From positions 29,270 to 93,269 of the forward strand of contig CAYQWA010000014.1 of the NCBI GenBank assembly GCA_964421215.1: 64,000 bases of DNA. The letters run 5' to 3'. The stretch's first letter is position 1, and every line of letters starts with the position of its first letter. This stretch comes from an uncultured Bacteroidales bacterium. Its GTDB lineage: Bacteria > Bacteroidota > Bacteroidia > Bacteroidales > JAADJA01. Below are positions 1 through 64,000 of the stretch, in pieces. Under the pieces are notes generated by a model, which saw only the letters and a program-made list of their open reading frames with translations, was not told where the DNA came from and searched no databases. A program made the position numbers and the translations under genes.

Positions 1-465
1 TCCGGTTTCTTTATCAACCAGGTTAGGTTTCTTTCCAGCATAGTCCACATACATTTTATCTCCTGCTTTGTGCTGAATGTGCATCACTGGATTAGACCTT
101 TTACTCCATCTCTTATAGTGTTCATAAAAGCTGGTGGTTCTTATTCCATCCGGATGTTTTTGGATATACTCCTTCCACAGCAGATGAATGGTTATGCCTG
201 GTTTTTTAATTTCCTTCTCTACATGGGGAAAGAACTTGTACATGGTTTTAAACTTGTCACTGGGCTGCTTTTGAGGCTGGACCATGAACAATTTATCCAG
301 TTCAACATCACTTAGCTTACAAAGATCTTCAATGGAGGTATCCGTTTGCTGCGTGCGCAACAGGTACTTATTGACTGTATTGCGTGAAAGCTCAAGATAA
401 TTACTAATGAATAGCTTGCTTTTGCCTTGCAAATAAAGTTGTAATACTCTTCTTAATTTACTCAT
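1..465 (-). CDS. istA: IS21-family transposase IstA, N-terminal part (runs off the window edge)
   Basis: My own translation of the minus strand from ATG at 465-463 to position 1 has no stop: MSKLRRVLQLYLQGKSKLFISNYLELSRNTVNKYL (HTH) ... HPDGIRTTSFYEHYKRW ... HKAGDKMYVDYAGKK. This is the typical IstA layout. It is absent from the ORF track because it is open at the edge. The listed 70..315 + ORF is its antisense shadow. Confidence 0.8.
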   Translation of the reverse strand, partial: MSKLRRVLQLYLQGKSKLFISNYLELSRNTVNKYLLRTQQTDTSIEDLCKLSDVELDKLFMVQPQKQPSDKFKTMYKFFPHVEKEIKKPGITIHLLWKEYIQKHPDGIRTTSFYEHYKRWSKRSNPVMHIQHKAGDKMYVDYAGKKPNLVDKETG

Positions 466-558
466 AACTATTGTTTTGTTGGCCATAACTTCTACTGTTT
501 TAATCGATTAACAGCTCGAAGTTATGACTTCAATAGTTCAGTAAATCCTTTTTTTACG

Positions 559-678
559 GGTGCTCACTTTGCCCCGGAATGGGGTGCTCACTTTGGCGCG
601 GAATCAGGTGTTCAGTTTGCGGCGGAAAGTGGTGTTCACTTTCACACGGAATTAGGTGCTCAGTTTAGGCGGAATTTC
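559..678. repeat. 5 x 24-bp tandem direct repeats (GGTGYTCASTTT..GGAAT), probable multiple transposase-binding repeats of the IS21 end
   Basis: Units start at 559, 583, 607, 631 and 655 with an exact 24-bp period: ggtgctcactttgccccggaatgg / ggtgctcactttggcgcggaatca / ggtgttcagtttgcggcggaaagt / ggtgttcactttcacacggaatta / ggtgctcagtttaggcggaatttc. They are contiguous with no spacers. Confidence 0.85.
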
Positions 679-1003
679 CAGAAAACCACTAGAAAAAAAA
701 TTATAGGATTGCAATCTTTGATTTAGGTGTGATTCACAAATTTACTTTCCTGAAGTGATCTGGAGGTAATTGTTAAACATAAAGTAAAGTAACTTTAACT
801 GAAATTCTTTTGGTTTATAGATATTTGTTCTACTTAATAGGCATAAATAACCCAAAACATTTTAAGAGTAGTTTTTGGCACAAGCTTGTAACAGGCACAA
901 GTCACCGAACTAAGATTAGCTTTTGATTTGCATGAGTTAGTACTTTTATGTATACCCCCCTTTTTATCTATTTTTCCAGGCCTTGTTTGAAGATAATTAT
1001 ATT

Positions 1004-2503
1004 TTAATTCTTAATGAACTTTCCAGTCCAAAAAACACGATTTGAATGAATATACTGAAGGTAAAACATTCCATTTGGATAACTAGAAACATTAACCTGT
1101 ATACTTTCTGAATTCATAGGCACATTAATTTCTTCAACTTTAACTCCTTGTAAATTATAAATTCTAAAGCACTTATCTCCTTCAACAGAGAGTTCTGAAC
1201 CTTGTATAAAGAATTCTCCTCTTGTAGGATTTGGCCAAACCTTTAGTTCTTTTCCTTCCATTTGAGTTAGTTCAAAAACCTGTACCCCAGTTGCACACCC
1301 CGGTGTATCACAGCCCATGCTGTCTAACTTTATGATCCACATGTTGGCGTGAGTTGAAGTTTCATTTGCCTGGCCGATGGCAATATATCCATTGTCACTA
1401 GTTATTGATACATCATTAAGGTAATTTACATCCCACAAATTAGAAAAATAATAATAGTCATGGATCCAAACACTGTCCAAATTATTATCCAATTTTAAAG
1501 ACCAACCAGTAAAATTTGCCGAAGCTACGGAATCTGTAATATAGGAAAAACCAGTGCACATATAACCGCTATTTATTTTTTTAAAGTTTTTAATGTACCT
1601 ATCAAGCCTGACATCTCCATATTTTCTTTCCTCAATAATATTGCCAACTGAATCAATATTATATATCACAAACTTCCCAATTCTATTATCTGAAGAATAT
1701 ATATATTCACCGTAAATCATTGCGATTAAGTAATTCCCGTCATCTGCCAATTCAACAAAAGCCATATCATCATCTACTTCAGGATTGCCATAATAATGAG
1801 TCCATTGTTCGTTTCCTAAGCTGTCAGTTTTTACTACCATAGCATCCAGCGAGTGATCAATTCCTGGTTTCCAGAAATAGCCACCTATCAAGTATCCACC
1901 ATCTGGTGTTTGGATTACATTCTGACCATGTTCAGCCCACTCATCACCATAGGTCTGGTGCCACAGATAATTTCCATTTTCATCTGTTTTTAATAATATG
2001 GCATCAGAATAGCTTGATTCATCATACCAAACCCATCCCGTTAATAGAAACCCGTCCTGGACTTCTGTAGCATTTATAATTACATTATTATATTCCGGTG
2101 AGTAATATTGAGTCCAGATTGTATCAAGGTCTGTATCCAATTTCATTAATCGGCCATAAGAAACTCCACTTATTGATAAATGATAACCAATACAATAATT
2201 ACTATCCGACATTAACTTCATAGCACCACCGACATTTCCAGGATAATAATTATGATTTGGTTCGTCTAAAATTTTCCAATTCAGTATCTCCCCATAATAA
2301 TTCATTTTAAAGAAAACAAGTCGCTGTGGACTAGTTATATCCCAGATAGATGCATATCCGACGTACTCCTGCCCGTTGTCAATTATTGAAAATCCCTCAA
2401 TACCTAAGATGCTATCAGAATAAATCTCATTAAAGTATATTGGTTCTTGTGCAGATAACAATATTGAACAATAGAATAAAATTGTAATAAGAATGATCTT
2501 CAT
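1004..2503 (-). CDS. Secreted beta-propeller-like repeat protein with T9SS type-A C-terminal sorting domain
   Basis: 499-aa ORF with a signal peptide (MKIILITILFYCSILLSAQ). It has repeated D-G-G-Y-L-I-G-G / DNGYIAIGQ-type units. The C-terminus, KVWPNPTRGEFFIQ...GMFYLQY...GKFIKN, is typical of Por/T9SS CTDs. Confidence 0.75.
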   Translation of the reverse strand: MKIILITILFYCSILLSAQEPIYFNEIYSDSILGIEGFSIIDNGQEYVGYASIWDITSPQRLVFFKMNYYGEILNWKILDEPNHNYYPGNVGGAMKLMSDSNYCIGYHLSISGVSYGRLMKLDTDLDTIWTQYYSPEYNNVIINATEVQDGFLLTGWVWYDESSYSDAILLKTDENGNYLWHQTYGDEWAEHGQNVIQTPDGGYLIGGYFWKPGIDHSLDAMVVKTDSLGNEQWTHYYGNPEVDDDMAFVELADDGNYLIAMIYGEYIYSSDNRIGKFVIYNIDSVGNIIEERKYGDVRLDRYIKNFKKINSGYMCTGFSYITDSVASANFTGWSLKLDNNLDSVWIHDYYYFSNLWDVNYLNDVSITSDNGYIAIGQANETSTHANMWIIKLDSMGCDTPGCATGVQVFELTQMEGKELKVWPNPTRGEFFIQGSELSVEGDKCFRIYNLQGVKVEEINVPMNSESIQVNVSSYPNGMFYLQYIHSNRVFWTGKFIKN

Positions 2504-2521
2504 ATTACAAATATAATAAAG

Positions 2522-2549
2522 GAAACCGGATTTTCAATAATCCGGTTTC
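2522..2549 (-). terminator. Intergenic stem-loop between the two T9SS cargo genes
   Basis: A perfect 10-bp stem GAAACCGGAT / ATCCGGTTTC with an 8-nt loop. On the minus strand it is followed by CTTTATTATATTTG, which is T-rich and also contains TATATTTG, a TAnnTTTG-like -7 box just upstream of the 2503 start. Confidence 0.55.
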
Positions 2550-2560
2550 TTTAATAAATA

Positions 2561-5500
2561 TTATCTCTTTATAGTTGCCTTTTCCACACCAATTGTCTTT
2601 CCCCCGCAATAAGTTCGAATAAGATATACCCCAGTTGGGATATCTTTCACTGAAAGTATCTGCTGTTGTTTTTGCCCATCTATATTAAAGGTTTTAATTT
2701 GCCTTCCCTGGATATCATAAATATCAACTCTTGCACCTTCCACATTACCTATCAACAAATCGATGACTATATATTCATCAGCAGGATTTGGATAAATATT
2801 TACTTTAGAAAAGGATTTGGGGGCTACCTTCTTTGTTTCATTAATAGAGTTTGACTTCATCCCATCATCTGGCATCAGTACCGGTTCTGAATAATCATAC
2901 TCACCAAGATGTACCAGTATGTTCCTAGAATAAGCAGCTGCATTTGTTTGATTATTATCAGCCATTTCTATCAGGATTTCTTTCTGGATTTCAGTCAAAC
3001 CATAAATACCAGTATCGGCTATGTGTAGTTCTTCCACAACTTCGAGGTAATTTATCAAATCGTCATAGAAATTCTGCTGCTGTCCATCCAAAATATATTG
3101 AGTCGGTATCATACCAAATACATCCATAGCTTCTGTAAATTGATTATTCTTTATATAGCTAAAAACCAATTCATACTTTTCGTGTAATCCTGCCTCTTCT
3201 TCAAGTAATACTATTAGGCTGTCAAAACTATTTACATTTATGGTATCAGCAAGGTAGTAACGTTTTAGATTGTTTAAGGCCATTGCACGTTTATGATTAT
3301 ACATCCCTCTCTGAGCTTCCAGTTTTTCCTTGGCTGCCACCATATATTTACCTAACAAAATTTCAGCAAGCATCTCTTGCGTAAAAGGTTGAGATTTTTC
3401 TTCAACCTTATCCATCACTTCTTGTGATTTTGCTGATTGGGGATTGGCAACAAGGATGTCTTTGATCAGTACATTTGGCAATACATCTTCTTTCTCAAGA
3501 GCAGCTATCAAAACCGAGTCACTCAAGTAAGGTGATTTGTTCGATAAACTCATATAAACTTCATAGGCTTCAGGAGGCATACTTTGCAATACTTGCTGCT
3601 CTAACAAAACAGTATTTCCACCATCAATAAGTTCCAAAAATATACTTTGAACACTGTCTGCCGCAATTTTATTCTCTGCCATTCCTTCACGATGATCACC
3701 CCCAGCGCTTCCTCCACTTTCCCCGGAAATACCAGATGGACAACTTTGTGTCTTTTCATAAAATGTACCTTCATTTTCTAGAATAATAAATGGTTCGGGG
3801 GAACGATACTCCGGGACGATATTTACTGGTTCATGAAAATGATGATAATATGTTATCTGTGCATCTAAAAGGTCAATGTTTTCGTAATCGCTAAATTCAG
3901 GACCTACTAGGGGAAAAGTATTATGCAAGCTAAATGTATTACCAGCTTGCATGTCCGTTGCGCCTGGAGCTCCTTGATTATATGAAATTCCTGGCAGAAC
4001 ACATCCCGGTTCTGCCGTTACATATATATCCCTATTGTTCATCACATAGTTGTTACATCGTATTTTTAATCCATCTTGTTGTAAAATACTCCTATTGCAA
4101 TTTTGAGCAGATGTACCAATACGTAGTTTTTCAAAGTAGTTGTTGTATATCTCATTCATTGGTTCACGAGAATCGTTAATGATTATACCTATACCCCAAT
4201 ACTGAGCTCCATAAACATTAATAAATTCATTATCTTCAACATGGTAACCGGTAGAAGAATCGAGATATAAACCCCAGGAATCCACCGGGCTGTCTTTATA
4301 GAAAAAGAATTCATTGCTTGTGATTCTTGCATTAGATAGCGAACCGCAATAAATCCCATAATACGTATCATTAATTTTGGTATGTCTTATATCCGTATAA
4401 TATATGGAAGAACTAGCTGTTGAATAGATCCCATAGTTTAGGTTGAAGAATTCACCATATTCCCATTCTTCACAAGGATTTCCTCCAAGACAAAGCCCAT
4501 CTACAAAGAAAGTAGAATTAAAACTTTTAATACCTGTTCCATATTGGTAAATCTTGCTATTGTTAGAAAAATTATTTCCGTTTAATCTTACTTTATCGAT
4601 TTCACGCATTGAAATGAAGGTAACTTCACCTTGTTCTATAGGGTAATTGATATCTATCGTAAAATCACTTGAATATATAAAATTCCCACTTTCATATGAA
4701 AATCCTGCGGCCGGATATCTATAAAATAGGATACTGTTAAAGTTATTATGAAAGTCTGCATTTACAATATTGACTATACCTCCTGAGTATTTAAGATCTA
4801 CAAACTCGATTTCTTCTTGTCCACTACCATCCACCTTAACAGTTCTAATACCATATTTAGCCATTTCAATACGGCCTTCATTTCGAATTATTACCTTTCC
4901 CTGGTTAGGAAAGGTATGAGCTTTAGTTGGATCGCCCCAAACCTGAATGCCTTGCCACATCCCTGCACACTCATTGCTTATTGTTCCTCCATCAATAACA
5001 AGTAAGCCACCTCTTTTAACTTTTATACTTCTACCTTCACCCATGAATAATGTACCAGTAATATTTAAAACACCGCCTGAATTAATCACTATATCTGAAT
5101 AAGCATGGTGCTCCAACTCATAATTTACTACACCTTCAATAATCTCAGGTACCGGATTATAATTACATGGTAGATCTGCTTCCCAAACTCCACGTCCAAA
5201 GGTTCCGACAGCAATGGTTTTTTTGCCAGAATTGATTTCAAGATCCCTAATTGGAACATGTGGAAGGTTTCCGCTAACGTTTTCGAATTCTACCAGGTTT
5301 TCATTGATATAGAAAAGTCCGTAGTTCGTTCCTACGTAAAGAGATTTATCTGAACTTCCATTTACAAATCCCAATGCATAAATTTTGTAGCTTTGATTGG
5401 CTGGGAAATTATTATATTCAGTCCAAATTGGAGTTCCTGAATTCTCACTATTGCAGAAATAGATATAATTTTCCTGAGCAACATAAAAATGGTCCGGATT

Positions 5501-7714
5501 ATCATAATCAATGGCAATATCCGTCATCCAACCAGTTGTACCCTCAAATGCTCCTAAGTCAACCCAATCATTTGCTCCGGTTCCACCCCCCGTATTGGAT
5601 TTAAACACTCTTAATGGTATAGTGGGTTCATCTCCCTTGCCTCCTCTCCAAATGACGTAAATAATGTTCGGATTAGTTTCACTAATTTCGATTCTCCACG
5701 TTGATGGATCATCCCATTCTGTATTGTCAACAATTTCAATTTGATTTTCAAACCTTTCCCACCTTTCCCATTCACCATTAACGAATTTTTTAAGTCCCCA
5801 TTTCTTAGTATTCCAATTATTTGTATTTTCTCGTTTTAATTCATTCCCACAAACCAAGATTTCAGATGGATTCCCAGGATTAATAGTAAAATATGTTCTC
5901 CAATTCGGAACATTTTCTGGTTTAGGTGTGAAAAAGGAAAAGTTTTCACCTCCATCTTCGGAATATCTACAGGAAAAATGCTGAGCAGTAACATACATAT
6001 TTTGTCCAGTGGTATTGTCCATATCCGGTTTAAAACCATCACCACTTTGAACATGTCTTTCTGCCCAGGTTTTGTCTTCTCTCAATTCATAGATGTTTGA
6101 TCCATTATCATGTTGACCACTTAATAAAACATTCCTATTCTCTTTAGAAGTGGCAATATCATAAACTGTAGCTACAGCAAGACCATTGTTCATCTCCTGC
6201 CAATCATAATTTTCTGAGGGATTTGTATGGTCAAGAACAGTTTTATAAACACCCCCGTCATTTCCTACCCATAAAACGAGATCTTCACCTTCCGTCACTA
6301 TTTCCATGAAGTGTTGATCAACATGGATTTCCATATCGAAATAGTGTTCAGCAGTTATAAGACTCCAAGTACAAAATCCCTCATCCAACAAGTCGGAAGC
6401 CGCATAAATCGGTGCAGTGTTTCCGTGTACCATCCATAATTTTTCACCCACTTTCATTGGTGCAATTGCCCACCCTAAACCACGTTCAGGATTTACACCG
6501 GCATTACAAACGGTGGCTCCTTCTTGAATAGGTAAAGCACCTTTATCTACATAAACATCATTTACAAGGTCATATCTAAATAATCTACTATTCCAATCAT
6601 TATTTAGCTCCGGATCCCACATCATGTTAAAACTAACGACGATAAATAGATATTCAGGAGCAGCTGGAGAAAATTCGATTGTAATTCGTCGATTAGAGGT
6701 GTTATCCGTTGGATCGGGTAGAAAATCAAGATTTGGCAGAAAATTACATTCAGTTGGATTCGCCTGATAATCTATAACCCTAACCGAAGTAGAGCCAGTA
6801 CCGGATGCATAGATTAGGTTGGTCGATGGATCCGGATGCACCTCAATGTCATAAAAATTTCCTGAACATACTTCTTCCCAAACTGGAAATGGCACTAATG
6901 CATCTTCACATTCATAGAGACCTTTGTTCGTTACAACAAATAAATGTACTTTTCCGGGATCAGTAGGAATCGAGATTATTTTTCGCATTTGATGTATCTT
7001 ATTCCCTCCTAATGTCTCGTTTAATCCGATATATTCCCAATCCTCTCCCCCATTTGTGGTTCTCCATACACCAATAGCATTTTGCCACCATAAATGGCCA
7101 GGCATACCTTCTGCACAACCAGTTGTAATGAACCAATTGTCATCGGGATTATGTTCATCAATTGCGATAGATGAAACACCAGAAATCGGTAACTCCAGGT
7201 CTGTTCCACCATTTGTCCAGGACTCTCCACCATTATCTGATACAAATAAGCCGCCAGCTGGGGAGCATGCAAACATTTTGCTATTTATTGGTGGGGCATA
7301 TCTCGGATCAAATTCAATGTAATGTATTTGACCAAGACCTTTAATACTATTTTCATTATTGCCAGGATTCATCTGATAACCATCTTCAGGCATCCTATCG
7401 GGACCAATTAGTTTCCAGTCTAGTACATCACTTGTGTTATCACCATTTTCGATAAATTCGTTCAGATAGTTAGAAACTCCATTGTACCATATTGAAAAGT
7501 CACCATGTGGATACAACTTAGGTTCCCAATAATCTGCTTTTCTCATATATGGATTGTAACCTGTTCCTTGCATACTGTCTAAACCTCTAATCTCGATTAT
7601 AGAATCAAAATAAGTATCCCATGTGGCTTTGATTGTATAAAAATTAGAAGTGTCTTGGGAATATCCAACTGAAAGCAAGACACCAAGGAGAATTGATAAA
7701 ATAGTTTTTTTCAT
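2561..7714 (-). CDS. Giant secreted multidomain protein: BNR/Asp-box propeller region + right-handed beta-helix-like region + helical region + T9SS CTD
   Basis: 1717-aa ORF with a signal peptide (MKKTILSILLGVLLSVGYSQ). Asp-box-like motifs: SDNGGESW, TTNGGEDW, GNDGGVYKT, SEDGGENF. The middle part is G/N/I-rich beta-helix-like repeats. The C-terminus, VNIYPNPADEYIVIDL...GVYLIRT...KATIKR, is a T9SS CTD. Confidence 0.75.
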   Translation of the reverse strand: MKKTILSILLGVLLSVGYSQDTSNFYTIKATWDTYFDSIIEIRGLDSMQGTGYNPYMRKADYWEPKLYPHGDFSIWYNGVSNYLNEFIENGDNTSDVLDWKLIGPDRMPEDGYQMNPGNNENSIKGLGQIHYIEFDPRYAPPINSKMFACSPAGGLFVSDNGGESWTNGGTDLELPISGVSSIAIDEHNPDDNWFITTGCAEGMPGHLWWQNAIGVWRTTNGGEDWEYIGLNETLGGNKIHQMRKIISIPTDPGKVHLFVVTNKGLYECEDALVPFPVWEEVCSGNFYDIEVHPDPSTNLIYASGTGSTSVRVIDYQANPTECNFLPNLDFLPDPTDNTSNRRITIEFSPAAPEYLFIVVSFNMMWDPELNNDWNSRLFRYDLVNDVYVDKGALPIQEGATVCNAGVNPERGLGWAIAPMKVGEKLWMVHGNTAPIYAASDLLDEGFCTWSLITAEHYFDMEIHVDQHFMEIVTEGEDLVLWVGNDGGVYKTVLDHTNPSENYDWQEMNNGLAVATVYDIATSKENRNVLLSGQHDNGSNIYELREDKTWAERHVQSGDGFKPDMDNTTGQNMYVTAQHFSCRYSEDGGENFSFFTPKPENVPNWRTYFTINPGNPSEILVCGNELKRENTNNWNTKKWGLKKFVNGEWERWERFENQIEIVDNTEWDDPSTWRIEISETNPNIIYVIWRGGKGDEPTIPLRVFKSNTGGGTGANDWVDLGAFEGTTGWMTDIAIDYDNPDHFYVAQENYIYFCNSENSGTPIWTEYNNFPANQSYKIYALGFVNGSSDKSLYVGTNYGLFYINENLVEFENVSGNLPHVPIRDLEINSGKKTIAVGTFGRGVWEADLPCNYNPVPEIIEGVVNYELEHHAYSDIVINSGGVLNITGTLFMGEGRSIKVKRGGLLVIDGGTISNECAGMWQGIQVWGDPTKAHTFPNQGKVIIRNEGRIEMAKYGIRTVKVDGSGQEEIEFVDLKYSGGIVNIVNADFHNNFNSILFYRYPAAGFSYESGNFIYSSDFTIDINYPIEQGEVTFISMREIDKVRLNGNNFSNNSKIYQYGTGIKSFNSTFFVDGLCLGGNPCEEWEYGEFFNLNYGIYSTASSSIYYTDIRHTKINDTYYGIYCGSLSNARITSNEFFFYKDSPVDSWGLYLDSSTGYHVEDNEFINVYGAQYWGIGIIINDSREPMNEIYNNYFEKLRIGTSAQNCNRSILQQDGLKIRCNNYVMNNRDIYVTAEPGCVLPGISYNQGAPGATDMQAGNTFSLHNTFPLVGPEFSDYENIDLLDAQITYYHHFHEPVNIVPEYRSPEPFIILENEGTFYEKTQSCPSGISGESGGSAGGDHREGMAENKIAADSVQSIFLELIDGGNTVLLEQQVLQSMPPEAYEVYMSLSNKSPYLSDSVLIAALEKEDVLPNVLIKDILVANPQSAKSQEVMDKVEEKSQPFTQEMLAEILLGKYMVAAKEKLEAQRGMYNHKRAMALNNLKRYYLADTINVNSFDSLIVLLEEEAGLHEKYELVFSYIKNNQFTEAMDVFGMIPTQYILDGQQQNFYDDLINYLEVVEELHIADTGIYGLTEIQKEILIEMADNNQTNAAAYSRNILVHLGEYDYSEPVLMPDDGMKSNSINETKKVAPKSFSKVNIYPNPADEYIVIDLLIGNVEGARVDIYDIQGRQIKTFNIDGQKQQQILSVKDIPTGVYLIRTYCGGKTIGVEKATIKR

Positions 7715-8135
7715 TTTTTTGGTTTTGATGATTTATATATAATCTGAATTTCTCTTCAGACTTCTTCTAATGAATAAATTGTGATCTATTAATTAAGAGA
7801 CACCTCCTTTCTTCAAGATATTTATTACGCAAAAAATATAGGTTCTAAATATTTGCAAAGTTTAGTAGAAAATGGAAATACTGCTATATCCATTTATTCC
7901 ATACAATAGTCGAATACGTTTAACTATTATTTATTGTTAGATTCTTATTGTTTTTAAGAACTTTAAGTTTATTTTTTTGGGGGTATAAATCTACTATACC
8001 CATAATTAAAAGTCAATCCCTGAAAACCACCAAAATTTTTCATAGCTGAAAACCACTAGATAAGATATATGGGATTAAAAATTAACCATCTACAAAAGGT
8101 GGTTTGTTAGCCCAAATATTTGAGCATTTTGAATA

Positions 8136-8151
8136 CTTGTTTATAAACAAG
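8136..8151. repeat. 16-bp perfect palindrome CTTGTTTATAAACAAG
   Basis: Read directly from the sequence; it is its own reverse complement. It lies in the ORF-free 7715-8573 region, 19 bp from the tandem GTGTATCAAAT repeat. Confidence 0.8.
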
Positions 8152-8169
8152 GTAGATGGAAATATAAAT

Positions 8170-8192
8170 GTGTATCAAATCGTGTATCAAAT
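8170..8192. repeat. Tandem direct repeat GTGTATCAAAT x2 (12-bp period)
   Basis: gtgtatcaaat c gtgtatcaaat occupies 8170-8192. It resembles, in inverted orientation, the tandem TTAGTACACA x2 at 9730-9750. Confidence 0.75.
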
Positions 8193-8227
8193 AAAAAGCA
8201 GTTACATTTCAGATAAACATAACTGCT
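8189..8227 (-). terminator. Rho-independent terminator immediately after the tRNA-Ala 3' fragment
   Basis: Minus strand: AGCAGTTA-(15 nt)-TAACTGCT followed by TTTTTATTT, starting 12 nt after the tRNA fragment's discriminator base. Confidence 0.6.
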
Positions 8228-8239
8228 AGATTTTCTGTG

Positions 8240-8286
8240 TGGAGCATATCGGAGTCGAACCGATGACCTCTTGACTGCCAGCCAAG
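8240..8286 (-). pseudogene. Orphan 3' half of a tRNA, anticodon GGC (Ala-like); the 5' half is absent
   Basis: Minus strand: CTTGG-CTGGCAG-TCAAG (anticodon arm, anticodon GGC), AGGTC (variable loop), ATCGG-TTCGACT-CCGAT (T arm), ATGCTCC-A (acceptor 3' strand plus discriminator). U at position 70 would allow the G3:U70 Ala identity pair. The upstream sequence has no D arm or matching 5' acceptor strand. Confidence 0.7.
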
Positions 8287-8573
8287 TTAAAGAGGAGAAA
8301 ATGAATGAAAAGCGCAGAAATTGTAGCAGAATCTTATAGAATCCTAGTTGTTGTTTTAAAATGAATCTGATTATCCTATTGGAAAGACTTTTGTATTGAG
8401 TGATTTTTATAGTGTAGTAGGAGTTTACTGTGGTCCTGATAATTGCTTTAATATGACATCTAGTTCACCTCAATCTAAAAACAACTGTTTAATAAATTTC
8501 CAAAACCACAATGATAGCGTGTTGGAGTGATAAATGTATTATCACAGAATGATTACTAAAACGTAGTTTTAGT

Positions 8574-9719
8574 TTATTTACCCCACTTTTCCATCTCCGA
8601 GTTTAAATAATCCATCTCATATTTTGTGTAGATCTTCGTTGTTTTGATATCAGTATGGCCAAGGATCTTGCTGATCACATCATAATCAATTCCCATTGAC
8701 TTTGAAATAGTCGCAAAAGTGTGCCTGGCACAGTGAAAGCTAATTTTCTTGTTTATTTTGACTTCTTTGATAATATCCTTTAAGTAACGGTTTGTTGGTT
8801 GATCAGTTAAAACATTAAATACAGGTTGATATTCAAATCCTTTCTCCGGAACAAGGTTCTTCGCTTTCTTTGTTAATGGGATATTTACGAACTCTTTTGT
8901 TTTTCCCATTTGTATTGAAATTAAACTTCCTTCTTTGATGTCTTTGAATCGGAGATTTTTAACATCCTGGTATCGAAGTCCGGTATAACAGCTAAACAAA
9001 AAGTATTTCAACACATTTTGCCTGTTTTTCTTTAAAGTTTCTTTCGAATATAACTCTTCCAGTTTACGAAGCTCTTCTACGGAAAGAAATTCACGTTCTC
9101 CAACTATTCTTTTGAGCTTATAGTCATGAATTGGGTTTTCTTCGATAATATTTTGTGCAACAGCTTTGTTTAAGATTTGTTTGATGAAGATTATTGACTT
9201 GACAACTGTGTTTTTATTATTGTTTCGTGTATTGATAAGGTATTGCTCATATCTATAAATAAATCGTAAGTCAATTTCTGAGAATGACAAATCCGATTTG
9301 AATTCTCTCATTTTATTAACCTGATCATTATAGTTTTTGAGGGTTCCTTTGGTTAGCTTTCCATCTAAAAGCTGTATCTGGTCTTGTACAAATTCATAAA
9401 AGGAATCTTTGTTTATATGGTTGGATTCAAATTCCTGCCTAAACCTATCAAAGGTTATTAATTGGTCGGTGATCCGGAAAGTATGAATTATCTTTTGTGC
9501 TTTTAGCCTATAGTGTTCTATTAGGTTGTTTTTATCATCATGATATGGATCTGCCTTAGATATGATTCCTGATTTGAAATGATTGGGATTTGCATAAATA
9601 TTTAATCGAAAATATTTATGTCTTCGATCAATAGTAATTCTAAGAAATATATTCCTGGTTTTGTCCTTCCTGGTATAATCCTTTTGGACAACATTAATTG
9701 TACAATTTGTTTTTGACAT
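8574..9719 (-). CDS. Tyrosine site-specific recombinase (phage-integrase family, Bacteroidota type with N-terminal arm-binding and SAM-like domains)
   Basis: 381-aa ORF. Catalytic signature: YTGLRYQD (Arg), HCARHTFAT (His-x-x-Arg), LGHTDIKTTKIYTKY (His ... Tyr nucleophile). It lies 132 bp from the tRNA-Cys 3' end in the same orientation. Confidence 0.9.
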   Translation of the reverse strand: MSKTNCTINVVQKDYTRKDKTRNIFLRITIDRRHKYFRLNIYANPNHFKSGIISKADPYHDDKNNLIEHYRLKAQKIIHTFRITDQLITFDRFRQEFESNHINKDSFYEFVQDQIQLLDGKLTKGTLKNYNDQVNKMREFKSDLSFSEIDLRFIYRYEQYLINTRNNNKNTVVKSIIFIKQILNKAVAQNIIEENPIHDYKLKRIVGEREFLSVEELRKLEELYSKETLKKNRQNVLKYFLFSCYTGLRYQDVKNLRFKDIKEGSLISIQMGKTKEFVNIPLTKKAKNLVPEKGFEYQPVFNVLTDQPTNRYLKDIIKEVKINKKISFHCARHTFATISKSMGIDYDVISKILGHTDIKTTKIYTKYEMDYLNSEMEKWGK

Positions 9720-9729
9720 TGCTTAAAAA

Positions 9730-9750
9730 TTAGTACACAATTAGTACACA
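9730..9750. repeat. Tandem direct repeat TTAGTACACA x2 (11-bp period) directly upstream of the integrase start
   Basis: ttagtacaca a ttagtacaca occupies 9730-9750, 11 nt from the integrase ATG (9719). On the minus strand it reads AAATGTGTACTAATTGTGTACTAAT. Confidence 0.75.
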
Positions 9751-9811
9751 TTTTGCCAAAAACATTGAAATCTGGAGCTTCAATTATTAGACTTATCCTT
9801 TGCTATAAGCC

Positions 9812-9843
9812 AAAAAATGAGACAATTGTTTCAAAATTGCCTC
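9812..9843 (-). terminator. Rho-independent terminator of tRNA-Cys
   Basis: Minus strand: GAGGCAATT-TTGAAAC-AATTGTCTC (9-bp stem, one G.U pair) followed by ATTTTTT, 8 nt after the tRNA 3' end. Confidence 0.7.
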
Positions 9844-9851
9844 ATTCTCAG

Positions 9852-9923
9852 AGGTCTCGAGCGGATTCGAACCGCTGTAAATGGTTTTGCAGACCACCGC
9901 CTAAGCCACTCGGCCACGAGACC
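9852..9923 (-). tRNA. tRNA-Cys (anticodon GCA)
   Basis: Minus strand: GGTCTCG TG GCC-GAGTGGCTTA-GGC G GTGGT-CTGCAAA-ACCAT TTAC AGCGG-TTCGAAT-CCGCT CGAGACC T. This gives a full 72-nt cloverleaf with anticodon GCA and U73 discriminator (a Cys identity element). CCA is not encoded. Confidence 0.9.
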
Positions 9924-9934
9924 AATTTAAAATG

Positions 9935-9942
9935 CAAAATTA
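9935..9942 (-). promoter_or_regulatory. Candidate Bacteroidota -7 promoter box (TAATTTTG) for tRNA-Cys
   Basis: The minus strand reads TAATTTTGCATTTTAAATT and then the tRNA 5' end. This matches the TAnnTTTG consensus. A second copy, TATTTTTGCATTTT, lies at 9963-9970. Confidence 0.4.
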
Positions 9943-10013
9943 GACGTTTAATCTTCAAAATGCAAAAATATTTCAGCGAAATCATTTTTCGGGTTCTCAT
10001 CTACTCAGGAATT

Positions 10014-10040
10014 GGCCTAGCGGTTTGTAACCGATTAGCC
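10014..10040. repeat. 27-bp near-palindromic element, copy 1 (GGCCTAGCGGTTTGTAACCGATTAGCC)
   Basis: An imperfect palindrome that overlaps the stop codon (10035-10037) of the CWC gene. It is 23/27 identical to copy 2 at 10228-10254. Confidence 0.7.
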
Positions 10041-10301
10041 GTTAATCTGATACCGTGTATATTCTCTCAAACAATCAGGGCATAAACATCCATCAAATTC
10101 CTGCTGGAGCTGCTCCATAGTATCTGCCGGAACATCGTATTCGAAACACCAGCATTTGGAGGAGGTGGAGCAATGGAATTCGTTTCCGCATTTGGGGCAT
10201 TTGCTGTGTTCAACGATCCTACCGATTGGCTTAGCGGTTTTAAACCGCTTAGCCGATGCACCTTTCGAATCGGCTTGCTGGTTATTATTACGATCACTCA
10301 T
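10035..10301 (-). CDS. Cysteine-rich CWC-type small protein
   Basis: The ORF track gives 10035..10316. The likely start is the ATG at 10301 (MSDRNNNQQ...). Cys pattern: KCPKCGNEFHCS...KCWCFEY...GCLCPDCL. The start overlaps the folB stop by 8 nt (ATGAGTGA). Confidence 0.6.
   Translation of the reverse strand: MSDRNNNQQADSKGASAKRFKTAKPIGRIVEHSKCPKCGNEFHCSTSSKCWCFEYDVPADTMEQLQQEFDGCLCPDCLREYTRYQING
10228..10254. repeat. 27-bp near-palindromic element, copy 2 (GGCTTAGCGGTTTTAAACCGCTTAGCC)
   Basis: 24 of 27 positions are self-complementary. It lies inside the CWC coding sequence, where it encodes ...SAKRFKTAKPIG.... Confidence 0.7.
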
Positions 10302-10656
10302 CACCCAGATTATCAAGGGTTACACAAACACTATGCACCCTCCCTCCTACCGGAGGATTTAATTTGGCGACCTTAACTTCAACAAAGGCTATTTGAGGAT
10401 ACGCTTTTAGTACAACATCAATAATTCTTCGTCCAACATGTTCAATCAATTTGGCTTTTATTGCCATTTCCTTTCTGATCAGCTCATACACATCGGCATA
10501 GTTAATGGTTTCCTCAAGATTATCGGAATACTCTGCCTTTGAAGTATCTGTTTCCATAAAAATATCTACCACAAAAGAGTTACCGGTAATTTGCTCTTCC
10601 TTAAAACATCCATGAAATGCATGGAATTCCATTCCTTCGATTGAGATTGTTGACAT
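10294..10656 (-). CDS. folB: Dihydroneopterin aldolase
   Basis: 120-aa ORF. The N-terminus I-E-G-M-E-F-H-A-F-H-G-C-F-K-E-E and the overall size and pattern are typical of FolB. Confidence 0.75.
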   Translation of the reverse strand: MSTISIEGMEFHAFHGCFKEEQITGNSFVVDIFMETDTSKAEYSDNLEETINYADVYELIRKEMAIKAKLIEHVGRRIIDVVLKAYPQIAFVEVKVAKLNPPVGGRVHSVCVTLDNLGDE

Positions 10657-10694
10657 AACTTTAGTTAAATTCCAATGTTCAAAATTCCAAAATC

Positions 10695-10702
10695 CAAACT
10701 TA
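10695..10702 (-). promoter_or_regulatory. Candidate -7 promoter box (TAAGTTTG) upstream of folB
   Basis: The minus strand reads TAAGTTTG about 40 nt upstream of the folB ATG. It matches the Bacteroidota TAnnTTTG consensus. Confidence 0.35.
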
Positions 10703-10746
10703 CAATAGAGAACTATCTCCTAATTGCATATTCTGTTTTTAACCGC

Positions 10747-12273
10747 TTAGCGGGTTATTTTAATTATTGCTGTTTCAATTCTACGATTTACCTCCTCCTT
10801 ACCGAGCAGTGCCATAATATCCATCACCCCAGGGCCCATTCCGGAGCCTACAAGCGCTAATCTTACTGCCGTCATTACCTGGCCCATCCCAAGCTCTTTC
10901 TCTTCAAGGAAGGCTTTAATGGTGCCTTCAATTTGTTCAGCAGAATAATCATTGAGGGTATTAAGTTTACCGGCCAATTCCTGAAGGATCTGAGGAGTAT
11001 GCTCTTTCCAGCGTTTTTTAACCATTTTTGCATCGTAAGAATCCGGTGCAACAAAAAAGAAACAAGCCTGATCCCAGATCTCTTCAACAAAGTTTACCCG
11101 CTCTTTCACCAGGCTCACCACCTTGCTTACAAACTCATCTGATGCCTCGATCCCGTTTTCTTTTAAAACCACCTGGAACAATTGAGCTATTTTTTCATCG
11201 CTCTTTTGCAATAAGTATTGATGGTTGTACCATTTTGCCTTTTCGGGGTCAAACCTGGATCCGGCCTTCCCTACCCTTCCTAAGGTAAAACTTTCAATCA
11301 GTTCATCCATGGAAAAAACTTCCTGCTCAGTACCTGGATTCCATCCTAAAAAAGCAAGGATATTGATGAATGCCTCAGGGAAATAACCCGACTCGAGGTA
11401 ACCCGAGGAAACTTCTCCTGTTGCTGGATTTTTCCACTCCATTGGAAATACCGGAAATCCCAGGCGGTCACCGTCACGCTTGCTGAGCTTCCCTTTGCCA
11501 TCCGGTTTTAGGGTTAATGGCATATGAGCGAATTCAGGAGCTTCCCACTTAAATGCATTGTATAATAGGATGTGCAACGGCAGGGAGGGCAGCCATTCTT
11601 CACCCCTGATCACATGGGAGATCTCCATTAAATGGTCATCCACCACATTGGCTAGATGGTATGTTGGCATCCCATCCGACTTAAAAAGCACTTTATCATC
11701 CAGTGTAAAGGTATTTACTGAAACTGCACCCCGGATAATGTCATTGAAGTTCACTAACTCATTTTCCGGCATTTTGTACCGGATCACATAAGGCTCACCC
11801 GATTCGATCTTTGTTTTTACTTCTTGCACGGATAAGGCGATTGAATTTTTCATACTTTCCCGTGAAGAAGCGCTATAACTTGTATTGGATGCCTTTTCTG
11901 CTTCCAGTCTTTTACGAAGTTCGTCCAGTTCTTCTGCTGTATCAAAAGCATAGTAAGCATGCCCTGATTGGATCAGTTCCTCAGCATATTGTTTATATAT
12001 TTCTTTGCGTTCTGATTGCCGGTAAGGCTCATGTGGGCCTCCTTTGTGAACACCTTCATCGAATTCAATTCCACACCATTCCAGCGATTTCAGGATGTAT
12101 TCCTCTGCCCCTTCCACAAATCGGTTTTGATCCGTATCTTCTATTCTAAGTATCATTTTGCCCTTGTTTTTCCTGGCAAAAAGGTAGTTGTACAAGGCTG
12201 TTCTAACACCTCCAATGTGCAACGGACCTGTCGGAGATGGCGCAAAACGAACACGAATTTCTTTATTACTCAT
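10747..12273 (-). CDS. gltX: Glutamate--tRNA ligase
   Basis: 508-aa ORF. It has the class I HIGH motif ([17 protein letters not shown]) and KMSKS-type motif (GKLSKRDG), with typical GltX length. Confidence 0.9.
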
Positions 12274-12293
12274 TTTGAATTAATTTTAGGCCG

Positions 12294-12301
12294 CAAAGAT
12301 A
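12294..12301 (-). promoter_or_regulatory. Candidate -7 promoter box (TATCTTTG) upstream of gltX
   Basis: The minus strand reads TATCTTTG 20 nt upstream of the gltX ATG. It matches TAnnTTTG. Confidence 0.35.
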
Positions 12302-12437
12302 ATCTGAATTATTCACACGGTCAAAGTACCTGTCAGTGAAATGAATTGAAATTTTTATTGCTAGAAAAGCAATATTCAAGGCAACTTTAAGTTTAAAAAA
12401 GCACTCTTTAATCCAACATCGTAATTATTCAACTTAT

Positions 12438-13379
12438 ATGATTTTATTCAGACGTCAAAATGTATTTCTCTTCATTTTTTCGGTTTCACTTTTGTTTTCG
12501 TGTACCAAGATCCTGGATGACGAGCTACCACAAAAGGAGCCCAAGCTTGTTATCAACGGGATCATTAATCCTGACAGCGTATTCAAAATTAATATCAGCC
12601 AAAGCTACCATGTATTTGAGAATGAAGGCAGCAACAACCTTCCATTTATTCAGGGGGCATCTGCAAAATTGTATAAGGGTAGCCAGTTTCTTTTTGATCT
12701 TGAAGAAGAGGAAAATGGCTATTACGCAGCTCCAGGATTTTTTCCGGAACTTAACCAATCCTACAAAGTTGAGGTGGCGAAATCCGGTTTTCCTTCCGTT
12801 CAGGCCACTACTTCCATACCTGATCCTGTACCTATTTTAAGTTTTGATACCAGCATGGTATGGGATGGAGATGAGTATTATACATTCCTTAGTTTTTCAG
12901 GTGTATTAAAATACAAGGATCCTCCAGGTGAAGAAAACTTCTACCGGCTCGATTGTTTCCAAACATTTTTCGATGAAACAGGACAACCAATAACATACCG
13001 CCAATTTATTGATGTGGAGGACAGTGATGATTATTTTTATGATAAATCGGAGGAATACCTCGTTTGGAATGATCTGCTTACCAACGGGGATGAAGTGACT
13101 ATAAACTTTAATATCTTTTTCGATCACTACTACATTGACTACGGCCAGGGAATAACAGACACAAGTACAGTCATCTACTCAATAAGTTTCAGCTCATTAA
13201 ACGAAGATTTTTATAAATACGATAAATCAAGAAGCCAGTATTTCGAATCAGGGGGAACGGATAATCCGTTTTCCGAACCCGTATTGATCTATTCCAACAT
13301 AGAAAACGGCTATGGTGTTTTTGGTGGATTCAGCGGTGATACGGTTTCTTTTGAGTACAGTTATGAAGTTGGATACTAA
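12438..13379 (+). CDS. DUF4249-like lipoprotein (partner of the following TonB-dependent receptor)
   Basis: 313-aa ORF with a lipoprotein signal (LLFSC). It is beta-rich and has the C-terminal IENGYGVFGG motif that I associate with DUF4249. It ends 3 nt before the receptor ORF. Confidence 0.55.
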   Translation: MILFRRQNVFLFIFSVSLLFSCTKILDDELPQKEPKLVINGIINPDSVFKINISQSYHVFENEGSNNLPFIQGASAKLYKGSQFLFDLEEEENGYYAAPGFFPELNQSYKVEVAKSGFPSVQATTSIPDPVPILSFDTSMVWDGDEYYTFLSFSGVLKYKDPPGEENFYRLDCFQTFFDETGQPITYRQFIDVEDSDDYFYDKSEEYLVWNDLLTNGDEVTINFNIFFDHYYIDYGQGITDTSTVIYSISFSSLNEDFYKYDKSRSQYFESGGTDNPFSEPVLIYSNIENGYGVFGGFSGDTVSFEYSYEVGY

Positions 13380-13382
13380 TGC

Positions 13383-15851
13383 ATGAATGTTGAGCGAAGT
13401 GAGATGAAAAATTGCCGGATTATAACTTTAAAAGGTGTAATGACAAAATTGATTTATAGAATCCTAATGCCATTCCTGCTGGTGATGTTGCCACTGGTTT
13501 CTGTTTCACAGAATGTTACCATTTCAGGATACATTGAAGACCAGGCAAGTGGTGAAAAACTACTTGGGGCCAATGTGTTTAACGGTAAAACCTACCAGGG
13601 CACAACAACCAACAATTATGGTTTTTACAGCTTTACCCAGGGAACTGGTGAAATGGCCCTCAGGTATTCGTTTGTGGGTTATCAAACCATTGAGATCAAC
13701 CTCGATTTATCCCGGGATACAACCATTAATGTTGCCTTAAAGCCTTCCGTTGAATTAGAGGAGGTTGTTGTGGAGGGCAACAGAATAGAAAACTCGGTTA
13801 AAAGTTCTCAAATGAGTGTAACGGAATTGCCCATACAGGTTGTGAAATCGCTGCCTGTTTTTATGGGTGAGATCGATATTATTAAAACCATACAATTGTT
13901 ACCCGGAGTACAATCCGGAAGTGAGGGAACAAGCGGATTGTATGTCAGGGGAGGAGGTCCGGATCAAAATTTAATCCTGCTTGATGGGGTACCTGTATAC
14001 AATGCCAATCACCTGTTCGGGTTCTTTTCCGTATTTAACGCTGATGCATTGAACACGGTAAAGCTTGTTAAAGGTGGATTTCCGGCAAGGTATGGCGGAA
14101 GGCTGTCTTCTGTACTGGACATCCGGATGAAAGAGGGTAATTCCAAAGAATTTCATGGGGAAGGATCCGTTGGCTTAATTGCCACAAAACTAACCCTTGA
14201 AGGGCCCATCGTAAAGGACCAAACCTCCTTTATAGTATCCGGCAGAAGAACATACATTGATATTCTTGCACAACCCTTTATAAGGTTAGCCAATAAACAA
14301 GAAGGGTATAAGACCAATGGCGGCTATTACTTTTATGACCTCAACGCAAAAGTCAATCATAAATTTTCCGATAAAAGCCGGTTGTATTTGAGTTCTTATA
14401 TGGGTAACGATAAAGCCTATGCAAAAGACGAATATACGGGTGGGCAGTATTATGACAAGAATAAATTTGGTTTACGTTGGGGAAACATTACAACATCACT
14501 TCGCTGGAACTACATGTTCAACAACAAGTTGTTTGCCAATGCCAGGGCCTCTTACAGCAGGTACAAGTTTATTGTAAGTGAACAATTCAAATACGAAGAC
14601 GATGATTTTAAAGAGGATTTTCAATTTGAATATTTTTCCGGAATTGATGACGTTGCCGGAAGTATTGATTTTGATTACGTTCCCAACACTTCGCATTATA
14701 TTCGGTTCGGAGCCAGCAACATTTACCACACCTTTAATCCGGGTGTAAATGCTTATTCTGTTTCCACTGAAGACTCTTTCAACAACGATATCGATACTAC
14801 CTTTGGAAATACCAAAATCTTTGCCCACGAAATTGATGTTTACATCGAAGATGACATTAATATCAGAACAAGATTCAAAACGAACATTGGTTTACATTTG
14901 TCAGGTTTTAAAGTTGGTGATAAATTCTATACATCCGTCCAGCCGAGGATTTCAGCCAGGTATTTGATTTCAGAAAAATGGTCGGTTAAGGCGTCATATG
15001 CTAAAATGAGCCAGTACATACATCTGTTGTCCAATACTTCCATTGGCCTTCCAACCGATTTATGGGTGCCGGTTACTGAAAATATAGAGCCTATGGAATC
15101 GGACCAGGTAGCTATAGGCTCTGTTTACAACATTAATGAAAGCTATGAGGTACAGGTTGAAGGATTTTATAAATGGATGCACAACCTGATCACTTATAAA
15201 CCCGGAGCAAACTATTTCAGTGCAAATGATACATGGCAAAGCCTGATTACAACAGGCGATGGATGGAGTTATGGGGCAGAGTTCTTGTTTAAAAAGAACC
15301 TTGGACAGGTAACTGGATGGGTCGGATATACCCTGTCCTGGTCGGAGCGACAGTTTGATGAGGTTGGCGAAGAAAGATATCCGTACAGGTATGACCGCCG
15401 CCATGATGTTTCAGTGGTGGTTTCCTGGAAGAAAAATGAAAAGTTTGATATCGGAGCTGCCTGGGTTTACGGTTCTGGCAACGCTGTTACCCTTCCTTTT
15501 GATAAATACCTGTCCCTGGATAATTATAATAATTACCTCGGTTATGGTGGTGGATATTACTATATCAGTGAACTACCCTACATCGAAAATGTAGAGAACA
15601 GGAACAATTACCGCCTGCCTGCCTACCACAGACTGGACCTTGGATTCAATTTTCATAAAAAGCTTAAATGGGGAGAACGAACCTGGAGTGTTGGTATTTA
15701 CAATGCCTATTTCAGGCAAAATGCCTTTTTTGTTTATATCGATAACCAGTACGACTATTATTCAAGCTCAACCAATCCTCCTGATAAAGTATTGAAACAG
15801 GTAAGCTTATTTCCTGGAATTCCCTATATAAACTACAGCTTTAGATTTTAA
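13383..15851 (+). CDS. TonB-dependent receptor with N-terminal CarboxypepD_reg-like domain
   Basis: 822-aa ORF. The more likely start is the ATG at 13440, which gives signal peptide MTKLIYRILMPFLLVMLPLVSVSQ. It has the VTISGYIEDQASGEKLLGANVF carboxypeptidase-regulatory fold motif, a plug region (GLYVRGGGPDQNLILLDG) and a C-terminal aromatic residue (…NYSFRF). Confidence 0.85.
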   Translation: MNVERSEMKNCRIITLKGVMTKLIYRILMPFLLVMLPLVSVSQNVTISGYIEDQASGEKLLGANVFNGKTYQGTTTNNYGFYSFTQGTGEMALRYSFVGYQTIEINLDLSRDTTINVALKPSVELEEVVVEGNRIENSVKSSQMSVTELPIQVVKSLPVFMGEIDIIKTIQLLPGVQSGSEGTSGLYVRGGGPDQNLILLDGVPVYNANHLFGFFSVFNADALNTVKLVKGGFPARYGGRLSSVLDIRMKEGNSKEFHGEGSVGLIATKLTLEGPIVKDQTSFIVSGRRTYIDILAQPFIRLANKQEGYKTNGGYYFYDLNAKVNHKFSDKSRLYLSSYMGNDKAYAKDEYTGGQYYDKNKFGLRWGNITTSLRWNYMFNNKLFANARASYSRYKFIVSEQFKYEDDDFKEDFQFEYFSGIDDVAGSIDFDYVPNTSHYIRFGASNIYHTFNPGVNAYSVSTEDSFNNDIDTTFGNTKIFAHEIDVYIEDDINIRTRFKTNIGLHLSGFKVGDKFYTSVQPRISARYLISEKWSVKASYAKMSQYIHLLSNTSIGLPTDLWVPVTENIEPMESDQVAIGSVYNINESYEVQVEGFYKWMHNLITYKPGANYFSANDTWQSLITTGDGWSYGAEFLFKKNLGQVTGWVGYTLSWSERQFDEVGEERYPYRYDRRHDVSVVVSWKKNEKFDIGAAWVYGSGNAVTLPFDKYLSLDNYNNYLGYGGGYYYISELPYIENVENRNNYRLPAYHRLDLGFNFHKKLKWGERTWSVGIYNAYFRQNAFFVYIDNQYDYYSSSTNPPDKVLKQVSLFPGIPYINYSFRF

Positions 15852-15882
15852 AGGGGTGGATAACCGTAAAGTCCGTTTTAAA

Positions 15883-15989
15883 TGGTTCACGCAAAGAATA
15901 CAAAGTTAAACAAAGGTCGCAAAGTATAAAATCTGAAATATTATCTTTTGCGCTCTTTGCACTTTACTTAGCGCCCTTTGCGTGAAACA
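15883..15989. repeat. ~107-bp imperfect palindromic element rich in CAAAG/CTTTG, with termini TGGTTCACG ... CGTGAAACA
   Basis: Left arm: tggttcacgCAAAGaataCAAAGttaaaCAAAGgtcgCAAAGt. Right arm: cttttgcgctCTTTGcaCTTTacttagcgccCTTTGcgtgaaaca. It sits between convergent genes and probably acts as a bidirectional terminator-like hairpin. Confidence 0.7.
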
Positions 15990-16012
15990 TAATATTAATC
16001 AACATCTTAGTA

Positions 16013-17986
16013 TTAGTCTACCTTAACAAATTTCCTTGAAAACTCATTGTCTCCGTTCGAAACATTGATCAGGTAATTGCCTGATTGTATATCTTCAATA
16101 TTCAGGTTCAAATGAATATCATCTGTTTTAACAGTTTTTACCAACGCACCGGATAAGCTGTATATATCGATGGTATTTTCAGTTCCGATGGAATTCTTAA
16201 ACTCCATGTGAAGGTAATCATTTGCAGGGTTTGGCCCGAATGTAAAGAAAGCGGGATTAGCTGAATCTATAACGTTGGTCGAAATGGAACCGGTTTTATT
16301 TAACACCCAGTTATCCGGGTCGATCTGGATCAGTCCGATATCTTCAGTAATAGGTAACATAAAAGAGTTTACATTATCGGTCTGGTAGAGCTGAACTGTG
16401 GTATCTCCTCCGCTGTAAAAATGGAATTTGTATTCCATAAGCATTTCGAAAACAGGTGTTACTGAAGCTGCTGACACAGTTTGTTCTATTTCAAGGTAAA
16501 GGTAAGCATCATCCTGGCTCCAGCTGATGTTATAGGTTGGGTATCCTTCTCCGAAATACCATTGATCGAAAAACTGGGTGAAGTCCATTCCGGAGGTTTC
16601 ATTCAGTACATTCATAAAGTCAAGGCCGGTAGCTACGTCATCAACATACTCTTCCTGGAAATTCTGGAGAACCTGGAAAAACAGATCATCATCCTGAAGC
16701 TCAAAACGGATCATATGAATGATAGCTGCCCCTTTGTTGTAAGAAAGGCGACCATTGAATATTCTCCAAACATTGTCATAGGTTACTTCATCCTCAGGAA
16801 CAAAAACACTTCCATCCGGTTCACTCATCACTGAATTGTGGATCCCGTTCATTTTGTTGTTGGCAGCTGCCTCACCAAGGATAAACTCATTGGCCAGGTA
16901 GTCGGTATAAGTTGCAAAACCTTCGTTTACCCAGATATCACTCCATGTGGCGCAGGTAACATTATCGCCGAACCACATGTGCCCAAGTTCGTGGGCGACA
17001 AGACCAAATGAAAATCCACCCATTGTACTCATGGTCTGATGTTCCATACCACCACCCAAATCTGTTAAACAATGGCCGTATTTTTCTTCATGAAAGGGAT
17101 AAAGTGTATACAGGTCTGAAAAAAGTTCGACCATTTCTACTGTCTGGTCGATTCCATCCTGGTAATATTCAAGGCAACCAGGAACGTCGTAAATGAAATT
17201 CTGGATCAAAAGCGGATCACCACCCATTCCTGCCGGGTATGCATAAATATTGTATTCCTGGTATTCGCTAACAGCAAAGGAAATCAGGTAGTAGGCAATG
17301 GGGTAATTCGACTTCCATTCATACCTTACTTTGTTATCAGGAAGATTTACGACATCTGTAAGCAATCCGTTTGATCCGGCCATATTGGCATCGGAAGTGG
17401 TCAGATAAATCCATACTGAATCGGCTTTATCTTCAAGCACCTGTTTTGTTGGCCACCAGTCGCGTGCAGCGAAAGGTTCAGATAAAGTCCAGGTTACGTT
17501 TTTACCCCATGAGTCGTAAGATGTTGAAATCCCTGTAAAAAACCCTCCTGATGGTGGAGCGCCGCTGTAAACTATTTTAACTGTAAACATCTCGCCCTGA
17601 GAAACAGGATTTGACACTAATACAAACCCCTCATCTCCTGCCTGATAAAATGATTCTGAGACTCCATTAAATAGAACTTCGCTCACTGTTAAATCGTCAA
17701 GTAATTCAAAAGCAAATGTGTCGAGTTCGGCAACAACAACTTCAGCGTTAAAAGTCACTTCACCTGAAACAAAGACAGATGAATTGGAAACTTCTATATC
17801 GATGAAATAATGTTTTACATCATAATCGAACAAAAGTGGTGTTTGAGGTACGTCTTTCGACTGTTTAAAATGCTCTTTAAAAAATCTTGCTTTGCTGCAG
17901 GTCAATTCATCGTGATCATGATGATGTTGTGCTATGCTCATCATCCCGAAAGCAACAACAAAGATCGAAAGTAATAAATGTTTCAT
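16013..17986 (-). CDS. M1-family zinc aminopeptidase with T9SS CTD (paralog 1)
   Basis: 657-aa ORF with a signal peptide. Zinc site: HELGHMWFGDNVT ... WVNEGFATY (HEXXH-18-E). The C-terminus FGPNPANDYLHMEF...GNYLINV...KFVKVD is a T9SS CTD. Confidence 0.85.
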   Translation of the reverse strand: MKHLLLSIFVVAFGMMSIAQHHHDHDELTCSKARFFKEHFKQSKDVPQTPLLFDYDVKHYFIDIEVSNSSVFVSGEVTFNAEVVVAELDTFAFELLDDLTVSEVLFNGVSESFYQAGDEGFVLVSNPVSQGEMFTVKIVYSGAPPSGGFFTGISTSYDSWGKNVTWTLSEPFAARDWWPTKQVLEDKADSVWIYLTTSDANMAGSNGLLTDVVNLPDNKVRYEWKSNYPIAYYLISFAVSEYQEYNIYAYPAGMGGDPLLIQNFIYDVPGCLEYYQDGIDQTVEMVELFSDLYTLYPFHEEKYGHCLTDLGGGMEHQTMSTMGGFSFGLVAHELGHMWFGDNVTCATWSDIWVNEGFATYTDYLANEFILGEAAANNKMNGIHNSVMSEPDGSVFVPEDEVTYDNVWRIFNGRLSYNKGAAIIHMIRFELQDDDLFFQVLQNFQEEYVDDVATGLDFMNVLNETSGMDFTQFFDQWYFGEGYPTYNISWSQDDAYLYLEIEQTVSAASVTPVFEMLMEYKFHFYSGGDTTVQLYQTDNVNSFMLPITEDIGLIQIDPDNWVLNKTGSISTNVIDSANPAFFTFGPNPANDYLHMEFKNSIGTENTIDIYSLSGALVKTVKTDDIHLNLNIEDIQSGNYLINVSNGDNEFSRKFVKVD

Positions 17987-17998
17987 GGTTTTTGATTT

Positions 17999-19999
17999 TT
18001 AATGTTTAACTATTTTTTCAATTGTTTTTCCTTTGTCGGATTCAATGATTAAAAAGTACACTCCTGATTCAAAGGATTCAAGATTAATATGTGAATTAAA
18101 ATTTTCGGTGGCAAATGTAAGCATTGTTTCACCATTCAAATCAACGATGGATCCTGTAAATGCTCTGTTATAATCAGATTGTATATGAAGGACATCAACT
18201 ACCGGGTTTGGAAATGCCAAAATATCAATTATCCCTGAAAGTTCGGGAATGTTATTAATACTTTCCACTTGTTTTAAAACCCAGAGCTCCGGATCTATCT
18301 GAATGCTGTCAACACCCGTATTAATATTGACAGTTTTTGTTACCAAAGGTTGCGTATGTTCAATAGCAATGGTGGTGTCGGTATTGTCATCAAAAAAGAT
18401 CTTAACAGGCAAATCCATTTCAAAAAAGGGAGTCACCTCCGGAACTGATGCACTCTGCTCCGATATGATCTCAAGTACATTATCCGAATAAGCCCAGTCA
18501 ATATTGTAAAGAGGAAATCCTTCGCCAAAAAACCACTGGTTAAAAAATTCAGTAAAATCCTGACCGGTTGTGCTGTTTAAAACATCAATAAAATCCTGGC
18601 TGGTGGCCACACTATCTTTGAACTGAACCTGAAAGTTTTTAAAAGCCTGAAAAAACAGTTCATCATTGTTCAATTCGTAACGGACCATATGCAAAACCAA
18701 TGCGCCCTTAAAATAAGTCAGCCTGCTGCTGAAGATCCTGTTTTCGTTCCCGTATTCAACTTCTTCTGGTGGTACGTAAACACTGCCATCCGAAATGGAT
18801 GTTACATAATTGTGAGCGCCTTTTAACCATTTTGGCGCATAAATGCTAGCCGCTACTTTTTCGTGGGCTAGATAATCCGAATAAGTCGCAAATCCTTCAT
18901 TGACCCATATATCACTCCAGGTAGCACAGGTAACATTGTCGCCAAACCACATATGTGCCAGTTCATGAGATACCAATCCCAGGGCAAACGGAGTACCGAT
19001 GGTGGTCATGGTTTGATGTTCCATTCCACCAGAAAGCATGGTAATACAATGTCCATACTTCTCTTCGTAAAACGGGTACAAAGTATATAGGTCAGAGAAA
19101 AGTTCAATGAGTGTTGAAGTCCGGTCAAGCTCCCCCTTGTGGTACTCCAGACATCCAGGAGTATTGTATACAAAATTCTGCACCAGTATTGAATCTCCGG
19201 CCATTTCTTGAGGCTTTGCATAGATGCTGTAGTCCTGGTACTCCGCCACCGCATAGGATATCAGATAATAAGCGATGGGATAATTCGATTTCCATTCGTA
19301 CCTGACCTTATTATTTGGCAAGTTGACCACATTGGTGAGCATACCAACAGAGCCAGCCATGTTATCTGAACTTGTTGTTAAAAATACCCATACCGAGTCT
19401 GCCTTATCTGTCAGAACCTGTTTGGTAGGCCACCATTGACGGGCATTAAAAGGTTCCGATAAAGTCCAAACAACAGATTTGTTCCAGGTTGAATCGTAGG
19501 CCAGTGTAACACCATTAAAAAATTCACCCTCAGGAGGAGTGCCATGGTAATAGATTTGAGCCGTGAATTGCTGGCCCTGTGTGATCGCCGATGAGAGAAT
19601 TGAAAACACCTCATTGTCAGACCTGTAATAATCAGTTAATGTATTGTTTATCAGAATGGAATCCAGGACCATGTCATCGATGAGCTCAAAAGCGAAAGTA
19701 TCCAGCTCCTCGGTTTTCACTTCCGCAATGTATTTTACATTGCCTTGCAAATAGGTAGTGTTGTTCTCAATGTCCAGGTTGAAATGATAAAATTTAACAT
19801 CATAATCATGCAACAAAGGGGTCTGAATAATGTCTTTTTGGTTTTTGTAAGATTGAAAACGTTTAGTACGTGAACATTTATGGTTTTCGTCAAATTGAAA
19901 AACTGCCTGAGCCACAGATGTTGAGCCGATCAAACATATCGTTAAAATAAGCGTTGTTAGTAATGTGAATATCCGGGTTCGTTTTAAATATTTTATCAT
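17999..19999 (-). CDS. M1-family zinc aminopeptidase with T9SS CTD (paralog 2)
   Basis: The ORF track gives 17999..20035. The likely start is the ATG at 19999 (MIKYLKRTRIFTLL...). Zinc site: HELAHMWFGDNVT ... WVNEGFATY. The C-terminus AFPNPVVDVLHIQ...GVYFLII...KIVKH is a T9SS CTD. Confidence 0.85.
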   Translation of the reverse strand: MIKYLKRTRIFTLLTTLILTICLIGSTSVAQAVFQFDENHKCSRTKRFQSYKNQKDIIQTPLLHDYDVKFYHFNLDIENNTTYLQGNVKYIAEVKTEELDTFAFELIDDMVLDSILINNTLTDYYRSDNEVFSILSSAITQGQQFTAQIYYHGTPPEGEFFNGVTLAYDSTWNKSVVWTLSEPFNARQWWPTKQVLTDKADSVWVFLTTSSDNMAGSVGMLTNVVNLPNNKVRYEWKSNYPIAYYLISYAVAEYQDYSIYAKPQEMAGDSILVQNFVYNTPGCLEYHKGELDRTSTLIELFSDLYTLYPFYEEKYGHCITMLSGGMEHQTMTTIGTPFALGLVSHELAHMWFGDNVTCATWSDIWVNEGFATYSDYLAHEKVAASIYAPKWLKGAHNYVTSISDGSVYVPPEEVEYGNENRIFSSRLTYFKGALVLHMVRYELNNDELFFQAFKNFQVQFKDSVATSQDFIDVLNSTTGQDFTEFFNQWFFGEGFPLYNIDWAYSDNVLEIISEQSASVPEVTPFFEMDLPVKIFFDDNTDTTIAIEHTQPLVTKTVNINTGVDSIQIDPELWVLKQVESINNIPELSGIIDILAFPNPVVDVLHIQSDYNRAFTGSIVDLNGETMLTFATENFNSHINLESFESGVYFLIIESDKGKTIEKIVKH

Positions 20000-20013
20000 T
20001 TCTGACTGATGTT

Positions 20014-20021
20014 TATCTTTG
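20014..20021 (+). promoter_or_regulatory. Candidate -7 promoter box (TATCTTTG) for the 20089 gene
   Basis: The plus strand reads TATCTTTG 68 nt upstream of the TTG start at 20089. It is intergenic only if the M1 paralog starts at 19999. Confidence 0.3.
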
Positions 20022-20088
20022 CTTCGCGGAAACAAAATATATTTTCAATCGATTCCGTTTAATTCAGTAAGTAAAACACTTCGTTCAT

Positions 20089-23000
20089 TTGGCAGATCAA
20101 TATTACATATTAATTCGGAAACTCGACCGATTTATAAGAAAGTATTATAAAAATCAACTGATTAGGGGTGCCATATATTGCATCGCACTGGTTTTGATTT
20201 TTTTTCTTCTTGTAAATATAGCTGAGTATTTTGGTCATTTTGATACCGGTATACGAACTGCGATATTTTATGCATATATCCTGGCCAATGCAATTGTTAT
20301 TGCCAGGTATATAGTGGTTCCTCTCCTTAAATTGTTCAAACTGGGCAAGGTGATCAGCCATGATGAAGCCGCAGAAATTATCGGAAAGCATTTTAGTGAT
20401 GTGAGTGATAAATTATTAAATGCTTTACAGTTAAAAAGACTTCTTGAAGAAGAAAGAAAAGAATCGGATTTATTATTGGCAAGCATTGACCAAAAGATCT
20501 CAAAACTTAATCCTGTACCTTTTCAATCTGCAATCGATCTGTCGTTAAATAAAAAGTATTTAAAATACCCTGTGATCCCCGTCATCCTTATTGGACTAAT
20601 CCTGGTGATTTCCCCCGGAATGATTACTGAGCCCGCTAATCGTTTGGTTAACCATGGAAGTGAGTTCGAAAAGCCCCTACCCTATCAGATCTTAATCATG
20701 AATGATGATTTGAGTGTGGTTCAGCACGATGACTTCTTTTTGGAAATCTATATTGAAGGCGAAGAAGTTCCGGAATTCGTATACCTTCAAACCGGACAAA
20801 ACAGAATAAAGTGCGTCAAGGAATCACCAGTAAGGTTTCAGCACAGGTTTGTTAATGTTCAAAATAATACAAAATTTACCCTGGTTGCCGGACAGTACAA
20901 AACAAAAGAATATGACCTTACTGTTCTTCCAAAACCCTTAATTCTTGATTTTGAAGTTTCGGTTGAATATCCGGAATATACCGGCAGGGTGGATGAGGTT
21001 ATAAAAAACAGCGGAGATTTAAGCGTTCCGACCGGATCAAATATTGGATGGCATTTCCTCACAAAAAATACCAATAGCATTACCATGGACTTTGATGGCA
21101 AGGTGGAAACACTTCAAACAGTTGGGCAATCAGCTTTCAAATATACAGAGCAATTTTTTGATAACGTAACCTATTCCATCATTTCTGAAAATGAATACCT
21201 GAAAGGTTTGGATTCATTAATATACGACATTTCAGTAATACCTGACCTTTATCCAACCGTTATAGCAGAGGAACACCGTGATTCAGTGTTTGACAAGCGT
21301 TTGTATTTTAAAGGAAATATTAAGGATGATTATGGATTTAACCTCCTTACTTTTAAAATGTATGGAGAAAACGGATATCTGATGAACTCAGATACTGTAC
21401 CCATTAACCCGAATATAAGTTCACAACAATATTTCCATTCAATTGATCTTGCTGAATACCAAATCGACGAAGGACAAAGAGTAACCTACTATTTTGAGGT
21501 TTGGGATAATGACAGGATAAATGGAAGCAAGTCTTCAAAATCCCAGGTTTTATCTTATACCCTGCCTTCCTTGGAAGACATAAAAAAACATAAGGAAGAC
21601 GAGAATGAAAAAATAAAGGAAGAGTTTGAAAACGCCATTGATGAGGTGCAAAAAATGCAGGAAGAGGTTGACAGAATTACTAAAAAACTGGTCGACAAGA
21701 AAGAACTTAACTGGGAAGATAAAGAACAAATAAAACAACTACTGGAGAAACAAAATGAATTACAGAACAGCTTTGACAAATTGAAAAAAAGCAATGAGCA
21801 AAAATCTCTTAAAGAACAACAATACCGTGAAGTGAATGAAGAAATTCTCGACAAACAAAAGAAACTGGAAGAACTGTTTGAGCAGTTAATGGAAAATGAA
21901 GAGTTGAAAAAATTATTTAAAGAACTTGAAGAACTCCTGGAAGAGGTTAATAAGGATAAAATTCAGGAAAAACTCGACGACATGAAGTTATCCAATGAAG
22001 AGCTGGAAAAAATGTTGGATAGAAACCTGGAATTGTTCAAACAATTAGAGTTTGAGGAGAAATTGAACGAAACCATTGAAAAACTAAATGAACTGGCTGA
22101 AGAACAAAAACAAGCTGGTGAAGAAACCCTGAACAAGGATAAGTCGGAAGAAGAGAAATTAAATGAGCAAAAGGAAATTGCAGAGAAGTTTGAAGATTTG
22201 AAGAAGGATATGGGCAAGCTGGATGAGATGAATAAGGAACTTGAGGATCCTGCTGAATTTGATAAAATGGAAGAAGAGCAAGAAGCCATTGATGAAGAGA
22301 TGGACGAGAGTATGGAGCAGCTGGAAAAGAATAACAGAAAAAAAGCCTCTGAATCACAAAAGAATGCTGGTCAAAAGATGAAAGAAATGGCTGAGTCCTT
22401 ATTCCAGATGCAACAGGAAATGATCAGCGAAGGAATGGTTGAAGACCTGGATGCTTTAAGGGATATTTTAGAAAATCTGATCCAACTTTCCTTTGATCAG
22501 GAAACACTTATAGACCAGGTAAAAGAAATAAATAGAATTGACCCCCAGTATACGTCACTGGTTCAGGAACAGAAAAAGATTAAAGACGATCTGGAAATTG
22601 TAGAAGATTCATTGTTTGCATTGAGTAAGCGGCAAATTATGATTGAACCGTTTGTAAACAAGGAAATTTCGGAAATTAATAAGAACATTGAACGATCAAT
22701 CAAAAGCCTTAACGATCACCGGCCTGAGCAAGCTGCAGGCAGACAACAGTTTGTCTTAACTTCTATTAATAACCTGGCTTTGATGTTGTCAGAGTCACTG
22801 GAACAGATGATGTCTGCCATGTCAATGCCTAGTAATAGTTCATGTAAAAATCCTGGGATGAAAAAGCCTGGAATGTCTCAACCCGGACCGGGAAAAAATG
22901 CTATGAAATCATTGAGAAAGATGCAGGAGGAATTAAATAAGCAGATAGAAGCCTTAAAAAAAGGTAAGCAAAAAGGTGGGAACGAACCTGGTGGCAATCA

Positions 23001-23460
23001 AACAGGTAAGGGATCAAAAATGAGTGAGCAACTGGCCCGTACTGCTGCTGAACAGGAATACATTCGCAATGAATTAAGAAAAATGTCAGACCAATTGGAG
23101 AAGGAGGGGCAATTTGGAGCAGCTAAAGAGATAAAAAGAATAGCTGACGACATGGAAAAGACAGAAACAGAGCTGGTGAACAAAATGCTGACAGAGGAGA
23201 TGTTAATGCGTCAAAAACAGATACTTACACGACTTCTAAAATCAGAAAAAGCCGAGTTGGAAAGAGAAAAAGAAGAAAAAAGAGAGTCGAATGAAGGAAA
23301 AAGTGTATTTTTACGAAACCCTGAAGATTTTTTCAAGTATAAAAAGGTACGAACAAGTGAAGTGGAATTACTCCAACCAATTTCACCTTCACTATCACCA
23401 TTTTACAAAAATAAAGTTGATCAGTACTTTTTTAATTTTGAAGAATTATTAGAACGATGA
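20089..23460 (+). CDS. Large membrane-anchored protein with a long E/K-rich coiled-coil (possibly DUF4175-like)
   Basis: 1123-aa ORF with a TTG start. There are three N-terminal hydrophobic helices (IYCIALVLIFFLLV, AIFYAYILANAIVIARYIVV, VIPVILIGLILVISPG), then a ~330-aa beta-rich region, then ~300 aa of E/K heptad-like low complexity (about nt 21570-22490). The family name comes from memory only. Confidence 0.6.
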   Translation: MADQYYILIRKLDRFIRKYYKNQLIRGAIYCIALVLIFFLLVNIAEYFGHFDTGIRTAIFYAYILANAIVIARYIVVPLLKLFKLGKVISHDEAAEIIGKHFSDVSDKLLNALQLKRLLEEERKESDLLLASIDQKISKLNPVPFQSAIDLSLNKKYLKYPVIPVILIGLILVISPGMITEPANRLVNHGSEFEKPLPYQILIMNDDLSVVQHDDFFLEIYIEGEEVPEFVYLQTGQNRIKCVKESPVRFQHRFVNVQNNTKFTLVAGQYKTKEYDLTVLPKPLILDFEVSVEYPEYTGRVDEVIKNSGDLSVPTGSNIGWHFLTKNTNSITMDFDGKVETLQTVGQSAFKYTEQFFDNVTYSIISENEYLKGLDSLIYDISVIPDLYPTVIAEEHRDSVFDKRLYFKGNIKDDYGFNLLTFKMYGENGYLMNSDTVPINPNISSQQYFHSIDLAEYQIDEGQRVTYYFEVWDNDRINGSKSSKSQVLSYTLPSLEDIKKHKEDENEKIKEEFENAIDEVQKMQEEVDRITKKLVDKKELNWEDKEQIKQLLEKQNELQNSFDKLKKSNEQKSLKEQQYREVNEEILDKQKKLEELFEQLMENEELKKLFKELEELLEEVNKDKIQEKLDDMKLSNEELEKMLDRNLELFKQLEFEEKLNETIEKLNELAEEQKQAGEETLNKDKSEEEKLNEQKEIAEKFEDLKKDMGKLDEMNKELEDPAEFDKMEEEQEAIDEEMDESMEQLEKNNRKKASESQKNAGQKMKEMAESLFQMQQEMISEGMVEDLDALRDILENLIQLSFDQETLIDQVKEINRIDPQYTSLVQEQKKIKDDLEIVEDSLFALSKRQIMIEPFVNKEISEINKNIERSIKSLNDHRPEQAAGRQQFVLTSINNLALMLSESLEQMMSAMSMPSNSSCKNPGMKKPGMSQPGPGKNAMKSLRKMQEELNKQIEALKKGKQKGGNEPGGNQTGKGSKMSEQLARTAAEQEYIRNELRKMSDQLEKEGQFGAAKEIKRIADDMEKTETELVNKMLTEEMLMRQKQILTRLLKSEKAELEREKEEKRESNEGKSVFLRNPEDFFKYKKVRTSEVELLQPISPSLSPFYKNKVDQYFFNFEELLER

Positions 23461-23942
23461 CACAAGAACAAAAAACTATTAGACTAAAGTCTGAGCCGGC
23501 AAGTCTTAACCAACTTGAGCGGCTTATCGAAGAAGTCTGCGATGCCCATAACCTCAACCACAGTTATCTTGGGTGTATCAGCGTAGCCGTCACAGAAGCG
23601 TTTGAAAACGCCTTGACGCATGGAAATCAAAACGATCCTAAAAAGATTATCATAGTTGATTTTCAAAAAACCTCAGCAGGAGTTACATTTTCCATTAAAG
23701 ATGATGGAAATGGTTTTAACCACCAAGCCATTCCTGATTTAAAGGATGATGGAAAAGATAAAGAATTTCCTGGGCGAGGGATTTTCCTCATTAAATCATT
23801 AACTGACAACGTGAAGTTTAATGAAAAGGGAAATCAAATAGATTTGGGATTTAAAACCACTGGAATAAACATAGAAACTTCTGTTGACCGGGCGGAAAAA
23901 TTTCAGGTCTATAAGGATACTTCGCAAAAAGTAACTAAGTAA
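23457..23942 (+). CDS. Small GHKL ATPase, RsbW/SpoIIAB-like serine kinase (anti-sigma regulatory factor type)
   Basis: 161-aa ORF with an N box (AVTEAFENALTHGN), G1 (KDDGNGF) and G2 (GRGIFLIKSL). Its ATG overlaps the upstream stop as ATGA (23457-23460). Confidence 0.7.
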   Translation: MTQEQKTIRLKSEPASLNQLERLIEEVCDAHNLNHSYLGCISVAVTEAFENALTHGNQNDPKKIIIVDFQKTSAGVTFSIKDDGNGFNHQAIPDLKDDGKDKEFPGRGIFLIKSLTDNVKFNEKGNQIDLGFKTTGINIETSVDRAEKFQVYKDTSQKVTK

Positions 23943-23956
23943 GACTAGAAAACATA

Positions 23957-24394
23957 GTGAGCAATTCATCCATCCTTTTCTTCTCAGAAGGTATAAAGTT
24001 TATCTTAAGAGAAAAAAAGAGGTTAAGAATTTGGTTAAATGCTTCCATAGCTAATGAAGAAAAAAGTTATGGAAGCATTAATTTTATATTCTGTTCCGAT
24101 GATTTCTTACACCAGATGAACAAAGAGCATCTGGACCACGATACATTAACGGATATCATTACATTTGATTTCTCCGAAACGCCACATAATATCTCCGGCG
24201 ATATTTACATAAGCATCGACAGGGTAAAAGAAAATGCTAAACAATTCAATGTTTCTTTTGTTGATGAACTTCACAGGGTAATGATACATGGTATCCTTCA
24301 TCTGTCAGGGTATAAAGACAAAACGAAAAAGCAATCCCTGACGATGCGTGCCAAAGAGGATTATTATTTATCTTTGCTGCCCGAAATTTCATAG
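23957..24394 (+). CDS. ybeY: rRNA maturation endoribonuclease YbeY
   Basis: 145-aa ORF with the zinc-binding motif HRVMIHGILHLSGYKD (H-x-x-x-H-x-x-x-x-x-H). Confidence 0.85.
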   Translation: MSNSSILFFSEGIKFILREKKRLRIWLNASIANEEKSYGSINFIFCSDDFLHQMNKEHLDHDTLTDIITFDFSETPHNISGDIYISIDRVKENAKQFNVSFVDELHRVMIHGILHLSGYKDKTKKQSLTMRAKEDYYLSLLPEIS

Positions 24395-24398
24395 AGAG

Positions 24399-24414
24399 TG
24401 TTTCACGTGAAACA
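24399..24414. repeat. 16-bp perfect palindrome TGTTTCACGTGAAACA (copy 1)
   Basis: Read directly. It lies 4 nt after the ybeY stop and 7 nt before the mnmG start. Confidence 0.9.
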
Positions 24415-24421
24415 ATTTTAA

Positions 24422-26296
24422 GTGTTTAAAGAATATGACATAATAGTTGTAGGGGCTGGTCATGCTGGTAGTGAAGCTGCCGCTGCCGCTGCTAATATGG
24501 GATCTTCAGTATTGCTCATTACGATGAATATGGGGAATGTTGCACAGATGTCATGCAATCCTGCTATGGGAGGAATTGCAAAAGGCCAGATTGTTAGGGA
24601 AATCGATGCCTTAGGAGGGTATTCGGGAATTGTAACTGATAAAACGATGATACAATTTCGGATGCTCAATAAATCCAAGGGACCTGCAATGTGGAGCCCC
24701 AGAGCCCAAAGCGACCGTATGCTTTTTTCTATGGAATGGCGCGAAATGTTGGAGCGAACTCCAAACCTTGATTTCTGGCAGGATATGGTGGTAGGACTGA
24801 TTTCTAAGGAGAATAGAATTCATGGAGTTAAAACTTCAATGGGACACGAGATTTATTCTAAAGCGGTTATACTTACAAATGGAACATTCCTGAATGGTAC
24901 CATACATATAGGAAGTAAAAAGTTTGGAGGAGGCAGAATAGGGGAGAAGGCTTCCCAGGGAATTACCGAAGAATTAATAGAGTTAGGTTTTGAAGCTAAA
25001 CGAATGAAAACTGGAACTCCTGTTCGTGTGGATGGAAGAACAATTGATTTTGAGAAGCTGGATGAACAACCTGGTGATGAAGCACCTGGTAAGTTTAGTT
25101 TTACAAATACGCCCAATTTAGAAAAGCAAAGGAGTTGTTACCTGGCTTATACGAATGACGTTGTGCATGATGTACTTAAAACAGGATTTCATGAATCTCC
25201 TATGTTCAATGGAAGAATTGAAGGTACTGGACCTCGGTATTGCCCATCCATAGAAGATAAGATTGACAGGTTTGCAGATAATACAAGGCACCAGTTGTTT
25301 GTTGAACCGGAAGGCTGGAATACCATAGAATATTACATTAATGGCTTTTCCTCCTCATTACCCGATCATGTTCAGTACAAAGCGTTGCAAAAAATTCCAG
25401 GATTCGAAAATGCAAAAATATTTAGGCCAGGGTATGCTATTGAATACGATTACTTTCCTCCTGTTCAATTGAATTATACCTTAGAAACAAAACTGATCTC
25501 AAATCTTTATTTTGCCGGCCAGATCAATGGTACAACAGGCTATGAAGAAGCAGCAGCTCAAGGCCTGATGGCTGGAATAAATGCTCATTTGAAAAATAAT
25601 GAAAAAGAACCTTTTATACTTGGACGGTCTGAGTCTTACATTGGCGTTCTGGTGGATGATCTGATCACAAAAGGTGTGGATGAGCCATACAGGATGTTTA
25701 CTTCTCGTGCAGAATACCGCATACTACTCAGGCAAAACAACGCGGATTTACGTCTGACGAAAAAATCTCAGGAGATTGGATTGGCATCTGAGGAAAGGAT
25801 GAACAAGGTTGAGGAGAAGCTGGATTTAATAGGCCGGTTAAAAAAATACCTCCTTCAAACAAGTATAATTCCGGATGATGTGAATGAACTTTTTGATAGA
25901 AGAGGTACATCTCCTATGGCCCAAAAGGGAAAGCTTGCTAATATATTATTACGTCCTCAATTGTCATTAACCGATCTGTATGAAACATTGCCACAGCTAG
26001 AAAACTTTGTTAATTCCATGAATCCTGAATTAAAAGAGGAGGTTATGGAAGAAGTGGAAATTCAGATAAAATATGGCGGCTACATCGAAAAAGAAAAGGA
26101 ACTGGCTGGGAAGATTGATAAATTGAACGATCTAAAGTTGTCAAGCGACTTTGATTATTTTCAATTGCCATCACTATCCTATGAAGCTCGCGAGAAACTA
26201 AGCAAACTAAAACCATTAACACTTGGCCAGGCTTCCAGAATTGCAGGAGTCTCACCTGCAGATATTTCAGTATTAACCGTTTACCTTGGACGTTAA
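24422..26296 (+). CDS. mnmG: tRNA uridine-5-carboxymethylaminomethyl(34) synthesis enzyme MnmG (GidA)
   Basis: 624-aa ORF with a GTG start. It has the FAD-binding motif [15 protein letters not shown], plus [11 protein letters not shown] and [16 protein letters not shown], all typical of MnmG. Confidence 0.92.
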
Positions 26297-26300
26297 CCAT

Positions 26301-26316
26301 TGTTTCACGTGAAACA
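26301..26316. repeat. 16-bp perfect palindrome TGTTTCACGTGAAACA (copy 2)
   Basis: Identical to copy 1. It lies 4 nt after the mnmG stop and 9 nt before the methyltransferase start. Confidence 0.9.
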
Positions 26317-26325
26317 TTCAATTCA

Positions 26326-27213
26326 ATGGAAAAAATAACATCTTGCCCTTTGTGCGATTCTCAAGGCTTTGTTCCTTTTGTTGAAACCAGGGACCATTTT
26401 TTAACCGGAGAACCTTTTACAATTTCCGAATGTACAAATTGCAAATTCCTTTTTACGAATCCCCGGCCGGAGGAATCCAAAAGTGCTCAATATTATAAAT
26501 CGGAAGAATACATTTCACATTCGAATACGGATCAGGGAATTATCAGCAGAATATATAAACTGGTTCGTAATTATTCCTTATCAAAAAAAGTAAGGCTTAT
26601 AAAGAAGTTTGTAAGGGGAGGATCTGCCCTCGATATTGGCTGCGGTACGGGTCATTTTCTTTCCGTATTGGCAAAAAACGGTTTTGAGGTTACCGGTGTT
26701 GAACCTGGAGATCAAGCCAGGAATTCTGTCAGAGCTCAATTCGGTATAGATGTTTACAATTCCCTGGAGCCACTAAAGAGTTCTGATAAAAAATTTGAAG
26801 TAATTACATTGTGGCATGTGCTTGAGCACATTTACCCCTTAAAAGAGAATGTTAGGCAAATTTCCGGCATGCTCTCTGAAAATGGCATTTTAGTTGTAGC
26901 AGTTCCAAATCCAGAATCTTATGATGCAAAACATTATAATGAATTTTGGGCGGCATATGATTTGCCCCGGCATTTGTATCATTTTAAAAAATCGGACATA
27001 AAGAAACTATTTTTAGATCTCAATTTCGATCTGCTGAAAACATTTCCCATGAAATTTGATTCCTATTATGTGAGTCTGTTAAGCGAAAAATACAAATCTG
27101 GAAAGAACAATTACATGAAGGCATTTTTTACGGGTTTGAAATCAAATTGGATCGCGAGCTCAAAAAATAATTATTCGAGTTTGATCTATGTCCTGAAGTT
27201 AAAAAATAGCTAA
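26326..27213 (+). CDS. Class I SAM-dependent methyltransferase with N-terminal Cys4 zinc-ribbon
   Basis: 295-aa ORF. It has CPLCDS...CTNCKF, then SAM motif I (ALDIGCGTGHF). Confidence 0.7.
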   Translation: MEKITSCPLCDSQGFVPFVETRDHFLTGEPFTISECTNCKFLFTNPRPEESKSAQYYKSEEYISHSNTDQGIISRIYKLVRNYSLSKKVRLIKKFVRGGSALDIGCGTGHFLSVLAKNGFEVTGVEPGDQARNSVRAQFGIDVYNSLEPLKSSDKKFEVITLWHVLEHIYPLKENVRQISGMLSENGILVVAVPNPESYDAKHYNEFWAAYDLPRHLYHFKKSDIKKLFLDLNFDLLKTFPMKFDSYYVSLLSEKYKSGKNNYMKAFFTGLKSNWIASSKNNYSSLIYVLKLKNS

Positions 27214-27342
27214 TTTTAAGGGCTGTATCAAACGATTGCCATATATCAATACATCTGTTGTAACAGGCCTTAAAACGCCGGCAGAAAGCTTTAATTTAAG
27301 TCGTTTTTATTATTTAATATTCAGGCACTTAATCGCACAAAA

Positions 27343-30300
27343 ATGGATAACAGGTTGTTAATCAAAAGGAAAGCTGTTTTTTTACTTTTTTTGGCCCTTC
27401 TGGTTACTTTACTTGCTTTTTTGTTCACAAACTTTCATTCCAACCTGATTTCCGATAAAAACCTTGTTCAAAGATTTCAGTCAGACTTGATCGACGAAGA
27501 AAAAAAAATGGATGAGGTACTGCAAAAAACCAGTGCGCTTTTTTCAGGTTCAGATTCTACCCTGAGTTTTGAAGAATTATCAAATTATGTCAAAAATTCG
27601 GATTCAGATCACTTTACAATTTGTATTTATAAATCTGACAGTTTGATCTTCTGGTCGGATAATAATGTTAAGCTTCATGTTCTTGAGCTGGACAGTGTTT
27701 TCAATAATAATTTCAGAAAAATATACAACGGGTGGTATGACCTCAGAAAATCAGAGGTTAAGGATTTTCTGCTAATTGGATTGATAAAAATTAAAAATGC
27801 ATATTCATATGAAAATGATTACCTGAATAATGAGTTTGCATCTTTTGTTCACCTGCAGGATGAAATAGAAATTGTTCCAGGTCAATCAGAAAACGAGATT
27901 TATAATTCAGAGGGTGATCTGTTGTTCAGCCTTGATACCACAGCCCTTGACAGTCTCCCTTCTGGGACCAGGATATTTCTTGCACTTGCATTTATTCTTG
28001 CATTTGTTCTGTTGATTGCTTCATTGTATCACTGGTATGTATTATTAAATGGGTTTTTCCGATACAAATCTTTTCTCTTTATTTGTTTTGTTATTGATGT
28101 CCTGATCATCCGTGTCCTTATTCTCTATTTTGAATTTCCTTCCTTTGTTCATAGCAGTCCTTTGTTTGATCCTGAGTATTATGCCAGTTCCATGTTTTCT
28201 GCTTCTTTGGGCGACATGCTATTGAACCTGTTTAGTTTGCTGGCGATTTCTTATGCTTCCTTTCATTATTTCAACTTCAATAAGATCTCAGTTTCACGTT
28301 CACAAACGAAAAAATCAATTTTCTCCTTCCTTCTGCTTTTTGCCATTTATTTTGCTTTTCATATACTGTATTTAACCTTTGACGGGCTTGTTTATAATTC
28401 TACAATTTCCTTTGATTTAGCAAATATTACAAGCATCACTTTTTTTAGCATTCTGGGTTTTTTATGTTTTGGCCTGCTTATCTTTTCCTTTTTCCTGCTA
28501 ACGTTTAAACCAATTCTTTTTGTTGTAAGAACCTTCTCTAACAAGTATTTGTTGATACTGATATTGTTTGTGTTCCTTGTTTTCTCTTTTATTCTGTACA
28601 ATAATTATTATAATTCAGGGGGATACCATAATGTGTTCCTTTTTGCTTATTTTCTAGCTTTTGTTTACATCGATCGTTTTAGTCATCAGAACATACGGTT
28701 TTCAACCACCCTGGCTATAATTTTGCTTTTTTCCATGTTTACTACTTTTTCGCTGGATATGAGTGTTGCAAATAAAGAAAAGGCGAATCGATTGGTAATG
28801 GCTCAAAATCTGGCTGGCAGGGAAGACCCGGTGTTGGAATATAATTTTCAGAACATCAGTGAAGACATTCAGTCTGACACAACATTTAACACTTTGTTAA
28901 AAGCCTATCCTTTTGAAGAGTATGAAGATCTGGAAAATGTAACCAGTTACCTGCATCGAAATTATTTCACCTCTTACTTCTCGAAATACGATGTATTATT
29001 GACTTTATGTGACTCCACAAGGGTCCTGGACATTCAACCCGATGACATCATTGTGAATTGCTTTGATTTCTTTTATTCGGATATTACAGAGTATGGAGAA
29101 AAGACCGATACTGATAATCTTTATTTCATTGACTACGATTATTTGGAAGACAATTATTTAGGAATTATTGAACTCCAATGTGACTTTGCTCCCGTAAATT
29201 TATTTGTGGAAATTTTCAGCAAAAATATACCTAAGGGATTAGGTTATCCGGAATTGCTTCGCGACAGTGAAGAGGAGTCGGAAATAAAATGGTCCGACTA
29301 TTCCTACGCAAGGTACGAAAAAGGAACTTTGATTTCCCGGTTCGGCCGTTTCTTTTTTGCTACAAAGCTTGGTCATTATAACCTGGAAAGTGTAAATGTT
29401 CATTATTTTGACAGGGACGGATACAGCCACCTTTTTTATCCGGAGGATGAGAACAATGTTGTGATAATAAGTATTAAAACACCCGGATTTATTGATTTTG
29501 CTGCTCCATTCTCATACATCTCCATATTTTATGGACTGCTTGCTTTTCTGCTGTTTATAATTCTAAAAAGTCCGGTTGAAATAAAGTTCAGCCAATTCGG
29601 ATTTAAAAAACGCCTTCAATTATCGGTCACGGCTTTGATCGTGGTTTCCTTTTTATTTGTTGGCGCTGGTTCCCTTTATTATCTGGTTACCATCAACAAC
29701 AATAAAAACCTTTCCATTCTTAGTGAAAAATCACACAGTGTCCTGATCGAAATGGAACATAAGCTGGCCAGTGAGGAGAACCTACCCAGGGAAATGGAAA
29801 GCTATCTGTCTAATCTTCTGTACAAGTTTTCGCTGGTGTTTTTCTCCGATATAAACCTGTATGCGTTGGACGGAAGATTACTTGCCACTTCAAGGCCGGA
29901 AGTATTTAATAAAGGCTTGAAATCGGAGATGATAAACTCCACTGCTTTTGTAAATATACAGGGATATAAAAAATCGCTGTTTATTCAGGAAGAGAAAATC
30001 GGCGAATATTCCTACCTTTCTGCCTACCTGCCATTCCGGAACGACGACAATAAACTTATTGCCTATTTGAATCTTCCATACTTTGCTAAGCAGGATGAGT
30101 TAACCAATGAGATTTCAACCTTCCTGGTTGCCTTTGTCAATGTTTATGTGATCCTGATTGCCTTTTCCATATACATTGCACTCATTATTTCTAATTATAT
30201 TACAAAACCGGTGGAACTTATCAAGCAAAAGATCAGCAAATTAAAGCTGGGTAAAATTGACCAGAAAATTGAATGGAAGCGTCAGGATGAGATCGGCAGC

Positions 30301-31047
30301 CTTGTCGCTGAATACAACCGTAAGGTAGAAGAATTGGCTCAAAGTGCAGAGTTGCTGGCTAAATCGGAAAGGGAAAGTGCATGGCGGGAAATGGCCAAAC
30401 AGATTGCCCATGAAATTAAAAATCCGTTGACTCCCATGAAACTGAGTGTTCAATACCTCCAAAAAGCATGGGACGAAAAAACACCAGACTGGGAAGAACG
30501 GCTACAACGATTTACTAATACCATCATCGAACAAATCGACTCGCTTTCCATTATTGCCAGTGAGTTTTCAGATTTCGCTAAAATGCCGCGGACAAGACTG
30601 GCTGTGATTGAACTTTCAGAGATCATTTCCAATTCCATTGGTATTTTTAAAGAAGCGACGAAAATAGAATTCGAATTTAAGGTTACCTCCAACCATTATG
30701 TTTTTGCTGATAAGGAACAGCTCCTGCGGGTGTTTAATAATTTGATAAAAAATTCCATCCAGGCAATTCCTGAACCCGGAAGCGGTATTATTGCAATAGA
30801 CCTTAAAACAGTAGAGGATAATCATATTGTTCAGGTTACCGATAACGGAAAGGGAATTCCTGAAGACCAGAAGTCAAAGGTATTTTATCCGAATTTCACA
30901 ACTAAATCCGGTGGGATGGGACTTGGCTTGGCTTTGGTGAAAAACATTATCGAAAACTCCAACGGTTCCATCTCCTTTGAATCGGAGGAAGAAAAAGGTA
31001 CAACATTTATCATCACATTACCTCTTGCCGAAGTTTCTGAATTATAG
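27343..31047 (+). CDS. Large multi-pass membrane sensor histidine kinase (NtrY-like H box); no adjacent response regulator
   Basis: 1234-aa ORF. After a ~200-aa N-terminal region there are about 8 hydrophobic helices, then a second extracytoplasmic region, then further TM segments. H box AHEIKNPLTPMKLSVQYLQKAW, N box NLIKNSIQA, G1 DNGKGIP, G2 GGMGLGLALV. Confidence 0.85.
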   Translation: MDNRLLIKRKAVFLLFLALLVTLLAFLFTNFHSNLISDKNLVQRFQSDLIDEEKKMDEVLQKTSALFSGSDSTLSFEELSNYVKNSDSDHFTICIYKSDSLIFWSDNNVKLHVLELDSVFNNNFRKIYNGWYDLRKSEVKDFLLIGLIKIKNAYSYENDYLNNEFASFVHLQDEIEIVPGQSENEIYNSEGDLLFSLDTTALDSLPSGTRIFLALAFILAFVLLIASLYHWYVLLNGFFRYKSFLFICFVIDVLIIRVLILYFEFPSFVHSSPLFDPEYYASSMFSASLGDMLLNLFSLLAISYASFHYFNFNKISVSRSQTKKSIFSFLLLFAIYFAFHILYLTFDGLVYNSTISFDLANITSITFFSILGFLCFGLLIFSFFLLTFKPILFVVRTFSNKYLLILILFVFLVFSFILYNNYYNSGGYHNVFLFAYFLAFVYIDRFSHQNIRFSTTLAIILLFSMFTTFSLDMSVANKEKANRLVMAQNLAGREDPVLEYNFQNISEDIQSDTTFNTLLKAYPFEEYEDLENVTSYLHRNYFTSYFSKYDVLLTLCDSTRVLDIQPDDIIVNCFDFFYSDITEYGEKTDTDNLYFIDYDYLEDNYLGIIELQCDFAPVNLFVEIFSKNIPKGLGYPELLRDSEEESEIKWSDYSYARYEKGTLISRFGRFFFATKLGHYNLESVNVHYFDRDGYSHLFYPEDENNVVIISIKTPGFIDFAAPFSYISIFYGLLAFLLFIILKSPVEIKFSQFGFKKRLQLSVTALIVVSFLFVGAGSLYYLVTINNNKNLSILSEKSHSVLIEMEHKLASEENLPREMESYLSNLLYKFSLVFFSDINLYALDGRLLATSRPEVFNKGLKSEMINSTAFVNIQGYKKSLFIQEEKIGEYSYLSAYLPFRNDDNKLIAYLNLPYFAKQDELTNEISTFLVAFVNVYVILIAFSIYIALIISNYITKPVELIKQKISKLKLGKIDQKIEWKRQDEIGSLVAEYNRKVEELAQSAELLAKSERESAWREMAKQIAHEIKNPLTPMKLSVQYLQKAWDEKTPDWEERLQRFTNTIIEQIDSLSIIASEFSDFAKMPRTRLAVIELSEIISNSIGIFKEATKIEFEFKVTSNHYVFADKEQLLRVFNNLIKNSIQAIPEPGSGIIAIDLKTVEDNHIVQVTDNGKGIPEDQKSKVFYPNFTTKSGGMGLGLALVKNIIENSNGSISFESEEEKGTTFIITLPLAEVSEL

Positions 31048-31052
31048 TATTA

Positions 31053-32849
31053 TCAAATGGTAATTCCCATTTCCCGCATTAAAATGGTGGCATTCATGTT
31101 TTTTGATACGCCTTCCCTGAGCAGGTAGTCAAAGTTAAGCTGATTTCCTTCAATGTCCACTTCAAAACAATGGTTTCTAAGGCTATCGGGGAATTTTTCT
31201 GCGAGTTTACCCAGTAAAACATCATGTGTAGCTACGATGCCGCTTGCTTTAAATGTGATCAGCTGTTTAAGCAATGCTTCTGAACCTGAATGTTTATCCT
31301 TTGAATTGGTTCCTTTCAGGATCTCATCAAGAATAATGAACAGCTTTTCACCATTACGAAGAGCGTCAATTATTGCTTTTAACCGCTTTAACTCAGCATA
31401 AAAGTAAGATTCGTTTTCCACAAGGGAATCCTTGGTGCGGATACTTGTAAAAATTGTAACCGGCTTAAATGCAAACGACTTCGCACAAACCACCGAACCG
31501 CACATGGCTAATATCATATTTACACCAATGGTTCTTAGGTAGGTACTTTTCCCTGCCATATTTGCCCCGGTGATGATGATAATCTCACCCTCTTTAAGAA
31601 GGATATCATTATCTACTCTGGTTGCCCGATTGATTAGAGGATGCCCTGTTTGTTCTGCCTTTATTTCATGTTCCGAAATTAGAAGTTCAGGGAAAACGGC
31701 ATCTTCCTGATTAAACTTAAAGTTTGCAAAACTGCACAAGGCATCAACTTCTGAAACTACATTGAACCAGTTAAAAACATCATCTTTGTGTTTTTTTTGC
31801 CAGGCTTCCAGCCGGATCATTTGCAAGATATCCCAAAGCAGAAGACCGTTTAACAATGTCCATGAAACGAAGTTCAGGCGGTTATCCAGCGCTGTTAATA
31901 TAGCGGATAAAGCTTTTATACTTGAGCCGGCAGATTGATTTATGCCATATACTTCTTTTTTCAATTTCTGCAACTTTGAGGAAGAAGGTTCAAAGCTTTC
32001 AATTTCTTTGAGCAGCATGGCATACTTGGTAAGCATATCGGAAGTATGTCCCACTTCACGGTGCTTTCTGCTGATTCGAATGGCAAACATCCCGGAGATG
32101 GTCCAGGGAATCATAAGGTACAAAATCAACATCTGGAAGGTTATATTTCCAAAAACATTCAAAACGATCATAAAAACTGTGACAGGGGGGATCAGGAAAA
32201 CCAGTAACCTGAAAATAAAATTTGCAAACTGGGGTTCGCTGACTGTCCAATCTTCTATTTTTTTGCGGTCATCAGGCCCTTCTTTAAAAGCAACACCAAT
32301 GGCCTGAAATTTTTGCCTCCATTCCAGTTTTTCACAAAGTTCTGCAATGGTTTGCTGGTTATCCAGGATCTCTTCTGTTTTATTTGAAGGATTTGACAAC
32401 TTTGATGAAAGCTTTTTATACCCTGTTTCTGTGCAGGCTCTGTTGAGGAATTGAAAGATAGAACCGTGTCCGAAAATATCGAGATCGGAGGTATACCTGT
32501 GGGTTGGATCTTCAAACTCCTCTCCGTTACGGAAACTTGAAAAAGTCCCTGATACAGCCTCGAGTTCTTCTTTGTTAATTTTAAGGTAGGCCTTGTGAAG
32601 GTTTCGTTGTAAAATAGCTTTGGAATGAATCCGGATAAGCAGTAGGAAAATAGCAATTGAAATAAAAAGACTGATGGCTATTCCGGGAACAAAATTCTTT
32701 TGAGCAAAGTAATAAACTGCCACAAAGGCCAGGATAAAATCAAGTAATCTTAATAACGAGATGTTTCGTATAAACCGTTCTGATTTACGTAATTTCTCTT
32801 TAAAATCAGATACTCTCGAGGTATAGAGTTCCTTTAAATGTTCTGCCAT
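31053..32849 (-). CDS. MutS-related ATPase (MutS domain V only) with N-terminal transmembrane helices
   Basis: 598-aa ORF. Walker A ITGANMAGKSTYLRTIG; Walker B and downstream FIILDEILKGTNSKDKHSGS. N-terminal hydrophobic segments are LLDFILAFVAVYYF and GIAISLFISIAIFLLLI. I recognise no mismatch-binding or Smr domain. Confidence 0.7.
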   Translation of the reverse strand: MAEHLKELYTSRVSDFKEKLRKSERFIRNISLLRLLDFILAFVAVYYFAQKNFVPGIAISLFISIAIFLLLIRIHSKAILQRNLHKAYLKINKEELEAVSGTFSSFRNGEEFEDPTHRYTSDLDIFGHGSIFQFLNRACTETGYKKLSSKLSNPSNKTEEILDNQQTIAELCEKLEWRQKFQAIGVAFKEGPDDRKKIEDWTVSEPQFANFIFRLLVFLIPPVTVFMIVLNVFGNITFQMLILYLMIPWTISGMFAIRISRKHREVGHTSDMLTKYAMLLKEIESFEPSSSKLQKLKKEVYGINQSAGSSIKALSAILTALDNRLNFVSWTLLNGLLLWDILQMIRLEAWQKKHKDDVFNWFNVVSEVDALCSFANFKFNQEDAVFPELLISEHEIKAEQTGHPLINRATRVDNDILLKEGEIIIITGANMAGKSTYLRTIGVNMILAMCGSVVCAKSFAFKPVTIFTSIRTKDSLVENESYFYAELKRLKAIIDALRNGEKLFIILDEILKGTNSKDKHSGSEALLKQLITFKASGIVATHDVLLGKLAEKFPDSLRNHCFEVDIEGNQLNFDYLLREGVSKNMNATILMREMGITI

Positions 32850-32914
32850 AAAATTTAAATGTTCGGGGCATAAAAGTATAAATTCTGGAAAGATAAATTG
32901 TCACGTGAGGACAT

Positions 32915-32945
32915 AAAAAAACGGATTCCGCGATTGCGGACCCCG
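32915..32945 (-). terminator. Rho-independent terminator of the 32977..33879 gene
   Basis: Minus strand: CGGggTCCGC-aatc-GCGGAatCCG followed directly by TTTTTTT. Confidence 0.6.
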
Positions 32946-32976
32946 CCAAACCCAAAAGAATCGAATTATGAAAAAA

Positions 32977-33879
32977 TTAATCAACTATTAATTTATATGG
33001 AGGATAGTTGTTATCACTATTAGTTAAAAAAATAAAATGTATTCCTCTATCGACCTTGTGCAAATATAATACATTTTTATAAAATCCTAACTTTTTTTCA
33101 AATATTTTTGCGCCTAGTGAATTGATGATCTTCACTTCACCCTCAAAGTCAGTAATATCATTGCTTTCGAAATCAATGTGCAAAATATTTTGCGCTGGAT
33201 TCGGGTAAATTTTAACGACCGAAAACTCATTTTCTGCCATTGAAACAAGCTGGTTAAAATGACAGGTGCTGTATTCAGGATCCTGGTAAACCAGGGTTCC
33301 TCCTTCTTCATAACACAGCGCTGAATAACTGCCACAAGCCCCGCCGCCATACGAATTATTGCCGCTGTTTAAAATACCGTACCAGCTGCCTAATCCTTCA
33401 ACCCAAATTTCCTCTTTGTCGTTTTTGTATTCGTAGAGAGTTATTTGTTTTCTATATCCATCAAGTAAAAGAACGGAGTCGACACTTGTAACTAAATAAT
33501 ACAATGTGTCTGAATTTAAGTACAGGTTTCTTGCTTCTATGGAGTCACCCACAGACACACCAAAATCGTAAACTTTTCCTTCGATATAGTCGGGGGGTAA
33601 TGTAAAAACTTCTCCATTTTCATTTTCCCTGATAAATCCCCAACTGTACCAATTGTCCAGCGACTCTTCAGTGCATTGCCACATTTTTTTATAAGTCAGA
33701 TCGTTAATTACCGTATCTCCGTCGAATTTCATGTGGTAGGTTGAATAATTGTTGCCCGTTGGCATACAATGTACTTCAAGCGTACTCCACAGTCCATCTT
33801 CATTAACAATGTAATTTTGAGCCTGACTATATACAAATATCGTGAAGCAAAAAAATAAGATAGAAAAAAAGAACCTCAT
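32977..33879 (-). CDS. Secreted protein of unknown function with T9SS CTD
   Basis: 300-aa ORF with a signal peptide (MRFFFSILFFCFTIFVYSQA). The C-terminus VKIYPNPAQNILHIDF...GIHFIFL...YKLIVD is a T9SS CTD. Confidence 0.75.
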   Translation of the reverse strand: MRFFFSILFFCFTIFVYSQAQNYIVNEDGLWSTLEVHCMPTGNNYSTYHMKFDGDTVINDLTYKKMWQCTEESLDNWYSWGFIRENENGEVFTLPPDYIEGKVYDFGVSVGDSIEARNLYLNSDTLYYLVTSVDSVLLLDGYRKQITLYEYKNDKEEIWVEGLGSWYGILNSGNNSYGGGACGSYSALCYEEGGTLVYQDPEYSTCHFNQLVSMAENEFSVVKIYPNPAQNILHIDFESNDITDFEGEVKIINSLGAKIFEKKLGFYKNVLYLHKVDRGIHFIFLTNSDNNYPPYKLIVD

Positions 33880-33985
33880 GAATCAAACCTGATGTGTGTT
33901 TAAACAAAAGTATTTTAAATAGGTTACAAGAAATTAAAAAAAAATTGATTTAACAATATTTTAACAAGGGCAAAAATGGTTTGAA

Positions 33986-34450
33986 TTACCAGTTTTCATA
34001 GGGGTTTTCAATCAAATTTGCATTGTAATATTTTATATCCCCGGTAACTTCCTTTCCAATCCAATCGGGAAGTTTAAATTCGTAATTCTCATCAGGAAGT
34101 TCAACCTCTGCTATAACCAGCCCTTTATTTTTATCAAAAAACTCATCCACTTCCCACACAAGCTCATCAATTTCAATCCTATATCTGTTTTTTCTGATGA
34201 TTGGTTTTATGCACAGTTCATTTACAATAACCTTTGCGTCCTCAACAGGAATTGAATATTCAAATTCTGGTCGGGTTATTCCGTTGCTTTTTCCCTTGAT
34301 CGTTATTTTCGCCGAATCTCCACTAATCCTTACTCTTACAACTCTTTCCATGTCCACACTGAGGAAGCCCTGGTAGATCATCGTAACTTCAGCATTATTT
34401 CTATAACCATCACCAGTAACAAGGAATTTGCGTTCTATTTCTACAGGCAT
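33986..34450 (-). CDS. CYTH-domain protein (triphosphate tunnel metalloenzyme / class IV adenylate cyclase-like)
   Basis: 154-aa ORF that starts MPVEIERKFLV, carrying the EXEXK signature of CYTH domains. Confidence 0.75.
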   Translation of the reverse strand: MPVEIERKFLVTGDGYRNNAEVTMIYQGFLSVDMERVVRVRISGDSAKITIKGKSNGITRPEFEYSIPVEDAKVIVNELCIKPIIRKNRYRIEIDELVWEVDEFFDKNKGLVIAEVELPDENYEFKLPDWIGKEVTGDIKYYNANLIENPYENW

Positions 34451-34552
34451 CGTTATTTTTCTTTGGGGCGAATTTACATTAATTATGCAATTCTTTATTT
34501 AATGATATGAATATCAATGCTAAGTTATTGAAAATCCTGGCCAAGGTCAAGC

Positions 34553-34590
34553 ACAAAAAAAAGAGCGGCTTGATGACACAGACCACTCTT
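34553..34590 (-). terminator. Rho-independent terminator of the C25 protease gene
   Basis: Minus strand: AAGAGTGG-(14 nt)-CCGCTCTT followed by TTTTTTTT, about 20 nt after the stop. Confidence 0.7.
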
Positions 34591-34610
34591 TATCTTTATA
34601 TAGAACTATA

Positions 34611-44687: not shown

Positions 44688-45905
44688 ATGAAAGTGGACG
44701 CGGCCGGAAAGTTTTTCATTGTTCTTATTGCCTTTCTTATGGCAACATCTGTCCATGCTCAGGATAAAAAGAAAGAACTACAGAACAACAAGAAAAAGAT
44801 CGAGGAAGAGATCCAGTACAATTCCCAACTTTTGGAGGAAACCAAAAAATCAAAAAAAACCACATTGAATCAACTGATTATCCTAAAGCAACAGATCGCT
44901 TCACGTGAAAAGCTGATTCAGAATATGAACGATCAGATCAAGACTACTGATGATCAAATCCAATTGAACAATGAAATTATCAATGACCTGAAAAAGGACA
45001 TGGAAAACCTGAAGGATGAATACGCAAAAATGATCTATTATGCTTATAAAAATAAAAGCTCATTTGATCGCCTGATGTATATTTTCGCAGCATCTGATTT
45101 TAACCAGGCTTATCGCAGGATCAAATATTTTCAACAGTATGCCAATTACCGTAAAACTCAGGCTGACTTAATTGTAAAAACACAGGAGGAGATCAATTCA
45201 TCCATCGATGAGCTTGAAGCCTACAAAAAAGAGAAGCTTGAATTGGTAACCACCCTTAAAGAGGAGGTTGCCGAGCTTGCTGGTGCCCGTTCTCAGCAAA
45301 ATTCTGTTTATTCTACACTGAACAGGAAAGAAAAAGAGCTTGCGAAAACCATCAGGGAAAAAGAAAAAGCTGCAAAAAAGTTGCAAAAGGAAATCGAAAA
45401 GATCATTGCTGAAGAGATCAGGCTGGCAGCAGAAAAAACGGGAACAACAAAATCAGGGGTATTTGCTTTAACACCTGCAGAAATGCAATTGTCAGCAGGT
45501 TTTGAAGAAAACAAAGGCGGCCTACCCTGGCCCCTTGAAAAGGGAATAATATCAAGTACATTTGGAGAACATGCCCATCCCGTTCTAAAACGGGTTAAAA
45601 CAAAGAACAATGGGATCGATATTCTTACCGACCAAGGCATGAAAGCCCGTGCGATCTTTGGCGGAGAAATAACCCGTGTCATCAGCATCCCTAATTATAA
45701 CTATGTAGTAATGATCAGGCATGGCGAATACCTCTCGGTATATTCCAACCTGGTGGAAGTGTACGTTCAGAAAGGACAAAAGGTGAATACAAAAGACGAA
45801 CTGGGAAAAATATTTACCGATAAAAAAGAGTCCAAAACTGAACTTCATTTTGAATTATGGAAAGGAAAAACCCTGCTTAATCCTTCCAATTGGTTAGCGA
45901 AATAG
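44688..45905 (+). CDS. Coiled-coil + degenerate LytM (M23) domain protein, EnvC-like murein hydrolase activator
   Basis: 405-aa ORF with a signal peptide and ~250 aa of coiled coil. It has a C-terminal LytM fold, but the metal ligands look substituted: KNNGIDI in place of HxxxD, and ELHFELW in place of HxH. Confidence 0.7.
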   Translation: MKVDAAGKFFIVLIAFLMATSVHAQDKKKELQNNKKKIEEEIQYNSQLLEETKKSKKTTLNQLIILKQQIASREKLIQNMNDQIKTTDDQIQLNNEIINDLKKDMENLKDEYAKMIYYAYKNKSSFDRLMYIFAASDFNQAYRRIKYFQQYANYRKTQADLIVKTQEEINSSIDELEAYKKEKLELVTTLKEEVAELAGARSQQNSVYSTLNRKEKELAKTIREKEKAAKKLQKEIEKIIAEEIRLAAEKTGTTKSGVFALTPAEMQLSAGFEENKGGLPWPLEKGIISSTFGEHAHPVLKRVKTKNNGIDILTDQGMKARAIFGGEITRVISIPNYNYVVMIRHGEYLSVYSNLVEVYVQKGQKVNTKDELGKIFTDKKESKTELHFELWKGKTLLNPSNWLAK

Positions 45906-45957
45906 AATTATCCTTTAAAAGCCTTACTTTTATTGTCAGGTAATATTCATCTTCAAA

Positions 45958-47493
45958 ATGGGCTATAAAGAAATAGAAATAAATCTGCCAACTTCTTATA
46001 CTGAGGAAGACCTGAAATACTACCTGTCAAAAAAACTTGGCCTTAAAGAATTTTCATACAAGCTCATTAACAAAAGCCTTGATGCCAGGAAGAAGGGGAA
46101 TATACTTTGGAGAATAAAGGCGGGAGTCACTTCTGATTCTATCAAGGGGGAACTGCCGGTAACGAAAGATGTTCTACACCTCAATTACAAAAAGAGAAAT
46201 AAACGAATTATTGTTACAGGATGTGGCCCTGCTGGGTTTTTTGCTGCCTATGTTTTGCAAAAATCCGGCTTTGATGTTGTATTGATAGAAAGAGGTGTTG
46301 AAGTAGATAAGCGGGCAGTAGAGATCAACAAATTTGAAAAAGAGGGTGTGTTTAATCCAATAGGTAATTATGCTTTTGGGGAAGGAGGGGCCGGAACCTT
46401 TTCGGATGGCAAATTAACAGCCCGATCAAAGCGCGTTTCAAAAGAAAAAGAATTTATTCTGTCGACCTATATTGCAGCTGGCGGACCAAAAGAGATCGCC
46501 TACATGACCCATCCTCACCTTGGCACTGACAATTTGAAAAAGATTGTAAAGAACCTTAGAGATGACTTTAAACGGGATGGTGGAACCTTATTGTTTGAAA
46601 CCATGTTGACAGACCTTAACATAACAAACGGAAATGTTAAAGAGGCCATTACCTCAGGTGGAGAACTTCAGGGCGATTACTTTTTAATTGCTCCAGGCCA
46701 TTCGGCTTATGAAACATACCGGATGTTGATGAACAAAGGTGTGCCCTTTCGGACAAAAAACTTTGCCATCGGCAGTCGTGCAGAACACAAGCAGGAAATA
46801 ATCAACCAGGCACAATGGGGCATCGCTTCACTACCCGGTGTTAAAGCTGCGGAATACCGGCTTTCCTCAAAAGCGGATAACAAACATCAGGTATATACCT
46901 TTTGCATGTGTCCAGGTGGTAAAGTTGTTCCGGCTACAGCTTATAACCACACCAACATTGTGAACGGAATGAGTTATTACCAGCGAAACGGGGCTTTCGC
47001 TAACGCTGCATGTGTGGCGGCTCTTCATCCTGACCAACTTGCCGGACGAACTGTTTCACCAATTGAAGCACTGGATGAACTTGAAAAACTGGAAGCCTCT
47101 TTTTATGAATTTTCTAATGGATATGCTGCTCCCTTCTGTACTATCCGTGATTTTATCTCACAGAAACCTACAACTATTCCGGTGAATTCAAGTTATCCTC
47201 TTGGATTGCTTCCGGCCCCCCTTTGGGAAATGCTGCCACCACTTGTTGTCAGTGCAATGCAGAAAGGGTTGACGGACTTCAGCAGAAAGTTAGAAGGATA
47301 TGATCAGGGTATTTTACTTGGACTTGAAAGCAAGACCTCCTCACCCATACAGGTGGTCCGGCATGAAAACGGCCTGGCAGAAAGTTTTGATAACCTGTTC
47401 ATCATTGGAGAAGGTAGCGGTTATGCTGGAGGCATCATGTCAAGTGCCGCTGATGGGATCAGGGCTGCGTTAAGAATTGTTGAGAAAGAATAA
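45958..47493 (+). CDS. FAD-dependent oxidoreductase (COG2509-like)
   Basis: 511-aa ORF with the dinucleotide-binding motif RIIVTGCGPAGFFAAYVL...VVLIERG and C-terminal GEGSGYAGGIMSSAADG. Confidence 0.7.
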   Translation: MGYKEIEINLPTSYTEEDLKYYLSKKLGLKEFSYKLINKSLDARKKGNILWRIKAGVTSDSIKGELPVTKDVLHLNYKKRNKRIIVTGCGPAGFFAAYVLQKSGFDVVLIERGVEVDKRAVEINKFEKEGVFNPIGNYAFGEGGAGTFSDGKLTARSKRVSKEKEFILSTYIAAGGPKEIAYMTHPHLGTDNLKKIVKNLRDDFKRDGGTLLFETMLTDLNITNGNVKEAITSGGELQGDYFLIAPGHSAYETYRMLMNKGVPFRTKNFAIGSRAEHKQEIINQAQWGIASLPGVKAAEYRLSSKADNKHQVYTFCMCPGGKVVPATAYNHTNIVNGMSYYQRNGAFANAACVAALHPDQLAGRTVSPIEALDELEKLEASFYEFSNGYAAPFCTIRDFISQKPTTIPVNSSYPLGLLPAPLWEMLPPLVVSAMQKGLTDFSRKLEGYDQGILLGLESKTSSPIQVVRHENGLAESFDNLFIIGEGSGYAGGIMSSAADGIRAALRIVEKE

Positions 47494-47583
47494 GCGCATA
47501 GATAGTGTCAGGACAACATTCTATTGACGGAATACTGGAAAAATGATATCCTGCACCTACTTAGTATTTTTAGGATAAGAATA

Positions 47584-47688
47584 AATAGGACACTGATCTG
47601 ACTGATAGAACTGATTTATTATGATTAGGAAAAAAATCATAACAAATTATAAAAGATCATCCCGCAAATGCGGGATCAGTGTCCTATT
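47584..47688. repeat. 15-bp perfect inverted repeat (AATAGGACACTGATC ... GATCAGTGTCCTATT) enclosing 75 bp with nested hairpins
   Basis: The arms are at 47584-47598 and 47674-47688. The interior has CTGAT x3, ATGATT-AGGAAAAA-AATCAT and the ATCCCGC-AAAT-GCGGGAT hairpin. Confidence 0.8.
47651..47676 (-). terminator. Rho-independent terminator of the M16 peptidase gene
   Basis: Minus strand: ATCCCGC-ATTT-GCGGGAT followed by GATCTTTTATAATTT, about 20 nt after the stop at 47699. Confidence 0.6.
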
Positions 47689-47698
47689 CAATACTTAA

Positions 47699-50668
47699 TT
47701 AGTAGTTAAAAATCTCTTCCAGCGTCAACTCCTTAACTGTGCCCAATTGGCCTAGTACATTCATGTCTACTTCATTTTTATTTCCAAGGATGAGAATGGA
47801 ATAACTGTTGTTTTTAATGTACTCCTCAAAGAAGCTGTTAAATGTTTCCATATCAACAGAATTAACATAGTCGTAGATGTCTTGTCGCATATCATAATCA
47901 ATACCACGATCAAGATTGGTTTGGTGCGTCCAGAAGATGTTTGTTTTTATGATCCGCTCAGTTTCAATCTTTTTCATGATGGATTCTTTTGCCAGGTCAA
48001 ATTGTTTCTGAGCTTTAGGCATATCGTTCATTAAGCCTAACAAAGCATCTGTTGCCTCTTTCAATTTATCGGATTGTGTTCCAACAAACCCGTAAATATA
48101 ATGAGACTGATCAAGCTTTTGTGGTGTGGCAAAAGCTGAAAATGCTGAATAGGCCAGTCCGCGGGCTTCCCTGATCTCCTGGAAAACGATGCTTGACAGT
48201 CCACCACCAAAATATTCACCGAACAAACGTGCGGGTGGCATCAGGTTTTTATCAAATGAAGGGCCTTTGGCCAGCAGGATCACATTCACCTGACTCATAT
48301 CATAGTCCACAAAATAAACCGTATTATCACTGGTTTCCTGTTCCACAAATTTTTTGGGTTCCGGGTATTCTTTTAACTCCTCCGGAACATTATGAAATTT
48401 ATCAATAACAGGAGTAACCGATGCAAATTCTTCACTGCCATAGTAGAACATGCGGTGTTTGTATGAGTAAATATCCTTGATCAGGTCAGTGAGTTGAGTA
48501 GGATCAATGGTTTTAAGTTCTTCCTCTGAAATGATGTTGGTCTTTGGGTTGACAGGTCCGTATTTTCCATAATCGAACAAACGGTTCCACAAAATGGTAT
48601 TTTTATTGAGTTTAGCATCACTCCGCTTTTTCATAATACCATCAACATAGTCGTTATAAGCTTGCTGGTCAGGTGTTGCGTTGGCCAGAATGTGTTCCAG
48701 CAATTCTACACCTTTGTCGAAGGATTTCTGTAAACCGGACATGTATACGTAACAACGGTCTTCAGCTGTATAAACATCCATTGATAAACCGTACTTAAAA
48801 AACTCTTTCTGAAGTTCTTCCGGTGAATAGGTTTCAGTTCCCAGATATGGCAAATAATTAAATGCCAGTGGTAACATCAGGTTGTGGTTTTTGCCCATAT
48901 CAATGATGTACTGCAGGTTAAACAGTTCATTGGTGGTGTTGTGTATGTAACTTACCTCAATACCTGAGTTTAATTTACCGGTAGTAATTTTTTCCTTGAA
49001 GTCAACAAAAGCAGGCTTTATGGTTTCAGCCTCAATTGCCATATACTCTTTATAATATTCAGATTGATCTTCACGGTTTATCTCAAGCGGGGTAATGGTT
49101 GGTTTTTCAACTTTCACCAGGTCGGTATTTTCTCCGGTTCTTTTGTAAACTACTACATAGTTATCAGCATAATTTGCTTTGGCAAATTCGATGACCTGTT
49201 CCTTGGTGATCTTTTCCATGTCATCGATATAGCCTACCCGGTAACTGTAGGGTTTATTCATGATGAATGTATTCAGATAGCTAAAAGCCCGTGAAAAGTT
49301 ACTTTCATCCCTTCGGATGTCCATAAGCCTGATGTCATTGATAATGGCTTCGATCATCCAGTCATCAAATTCACCATTTTTCACTTTTTCCAGTTCGGCA
49401 AGCAGCAAATCTTTTACTTCTTCGAGGCTTTGTCCTTCACGTGGGCTTCCATAAAACATATGCATTCCATAGTCTCTCATAAAATAGCTGTAGGAGCCTG
49501 CGCGCAATACTTTTTGTTTTTGGTTGAGGTTGATGTCAATAAGACCAGCCTGGCTGTTAGAGAGGATCATTTCGATGATGGATACCAAATGGGCTGTCTC
49601 ATCATTTCCACCGTCAAAACGGAAAGCAAGTGATAAGGATTCCGCATCCGGACCTACAACCTCTTTTTCAACAGGTTCGGCAATGGGTTCTTCAACAGGC
49701 TGTTCAATAACAGGAAGGTTAGGATTTGGCTCCAGTTTTCCGAAATACTGGTCAATCAGAACAATGGCGTCGTCAGGGTTGATGTCCCCCGCAATGGCCA
49801 TGGCCATGTTATTGGGGCGGTACCAGGTATCTGCAAATTCATAAATATTTACCAGAGAAGGATTCTTTAAATGTTCGGGTAAACCAATTACTGACCTGCC
49901 ATACGGATGAGTGGGGAAAAGACTTGCGAATAAGGCTTTGTTTGCTCGTGACCGGTCCATATCCTGGTACATATTAAACTCTTCATATACGGTTTCCAGC
50001 TCTGTATGGAAAAGCCTTAATATCATGTCATCAAACCGTTCGCTCTCCAGCTTTAACCATTTTTCAAACTCATTGGACGGAATGTCGTTGATGTACATTG
50101 TTGACTCATAGGAGGTTCCTGCGTTGGTCCTTTTTGCTCCGAGACTTGACACCAGTTTGTCGTATTCATTTGGTGCAACATAAGATGCAGCTACCTGTGA
50201 TAAACTGTCGATTTGTGCATAGATCTCTTTTTTCTTTTCTGCATCATCCAGTGCCCGGTGCTCTTCAAATAAATCAGAAATCTGATCTAAAACAGCTTTT
50301 TCGTTTTCCCAGTCCAGCGTACCAATCTCATCTGTTCCTTTGAACATCATGTGCTCGAAATAGTGAGCAAGCCCTGTGGTTTCAGCAGGATCAGACGTTG
50401 AACCTGCCCTTACGCCAATAAGGGTTGCCACCCGGGGCTCATCTGCGTTGTGACTCAGGTAAACCTTTAACCCGTTTTCAAGGGTATAGATCCTTGCCTT
50501 GGCTGGATCGTTTTTTACGTATTCGTACGTATAGCCATTTTCATCGGTAGATTTAACGGTTTCATACTTTTCAGTTGGTGTACATGAAACAACAATACCG
50601 ATTAGTCCCAATAAGAACACGCTTATTGAAGGACTTAAAAAACTTGATAACTTCTTGTGAAAATACAT
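47699..50668 (-). CDS. M16-family (insulinase/pitrilysin-like) zinc peptidase, fused double unit
   Basis: The ORF track gives 47699..50764. The likely start is the ATG at 50668 (MYFHKKLSSFLSPSISVFLLGLIGIVVSC, lipoprotein-like). It has the inverted zinc motif HYFEHMMFKGT (HxxEH). Confidence 0.85.
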   Translation of the reverse strand: MYFHKKLSSFLSPSISVFLLGLIGIVVSCTPTEKYETVKSTDENGYTYEYVKNDPAKARIYTLENGLKVYLSHNADEPRVATLIGVRAGSTSDPAETTGLAHYFEHMMFKGTDEIGTLDWENEKAVLDQISDLFEEHRALDDAEKKKEIYAQIDSLSQVAASYVAPNEYDKLVSSLGAKRTNAGTSYESTMYINDIPSNEFEKWLKLESERFDDMILRLFHTELETVYEEFNMYQDMDRSRANKALFASLFPTHPYGRSVIGLPEHLKNPSLVNIYEFADTWYRPNNMAMAIAGDINPDDAIVLIDQYFGKLEPNPNLPVIEQPVEEPIAEPVEKEVVGPDAESLSLAFRFDGGNDETAHLVSIIEMILSNSQAGLIDINLNQKQKVLRAGSYSYFMRDYGMHMFYGSPREGQSLEEVKDLLLAELEKVKNGEFDDWMIEAIINDIRLMDIRRDESNFSRAFSYLNTFIMNKPYSYRVGYIDDMEKITKEQVIEFAKANYADNYVVVYKRTGENTDLVKVEKPTITPLEINREDQSEYYKEYMAIEAETIKPAFVDFKEKITTGKLNSGIEVSYIHNTTNELFNLQYIIDMGKNHNLMLPLAFNYLPYLGTETYSPEELQKEFFKYGLSMDVYTAEDRCYVYMSGLQKSFDKGVELLEHILANATPDQQAYNDYVDGIMKKRSDAKLNKNTILWNRLFDYGKYGPVNPKTNIISEEELKTIDPTQLTDLIKDIYSYKHRMFYYGSEEFASVTPVIDKFHNVPEELKEYPEPKKFVEQETSDNTVYFVDYDMSQVNVILLAKGPSFDKNLMPPARLFGEYFGGGLSSIVFQEIREARGLAYSAFSAFATPQKLDQSHYIYGFVGTQSDKLKEATDALLGLMNDMPKAQKQFDLAKESIMKKIETERIIKTNIFWTHQTNLDRGIDYDMRQDIYDYVNSVDMETFNSFFEEYIKNNSYSILILGNKNEVDMNVLGQLGTVKELTLEEIFNY

Positions 50669-51033
50669 AGTGATGTGTTTAAAATATTTGGATTTAATTA
50701 TTGATCGAACATGATGTAAACGGGAGAAGTAAAAGTAGTGCATTGCGGGATAATATACAACCAACCGGTATACTTGTAGTTAATTAATGACAGCTTCAAA
50801 GAGTAATAAGTTGCTTGACAGGCTTGTATTTCCATGATGTTGACCTCCAATATTTTATTCATAATTTATAATTGTTCCAACTTATTGGATAATTAGCAAG
50901 ATTAAACAAGACCATATCTTCTCCCACTTATAGATTTGCAAAAGCCTTTTACGGTTCTTCTCTGTTTTTTAACAGTTCAGTAAGTATTTTTTCGAAACAG
51001 ACAGGATACAATGAATATTTGCAAACAATTTAA

Positions 51034-53175
51034 ATGGAAATGAAATTTTATCTGATACTTATATTTATAGCATTATTTCAATTTTTATCCGCTCAGGTGG
51101 AAATCTCAGGAAAAGTAACTGATCGCAAGGGAGAACCCCTTGTAGGTGTCAATATTTATTTTGATGGAACCTATGACGGAGCCACTTCTGATGTGGAAGG
51201 CGATTTTAAGATTTTAACCTCTCTGACAGGAAAACAGGTTTTAATTGCAAGTTTTGTGGGCTATAAAACCTATAAGCAGGAGTTCGACATCAAGAAAACC
51301 AACATTGTAAATGATATCGAACTAAAAGAAAGCAGTAGCAGTCTTGGTGCAGTGGTTATCACTGCAGGCTCATTTGAAGCAAGCGATGAAAAGAAGGCGG
51401 TCATTTTCAAACCTCTTGATATCGTTACTACGGCTGGTGGATTGGCAGATATTCCTTCAGCGATAAATACCTTGCCCGGAACTCAAACAGTAGGGGAGGA
51501 GGGAAAGCTTTTTGTTCGTGGAGGTGACAGTTATGAAACCCAAACCTTCATCGACGGAATGATCGTAGATAATCCCTATGAATCGACCATGCCGGACATT
51601 CCATCAAGGGGGCGTTTTTCACCCTTTCTTTTTAAAGGGACCATTTTTAGTTCAGGAGGATATTCTGCGGAATATGGACAGGCACTGTCATCAGCCCTAA
51701 TCCTTCAAACCAATGATCTTCCAACAGAGTCAGTAACCAGTTTATCCTTTATGAGCGTTGGCGCAGGAGCAGCCCACACCAAAAAGTGGGACAAAACTTC
51801 CCTGGCACTTTCGGCCGATTATTTTAACCTCGGCCCTTACTTCGCACTGATCAACCAGGAATTCGACTGGAAGGAATCTCCAAACGGCATAGGCAGTACG
51901 TTAACGTTCAGACAAAAAACGGATAAAGACGGAATGATAAAAGTTTATGGGCAGGCAGGCTCAGGAAAAAGCAAATTGAAGTACCCGGGCTATTATGATG
52001 TAAGCAGTACCAACACCGTGGAGTTAAAAGATGATAACGCATATATCAATGCTACTTACCGTGATATGCACGGTGAAAAACTTATTTCAAACGGAGGGAT
52101 CTCCTTTACCTATAATGCTGATAATTTTAATGTTGCAGGCGATAAGGTTAAAGAAAACACAATGAATTCACAACTTCGTTATAACATGACCTATTTATTA
52201 AGTGATGACATTCAAATCAAATTTGGTGGTGACCTTTGGACCAGGAATTACTCTCAGGGTTATAAGAATCAGGACCTGACTGTGGATGTTAAGAGTGAAT
52301 TTTCGGACAATATTGTTTCGGCCTTTGCCGAAAGTGAATGGAAAGTGAGTAAACATTTTGCAGTAAGGGCTGGGTTAAGGAGTGAACATTCCGGTTACAT
52401 CAATCGCTCCAGCCTGGCTCCAAGAGTTTCGCTCGCATACAAAACCGGTGACAATAGCCAGGTATCCTTCGCGTATGGTAATTTTTACCAATCTCCTCAA
52501 AAGAACTATCTACTTTTTACCGATAATTTAAATTTTGAATCAGCAAAACATTTTATGTTGAACTATCAATTGGTCAAGAACAAAAGAACCTTTAGAATAG
52601 AAGCCTATTATAAAGATTACGACCGACTTGTGAAATATGACAGCCTGTATAAGCCTGATCCGGCATCATACAACAACAATGGCACCGGGTATGCAAGAGG
52701 GATAGATCTGTTCTGGCGTGATAACTCAATGAACAACATCGACTATTGGATCTCCTATTCGTATATAGATACAGAACGCAATTATCAGGATTTTCTTTCA
52801 ACGGCTACACCCATTTTTGTCTCTGACCATAACCTATCAGTAGTTTACAAACATTTTATCCCTAAAATCGCATCACAGGTAGGATTGACTTATAAGTTTG
52901 CAAGCGGAAGGCCTTATTACAATCCGGAAAATCCCGAATACCTTGCTGACCGGACAAAGACTTACAACGACCTGAGTTTTAACATAAGCTACCTCACCTC
53001 CTTGTGGGACAATTTTACAATCGTATATTTTTCAGTAGGAAATATTTTAGGACTGGAACAGACTTTCGGTTACCGCTACAGCCTTAATCCGGACAGCAGT
53101 GGTAATTATGAATCGTATGAAATTAAACCCGGAGCAAAACGTTTCGTGTTTCTGGGTGTATTTATTTCAATATAA
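51034..53175 (+). CDS. TonB-dependent receptor with CarboxypepD_reg-like N-terminal domain
   Basis: 713-aa ORF with a signal peptide. It has VEISGKVTDRKGEPLVGVNIYF, a plug region (KLFVRGGDSYETQTFIDG) and beta-barrel-like alternation to the C-terminus. Confidence 0.8.
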   Translation: MEMKFYLILIFIALFQFLSAQVEISGKVTDRKGEPLVGVNIYFDGTYDGATSDVEGDFKILTSLTGKQVLIASFVGYKTYKQEFDIKKTNIVNDIELKESSSSLGAVVITAGSFEASDEKKAVIFKPLDIVTTAGGLADIPSAINTLPGTQTVGEEGKLFVRGGDSYETQTFIDGMIVDNPYESTMPDIPSRGRFSPFLFKGTIFSSGGYSAEYGQALSSALILQTNDLPTESVTSLSFMSVGAGAAHTKKWDKTSLALSADYFNLGPYFALINQEFDWKESPNGIGSTLTFRQKTDKDGMIKVYGQAGSGKSKLKYPGYYDVSSTNTVELKDDNAYINATYRDMHGEKLISNGGISFTYNADNFNVAGDKVKENTMNSQLRYNMTYLLSDDIQIKFGGDLWTRNYSQGYKNQDLTVDVKSEFSDNIVSAFAESEWKVSKHFAVRAGLRSEHSGYINRSSLAPRVSLAYKTGDNSQVSFAYGNFYQSPQKNYLLFTDNLNFESAKHFMLNYQLVKNKRTFRIEAYYKDYDRLVKYDSLYKPDPASYNNNGTGYARGIDLFWRDNSMNNIDYWISYSYIDTERNYQDFLSTATPIFVSDHNLSVVYKHFIPKIASQVGLTYKFASGRPYYNPENPEYLADRTKTYNDLSFNISYLTSLWDNFTIVYFSVGNILGLEQTFGYRYSLNPDSSGNYESYEIKPGAKRFVFLGVFISI

Positions 53176-53231
53176 AAAAATTGGAATAATTTTGGTAATT
53201 AAATGGAGTTTAACATTAAAAACTATTTGAA

Positions 53232-53885
53232 ATGAGGAAAGCACTACTTCTGATAACAATGATGGCTTTTATGGCAGGATCCTTTGCACAGGATGAGAGT
53301 GAATATATGATGGTCATGGTAAAGCAAAAGAAATCCTTTAAAATGGCACGAAATGCAAATGACTTTCAAAATCTGGCCAACAGTTTTGAAAGGATTGCCA
53401 ATGCTGAATCAGATCAGTGGCATCCTTTGTATTATGCAGCACTTTGCTATGTAAACATGAGTTTTGTAAACAATGATAATGGCAAAAAAGATGAATACCT
53501 GGATAAAGCCCAGACTTATATCGACAAGGCATTGATCATTTATCCTGATGAATCGGAGATCCATGTCTTACAAGCCTTGTTGTACCAGGGAAAGATACAA
53601 ATCGATCCTGCGGGCAGGGGTATGACCTATTCAATGAAAGCAAATGAATCACTGGGAAAAGCTAAGGAATACAATGTGGAAAATCCCAGGGTATATTATC
53701 TTCTTGGAATGAATGTGCTTCATACTCCGGAAGCTTTTGGCGGAGGACCAGCAAAAGCATGTCCGTTGTTTAATACCGCACATGAAAAATTCAGGGCCCA
53801 TAAACCTGAACATGTTTTATCTCCAACATGGGGCGGTGAAAGAAACCAGACGTTACTCACTAACAATTGCGGTTCAAAAGAGTAA
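53232..53885 (+). CDS. Secreted helical (TPR-like) protein of unknown function
   Basis: 217-aa ORF with signal peptide MRKALLLITMMAFMAGSFAQ. The composition is helical. I recognise no catalytic motif. Confidence 0.55.
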   Translation: MRKALLLITMMAFMAGSFAQDESEYMMVMVKQKKSFKMARNANDFQNLANSFERIANAESDQWHPLYYAALCYVNMSFVNNDNGKKDEYLDKAQTYIDKALIIYPDESEIHVLQALLYQGKIQIDPAGRGMTYSMKANESLGKAKEYNVENPRVYYLLGMNVLHTPEAFGGGPAKACPLFNTAHEKFRAHKPEHVLSPTWGGERNQTLLTNNCGSKE

Positions 53886-53896
53886 AGAAGTTTTCA

Positions 53897-54961
53897 ATGA
53901 AGAAAACAGTCAATAAGTCCCGGAGCGTTGTTTGGGGACATGTACGAGATATCCTGATCGTAATTTTAATCGGGAATTTTGCCTGGTTTATGTTCCAGCA
54001 TGATATCATCTTTTCTCTGAAAAAACTGATGACTGTTACTGCCTACTCTGCTATGATCGGAACTGCATTGTGGAAGGGGAATGAAGGATTAAGCCACATC
54101 ATTTACAAATATTATGATATTAACAAAGAACCCGTAAAAACTTTGTGGGTGAGTTTGGTGCTTATGTTTGTTTATACGGTCATTGCCATTGTGGTTGTGA
54201 ATTATATCTGGTATGTTTTGATTTGGGGCCAAAGCGTTTCTTTCATGTTATTGAACAGCAGATTTGCCATGATCATACAATTGGGAATTACCTTCATTAT
54301 TGTGGCTACCTTTTTGTCCATAGGATTTTTTCAAGCCTGGCGGGAGTCAGCTGTAAATGAAGAAAGACTTCAAAAAGACAGTATAAAATTCCAGTACAAA
54401 GCACTGAAGAACCAGATCAATCCGCATTTTTTATTCAATAGTTTGAATTCTTTAACCTCACTTGTATATAAAGACCAGGACCAGGCAGCAAAATTTATAA
54501 AACAACTTTCGGAAGTTTACCGGTATGTCCTTGAGCATAAGGAAAATGAAGTGGTAAGCCTGAAAGAAGAAATCAATTTCTCAGAGAAATATATTTTTCT
54601 GCAAAAGATCAGGCATGATAAGAGTTTGCAGGTAAACATCACGGCCAACGGAACAAATGATAAATACATAGTCCCGGTATCCATGCAATTGTTAATAGAG
54701 AATGCCATAAAGCACAATGAAGTTTCTGAAGAGAATCCATTGGTCATAAAAATCTATGAAAAGGATGATTATGTATGGGTAGAAAATAACCTGCAACCAA
54801 AGGTAGCCATTAAAGAATCAGGAGGGGTTGGACTGGAAACAATCAAGGACCGTTATGCCTTCCTTTCTGACAAAAAAGTGATCATCACTCAGACCGATAA
54901 ATCATTTATTGTACAACTTCCATTAATCAAAACAAAACATCATGAAGGTAGTGATCATTGA
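53897..54961 (+). CDS. LytS/YehU-type sensor histidine kinase (His_kinase PF06580-like)
   Basis: The ORF track starts at a TTG at 53867. The ATG at 53897 (MKKTVNKS) is more likely. It has four N-terminal TM helices, the NPHFLFNSLNSL H-region and an N box LLIENAIKHN. Confidence 0.85.
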   Translation: MKKTVNKSRSVVWGHVRDILIVILIGNFAWFMFQHDIIFSLKKLMTVTAYSAMIGTALWKGNEGLSHIIYKYYDINKEPVKTLWVSLVLMFVYTVIAIVVVNYIWYVLIWGQSVSFMLLNSRFAMIIQLGITFIIVATFLSIGFFQAWRESAVNEERLQKDSIKFQYKALKNQINPHFLFNSLNSLTSLVYKDQDQAAKFIKQLSEVYRYVLEHKENEVVSLKEEINFSEKYIFLQKIRHDKSLQVNITANGTNDKYIVPVSMQLLIENAIKHNEVSEENPLVIKIYEKDDYVWVENNLQPKVAIKESGGVGLETIKDRYAFLSDKKVIITQTDKSFIVQLPLIKTKHHEGSDH

Positions 54962-55700
54962 AGATGAAAAACTGGCTGCCGATCATTTATCCGACCTGAT
55001 AAAAAAATATGACGGTACCATTGAGATCCTGACCAGGCTTGAATCTGTAAAAAAAAGTGTGGAATGGTTCAATACAAATCCACAGCCTGACCTGGCCTTT
55101 TTTGATATTCAATTAGCTGACGGGTTAAGTTTTGAAATATTTGAGGAAACACTTGTCCCATGCCCCATTATTTTTACAACAGCATTTAATGAATACGCCA
55201 TAAAAGCTTTTAAAGTAAACAGTATCGATTATTTGTTAAAACCCATAGATTTTGAAGAACTTTCCACTGCCATAGATAAATTCAAACGGATCAGGGGGCA
55301 ACAACCGGTGGTGAATTCACAGGCAATATTTGACAATGTACTTAATATGCTTACCGACAATTACAAACAACGATTTGTAGTAAAAGTGGGTGAAAGGATT
55401 AAATCCATTCAGGTGGAAAACATCCTCTATTTTTACAGCCTGGAAAAGGCTACTTATTTACACACTTCTGATGACAGGAATTACGTGATTGATTATTCAG
55501 TTGAGCAGTTGGAAAATCTGGTTGATCCAAACAAATTTTTCCGGATAAACAGGAAATACCTTGTTTCCCTGGTAGCTATCGACGACATCATTTCTTATTC
55601 CAATAGCCGGTTGAAAATTGAGTTAAAACACAACGATGAAATGGATGCCATTGTGGCCAGAGAAAAAGTACAGAATTTCAAAAAATGGCTGGATAAGTAA
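54942..55700 (+). CDS. LytTR-family DNA-binding response regulator
   Basis: 252-aa ORF. It has a receiver domain (MKVVIIEDE...AFFDIQLADG...KP) and a C-terminal LytTR-like domain (FFRINRKYLVSL). It overlaps the kinase gene by 20 nt. Confidence 0.85.
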   Translation: MKVVIIEDEKLAADHLSDLIKKYDGTIEILTRLESVKKSVEWFNTNPQPDLAFFDIQLADGLSFEIFEETLVPCPIIFTTAFNEYAIKAFKVNSIDYLLKPIDFEELSTAIDKFKRIRGQQPVVNSQAIFDNVLNMLTDNYKQRFVVKVGERIKSIQVENILYFYSLEKATYLHTSDDRNYVIDYSVEQLENLVDPNKFFRINRKYLVSLVAIDDIISYSNSRLKIELKHNDEMDAIVAREKVQNFKKWLDK

Positions 55701-55745
55701 ACCCAAAACCCGAAACTCGGAACCCGAACCCCAAACCTTTCATCC

Positions 55746-56054
55746 TTAACACATCTGCACAATCATCGAATTCCAGCTAGCCCGGTTTTTAATGAGAAAT
55801 CTATTTTCGGTTCCGTCTTTTGTAATGATTTTCAAACCTGTTGGTAATATAGGGCGGTTTTTGAAGTACATCACTTCTTTGATATTGTTGGGGTAGATTT
55901 CAACATCCCTGCATTCTTTCCCGTTGGCCTCAGTCTTAAAATATATACGTTGTGTTGTGAGAATGAGCTTTCCTTTAATTGTATCTCCGTTGGAGAGGTA
56001 GCTGCTATCGCTTGCTTTCACTACCATTTCGTTGGGATTCATTTCAATTTTCAC
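55746..56054 (-). CDS. Small GRAM/PH-like domain protein
   Basis: 102-aa ORF. GKLILTTQRIYFK resembles the GRAM / bacterial PH motif. It is the last gene of the minus-strand exporter operon. Confidence 0.45.
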   Translation of the reverse strand: MKIEMNPNEMVVKASDSSYLSNGDTIKGKLILTTQRIYFKTEANGKECRDVEIYPNNIKEVMYFKNRPILPTGLKIITKDGTENRFLIKNRASWNSMIVQMC

Positions 56055-56109
56055 GGTTCAAATTTTTAGTTTCTATAATGACGCTTATGTGTATCAATTG
56101 TTACAGTAA

Positions 56110-56601
56110 TCATTTTTCTATTTTGGTGTCCTCCTGTTCATTGTTTATTACTCCCATAACGTCTTTAAACTTTTCATTTGGTACAGGAACTGAAAGCACA
56201 TAATGAACGATTCTCCATCGACTACCACTATTGATTAATATTCCCGATCCACGTAATGTTCCTCCACCAAAATCCACCACTTCGTCGAACCAGGCAAACT
56301 GTTTGTCCTCTGAAAGATATATGTTCCGGTCATTGGCTTTAAAACTCCAGGTTTTCTTTTTACTAAAATGAGGAGTTGACCAATCGAAAAATTCCTGTTT
56401 GGTCCATATTTCAGTCGAATCAGTTCCGATGTATATTCCATCATCATCTATAAAATCAAAATACGATTTCTGGTCAACATCTGCTGCTGCATTGTGCCAT
56501 TCGGTTATTAATTTATTCAGCTCTTTTTTTACTTCTTTCTGCCCAAATGTTAAATTGGGGATAAAAGCTAAGACAAACACAACAATCAAAATATTCTTCA
56601 T
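56110..56601 (-). CDS. Secreted NTF2-like (SnoaL-like) fold protein
   Basis: The ORF track gives 56110..56637. The ATG at 56601 gives signal peptide MKNILIVVFVLAFIPNLTFGQ and removes the overlap with the upstream permease. The size and W/F pattern are NTF2-like. Confidence 0.5.
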   Translation of the reverse strand: MKNILIVVFVLAFIPNLTFGQKEVKKELNKLITEWHNAAADVDQKSYFDFIDDDGIYIGTDSTEIWTKQEFFDWSTPHFSKKKTWSFKANDRNIYLSEDKQFAWFDEVVDFGGGTLRGSGILINSGSRWRIVHYVLSVPVPNEKFKDVMGVINNEQEDTKIEK

Positions 56602-56614
56602 AGTTGTAAATTGT

Positions 56615-59017
56615 TTATTCATATTTAATGGCTTCAACAGGATTTATTATAGCTGCTTTAATGGCCTGGTACGAAATGGTTAGCAGAGCAATTAATATTG
56701 CCAAGAGTGCCGCTCCCAAAAAGATCCACCATTTATCGATCAGTTGAATGCTGTAAGCAAAATTTCCAAGCCACTCTCCAAGAAAATACCAGGCAACAGG
56801 CCATGCAATAACATTTGCAATCAACACCCATTTTGTGAACTGTTTCGAAAGCATGATGACGATATTCTGCACCGATGAACCAAGGGCTTTCCGTATTCCG
56901 ATTTCCCTGGTTTTTTGTTCTGCATTGTAGGAAGCCAGCCCAAACAATCCCAGGCAGGCAATTAGAATTGCAATCAGTGTGAAATAGATGAATATTTTAC
57001 CTATCCGTTGTTCGGCCGTGTACTGGTTGTTAAAATCTTCATCCAGAAAATAGTAATCAAAAGGCATGGTGGGTTCCAGATCTTCCCATTTTGCTTTTAG
57101 GGTTTTTATCTGATCGAATACATTGCCTGGCTGTAAACGAACATTTACAAACCTGGAGTTATTTTCACTAATAAACATCAGGCTGGGTTCAATAACATCA
57201 TGCAATGACCTGAAATGAAAATCTTTCACCACGCCTACTATTTTAAGGTCAAAGGGTTCGTTACGACCAAATCCTGTAATGACTTTACCCAGTGGTTCTT
57301 CCCAGCCAAGTTTTTTAACCAGGGTCTCATTTATAACCACTGCGAGGCTGTCTGTTGAATATTCCCTGGAAAAATCACGGCCTTCAACAATTTCCATTTC
57401 CATGGTTTTTATGTAGTCAAAATCTACCTGATTATTAAAAATAATTATGGGATTTGTTTCGTCATAGCCTTCCGGGATAAACCCTGAGCCATCCATGTCG
57501 CGGCCAGGGACAAACCTTGAGGAAGCCACATTTTTAACACAGGACAGGTTTCGGAATTCATTTTTAATATCATGAGCATTGTTGTTTAATCGCTCTCCCC
57601 TCATCGGGATAACAACCACATTTTCTTTGGTAAAGCCGAGCTTTTTATCCTGGAGGTATTTCAGCTGATGGAAAACAAATCCTGTACAAATGATCAGAAA
57701 TATAGAAATGGCAAATTGTACGATGACAAGCACGTTTCTTACGGATGATTTTTTATCTCCTTTTGAGGAGGTTCCTTTTAATACTTTTACCGGTTGAAAT
57801 GCAGACAGGTAAAAGGCCGGATAACTCCCGGCAATTGCTCCAACCACAATGGTTAATCCCACAAGCGATAATAGAACCCTTCCATCTGTAAATAAGTTTA
57901 ACGCGAGATCTTTATCAAGCAAGTGGTTAAAAACCGGCAGTGATATTTCAACCAGTATCAGAGCAAAGATTAATCCCAAAAATGTAAGGATCATGGACTC
58001 ACCAAGGAATTGGGCAATCAGCTGTTTTTTGTAAGCTCCCACAACCTTGCGCAATCCGACCTCTCTTGCTCTTTTAATCGATCGGGCTGTGGAGAGGTTC
58101 ATAAAATTAATGCAGGCAATAAGAAGAATAAAAACAGCTATGGCAAGGAACGCATAAACATAACTAATATCACTGTTAGTCTCTAATTCTGCCATCAGGT
58201 TTGAATGCAGATGTATTTTAGTAATGGGCTGTAACCGGGGTTCGAATGTAATGTTTTCAAGGGTGCTGAGATCATCCATATACTTCATGTAAAGGTCAGG
58301 GAAACTTTTCTCTGCTTCTTCAGGCATTGAATTCTCTGCAAGTAGCACATAGGTGTAAAGGCCAAGTGATCCCCAGTTGGAATAGGCTTCTATTCCGTTT
58401 GACTCTATCTGGGAAGTAAAGGACGCAAGAACCTCAAATCCGAAATGTGAATTTATAGGAGGATCCGCTACAACTCCTGTTACAGTGTAATTCGTTCTGT
58501 CATTTAATTTGAGTGATTTTCCGATGGGATCTTCTTCGCCAAAATATTTTTCTGCAGTTGTTTCTGTTAACACAAGTGTGTAGGGTTCAACAAGGACTTT
58601 TGCAGGATGGCCTCTCAACAATTCGAAAGAAAAAATTTCAAAGAAGGTAGAATCGACGAATAACAATCCTTCCTGGTAAAAGTTTCTATCACCGCTTGAG
58701 AAATGAATACTTTGCGGAAATTCATCTATCCTGACGGATTTAATGATCTGTGGTATGTCTTTTACCATAGTTTCCCCAGTAGGTCCCGCAGAAACAGCCA
58801 CATTTAATGCATCTCCTGCCACCATTCCATCAACACAGATCCTGTAGATGCGGTCGGCTTTGCTATGGAATTTATCATAACTAAGCTCGTGGTTGATATG
58901 AAGTACAATCAGGATAAAAGCCGCCAGGCCTATGGCAAGTCCGGAAATATTTATAAAGGAATATCCTTTCTGCCGGTATAAATTCCTAAAAGCAATTATC
59001 AGATAGTTTCTCAGCAT
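56615..59017 (-). CDS. ABC transporter permease, FtsX/MacB type (paralog 2)
   Basis: 800-aa ORF with the N-terminus MLRNYLIIAFRNLYRQKGYSFINISGLAIG, typical of MacB_PCD + FtsX permeases. It has two FtsX-like 4-TM modules. Confidence 0.85.
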   Translation of the reverse strand: MLRNYLIIAFRNLYRQKGYSFINISGLAIGLAAFILIVLHINHELSYDKFHSKADRIYRICVDGMVAGDALNVAVSAGPTGETMVKDIPQIIKSVRIDEFPQSIHFSSGDRNFYQEGLLFVDSTFFEIFSFELLRGHPAKVLVEPYTLVLTETTAEKYFGEEDPIGKSLKLNDRTNYTVTGVVADPPINSHFGFEVLASFTSQIESNGIEAYSNWGSLGLYTYVLLAENSMPEEAEKSFPDLYMKYMDDLSTLENITFEPRLQPITKIHLHSNLMAELETNSDISYVYAFLAIAVFILLIACINFMNLSTARSIKRAREVGLRKVVGAYKKQLIAQFLGESMILTFLGLIFALILVEISLPVFNHLLDKDLALNLFTDGRVLLSLVGLTIVVGAIAGSYPAFYLSAFQPVKVLKGTSSKGDKKSSVRNVLVIVQFAISIFLIICTGFVFHQLKYLQDKKLGFTKENVVVIPMRGERLNNNAHDIKNEFRNLSCVKNVASSRFVPGRDMDGSGFIPEGYDETNPIIIFNNQVDFDYIKTMEMEIVEGRDFSREYSTDSLAVVINETLVKKLGWEEPLGKVITGFGRNEPFDLKIVGVVKDFHFRSLHDVIEPSLMFISENNSRFVNVRLQPGNVFDQIKTLKAKWEDLEPTMPFDYYFLDEDFNNQYTAEQRIGKIFIYFTLIAILIACLGLFGLASYNAEQKTREIGIRKALGSSVQNIVIMLSKQFTKWVLIANVIAWPVAWYFLGEWLGNFAYSIQLIDKWWIFLGAALLAILIALLTISYQAIKAAIINPVEAIKYE

Positions 59018-59073
59018 TGTTGAACAAAAGTTATGTTGTGATTAATTGATAGTCCTTTGACCTTTTAGCTCAT

Positions 59074-61437
59074 CTATTCATACTTTAAAGCCTCCACAGG
59101 ATTATTGGTTGCTGCTTTCCAGGCATTGGAGAAGACTGTTGCTGAAGTGATTAGCAATGACAATAGCAGAACAATACCAAAAATCCACCACTGAACATTA
59201 ATATGAAAAGCAAACTGGCTCAACCAATTATTCATAATATACCATGCTACCGGCCAGCCGATGACATTGGCAACCACCACAATTTTCGCGAAATTGCCAG
59301 TGATGGTAACCAAAATATTCTGCAATGAAGCACCTGCAACTTTACGAATTCCTATCTCCTTTTTCTTTTGCTCTACATTGTAGGCTGCCTGTGCAAATAA
59401 TCCCAGGGATGCAATGATTATGGAGATGATTGACAGGTAAACAAAGGCCATACCCGTTTTTGATTCATCCATGTAGTTTCTTTCGATTTCCGGTGCGAGA
59501 AATGTATATTCAAATGGATCTGATGGAATATTTTCTTTCCATTTGCTTTCCAGGCTTTCAACTATTCCGGTAGTACTTTCCGGATGCACTTTTACGGAGA
59601 GGAGGTAATAATAATCCCAGGGTTTGTTGGTGATGATCAATGGTTCGATCTTATGATGCAATGAGGAAAAATGAAAATCTTCAACCACTCCTATTACCTT
59701 ATGATCTCCTCCACGAAAAATAGTTTTACCAATGGCATCCTGCCAGCCTAACTGTTTTGCCAGTGTTTCGTTAATAATATATGAGGTTTCGTCGCCCGCA
59801 TATCCATCCAGAAAGTTTCTTCCGCTAATGACTTTAATATTCATCAATGGAAGGTATTCACAATCCACGTCCATTACATGGCACATTTTCCATTGTTCAT
59901 TTCCCTCAGGCAGGTAACCGTTTCTGGTTAATCCCCTGCCTGGGAAAGATGTGGAAGCTGCAACAGCCTCAACACCAGTGATGTTCTGAAAGGAGTTTTT
60001 CAGTAAATCCACATTTTTCATGGCCAACTCACTGGTCAACTCCACGACAACCACATTATCTTTGTTAAATCCCAGTCCTTTTCCCTGCATGAATTGTATC
60101 TGGCTGTAAATAACAAGGGTTGAAACAATGATTACTGTTGAGATCAGGAACTGGAAAACCACCAGGGCATTACGAAGCACTGGTTTGCCCTTTTTTATGT
60201 TAATCCCTTTTATGCTAATGGCTGGTTGGAACCGTGATATATAAAAAGCAGGTATACTTCCTGCAGCAAAGCCTGTGAATGCGGGAACCAGAATCATTAT
60301 TGCCACAAGAATGAAGTCGGCCTGAGCAAAAAAGTGGAAATTGGTTCCTAATATCTGGTTGAATGCTGGTTCAAACAATTCAATTAATACAAATGAGAAA
60401 GTCAGGGATATTGCTGATAACAACAGTGATTCTCCCAGAAATTGGGAAATCAATTGCTTTTTTGTAGCTCCGACAACTTTGCGCAATCCAACTTCTCTTG
60501 CTCTTTTTATGGATTGGGCAGTAGACAGGTTGATAAAGTTAATGCAGGCAATTAATAAGATGAAAACAGAGAGCAAAGAAAAGTTATAAATCTTTGATAG
60601 GCTTCCTTTAGTAGGCAGGTCTGCATAGGTGTCAGAATGTAAATGAATGTTTAGTAAAGGCTCAGGATAAAGGATCCATTCTGTTCCAACCCTCTCGTTT
60701 ATATGCTTATTGGTAAAGGCTGGAAGTTTTCTGTTTAAATCTTCAATGGAAGCATTTTGATTCAGTTTAATGTAGGTGTAATAATCGTGGCCACCGTTCC
60801 AGTCGAGGTAAGTGTCAGGCAGGCTATACAAAGTTGAAAATGAGAAAAGGGCATTGAACTTCAATTGTGAATTACCTGGCGGATCTTCTACCACACCTGT
60901 TACTTTATAGTCGTATTCATTGTTATACCTGATAATTTGGCCTGCAATATCCGTTTGTCCGAAAATCTTTTGGGCAGTAGATTCTGTCAGGACAATGGAA
61001 AATGGCTCAACCAGTGCAGTTTTAGAATTGCCCGTTAGTAATTTGAACGAAAATACTTTGAACAACGACGAGTCAGCATAAACCAATCCTGTTTGATCAT
61101 AATTCCTTTCCTGCCATGTAAAAAATCCACTTTTGCGTGATGAAAAGCGAACCATATTATCCACCTCAGGAAAATCTTCGATCAGGGAAGGCCCGATTGC
61201 TGCAGTTGTAACGGCTGATATTCCTTCGTTATTCCCGACACTTTCATCGGCTAAGTTTATTCTGTAAATGGAATTCCTGTGTTCATGAAATGTATCGTAA
61301 GATAGTTCCGTGTAAACATAATTGAACATGAGCAAACTAAGCGCCATGCCGAAGGCCAGTCCGAAAATGTTGATCAGGGCATAAAGTTTATTTCTCAGTA
61401 TGAACCTGATGGCAACCTGTATGTAGTTCCGAAACAT
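59074..61437 (-). CDS. ABC transporter permease, FtsX/MacB type (paralog 1)
   Basis: 787-aa ORF with the N-terminus MFRNYIQVAIRFILRNKLYALINIFGLAFG. It has the same architecture as its neighbour and shares RAREVGLRKVVGA. Confidence 0.85.
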   Translation of the reverse strand: MFRNYIQVAIRFILRNKLYALINIFGLAFGMALSLLMFNYVYTELSYDTFHEHRNSIYRINLADESVGNNEGISAVTTAAIGPSLIEDFPEVDNMVRFSSRKSGFFTWQERNYDQTGLVYADSSLFKVFSFKLLTGNSKTALVEPFSIVLTESTAQKIFGQTDIAGQIIRYNNEYDYKVTGVVEDPPGNSQLKFNALFSFSTLYSLPDTYLDWNGGHDYYTYIKLNQNASIEDLNRKLPAFTNKHINERVGTEWILYPEPLLNIHLHSDTYADLPTKGSLSKIYNFSLLSVFILLIACINFINLSTAQSIKRAREVGLRKVVGATKKQLISQFLGESLLLSAISLTFSFVLIELFEPAFNQILGTNFHFFAQADFILVAIMILVPAFTGFAAGSIPAFYISRFQPAISIKGINIKKGKPVLRNALVVFQFLISTVIIVSTLVIYSQIQFMQGKGLGFNKDNVVVVELTSELAMKNVDLLKNSFQNITGVEAVAASTSFPGRGLTRNGYLPEGNEQWKMCHVMDVDCEYLPLMNIKVISGRNFLDGYAGDETSYIINETLAKQLGWQDAIGKTIFRGGDHKVIGVVEDFHFSSLHHKIEPLIITNKPWDYYYLLSVKVHPESTTGIVESLESKWKENIPSDPFEYTFLAPEIERNYMDESKTGMAFVYLSIISIIIASLGLFAQAAYNVEQKKKEIGIRKVAGASLQNILVTITGNFAKIVVVANVIGWPVAWYIMNNWLSQFAFHINVQWWIFGIVLLLSLLITSATVFSNAWKAATNNPVEALKYE

Positions 61438-61453
61438 TATCGAATTGAAAAAA

Positions 61454-61717
61454 TCAAGCGGTTTGTTTTTTCCTGAACATTAATGGTATGTTGCCGTCGT
61501 CCGGAGCACCAATCTCAACCAGTTCCCAGTCTCTTTCCTTTTCTTTTATAAAGTGTTTGAGAACGGTTACTTTATCTTTTGGCGGAACTTCATTCATTTC
61601 CCAGTTGAGCAGCTCAACTTTGTAATAACTGGTTCTTTTTTTGCCGTTGATGCTCACTTCAATCTCTACATTTTGTTCAGGCTCAATATCGGGTATAAGG
61701 ATTACGACTTCTCTCAT
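61454..61717 (-). CDS. Small acidic hypothetical protein
   Basis: 87-aa ORF with no signal peptide and no motif I recognise. It ends 16 nt upstream of the permease start, which suggests co-transcription. Confidence 0.4.
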   Translation of the reverse strand: MREVVILIPDIEPEQNVEIEVSINGKKRTSYYKVELLNWEMNEVPPKDKVTVLKHFIKEKERDWELVEIGAPDDGNIPLMFRKKQTA

Positions 61718-61760
61718 GGTTCTTAGTTCTTAGTTAATTGTTTTAATTTCGTAGCTGTGA

Positions 61761-61886
61761 GTCATTTTTTGTCATTCGCGCTTTGCGCATCATTGATGGT
61801 CATTTGCGTTTTAATAGTAGTGAATTGAAAATGTGTTAATATATGCTTGTTTCAATGACTATCAATGACAATTAATGACCATCAAT
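61761..61886. promoter_or_regulatory. Dyad array of GTCATT / AATGAC hexamers (3 + 3), including a 13-bp inverted repeat; candidate operator
   Basis: GTCATT occurs at 61761, 61771 and 61799. AATGAC occurs at 61854, 61864 and 61874, the last three phased about 10 bp apart as TCAATGAC. ATTGATGGTCATT (61792-61804) pairs with AATGACCATCAAT (61874-61886). A GCGCTTTGCGC hairpin lies at 61778-61788. Confidence 0.5.
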
Positions 61887-61902
61887 ATTCAAATACTCAA
61901 CC

Positions 61903-62367
61903 CTACTTCTCTTTCTTTTCCTCGTGCTTATAATAGATCTTGTTCACGATCTTCCAACCCTCTTCAAATTTGTAAAGAGCCAAATAATCGGTGTAAACAT
62001 GCTTCTTCCCTTTAAAGTATTCCAGCTTTACTACAGCAGCATTGCCTGTTACATCAATTATTGGAAATTTTGCGGTTACTCTTTCTTCATTCTTTACAGG
62101 TGACGGATCATCTTTTAATTTGTTTTCATGGTATTGTACCCAGCTGTAAATAGGCCATTTGGTTAAAGCGTTGTTGTTAACACCCAACAGTTCAAATCCC
62201 GGGTGGAACCCTGCATTAATGTCTTCAACAGAGCCTTTGTTTTGTAAGCCATCAATGTATGAAGTTTGAATGACTTTGATAATGGCGTCTTTTTCTGAAT
62301 CGCCTCCAGCGTATATCGCTGCCGGGATTAAAAGTGCAAATGATAAAATGATTGTGAGTTTTTTCAT
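61903..62367 (-). CDS. Secreted NTF2-like protein (lumazine-binding-like family)
   Basis: 154-aa ORF with signal peptide MKKLTIILSFALLIPAAIYA. The pattern VIQTSYIDGLQN...VVKLEYF...DYLALYKFEEGWKIVNK resembles NTF2-fold proteins. Confidence 0.5.
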   Translation of the reverse strand: MKKLTIILSFALLIPAAIYAGGDSEKDAIIKVIQTSYIDGLQNKGSVEDINAGFHPGFELLGVNNNALTKWPIYSWVQYHENKLKDDPSPVKNEERVTAKFPIIDVTGNAAVVKLEYFKGKKHVYTDYLALYKFEEGWKIVNKIYYKHEEKKEK

Positions 62368-62496
62368 GATGTTTATTTTGAAATTGATGTTTGTTTAATA
62401 TCAAATAAAAAAATGCTTTGAAGAATTTTATTCCTGATTATACCACTGTATAAGCCTCTTGATTTCAGGGTATTTAGGATAAGTGAAACCAATCAG

Positions 62497-63195
62497 TTAT
62501 ATTTTTACCGTATTTACCCTCCCTTTAATGTTTTCATTTATGATCTGGCCATCGAACAGGCGAACAATCCGCTGAGCATACTCGGCATCACGCTGTGAAT
62601 GTGTGACGATTATCAGGGTTGTCCCATTCTGATTTAATTCTTCCAGCATATTCATTACCTCTTCTCCATGTGCGGAGTCGAGGTTTCCTGTAGGCTCATC
62701 TGCAAGGATAAGTTTAGGCTTGGCGACAACTGCTCTTGCTACTGCTACCCTTTGTTGCTGTCCTCCGGATAATTGCAGCGGGAAGTGTTTTTTCCTGTGG
62801 CTGATCTTCATGTATTCCAACACTTCTTCTACTCTTTGTTTTCTTTCGGAACTTTTCATCCCCAGATAAATCAGGGGTAATTCCACATTTTCAAAAACGT
62901 TGAGTTCATCAATCAGATTAAAATTCTGAAAAACAAACCCGATGTTCTCTTTACGAAGCCTTGCCCTTTGTTTTTCGGAATGGCCGGCTACTTCATTTTC
63001 GAGGAAATAATATTCACCGCCTGAGGGATTGTCAAGCAACCCTAAAATGTTGAGCAAAGTTGATTTTCCACATCCTGAAGGGCCCATAACTGCTACAAAT
63101 TCACCTTGTTTGATTTCAAATGAAACTTCGTTTAATGCAGTTGTTTCCACCTCATCAGTACGGAATACTTTTGTTAAATTTACTGTTCTGATCAT
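62497..63195 (-). CDS. ABC transporter ATP-binding protein (MacB/LolD-like)
   Basis: 232-aa ORF with Walker A GPSGCGKSTLLN, signature LSGGQQQRVAVARA and Walker B LILADEPTGNLD. Confidence 0.92.
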   Translation of the reverse strand: MIRTVNLTKVFRTDEVETTALNEVSFEIKQGEFVAVMGPSGCGKSTLLNILGLLDNPSGGEYYFLENEVAGHSEKQRARLRKENIGFVFQNFNLIDELNVFENVELPLIYLGMKSSERKQRVEEVLEYMKISHRKKHFPLQLSGGQQQRVAVARAVVAKPKLILADEPTGNLDSAHGEEVMNMLEELNQNGTTLIIVTHSQRDAEYAQRIVRLFDGQIINENIKGRVNTVKI

Positions 63196-63293
63196 GGTTG
63201 AAAGTTATATGTTATTAGTTGTTTGTTAAATGCGTGAATGATTGAATGCTTAAATGTATAGTTGTCTTTTGTTTTTTTATTAAAACTCCAGGG

Positions 63294-64000
63294 CTACTTA
63301 AACACCAGTTTTTCTTTTGAGCCGAAGGAGTCATAGGATGAAATGATCACTTGTTCTCCTGGTTCCAATCCTTCCATTACTTCATAAAAACTTGTGTTCT
63401 GGCGTCCAATTCTAATTTTCCTTTTAATTGCAAAGTCCCCTGAGGGATCCACAATGTAGATCCAGTTCCCTCCAGTTTCCTGGAAAAATCCGCCACGTTT
63501 TACAATTACCGCATCTGTGGAACTGCTGAATGAAAGCCTTAATTGCAGGGTTTGGCCTCGTTTAATATGATCCGGCTGTTCTCCGTCGAAGTAGAGGTCA
63601 ACCTGGAAGGATCCGTTGGTAACGTCAGTATATATTTTCTTAATACTCAGGGAATATGTTTTTCCGGCGAAATCAAATTCTGCTGCCTGGCCAATATAAA
63701 CCCTTGAGATGTACCTTTCGTCGATGTTGGCCTGGAGCTTAAACCCATCCAGCATATCGATCTGTCCGAGGTGTTCCCCTGCGGATTTTGTTTCACCAAT
63801 TTCAACACTGAATGAGGAAAGTTGTCCGTTGTTCGGAGCTTTAATATACAGATTCTCAAGGTTTGCCCTGAGCATATCAAGGTTTTCCCCCATTCGGTCA
63901 ATGGTGATGCCAATTTGCCTGCTTCGATTCACCGCATTGATTGAATCCAGCTTTTGTAATTCGATGGATATAGCAAGTTGTTTAAGTGTAAAATCGTTTT
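63294..64000 (-). CDS. Efflux periplasmic adaptor (HlyD/MacA family), C-terminal part; the ORF continues past the window edge
   Basis: The ORF track starts at a GTG at 63932. My translation of 63933-63998 in the same frame gives NDFTLKQLAISIELQKLDSINA with no stop, so the gene is truncated by the window. It has beta-barrel/MPD-like motifs (GQIDML, GQTLQLRL, GEQVIISS). Confidence 0.7.
   Translation of the reverse strand, partial: NDFTLKQLAISIELQKLDSINAVNRSRQIGITIDRMGENLDMLRANLENLYIKAPNNGQLSSFSVEIGETKSAGEHLGQIDMLDGFKLQANIDERYISRVYIGQAAEFDFAGKTYSLSIKKIYTDVTNGSFQVDLYFDGEQPDHIKRGQTLQLRLSFSSSTDAVIVKRGGFFQETGGNWIYIVDPSGDFAIKRKIRIGRQNTSFYEVMEGLEPGEQVIISSYDSFGSKEKLVFK

Follow-up and report, generated by a model that had tools for sequence, protein, structure and literature searches.

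The window, by which we mean the whole 64-kb stretch of DNA analyzed here from an uncultured Bacteroidales bacterium, contains one tRNA gene, a tRNA-Cys(GCA) at 9851-9923 on the minus strand according to ARAGORN and at 9852-9923 (63 bits) according to the Rfam tRNA model. An integrase gene, a non-coding gap, an orphan tRNA-Ala(GGC) half and cargo genes lie downstream of it. The features are listed below by position; labels such as L006 are our handles for contigs and loci.

1..486, minus strand: start of an IS21-family element within the cargo (istA, with istB beyond the window; Mu-transpos_C_2 and IstB_IS21 in L001 and L014)
1004..7714, minus strand: first two cargo genes, 1717 aa and 499 aa, with Por_Secre_tail (type IX secretion sorting; Pfam)
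7715..8168, no strand assigned: AT-rich non-coding stretch from the Ala block to the first cargo gene (GC 0.28)
8169..8239, minus strand: rest of the tRNA-Ala downstream block, namely a spacer, a hairpin with T-run and two tandem copies of TTTGATACAC (8170-8191), from homology, terminator scan and fold
8240..8286, minus strand: orphan 3' half of tRNA-Ala(GGC), positions 27-73, 47 nt, from its match to intact genes and other orphan copies
8287..8573, no strand assigned: non-coding gap of 287 nt in which the integrase module and the Ala block meet (mosaic junction)
8574..9719, minus strand: tyrosine integrase of the Bacteroidota three-domain type, 381 aa (Pfam Arm-DNA-bind_5, Phage_int_SAM_5 and Phage_integrase)
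9720..9850, minus strand: element-borne P' arm, with a terminator hairpin (about 9813-9849) and T-run and then the integrase leader, conserved with the integrase
9729..9750, minus strand: tandem pair of the 11-mer TGTGTACTAAT shortly before the integrase start (motif search)
9851..9863, minus strand: attL core CGCTCGAGACCTC, tRNA positions 62-73 plus one base, repeated exactly and directly at attR
9852..9923, minus strand: intact tRNA-Cys(GCA), target gene of the island on the attL side (ARAGORN, Rfam, and folB linkage in relatives)

The integrase, the gap, the tRNA-Ala fragment lacking a 5' half and the stem-loop with U-run after it had all been described in an earlier note on this DNA, and each was recovered here. 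The same is true of its observation that 7715-8573 holds no ORF of at least 60 aa, as the longest ORFs between 7715 and 8573 have 41 and 44 aa.

The tRNA-Cys gene marks the left end of an integrative island of about 24.9 kb that sits in the 3' end of this gene, and the window covers the left 9.9 kb of it. The other end, attR, lies outside the window, where the tRNA-Cys 3' end recurs as an exact 13-nt repeat on the same strand about 24.9 kb downstream of attL (L179 15551-15563). This 13-mer is also present in L180-L184 and is identical in five assemblies. The right part of the island is known from further contigs of the same samples, which are 97.8-100% identical to the window's scaffold where they overlap it, and the joins of this scaffold to the attR contigs consist of 55-nt and IS21 overlaps. 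The genes before attR encode a DUF5906/VapE-like primase/helicase, an 80-aa HTH_17-like (excisionase-like) protein and an HTH_3 protein; the latter two are 70% and 33% identical, respectively, to the products of distal genes in a tRNA-Phe island. Beyond attR lie a hairpin and a T-run (fold z -3.3) that probably represent the native tRNA-Cys terminator. Two traits of the Islander signature are present: a tyrosine integrase inside, and an intact tDNA at one end with a same-orientation 3' fragment of the same tDNA at the other.

Island-side contigs of three assemblies begin exactly at 9863. Contigs are broken at 9863 and 9851, the points at which attP and attB junctions would be expected to split the assembly graph; the attR contigs of the same samples are unbroken. 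JGI contigs break at the IS21-family element. Excision would be predicted to join GTAAGAGTT, CGCTCGAGACCTC and TGAGAATGAGG, in this order, into attP and to leave GGTTCGAATC, CGCTCGAGACCTC and AGAATAAATGAAATCCC as attB (the empty site). In the viral contig collection, neither this attP junction nor the arm repeat had a match. The flavodoxin and epimerase synteny downstream of tRNA-Cys was found in none of the relatives, and we therefore infer the empty site solely from attR and the hairpin and T-run after it. A look-up with the exact flavodoxin protein, aimed at an empty site, gave no match. The genes for the 1717-aa and 499-aa proteins sit between attL and attR, and no homologues of either were found downstream of tRNA-Cys in relatives. 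The folB-(CWC)-tRNA-Cys linkage is kept at the loci of 16 relatives. None of the 16 has a tRNA-Ala downstream of tRNA-Cys, and on this ground we rejected an ancestral tRNA-Cys/tRNA-Ala tandem that was cut by the insertion. One locus (L053) has tRNA-Cys and tRNA-Ala 5 kb apart, in a non-syntenic context.

Integrase homologues with 57-90% amino acid identity lie directly after tRNA-Cys in L020, L021, L022, L177, and L178, and a homologue with 62% identity adjoins tRNA-Phe in a clean 8-kb island whose two ends share 13-14 nt of the tRNA 3' end. In tRNA-Cys and tRNA-Phe islands alike, this integrase family uses the final 13-14 nt of the tRNA as its core. Judged from these sequences, the 381-aa integrase is specific for the tRNA-Cys 3' end and belongs with tRNA-Cys, not with tRNA-Ala. 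At the nucleotide level, the integrase module is 84-85% identical to that of relatives, and the P' arm alongside it is about 85% identical in L021, L022, and L177, versus about 70% for gltX in the same genomes. Beyond 8583, where the integrase gene ends (stop codon), there is no homology to the relatives' loci. The P' arm hairpin has a folding energy of -16.1 kcal/mol (z = -3.3). The earlier note had assigned tRNA-Cys its own terminator; the gene is indeed intact, but in relatives the terminator after it is conserved along with the integrase and is therefore element DNA, at which the tRNA-Cys transcript now ends.

With up to one mismatch allowed, TGTGTACTAAT occurs in about 37 kb solely at 9729-9750, as a tandem pair at L179 15464-15485 that makes up the P arm before attR, and as a single copy in a regulatory spacer at L179 14735. 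The tandem 11-mer layout is found likewise in L023, L095, and L020. These 11-mers are probably arm-type integrase binding sites. Also, a strain variant (L176) diverges within the integrase at 9015, with 104 nt of sequence there; the divergent end of another variant (L175) is a fold-back artifact. A 1.6-kb integrase unit (9863..8239, Logan contig L006) was considered as a mini-circle and rejected, as larger-k contigs run unbroken through 8240 and L015 has no terminal overlap.

For the orphan tRNA-Ala half, direct reading of the 47-mer gives an anticodon stem-loop with GGC, a variable loop (AGGTC), a T arm (ATCGG/TTCGACT/CCGAT) and an acceptor 3' strand (ATGCTCC plus A). The 47-mer is unique in the window and was matched in 0 of 100 shuffles. 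Its last 42 nt (8240-8281) match exactly at 66 loci in GTDB genomes, and ARAGORN identified 55 of these as intact tRNA-Ala(GGC) genes of Bacteroidota, such that the fragment corresponds to real tRNA-Ala 3' ends as the earlier note had expected. The first five nucleotides (CTTGG) are one base off the (C/T)TTGA of the intact genes, and the anticodon stem CTTGG/TCAAG around a 7-nt loop is kept. No complete tRNA was found at 8240-8310 by ARAGORN or by the Rfam tRNA model, even at E<=1, and the sequence upstream of the half is unrelated to the tRNA-Ala 5' half that begins with GGGGCATTAGCTCAG.

The similarity to tRNA-Ala loci extends past the gene. Downstream of the half, a 13-bp hairpin with T-run (8227-8197; -13.2 kcal/mol, z = -3.8) was recognized by terminator scan and fold, and the block of about 120 nt from 8285 to 8169 is 85-90% identical to intact tRNA-Ala loci (L080, L049, and L054) and to orphan copies (L042 and L030). 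Its right boundary (8169) is the same in all compared loci. Its left boundary (8285/8286) agrees with nine other true orphan copies, which start at tRNA positions of about 29-32. Six of these nine adjoin a divergent integrase on the opposite strand, 60-260 nt away, and the integrases beside orphan copies are 21-27% identical to the integrase in the window.

When Ala-type integrases were searched by tblastn, only the C-terminus of the resident integrase was matched in 7600-8600 and nothing elsewhere in the island. Nor was a second Ala piece or an intact tRNA-Ala found in the island, and the partner element is therefore absent. Furthermore, no partner intact tRNA-Ala(GGC) was found in the 64-kb window plus a 26 kb extension, and no backbone homology was found between the island and Ala-type elements. 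The gap (8287-8573) showed no homology to relatives' islands, no Ala-type integrase remnant and no match in the phage and plasmid collections. For the gap plus the Ala block, there was no phage match, and the sole plasmid match was 48 nt of a Flammeovirga replicon with 89.6% identity to the tRNA-half region (query 315-362). No homology was found for 7715-8168, phage and plasmid collections included. The 42-mer had zero matches in the viral contig collection, and a junction 45-mer had zero matches in a metagenome contig collection that apparently excludes the source samples. Among the relatives lacking the integrase, none shows the fragment.

As tRNA-Cys att sites occupy both ends of the island, the Ala piece is internal to the tRNA-Cys island. 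Separate crossover subsites are recognized in tDNA, namely, the anticodon loop ("A") and the T/acceptor junction ("J") (PMC4383910). We consider it likely that the Ala half, which lies within a tRNA-Cys island of the T/acceptor-junction class, is a relic att block from an element of the anticodon-loop class. The Ala block is neither substrate nor product of the adjacent integrase.

In the proposed mechanism, the island integrase would recombine the 13-nt core where the T stem meets the acceptor stem. Integration would leave an intact tRNA-Cys with an element-borne hairpin terminator (attL) and, about 24.9 kb away, a copy of the 13-nt core (attR) followed by the presumed original terminator. 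The tandem 11-mers of both arms would probably serve as sites for the arm-binding domain of the integrase. The Ala piece would be the complete att block of about 120 nt of a separate Bacteroidota element class, running from the anticodon stem-loop through the tRNA 3' end and the terminator to two tandem 10-mers; in elements of this class, the crossover would lie in the tRNA-Ala(GGC) anticodon loop, and the integrase, which is distantly related, would be encoded on the opposite strand. This fossil block may have entered the cargo region of the island by illegitimate recombination. Slightly favored is a route in which an occupied tRNA-Ala junction would have been captured together with flanking type IX secretion genes; otherwise, an older tRNA-Ala integrase module may have been replaced, or an Ala-type element may have inserted at a secondary site and lost its integrase later. 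At most, the Ala block now serves to end the integrase transcript. Recent acquisition or some selection could explain why its 42-nt tRNA sequence is perfect and its hairpin intact.

These findings bear on the two explanations offered in the earlier note. Its view that the intact gene and the remnant derive from different integration events, and that the locus is mosaic, agrees with our results. Of its first explanation, successive or recombined events, the different events stand, but reciprocal recombination between Ala and Cys elements does not, as the tRNA-Cys island is complete from attL to attR and its distal genes have homologues in the tRNA-Phe island; an earlier illegitimate recombination is still needed. 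Its second explanation, an element-borne attP-type piece, is right in that the piece lies inside an island with tRNA-Cys att sites at both ends, but the piece is not the attP of the adjacent integrase, given the position of the family core at the tRNA 3' end and the anticodon-loop type of the Ala piece, which at other loci goes with the divergent opposite-strand integrase.

Among the alternatives, we give a small chance to the Ala block not being dead, in which case it would show target switching, with a tRNA-Ala module replaced in place by a tRNA-Cys module, or would be a working internal landing pad for nested tRNA-Ala-targeting elements. A chromosomal rearrangement, that is, reciprocal recombination or deletion between elements at tRNA-Cys and tRNA-Ala that fused the integrase-bearing end of one element with the displaced-fragment end of the second, would make everything downstream of the Ala piece the native tRNA-Ala neighborhood. 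The different identities of the two tRNA pieces, the end of integrase-module homology at the stop codon and the lack of a tRNA-Cys repeat in the first 19 kb downstream would fit it. However, attR(Cys) exists 24.9 kb downstream, the backbone genes before attR have homologues at the distal end of a related island, and with both tRNA-Cys island ends intact the Ala piece is internal. The reading is largely refuted by attR, and we regard it as quite unlikely.

Taken on its own, a live landing pad, into which tRNA-Ala-targeting elements could integrate and ride along with the island, appears very improbable. The block keeps a near-perfect anticodon stem-loop with both core half-sites, its downstream part, an undamaged 42-nt tRNA part, an intact hairpin and the stem CTTGG/TCAAG, but such preservation may simply mean recent acquisition, and none of the six assemblies that cover the site has an Ala-type insertion there. 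We hold it just as improbable that the Ala piece is a pseudogene, left when a tRNA-Ala gene in or beside the island cargo was cut by random deletion. tRNA genes are sometimes carried by mobile elements, and no partner element is present here; however, the left boundary (tRNA position about 28-32) coincides with that of the nine independent orphans, six of them beside an integrase, the right boundary coincides with that of the shared block, and the reproduction of both boundaries is unexpected from random deletion. A second att site of the adjacent integrase (dual specificity or decoy) has next to no probability: the Ala half lies 287 nt from the integrase in the same orientation and its T arm resembles that of tRNA-Cys at 14/16 positions, but the integrase family core is at the tRNA 3' end, where direct comparison of CCGATATGCTCCAC of tRNA-Ala with CCGCTCGAGACCTC gives 7/14 matching positions, the TGTGTACTAAT arm motif is missing beside the Ala block, and the islands of four relatives with about 85% identical integrase modules are all without the Ala piece.

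The preferred reading, a relic Ala block inside a tRNA-Cys island, can be compared with known systems. Like the tRNA-gene islands mapped by Islander/TIGER, this island runs from an intact tRNA-Cys, with the integrase beside it, to a 13-nt 3' fragment in the same orientation at its far end; its 24.9 kb fall within the 2-200 kb range, and its crossover is at the "J" subsite (PMC4383910). It differs from them in its internal Ala tDNA fragment of the "A" subsite class, which lacks a partner gene or integrase, and in its cargo, which consists mainly of type IX secretion substrates. In Bacteroides, the mobilizable elements NBU1 and NBU2 insert into the 3' ends of tRNA-Leu and tRNA-Ser, respectively (PMC5704250). 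The likeness to these, drawn from their description, lies in a Bacteroidota tyrosine integrase, a short core at the extreme tRNA 3' end and a small excisionase-like HTH protein; unlike them, the island has no relaxase/oriT module among its Pfam-annotated gene calls, carries a DUF5906/VapE-like primase-helicase and targets tRNA-Cys.

An undescribed relative is the 8-kb tRNA-Phe(GAA) island of L023 (ENA ERZ27315617 k141_169131), with 62, 70, and 33% identity in the integrase, the HTH_17-like protein and the HTH_3 protein, respectively. Both islands have the order att, int, cargo, replication-type ATPase, xis-like gene, HTH_3 and att, a direct repeat of 13-14 nt and tandem 11-mers in both arms, whereas the L023 island has another target tRNA and cargo and is without an internal foreign tRNA fragment or IS. 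The orphan tRNA-Ala(GGC) halves in Bacteroidales MAGs (such as L030, L042, L055, and L076) share with the window's copy the same 42 nt, the left boundary and, at 85-90%, the block of terminator and tandem repeats. Unlike the window's copy, which abuts the 3' end of an integrase of unrelated specificity, they have their own integrase 60-260 nt off on the opposite strand.

As a mosaic island the locus is ordinary, and it leaves the accepted picture of tRNA-targeted integration unchallenged. It shows that a tRNA fragment beside an integrase need not mark the boundary of that integrase's island: the true boundary here lies 25 kb off, at a 13-nt repeat, and the 47-nt fragment, conspicuous as it is, is of another att class. 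Programs that map islands by matching fragments to integrases could be misled in such cases. If target switching were true, the locus would show directly how an island moves from one tRNA target to another, and if the landing pad were true, tRNA-Ala-targeting elements would nest in, and travel with, a tRNA-Cys island bearing type IX secretion substrates. The best annotated protein match came from a Bacteroidales MAG. For the Bacteroidota, the locus adds one more example of mosaic cargo in their islands, and it represents a putatively mobile island that carries several substrates of type IX secretion in a marine, uncultured lineage of this phylum.

The earlier note described a tRNA-Cys, an integrase, half of a tRNA-Ala, and a terminator on the minus strand, and this layout was an accurate observation according to ARAGORN, Rfam, Pfam-type domains, an ORF scan, and direct reading. 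The features are as follows:

10035-10301, minus strand: small Cys-rich CWC-domain gene, between folB and tRNA-Cys
9851-9923, minus strand: tRNA-Cys(GCA), the sole tRNA gene found by ARAGORN in the 64-kb window
8574-9719, minus strand: integrase ORF of 381 aa, with Arm-DNA-bind_5, Phage_int_SAM_5, and Phage_integrase domains
8240-8286, minus strand: tRNA-Ala half (47-mer), read directly as anticodon arm (GGC), variable loop, T arm, and acceptor 3' strand

The tRNA-Cys scores 63 bits with the Rfam tRNA model, which detected no second tRNA within 7000-11000 even at E≤1. The reported scarcity of ORFs around the Ala piece also holds, with no ORF of at least 60 aa between 7715 and 8573. The CWC-domain gene has the same position in several relatives (L098, L099, L111, L021, and L020). 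An ENA scaffold (SUTE22-1_SAMN10231913 scaffold_317) is identical to the window, and a JGI contig is 99.9% identical.

The 47-mer is unique within the window, and its occurrence by chance is not expected. A 13-bp hairpin and T-run (-13.2 kcal/mol, z = -3.8) come next, and no other terminator separates the integrase from the cargo genes. We searched GTDB species genomes for exact matches to the last 42 nt of the Ala half and found 66 loci, nearly all in Bacteroidales and other Bacteroidota. Intact tRNA-Ala(GGC) genes account for 55 of these, confirming that the fragment matches real tRNA-Ala 3' ends; two are interrupted by contig ends, and nine are true orphans in which the tRNA-like sequence begins at position ~29-32, as in the window. 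In six of the nine, a tyrosine integrase lies within ~60-260 nt on the opposite strand; these integrases share the three-domain architecture of the window integrase, yet are only 21-27% identical to it. The similarity between the window and the Ala loci (85-90% identity) runs from 8285 to 8169, covering the tRNA half, spacer, hairpin, T-run, and two tandem TTTGATACAC repeats, and its boundaries coincide with those among the other Ala loci themselves. Based on these common boundaries, the extent of the block, and the orphans beside integrases, the piece is a complete copy of the attachment block used by elements whose crossover lies in the tRNA-Ala(GGC) anticodon loop. Two tandem 9-10-mers lie downstream of the tRNA-Ala(GGC) terminator in many Bacteroidales loci (L080, L049, L054, L090, L093, L036, and L066; window copy at 8170-8191). 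Their sequence varies by locus (TTTGATACAC, TTTACTAAC, and TTTGCAAGC) with the tandem arrangement retained, and they may represent either a feature of the host or an att arm.

A second copy of the tRNA-Cys end was absent from the window and from the 9 kb beyond its start. We extended the locus via a protein of the downstream region to L179, a JGI contig from the same sample, in which the exact 13-mer CGCTCGAGACCTC recurs, preceded by T where the tRNA has C61. This attR, whose junction is common to five assemblies, gives an island size of ~24.9 kb. After the 13-mer, L179 has a hairpin (fold z -3.3) and T-run, which we read as the likely original tRNA-Cys terminator, and then host-type genes (flavodoxin and epimerase). 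The hairpin behind the tRNA-Cys in the window, previously taken as the gene's own terminator, is instead element DNA. The Islander authors separate an anticodon-centred subsite from a T/acceptor junction subsite (PMC4383910); the resident integrase uses the latter, and Ala-type elements use the former.

Besides the integrase and the Ala block, the island contains seven Por_Secre_tail genes, split by a single IS21, and a replication/regulation module. The genes just inside attR encode a DUF5906/VapE-like primase-helicase, an 80-aa HTH_17-like protein, and an HTH_3 protein. The seven cargo genes (including 2561-7714 and 1004-2503) carry type IX secretion sorting domains, an unusual cargo for a small integrative element. 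The IS21-family element (istA/istB) lies among the cargo genes, occupying 1-486 and continuing in L001 and L014, which run past the window start; its edge is the end point of JGI contigs. Between two assemblies from one sample series, the cargo part (window 1-9863 plus L014 and L179, ~15 kb past the window start) is only 97.8% identical, whereas the rest is ~100% identical.

Integrase homologues directly downstream of tRNA-Cys were found at five other loci, namely, L020 (57% aa identity; prophage-like context that includes a tail protein gene, preceded by the Cys-rich CWC gene also seen in the window), L021 (90%; gltX-folB-CWC context as in the window), L022 (89%; contig begins within tRNA-Cys), L177 (89%; gltX-folB context, CWC gene not called), and L178 (89%; short contig with tRNA-Cys, int, and IS1). 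A 62% homologue adjoins tRNA-Phe(GAA) within an 8-kb island (L023) that ends in a 13-14-nt direct repeat of the last tRNA bases, and its distal genes are 70% (HTH_17-like, 80 aa) and 33% (HTH_3) identical to those of the window island. The window shares 84-85% DNA identity with L021, L022, and L177 from the tRNA down to 8583, where the integrase gene ends, whereas the gltX genes of those genomes are only ~70% identical to that of the window. From this difference and the point at which homology ends, we concluded on sequence grounds that att plus integrase form a horizontally mobile module whose attached cargo differs from genome to genome (Fic/AbiEii, IS1, or a secreted protein elsewhere, and the Ala block in the window).

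L176 (ENA ERZ23498668 scaffold_32029) shows full identity to the window as far as 9015, a position within the integrase gene, beyond which come 104 unrelated nt; this contig could be an assembly chimera or represent a strain variant whose integrase is disrupted. The divergent end of L175 (ENA ERZ23498658 scaffold_35006), past the integrase stop codon, was rejected as genuine variation, because its last 16 nt are the reverse complement of sequence 40 nt upstream, a fold-back assembly artefact. In the distant relative L139, the 3' end of tRNA-Cys is directly repeated over 15 nt, ~95 nt downstream of tRNA-Cys and just past the gene's terminator; this repeat resembles a scar left by an element since lost from the same site.

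Tandem 11-mers TGTGTACTAAT are present in the arm immediately upstream of the integrase start codon (9729-9750) and 65-85 nt before attR (L179 15464-15485). A single copy lies in the spacer between the two HTH genes (L179 14735), and no others were found elsewhere in the ~37 kb searched. Variants of TGTGTACTAAT have the same tandem layout at both att arms in the tRNA-Phe island and in L095. These 11-mers are probably arm-type binding sites.

Contigs from independent assemblies break at 9863/9864 and 9850/9851. Island-side contigs from three different assemblers all start at 9863, and Logan host-side contigs stop at 9851. Given the attR sequence, these breaks are the exact fork points expected of an excised attP plus an empty attB, which suggests excision of the island; contigs from the same samples that cross attR without a break count against it.

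For the entry of the Ala block, we infer a mosaic junction somewhere within the 287-nt gap. One route would be capture of an occupied tRNA-Ala junction along with chromosomal DNA to its right. The terminator and repeat block is also found behind intact tRNA-Ala genes, with upstream genes syntenic among L080, L049, and L090, so the block looks host-side and capture is mildly favoured. Alternatively, the tRNA-Cys module may have taken over from a tRNA-Ala module formerly used by the island, or an Ala-type element may have integrated at a secondary site, with its integrase lost afterwards. No Ala-type integrase remnant was found in the 287-nt gap, nor a second Ala piece or Ala-type integrase in the island. 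The exchange between tRNA-Cys and tRNA-Ala loci raised in the earlier note is ruled out in its simple reciprocal form, since both tRNA-Cys island ends are intact. The block was rejected as the resident integrase's own site because direct comparison of the 14-nt tRNA-Cys core region with the corresponding Ala sequence gave just 7/14 matches, no arm motif flanks the block, and the block is missing from the islands of relatives whose integrase modules are near-identical. A local relic was likewise rejected, as none of the 16 relatives that retain folB-tRNA-Cys has a tRNA-Ala downstream of it; in some of these, tRNA-Cys appears to be empty and is followed by a different terminator.

Neither this specific island nor its integrase clade seems to have been described so far, but they bring no new principle. 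The locus is of a known kind: a genomic island targeted to a tRNA gene, its mosaic cargo including the fossil att site of another element class.

Follow-up and report, generated by a model that had tools for sequence, protein, structure and literature searches.

Two predicted chromosomal parS sites bracket mnmG in an uncultured Bacteroidales genome, an arrangement conserved across Bacteroidota

In the genome of an uncultured Bacteroidales bacterium, the gene mnmG (also known as gidA) is bracketed by two identical copies of a perfect 16-bp palindrome, TGTTTCACGTGAAACA, both of which lie in the 64-kb stretch of DNA analysed here in full (hereafter, the window). Judged by their sequence, both copies are very probably chromosomal parS, the centromere-like sites of the ParABS segregation system, and the pair is an element of a known type, not a new kind of signal. 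We observe that the bracketing of mnmG by parS, uncoupled from parAB, is conserved across Bacteroidota, which is a mildly new increment, with no description of parS placement in this phylum found in the literature searched. To our knowledge, chromosome segregation has hardly been studied in Bacteroidota.

The first site (24399 to 24414, no strand assigned) occupies the 27-nt gap between the ybeY endoribonuclease gene (23957 to 24394, plus strand; Pfam YbeY, E = 1.9e-26) and mnmG, which encodes the tRNA uridine 5-carboxymethylaminomethyl modification enzyme (24422 to 26296, plus strand; Pfam GIDA, E = 7e-163, together with both C-terminal MnmG domains). It begins 4 nt past the ybeY stop and ends 7 nt ahead of the mnmG GTG start at 24422. 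The second site (26301 to 26316, likewise without strand) is an exact copy in the 29-nt gap between mnmG and the gene for a class I SAM-dependent methyltransferase (26326 to 27213, plus strand; Pfam Methyltransf_23, E = 2.7e-27), 4 nt past the mnmG stop (26296) and 9 nt ahead of the methyltransferase ATG (26326). The two sites are thus 1.9 kb apart. They are the only exact copies of TGTTTCACGTGAAACA in the window, and no further match with up to three mismatches was found in the 82 kb made up of the window and its contig extensions. Given the base composition of the window, 2.5e-5 exact copies would be expected by chance per 64 kb versus the two observed, and a chance origin of the pair is excluded. 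The sequences adjoining the first copy (gagag before, atttt after) bear no relation to those adjoining the second (accat before, ttcaa after), and the repeated unit is therefore exactly the 16-mer. The initial annotation had pointed to identical palindromic 16-mers in short gaps on either side of mnmG and had considered them unlikely to arise by chance; the copies, their coordinates and all four spacings are confirmed, and the chance expectation bears out its second point.

Several lines of published work connect this sequence to ParB. Both copies match the parS consensus tGTTNCACGTGAAACa without a mismatch, and TGTTTCACGTGAAACA itself is given as the parS consensus for genome scans after Livny 2007, as quoted in a paper citing that study. 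The same string constitutes both parS sites of Hyphomonas neptunium as well as the wild-type oligonucleotide bound by ParB in EMSA; it is compatible with B. subtilis parS (TGTTNCACGTGAAACA) and fits the parS consensus of Caulobacter and of Burkholderia chromosome I. With the exception of the Ori-Finder paper, all the literature in which we found the string TGTTTCACGTGAAACA deals with ParB/parS or with the ParB paralogue Noc. parS is preferred by all ParB orthologues tested from 17 species across bacterial clades, and ParB nucleates at parS and, with CTP, slides off as a clamp, spreading onto flanking DNA. Both specific ParB binding and CTP-dependent spreading have been demonstrated on the identical sequence in other species. 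The suggestion in the initial annotation that the palindromes could be bound by a dimeric regulator was therefore partly on target, in that a dimeric DNA-binding protein is indicated, but the canonical parS of a ParB dimer went unrecognised.

The mnmG-flanking pair combines a match to the consensus, clustered copies in excess of chance and the conservation of a protein site in relatives, as is seen for parS. Chromosomal parS has the same 16-bp, perfectly palindromic sequence and is likewise present in more than one copy, here clustered within 2 kb, and the location next to gidA/mnmG is that of the classical origin-region gene cluster. A difference from chromosomal parS elsewhere is that both sites sit in tiny intercistronic gaps at the exact ends of one gene. 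In B. subtilis, parS sites are mostly found inside coding sequences. Furthermore, the ParB/Noc paper depicts genomic contexts in which gidB is clustered with parB, parA and noc, whereas parA and parB are not adjacent to the sites described here.

Two related types of element differ from the pair. The Noc binding site (NBS) of Firmicutes is also a 16-bp palindrome and is read by a ParB paralogue with a CTP switch, but according to the ParB/Noc paper its half-sites each depart from those of parS at positions 1 and 6, while the sites here match parS exactly. In addition, noc is restricted to Firmicutes according to the same paper, and the host here belongs to Bacteroidota, as is also evident from the T9SS sorting domains encoded in the window. 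Metagenome scaffolds of 90-114 kb carry sequence identical to the window. The parS variants of plasmids and second chromosomes, such as that of Burkholderia chromosome II (gTTTATGCGCATAAAc), are palindromic ParB-family centromeres of similar length that have another core, whereas the sites here carry the CACGTG core of main chromosomes.

With respect to conservation, we compared 80 related mnmG loci, all from MAGs, with MnmG identities of 66-82%. These loci are labelled as Bacteroidales, Lentimicrobiaceae, Marinilabiliales, Chitinophagales, Sphingobacteriales and Flavobacteriales, with the closest ones being Bacteroidales. When a parS-like site is defined as TGTTTCACGTGAAACA with at most two mismatches, 76 of the 80 loci have one in the 150 bp upstream of mnmG, 65 have one in the 150 bp downstream, and 62 have both. 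None was found within the mnmG coding sequences themselves (149 kb over the 80 loci), and the other flanking DNA holds only 10 in 762 kb, 7 of which are located at the next gene boundaries. Unbiased counting of 8-mers in the 80-nt flanks of mnmG yields the same motif. The gaps are also alike: the median distance is 8 nt from parS to the mnmG start and 5 nt from the mnmG stop to parS, so that the typical placement in relatives matches that in the window, and the two sites are 1,893-2,040 bp apart from start to start. Gene order is largely retained as well, with ybeY as the same-strand upstream neighbour in 73/80 relatives and the methyltransferase gene as the same-strand downstream neighbour in 65/80. 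The initial annotation had proposed examining related genomes for conservation around mnmG and had named absence from the orthologous ybeY-mnmG junctions as evidence against its idea; the sites are present at those junctions, and that objection does not hold.

Some loci depart from the common pattern. A third parS-like site is found one gene outward in a few of them, at a constant distance from mnmG on either side: -674 in L022, L039 and L070 and +869 in L066, L069, L073 and L075. The Chitinophagales and Sphingobacteriales loci show two sites upstream of mnmG, at distances of approximately 48 and 107 nt, and lack a site directly after the gene. Six MAGs labelled as Chlorobiota or Omnitrophica (L008, L012, L013, L015, L018 and L074) carry mnmG loci that are 70-74% identical and have the same parS bracket. 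Because these loci are of the Bacteroidales type, the labels or the binning of these six MAGs may be unreliable.

The neighbourhood of parS and gidA extends beyond this phylum. According to the Ori-Finder paper, this palindrome adjoins gidA in Bradyrhizobiaceae as well, within the origin regions predicted there, indicating that the association is old and widespread. Its authors proposed that the palindrome there represents back-to-back species-specific DnaA boxes (TGTTTCACG) marking the replication origin, and the same could be proposed for the pair around mnmG. We give this reading next to no credence, since later biochemical and structural work assigns the sequence to ParB, and since there are only two copies here, each in a gap of less than 30 nt inside an operon and without an AT-rich unwinding region. 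Canonical DnaA boxes are nowhere clustered in the window.

The variation among relatives allows a DNA site to be told from an RNA structure. In a matrix of the 143 parS sites that flank mnmG in the relatives, positions 3, 4, 6, 7, 10, 11, 13 and 14 are invariant (143/143) and positions 8-9 are retained in 140/143. Hardly any change is seen in the CACGTG core. Variation is restricted to positions 1, 5, 12 and 16, where the published parS consensus has lower-case letters or N, so that the same positions are degenerate in chromosomal parS and in the relatives' sites. At positions 5 and 12, the pairs T-A (76), T-G (30), C-A (22) and C-G (15, with approximately 11.6 expected) are combined nearly independently. 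This conservation pattern is that of a DNA palindrome contacted by a protein, unlike that of an RNA stem.

The competing possibility is that the palindromes act at the RNA level, as hairpins in a ybeY-mnmG-methyltransferase transcript that separate the cistrons through RNase processing, attenuation or modulation of translation. In favour of this, the gaps that hold the two sites are very short and separate cistrons on one strand, the median distance from the end of the upstream site to the mnmG start codon is 8 nt among relatives, and the palindrome can fold into a 6-bp stem closed by an ACGT loop. However, the hairpin alone reaches only -3.9 kcal/mol, and the 46-nt contexts of the two sites, with z-scores of -1.4 and +0.3, fold no better than shuffled sequences. 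The would-be loop ACGT essentially never changes, given the invariance seen in the matrix, which is not expected under selection on an RNA stem, and the stem pair 5-12 includes the 22 C-A mismatches without a surplus of compensatory changes. No U-run or terminator call was obtained at either gap, and no Rfam family matches at the sites. Together with the fact that the identical sequence is a proven DNA site of ParB, these observations make a role as RNA extremely unlikely. The initial annotation was right in considering the palindrome a poor intrinsic terminator, in view of the weak hairpin and the lack of a terminator call, while its suggestion of an RNase processing signal finds no backing in a weak hairpin with an unchanging loop and a pair 5-12 that does not covary.

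Returning to parS, we observe a greater likeness between the two sites within a genome than between sites paired across genomes, with 13 identical pairs within genomes versus 6.0 expected across genomes (reached in 3 of 5,000 shuffles). This fits with one trans-acting reader per genome. Part of this likeness is due to base composition, since the usage of C5/G12 tracks the GC content of the locus (rho = 0.52).

A promoter-like motif lies close to the upstream site. The sequence TATCTTTG (24369 to 24376, plus strand), located within the 3' end of ybeY and 22 nt upstream of the first site, is part of the context and not of parS. It fits TAnnTTTG, which we take to be the -7 promoter consensus of Bacteroidota. 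In 51/76 relatives, the 60 nt preceding the upstream parS contain TAnnTTTG (background, 0.034 per 60 nt), and the motif precedes the downstream parS in only 4/69 cases. As the motif overlaps conserved C-terminal codons of YbeY (..EDYYLSL..), coding constraint and promoter function are inseparable here, and an overlap of parS with an internal mnmG promoter is possible.

This arrangement raises the question of whether the sites are operators through which some dimeric transcription factor distinct from ParB controls mnmG, or whether ParB itself serves here chiefly in local transcriptional regulation rather than in a centromere role. The upstream site does lie between the promoter-like TAnnTTTG and the mnmG start, both in the window and in the 51 relatives, and ParB-parS complexes are reported to modulate the expression of nearby genes in other species (PMC4488948). 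On the other hand, the second site is 3' of the gene, the spacing between TAnnTTTG and parS varies from 11 to 50 nt in relatives, unlike a fixed operator geometry, and Pfam scans revealed no regulator gene linked to the locus. The sequence is moreover the pan-bacterial parS consensus, down to its degenerate positions. We therefore regard an operator function of this kind as very unlikely. A related idea leaves the parS assignment intact: in Bacteroidota, the parS pair may be hard-wired to the boundaries of mnmG, within approximately 10 nt of its start and stop and without parAB, and if this were functional and not inherited synteny, the loading of ParB clamps would be mechanistically coupled to the transcription or translation of mnmG. 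We consider such coupling unlikely. If it were true, the level of a tRNA-modification enzyme could follow the cell cycle through the occupancy of the sites by ParB, or, alternatively, transcription through the sites could shape the spreading of ParB.

In another reading, the palindromes would represent the minimal form of a REP- or MITE-like dispersed repeat, akin to an element at 15883, a kinship that the initial annotation had listed among several options. In its favour, the sites are repeated palindromes in intergenic DNA, and GTGAAAC is found within the 15883 element. But the copies have the 16 bp alone in common, with unrelated flanks, there are two of them in 82 kb, and their positions are orthologous across a phylum, unlike those of mobile repeats. 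The 15883 repeat is built on TTCACGCAAAG, is devoid of the CACGTG core and occurs once. This reading is effectively refuted, and the proposed kinship falls with it, since the element at 15883 is a different, single-copy nested inverted repeat. That repeat (15882-15990) is imperfect, with outer arms GGTTCACGCAAAG and CTTTGCGTGAAAC and inner arms CAAAGGTCGCAAAG and CTTTTGCGCTCTTTG, and is found in the 160-nt gap between a convergent pair of genes encoding a TonB-dependent receptor (13383-15851, plus strand) and an M1 peptidase (16013-17986, minus strand). It has no relation to parS, and its possible identities include a bidirectional terminator and a repeat element.

Apart from the two full sites, partial look-alikes are scattered through the window. 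The 8-bp core TCACGTGA recurs at 32901 and 44901, as the initial annotation stated, yet neither place is parS-like. Two copies of TCACGTGA outside the 16-mers, versus 0.55 expected in the window, are unremarkable. The sequence at 32897 that holds the first of them, ATTGTCACGTGAGGAC, differs from parS at 7 positions. That at 44897-44912, CGCTTCACGTGAAAAG, has 4 mismatches; two of them fall on positions 3 and 15, at which the 143 real sites show no or almost no variation. The latter is 12-bp palindrome-like, lies inside an M23 peptidase gene and is probably a chance occurrence. The half-site GTTTCAC is found 15 times in the window (9.8 expected) and is not enriched, because 4 of the 15 belong to the two full parS sites.

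We then consider the proteins that would act on these sites. Pfam scans of 35 of the 53 window ORFs of at least 100 aa, comprising all non-overlapping gene-sized ones, detected no ParBc, ParA or DnaA domain. A tblastn search with a B. subtilis Spo0J query, whose identity was confirmed against PDB 6sdk and 5noc (E = 3e-121), covered the window, approximately 9 kb past each end and the 80 loci, together 1.19 Mb, and detected no ParB. Likewise, none of the 80 relatives has a ParA or ParB gene within 6 kb of mnmG. With no parA or parB found in the 82 kb or near mnmG in relatives, the sites are uncoupled from parAB in this phylum. Bacteroidota are known to encode ParAB. A Hi-C study that included two Bacteroidales genomes reported ParABS homologues and origin-located parS clusters in both. 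On these two grounds, we infer that this organism encodes a ParB, which would be expected to bind the two predicted sites.

By analogy with established work in other bacteria, from which all the following steps are taken, a ParB (Spo0J) dimer would read each palindrome through its helix-turn-helix domains, with one monomer per half-site. It would then bind CTP, close to form a clamp and slide onto the adjoining DNA. Through this sliding onto flanking DNA, the two sites, at 1.9 kb from each other, could seed one shared, ParB-rich partition complex over ybeY, mnmG, the methyltransferase gene and their neighbours, on which ParA would act to separate the sister chromosomes. In many species, such a complex additionally loads SMC condensin. 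This is the least secure step and may not apply in the phylum, since homologues of known condensins were not found in the two Bacteroidales genomes of the Hi-C study.

As parS, the pair would mark the partition (centromere) locus of this uncultured Bacteroidales genome, probably within an origin-proximal region, and a location near the replication origin is what we infer for it. The window shows no cluster of DnaA boxes, and its Pfam scans detected no dnaA gene. GC skew follows gene orientation, and GC3 skew does not differ significantly between plus- and minus-strand genes in the 82-kb stitched region (P = 0.18). In practical terms, the pair could be useful for orienting metagenome-assembled genomes and serves chiefly as an annotation aid. 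Its identity as parS also removes the false lead of a new regulatory or RNA element, and it is a modest, usable fact that most of the 80 Bacteroidota MAGs have mnmG bracketed by parS at a distance from parAB.

Elsewhere in the window, we observe several features at some distance from mnmG. A tRNA-Cys gene (9851-9923, minus strand) adjoins a gene for a tyrosine integrase (8574-9719, minus strand), past which DNA of low GC content (0.34-0.36) encodes large T9SS-tailed proteins (1004-7714). A pair of IS21-type transposase genes (Mu-transpos_C_2 and IstB) is found just outside the window start, in the approximately 9 kb beyond it (L087). Positions 1-9923 of the window and the L087 extension probably constitute an integrated island. 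According to Pfam, many T9SS C-terminal sorting domains are encoded in the window, among them those of two tandem paralogous M1-family peptidases (657 and 678 aa) encoded at 16013-20035 on the minus strand, each of which carries one.
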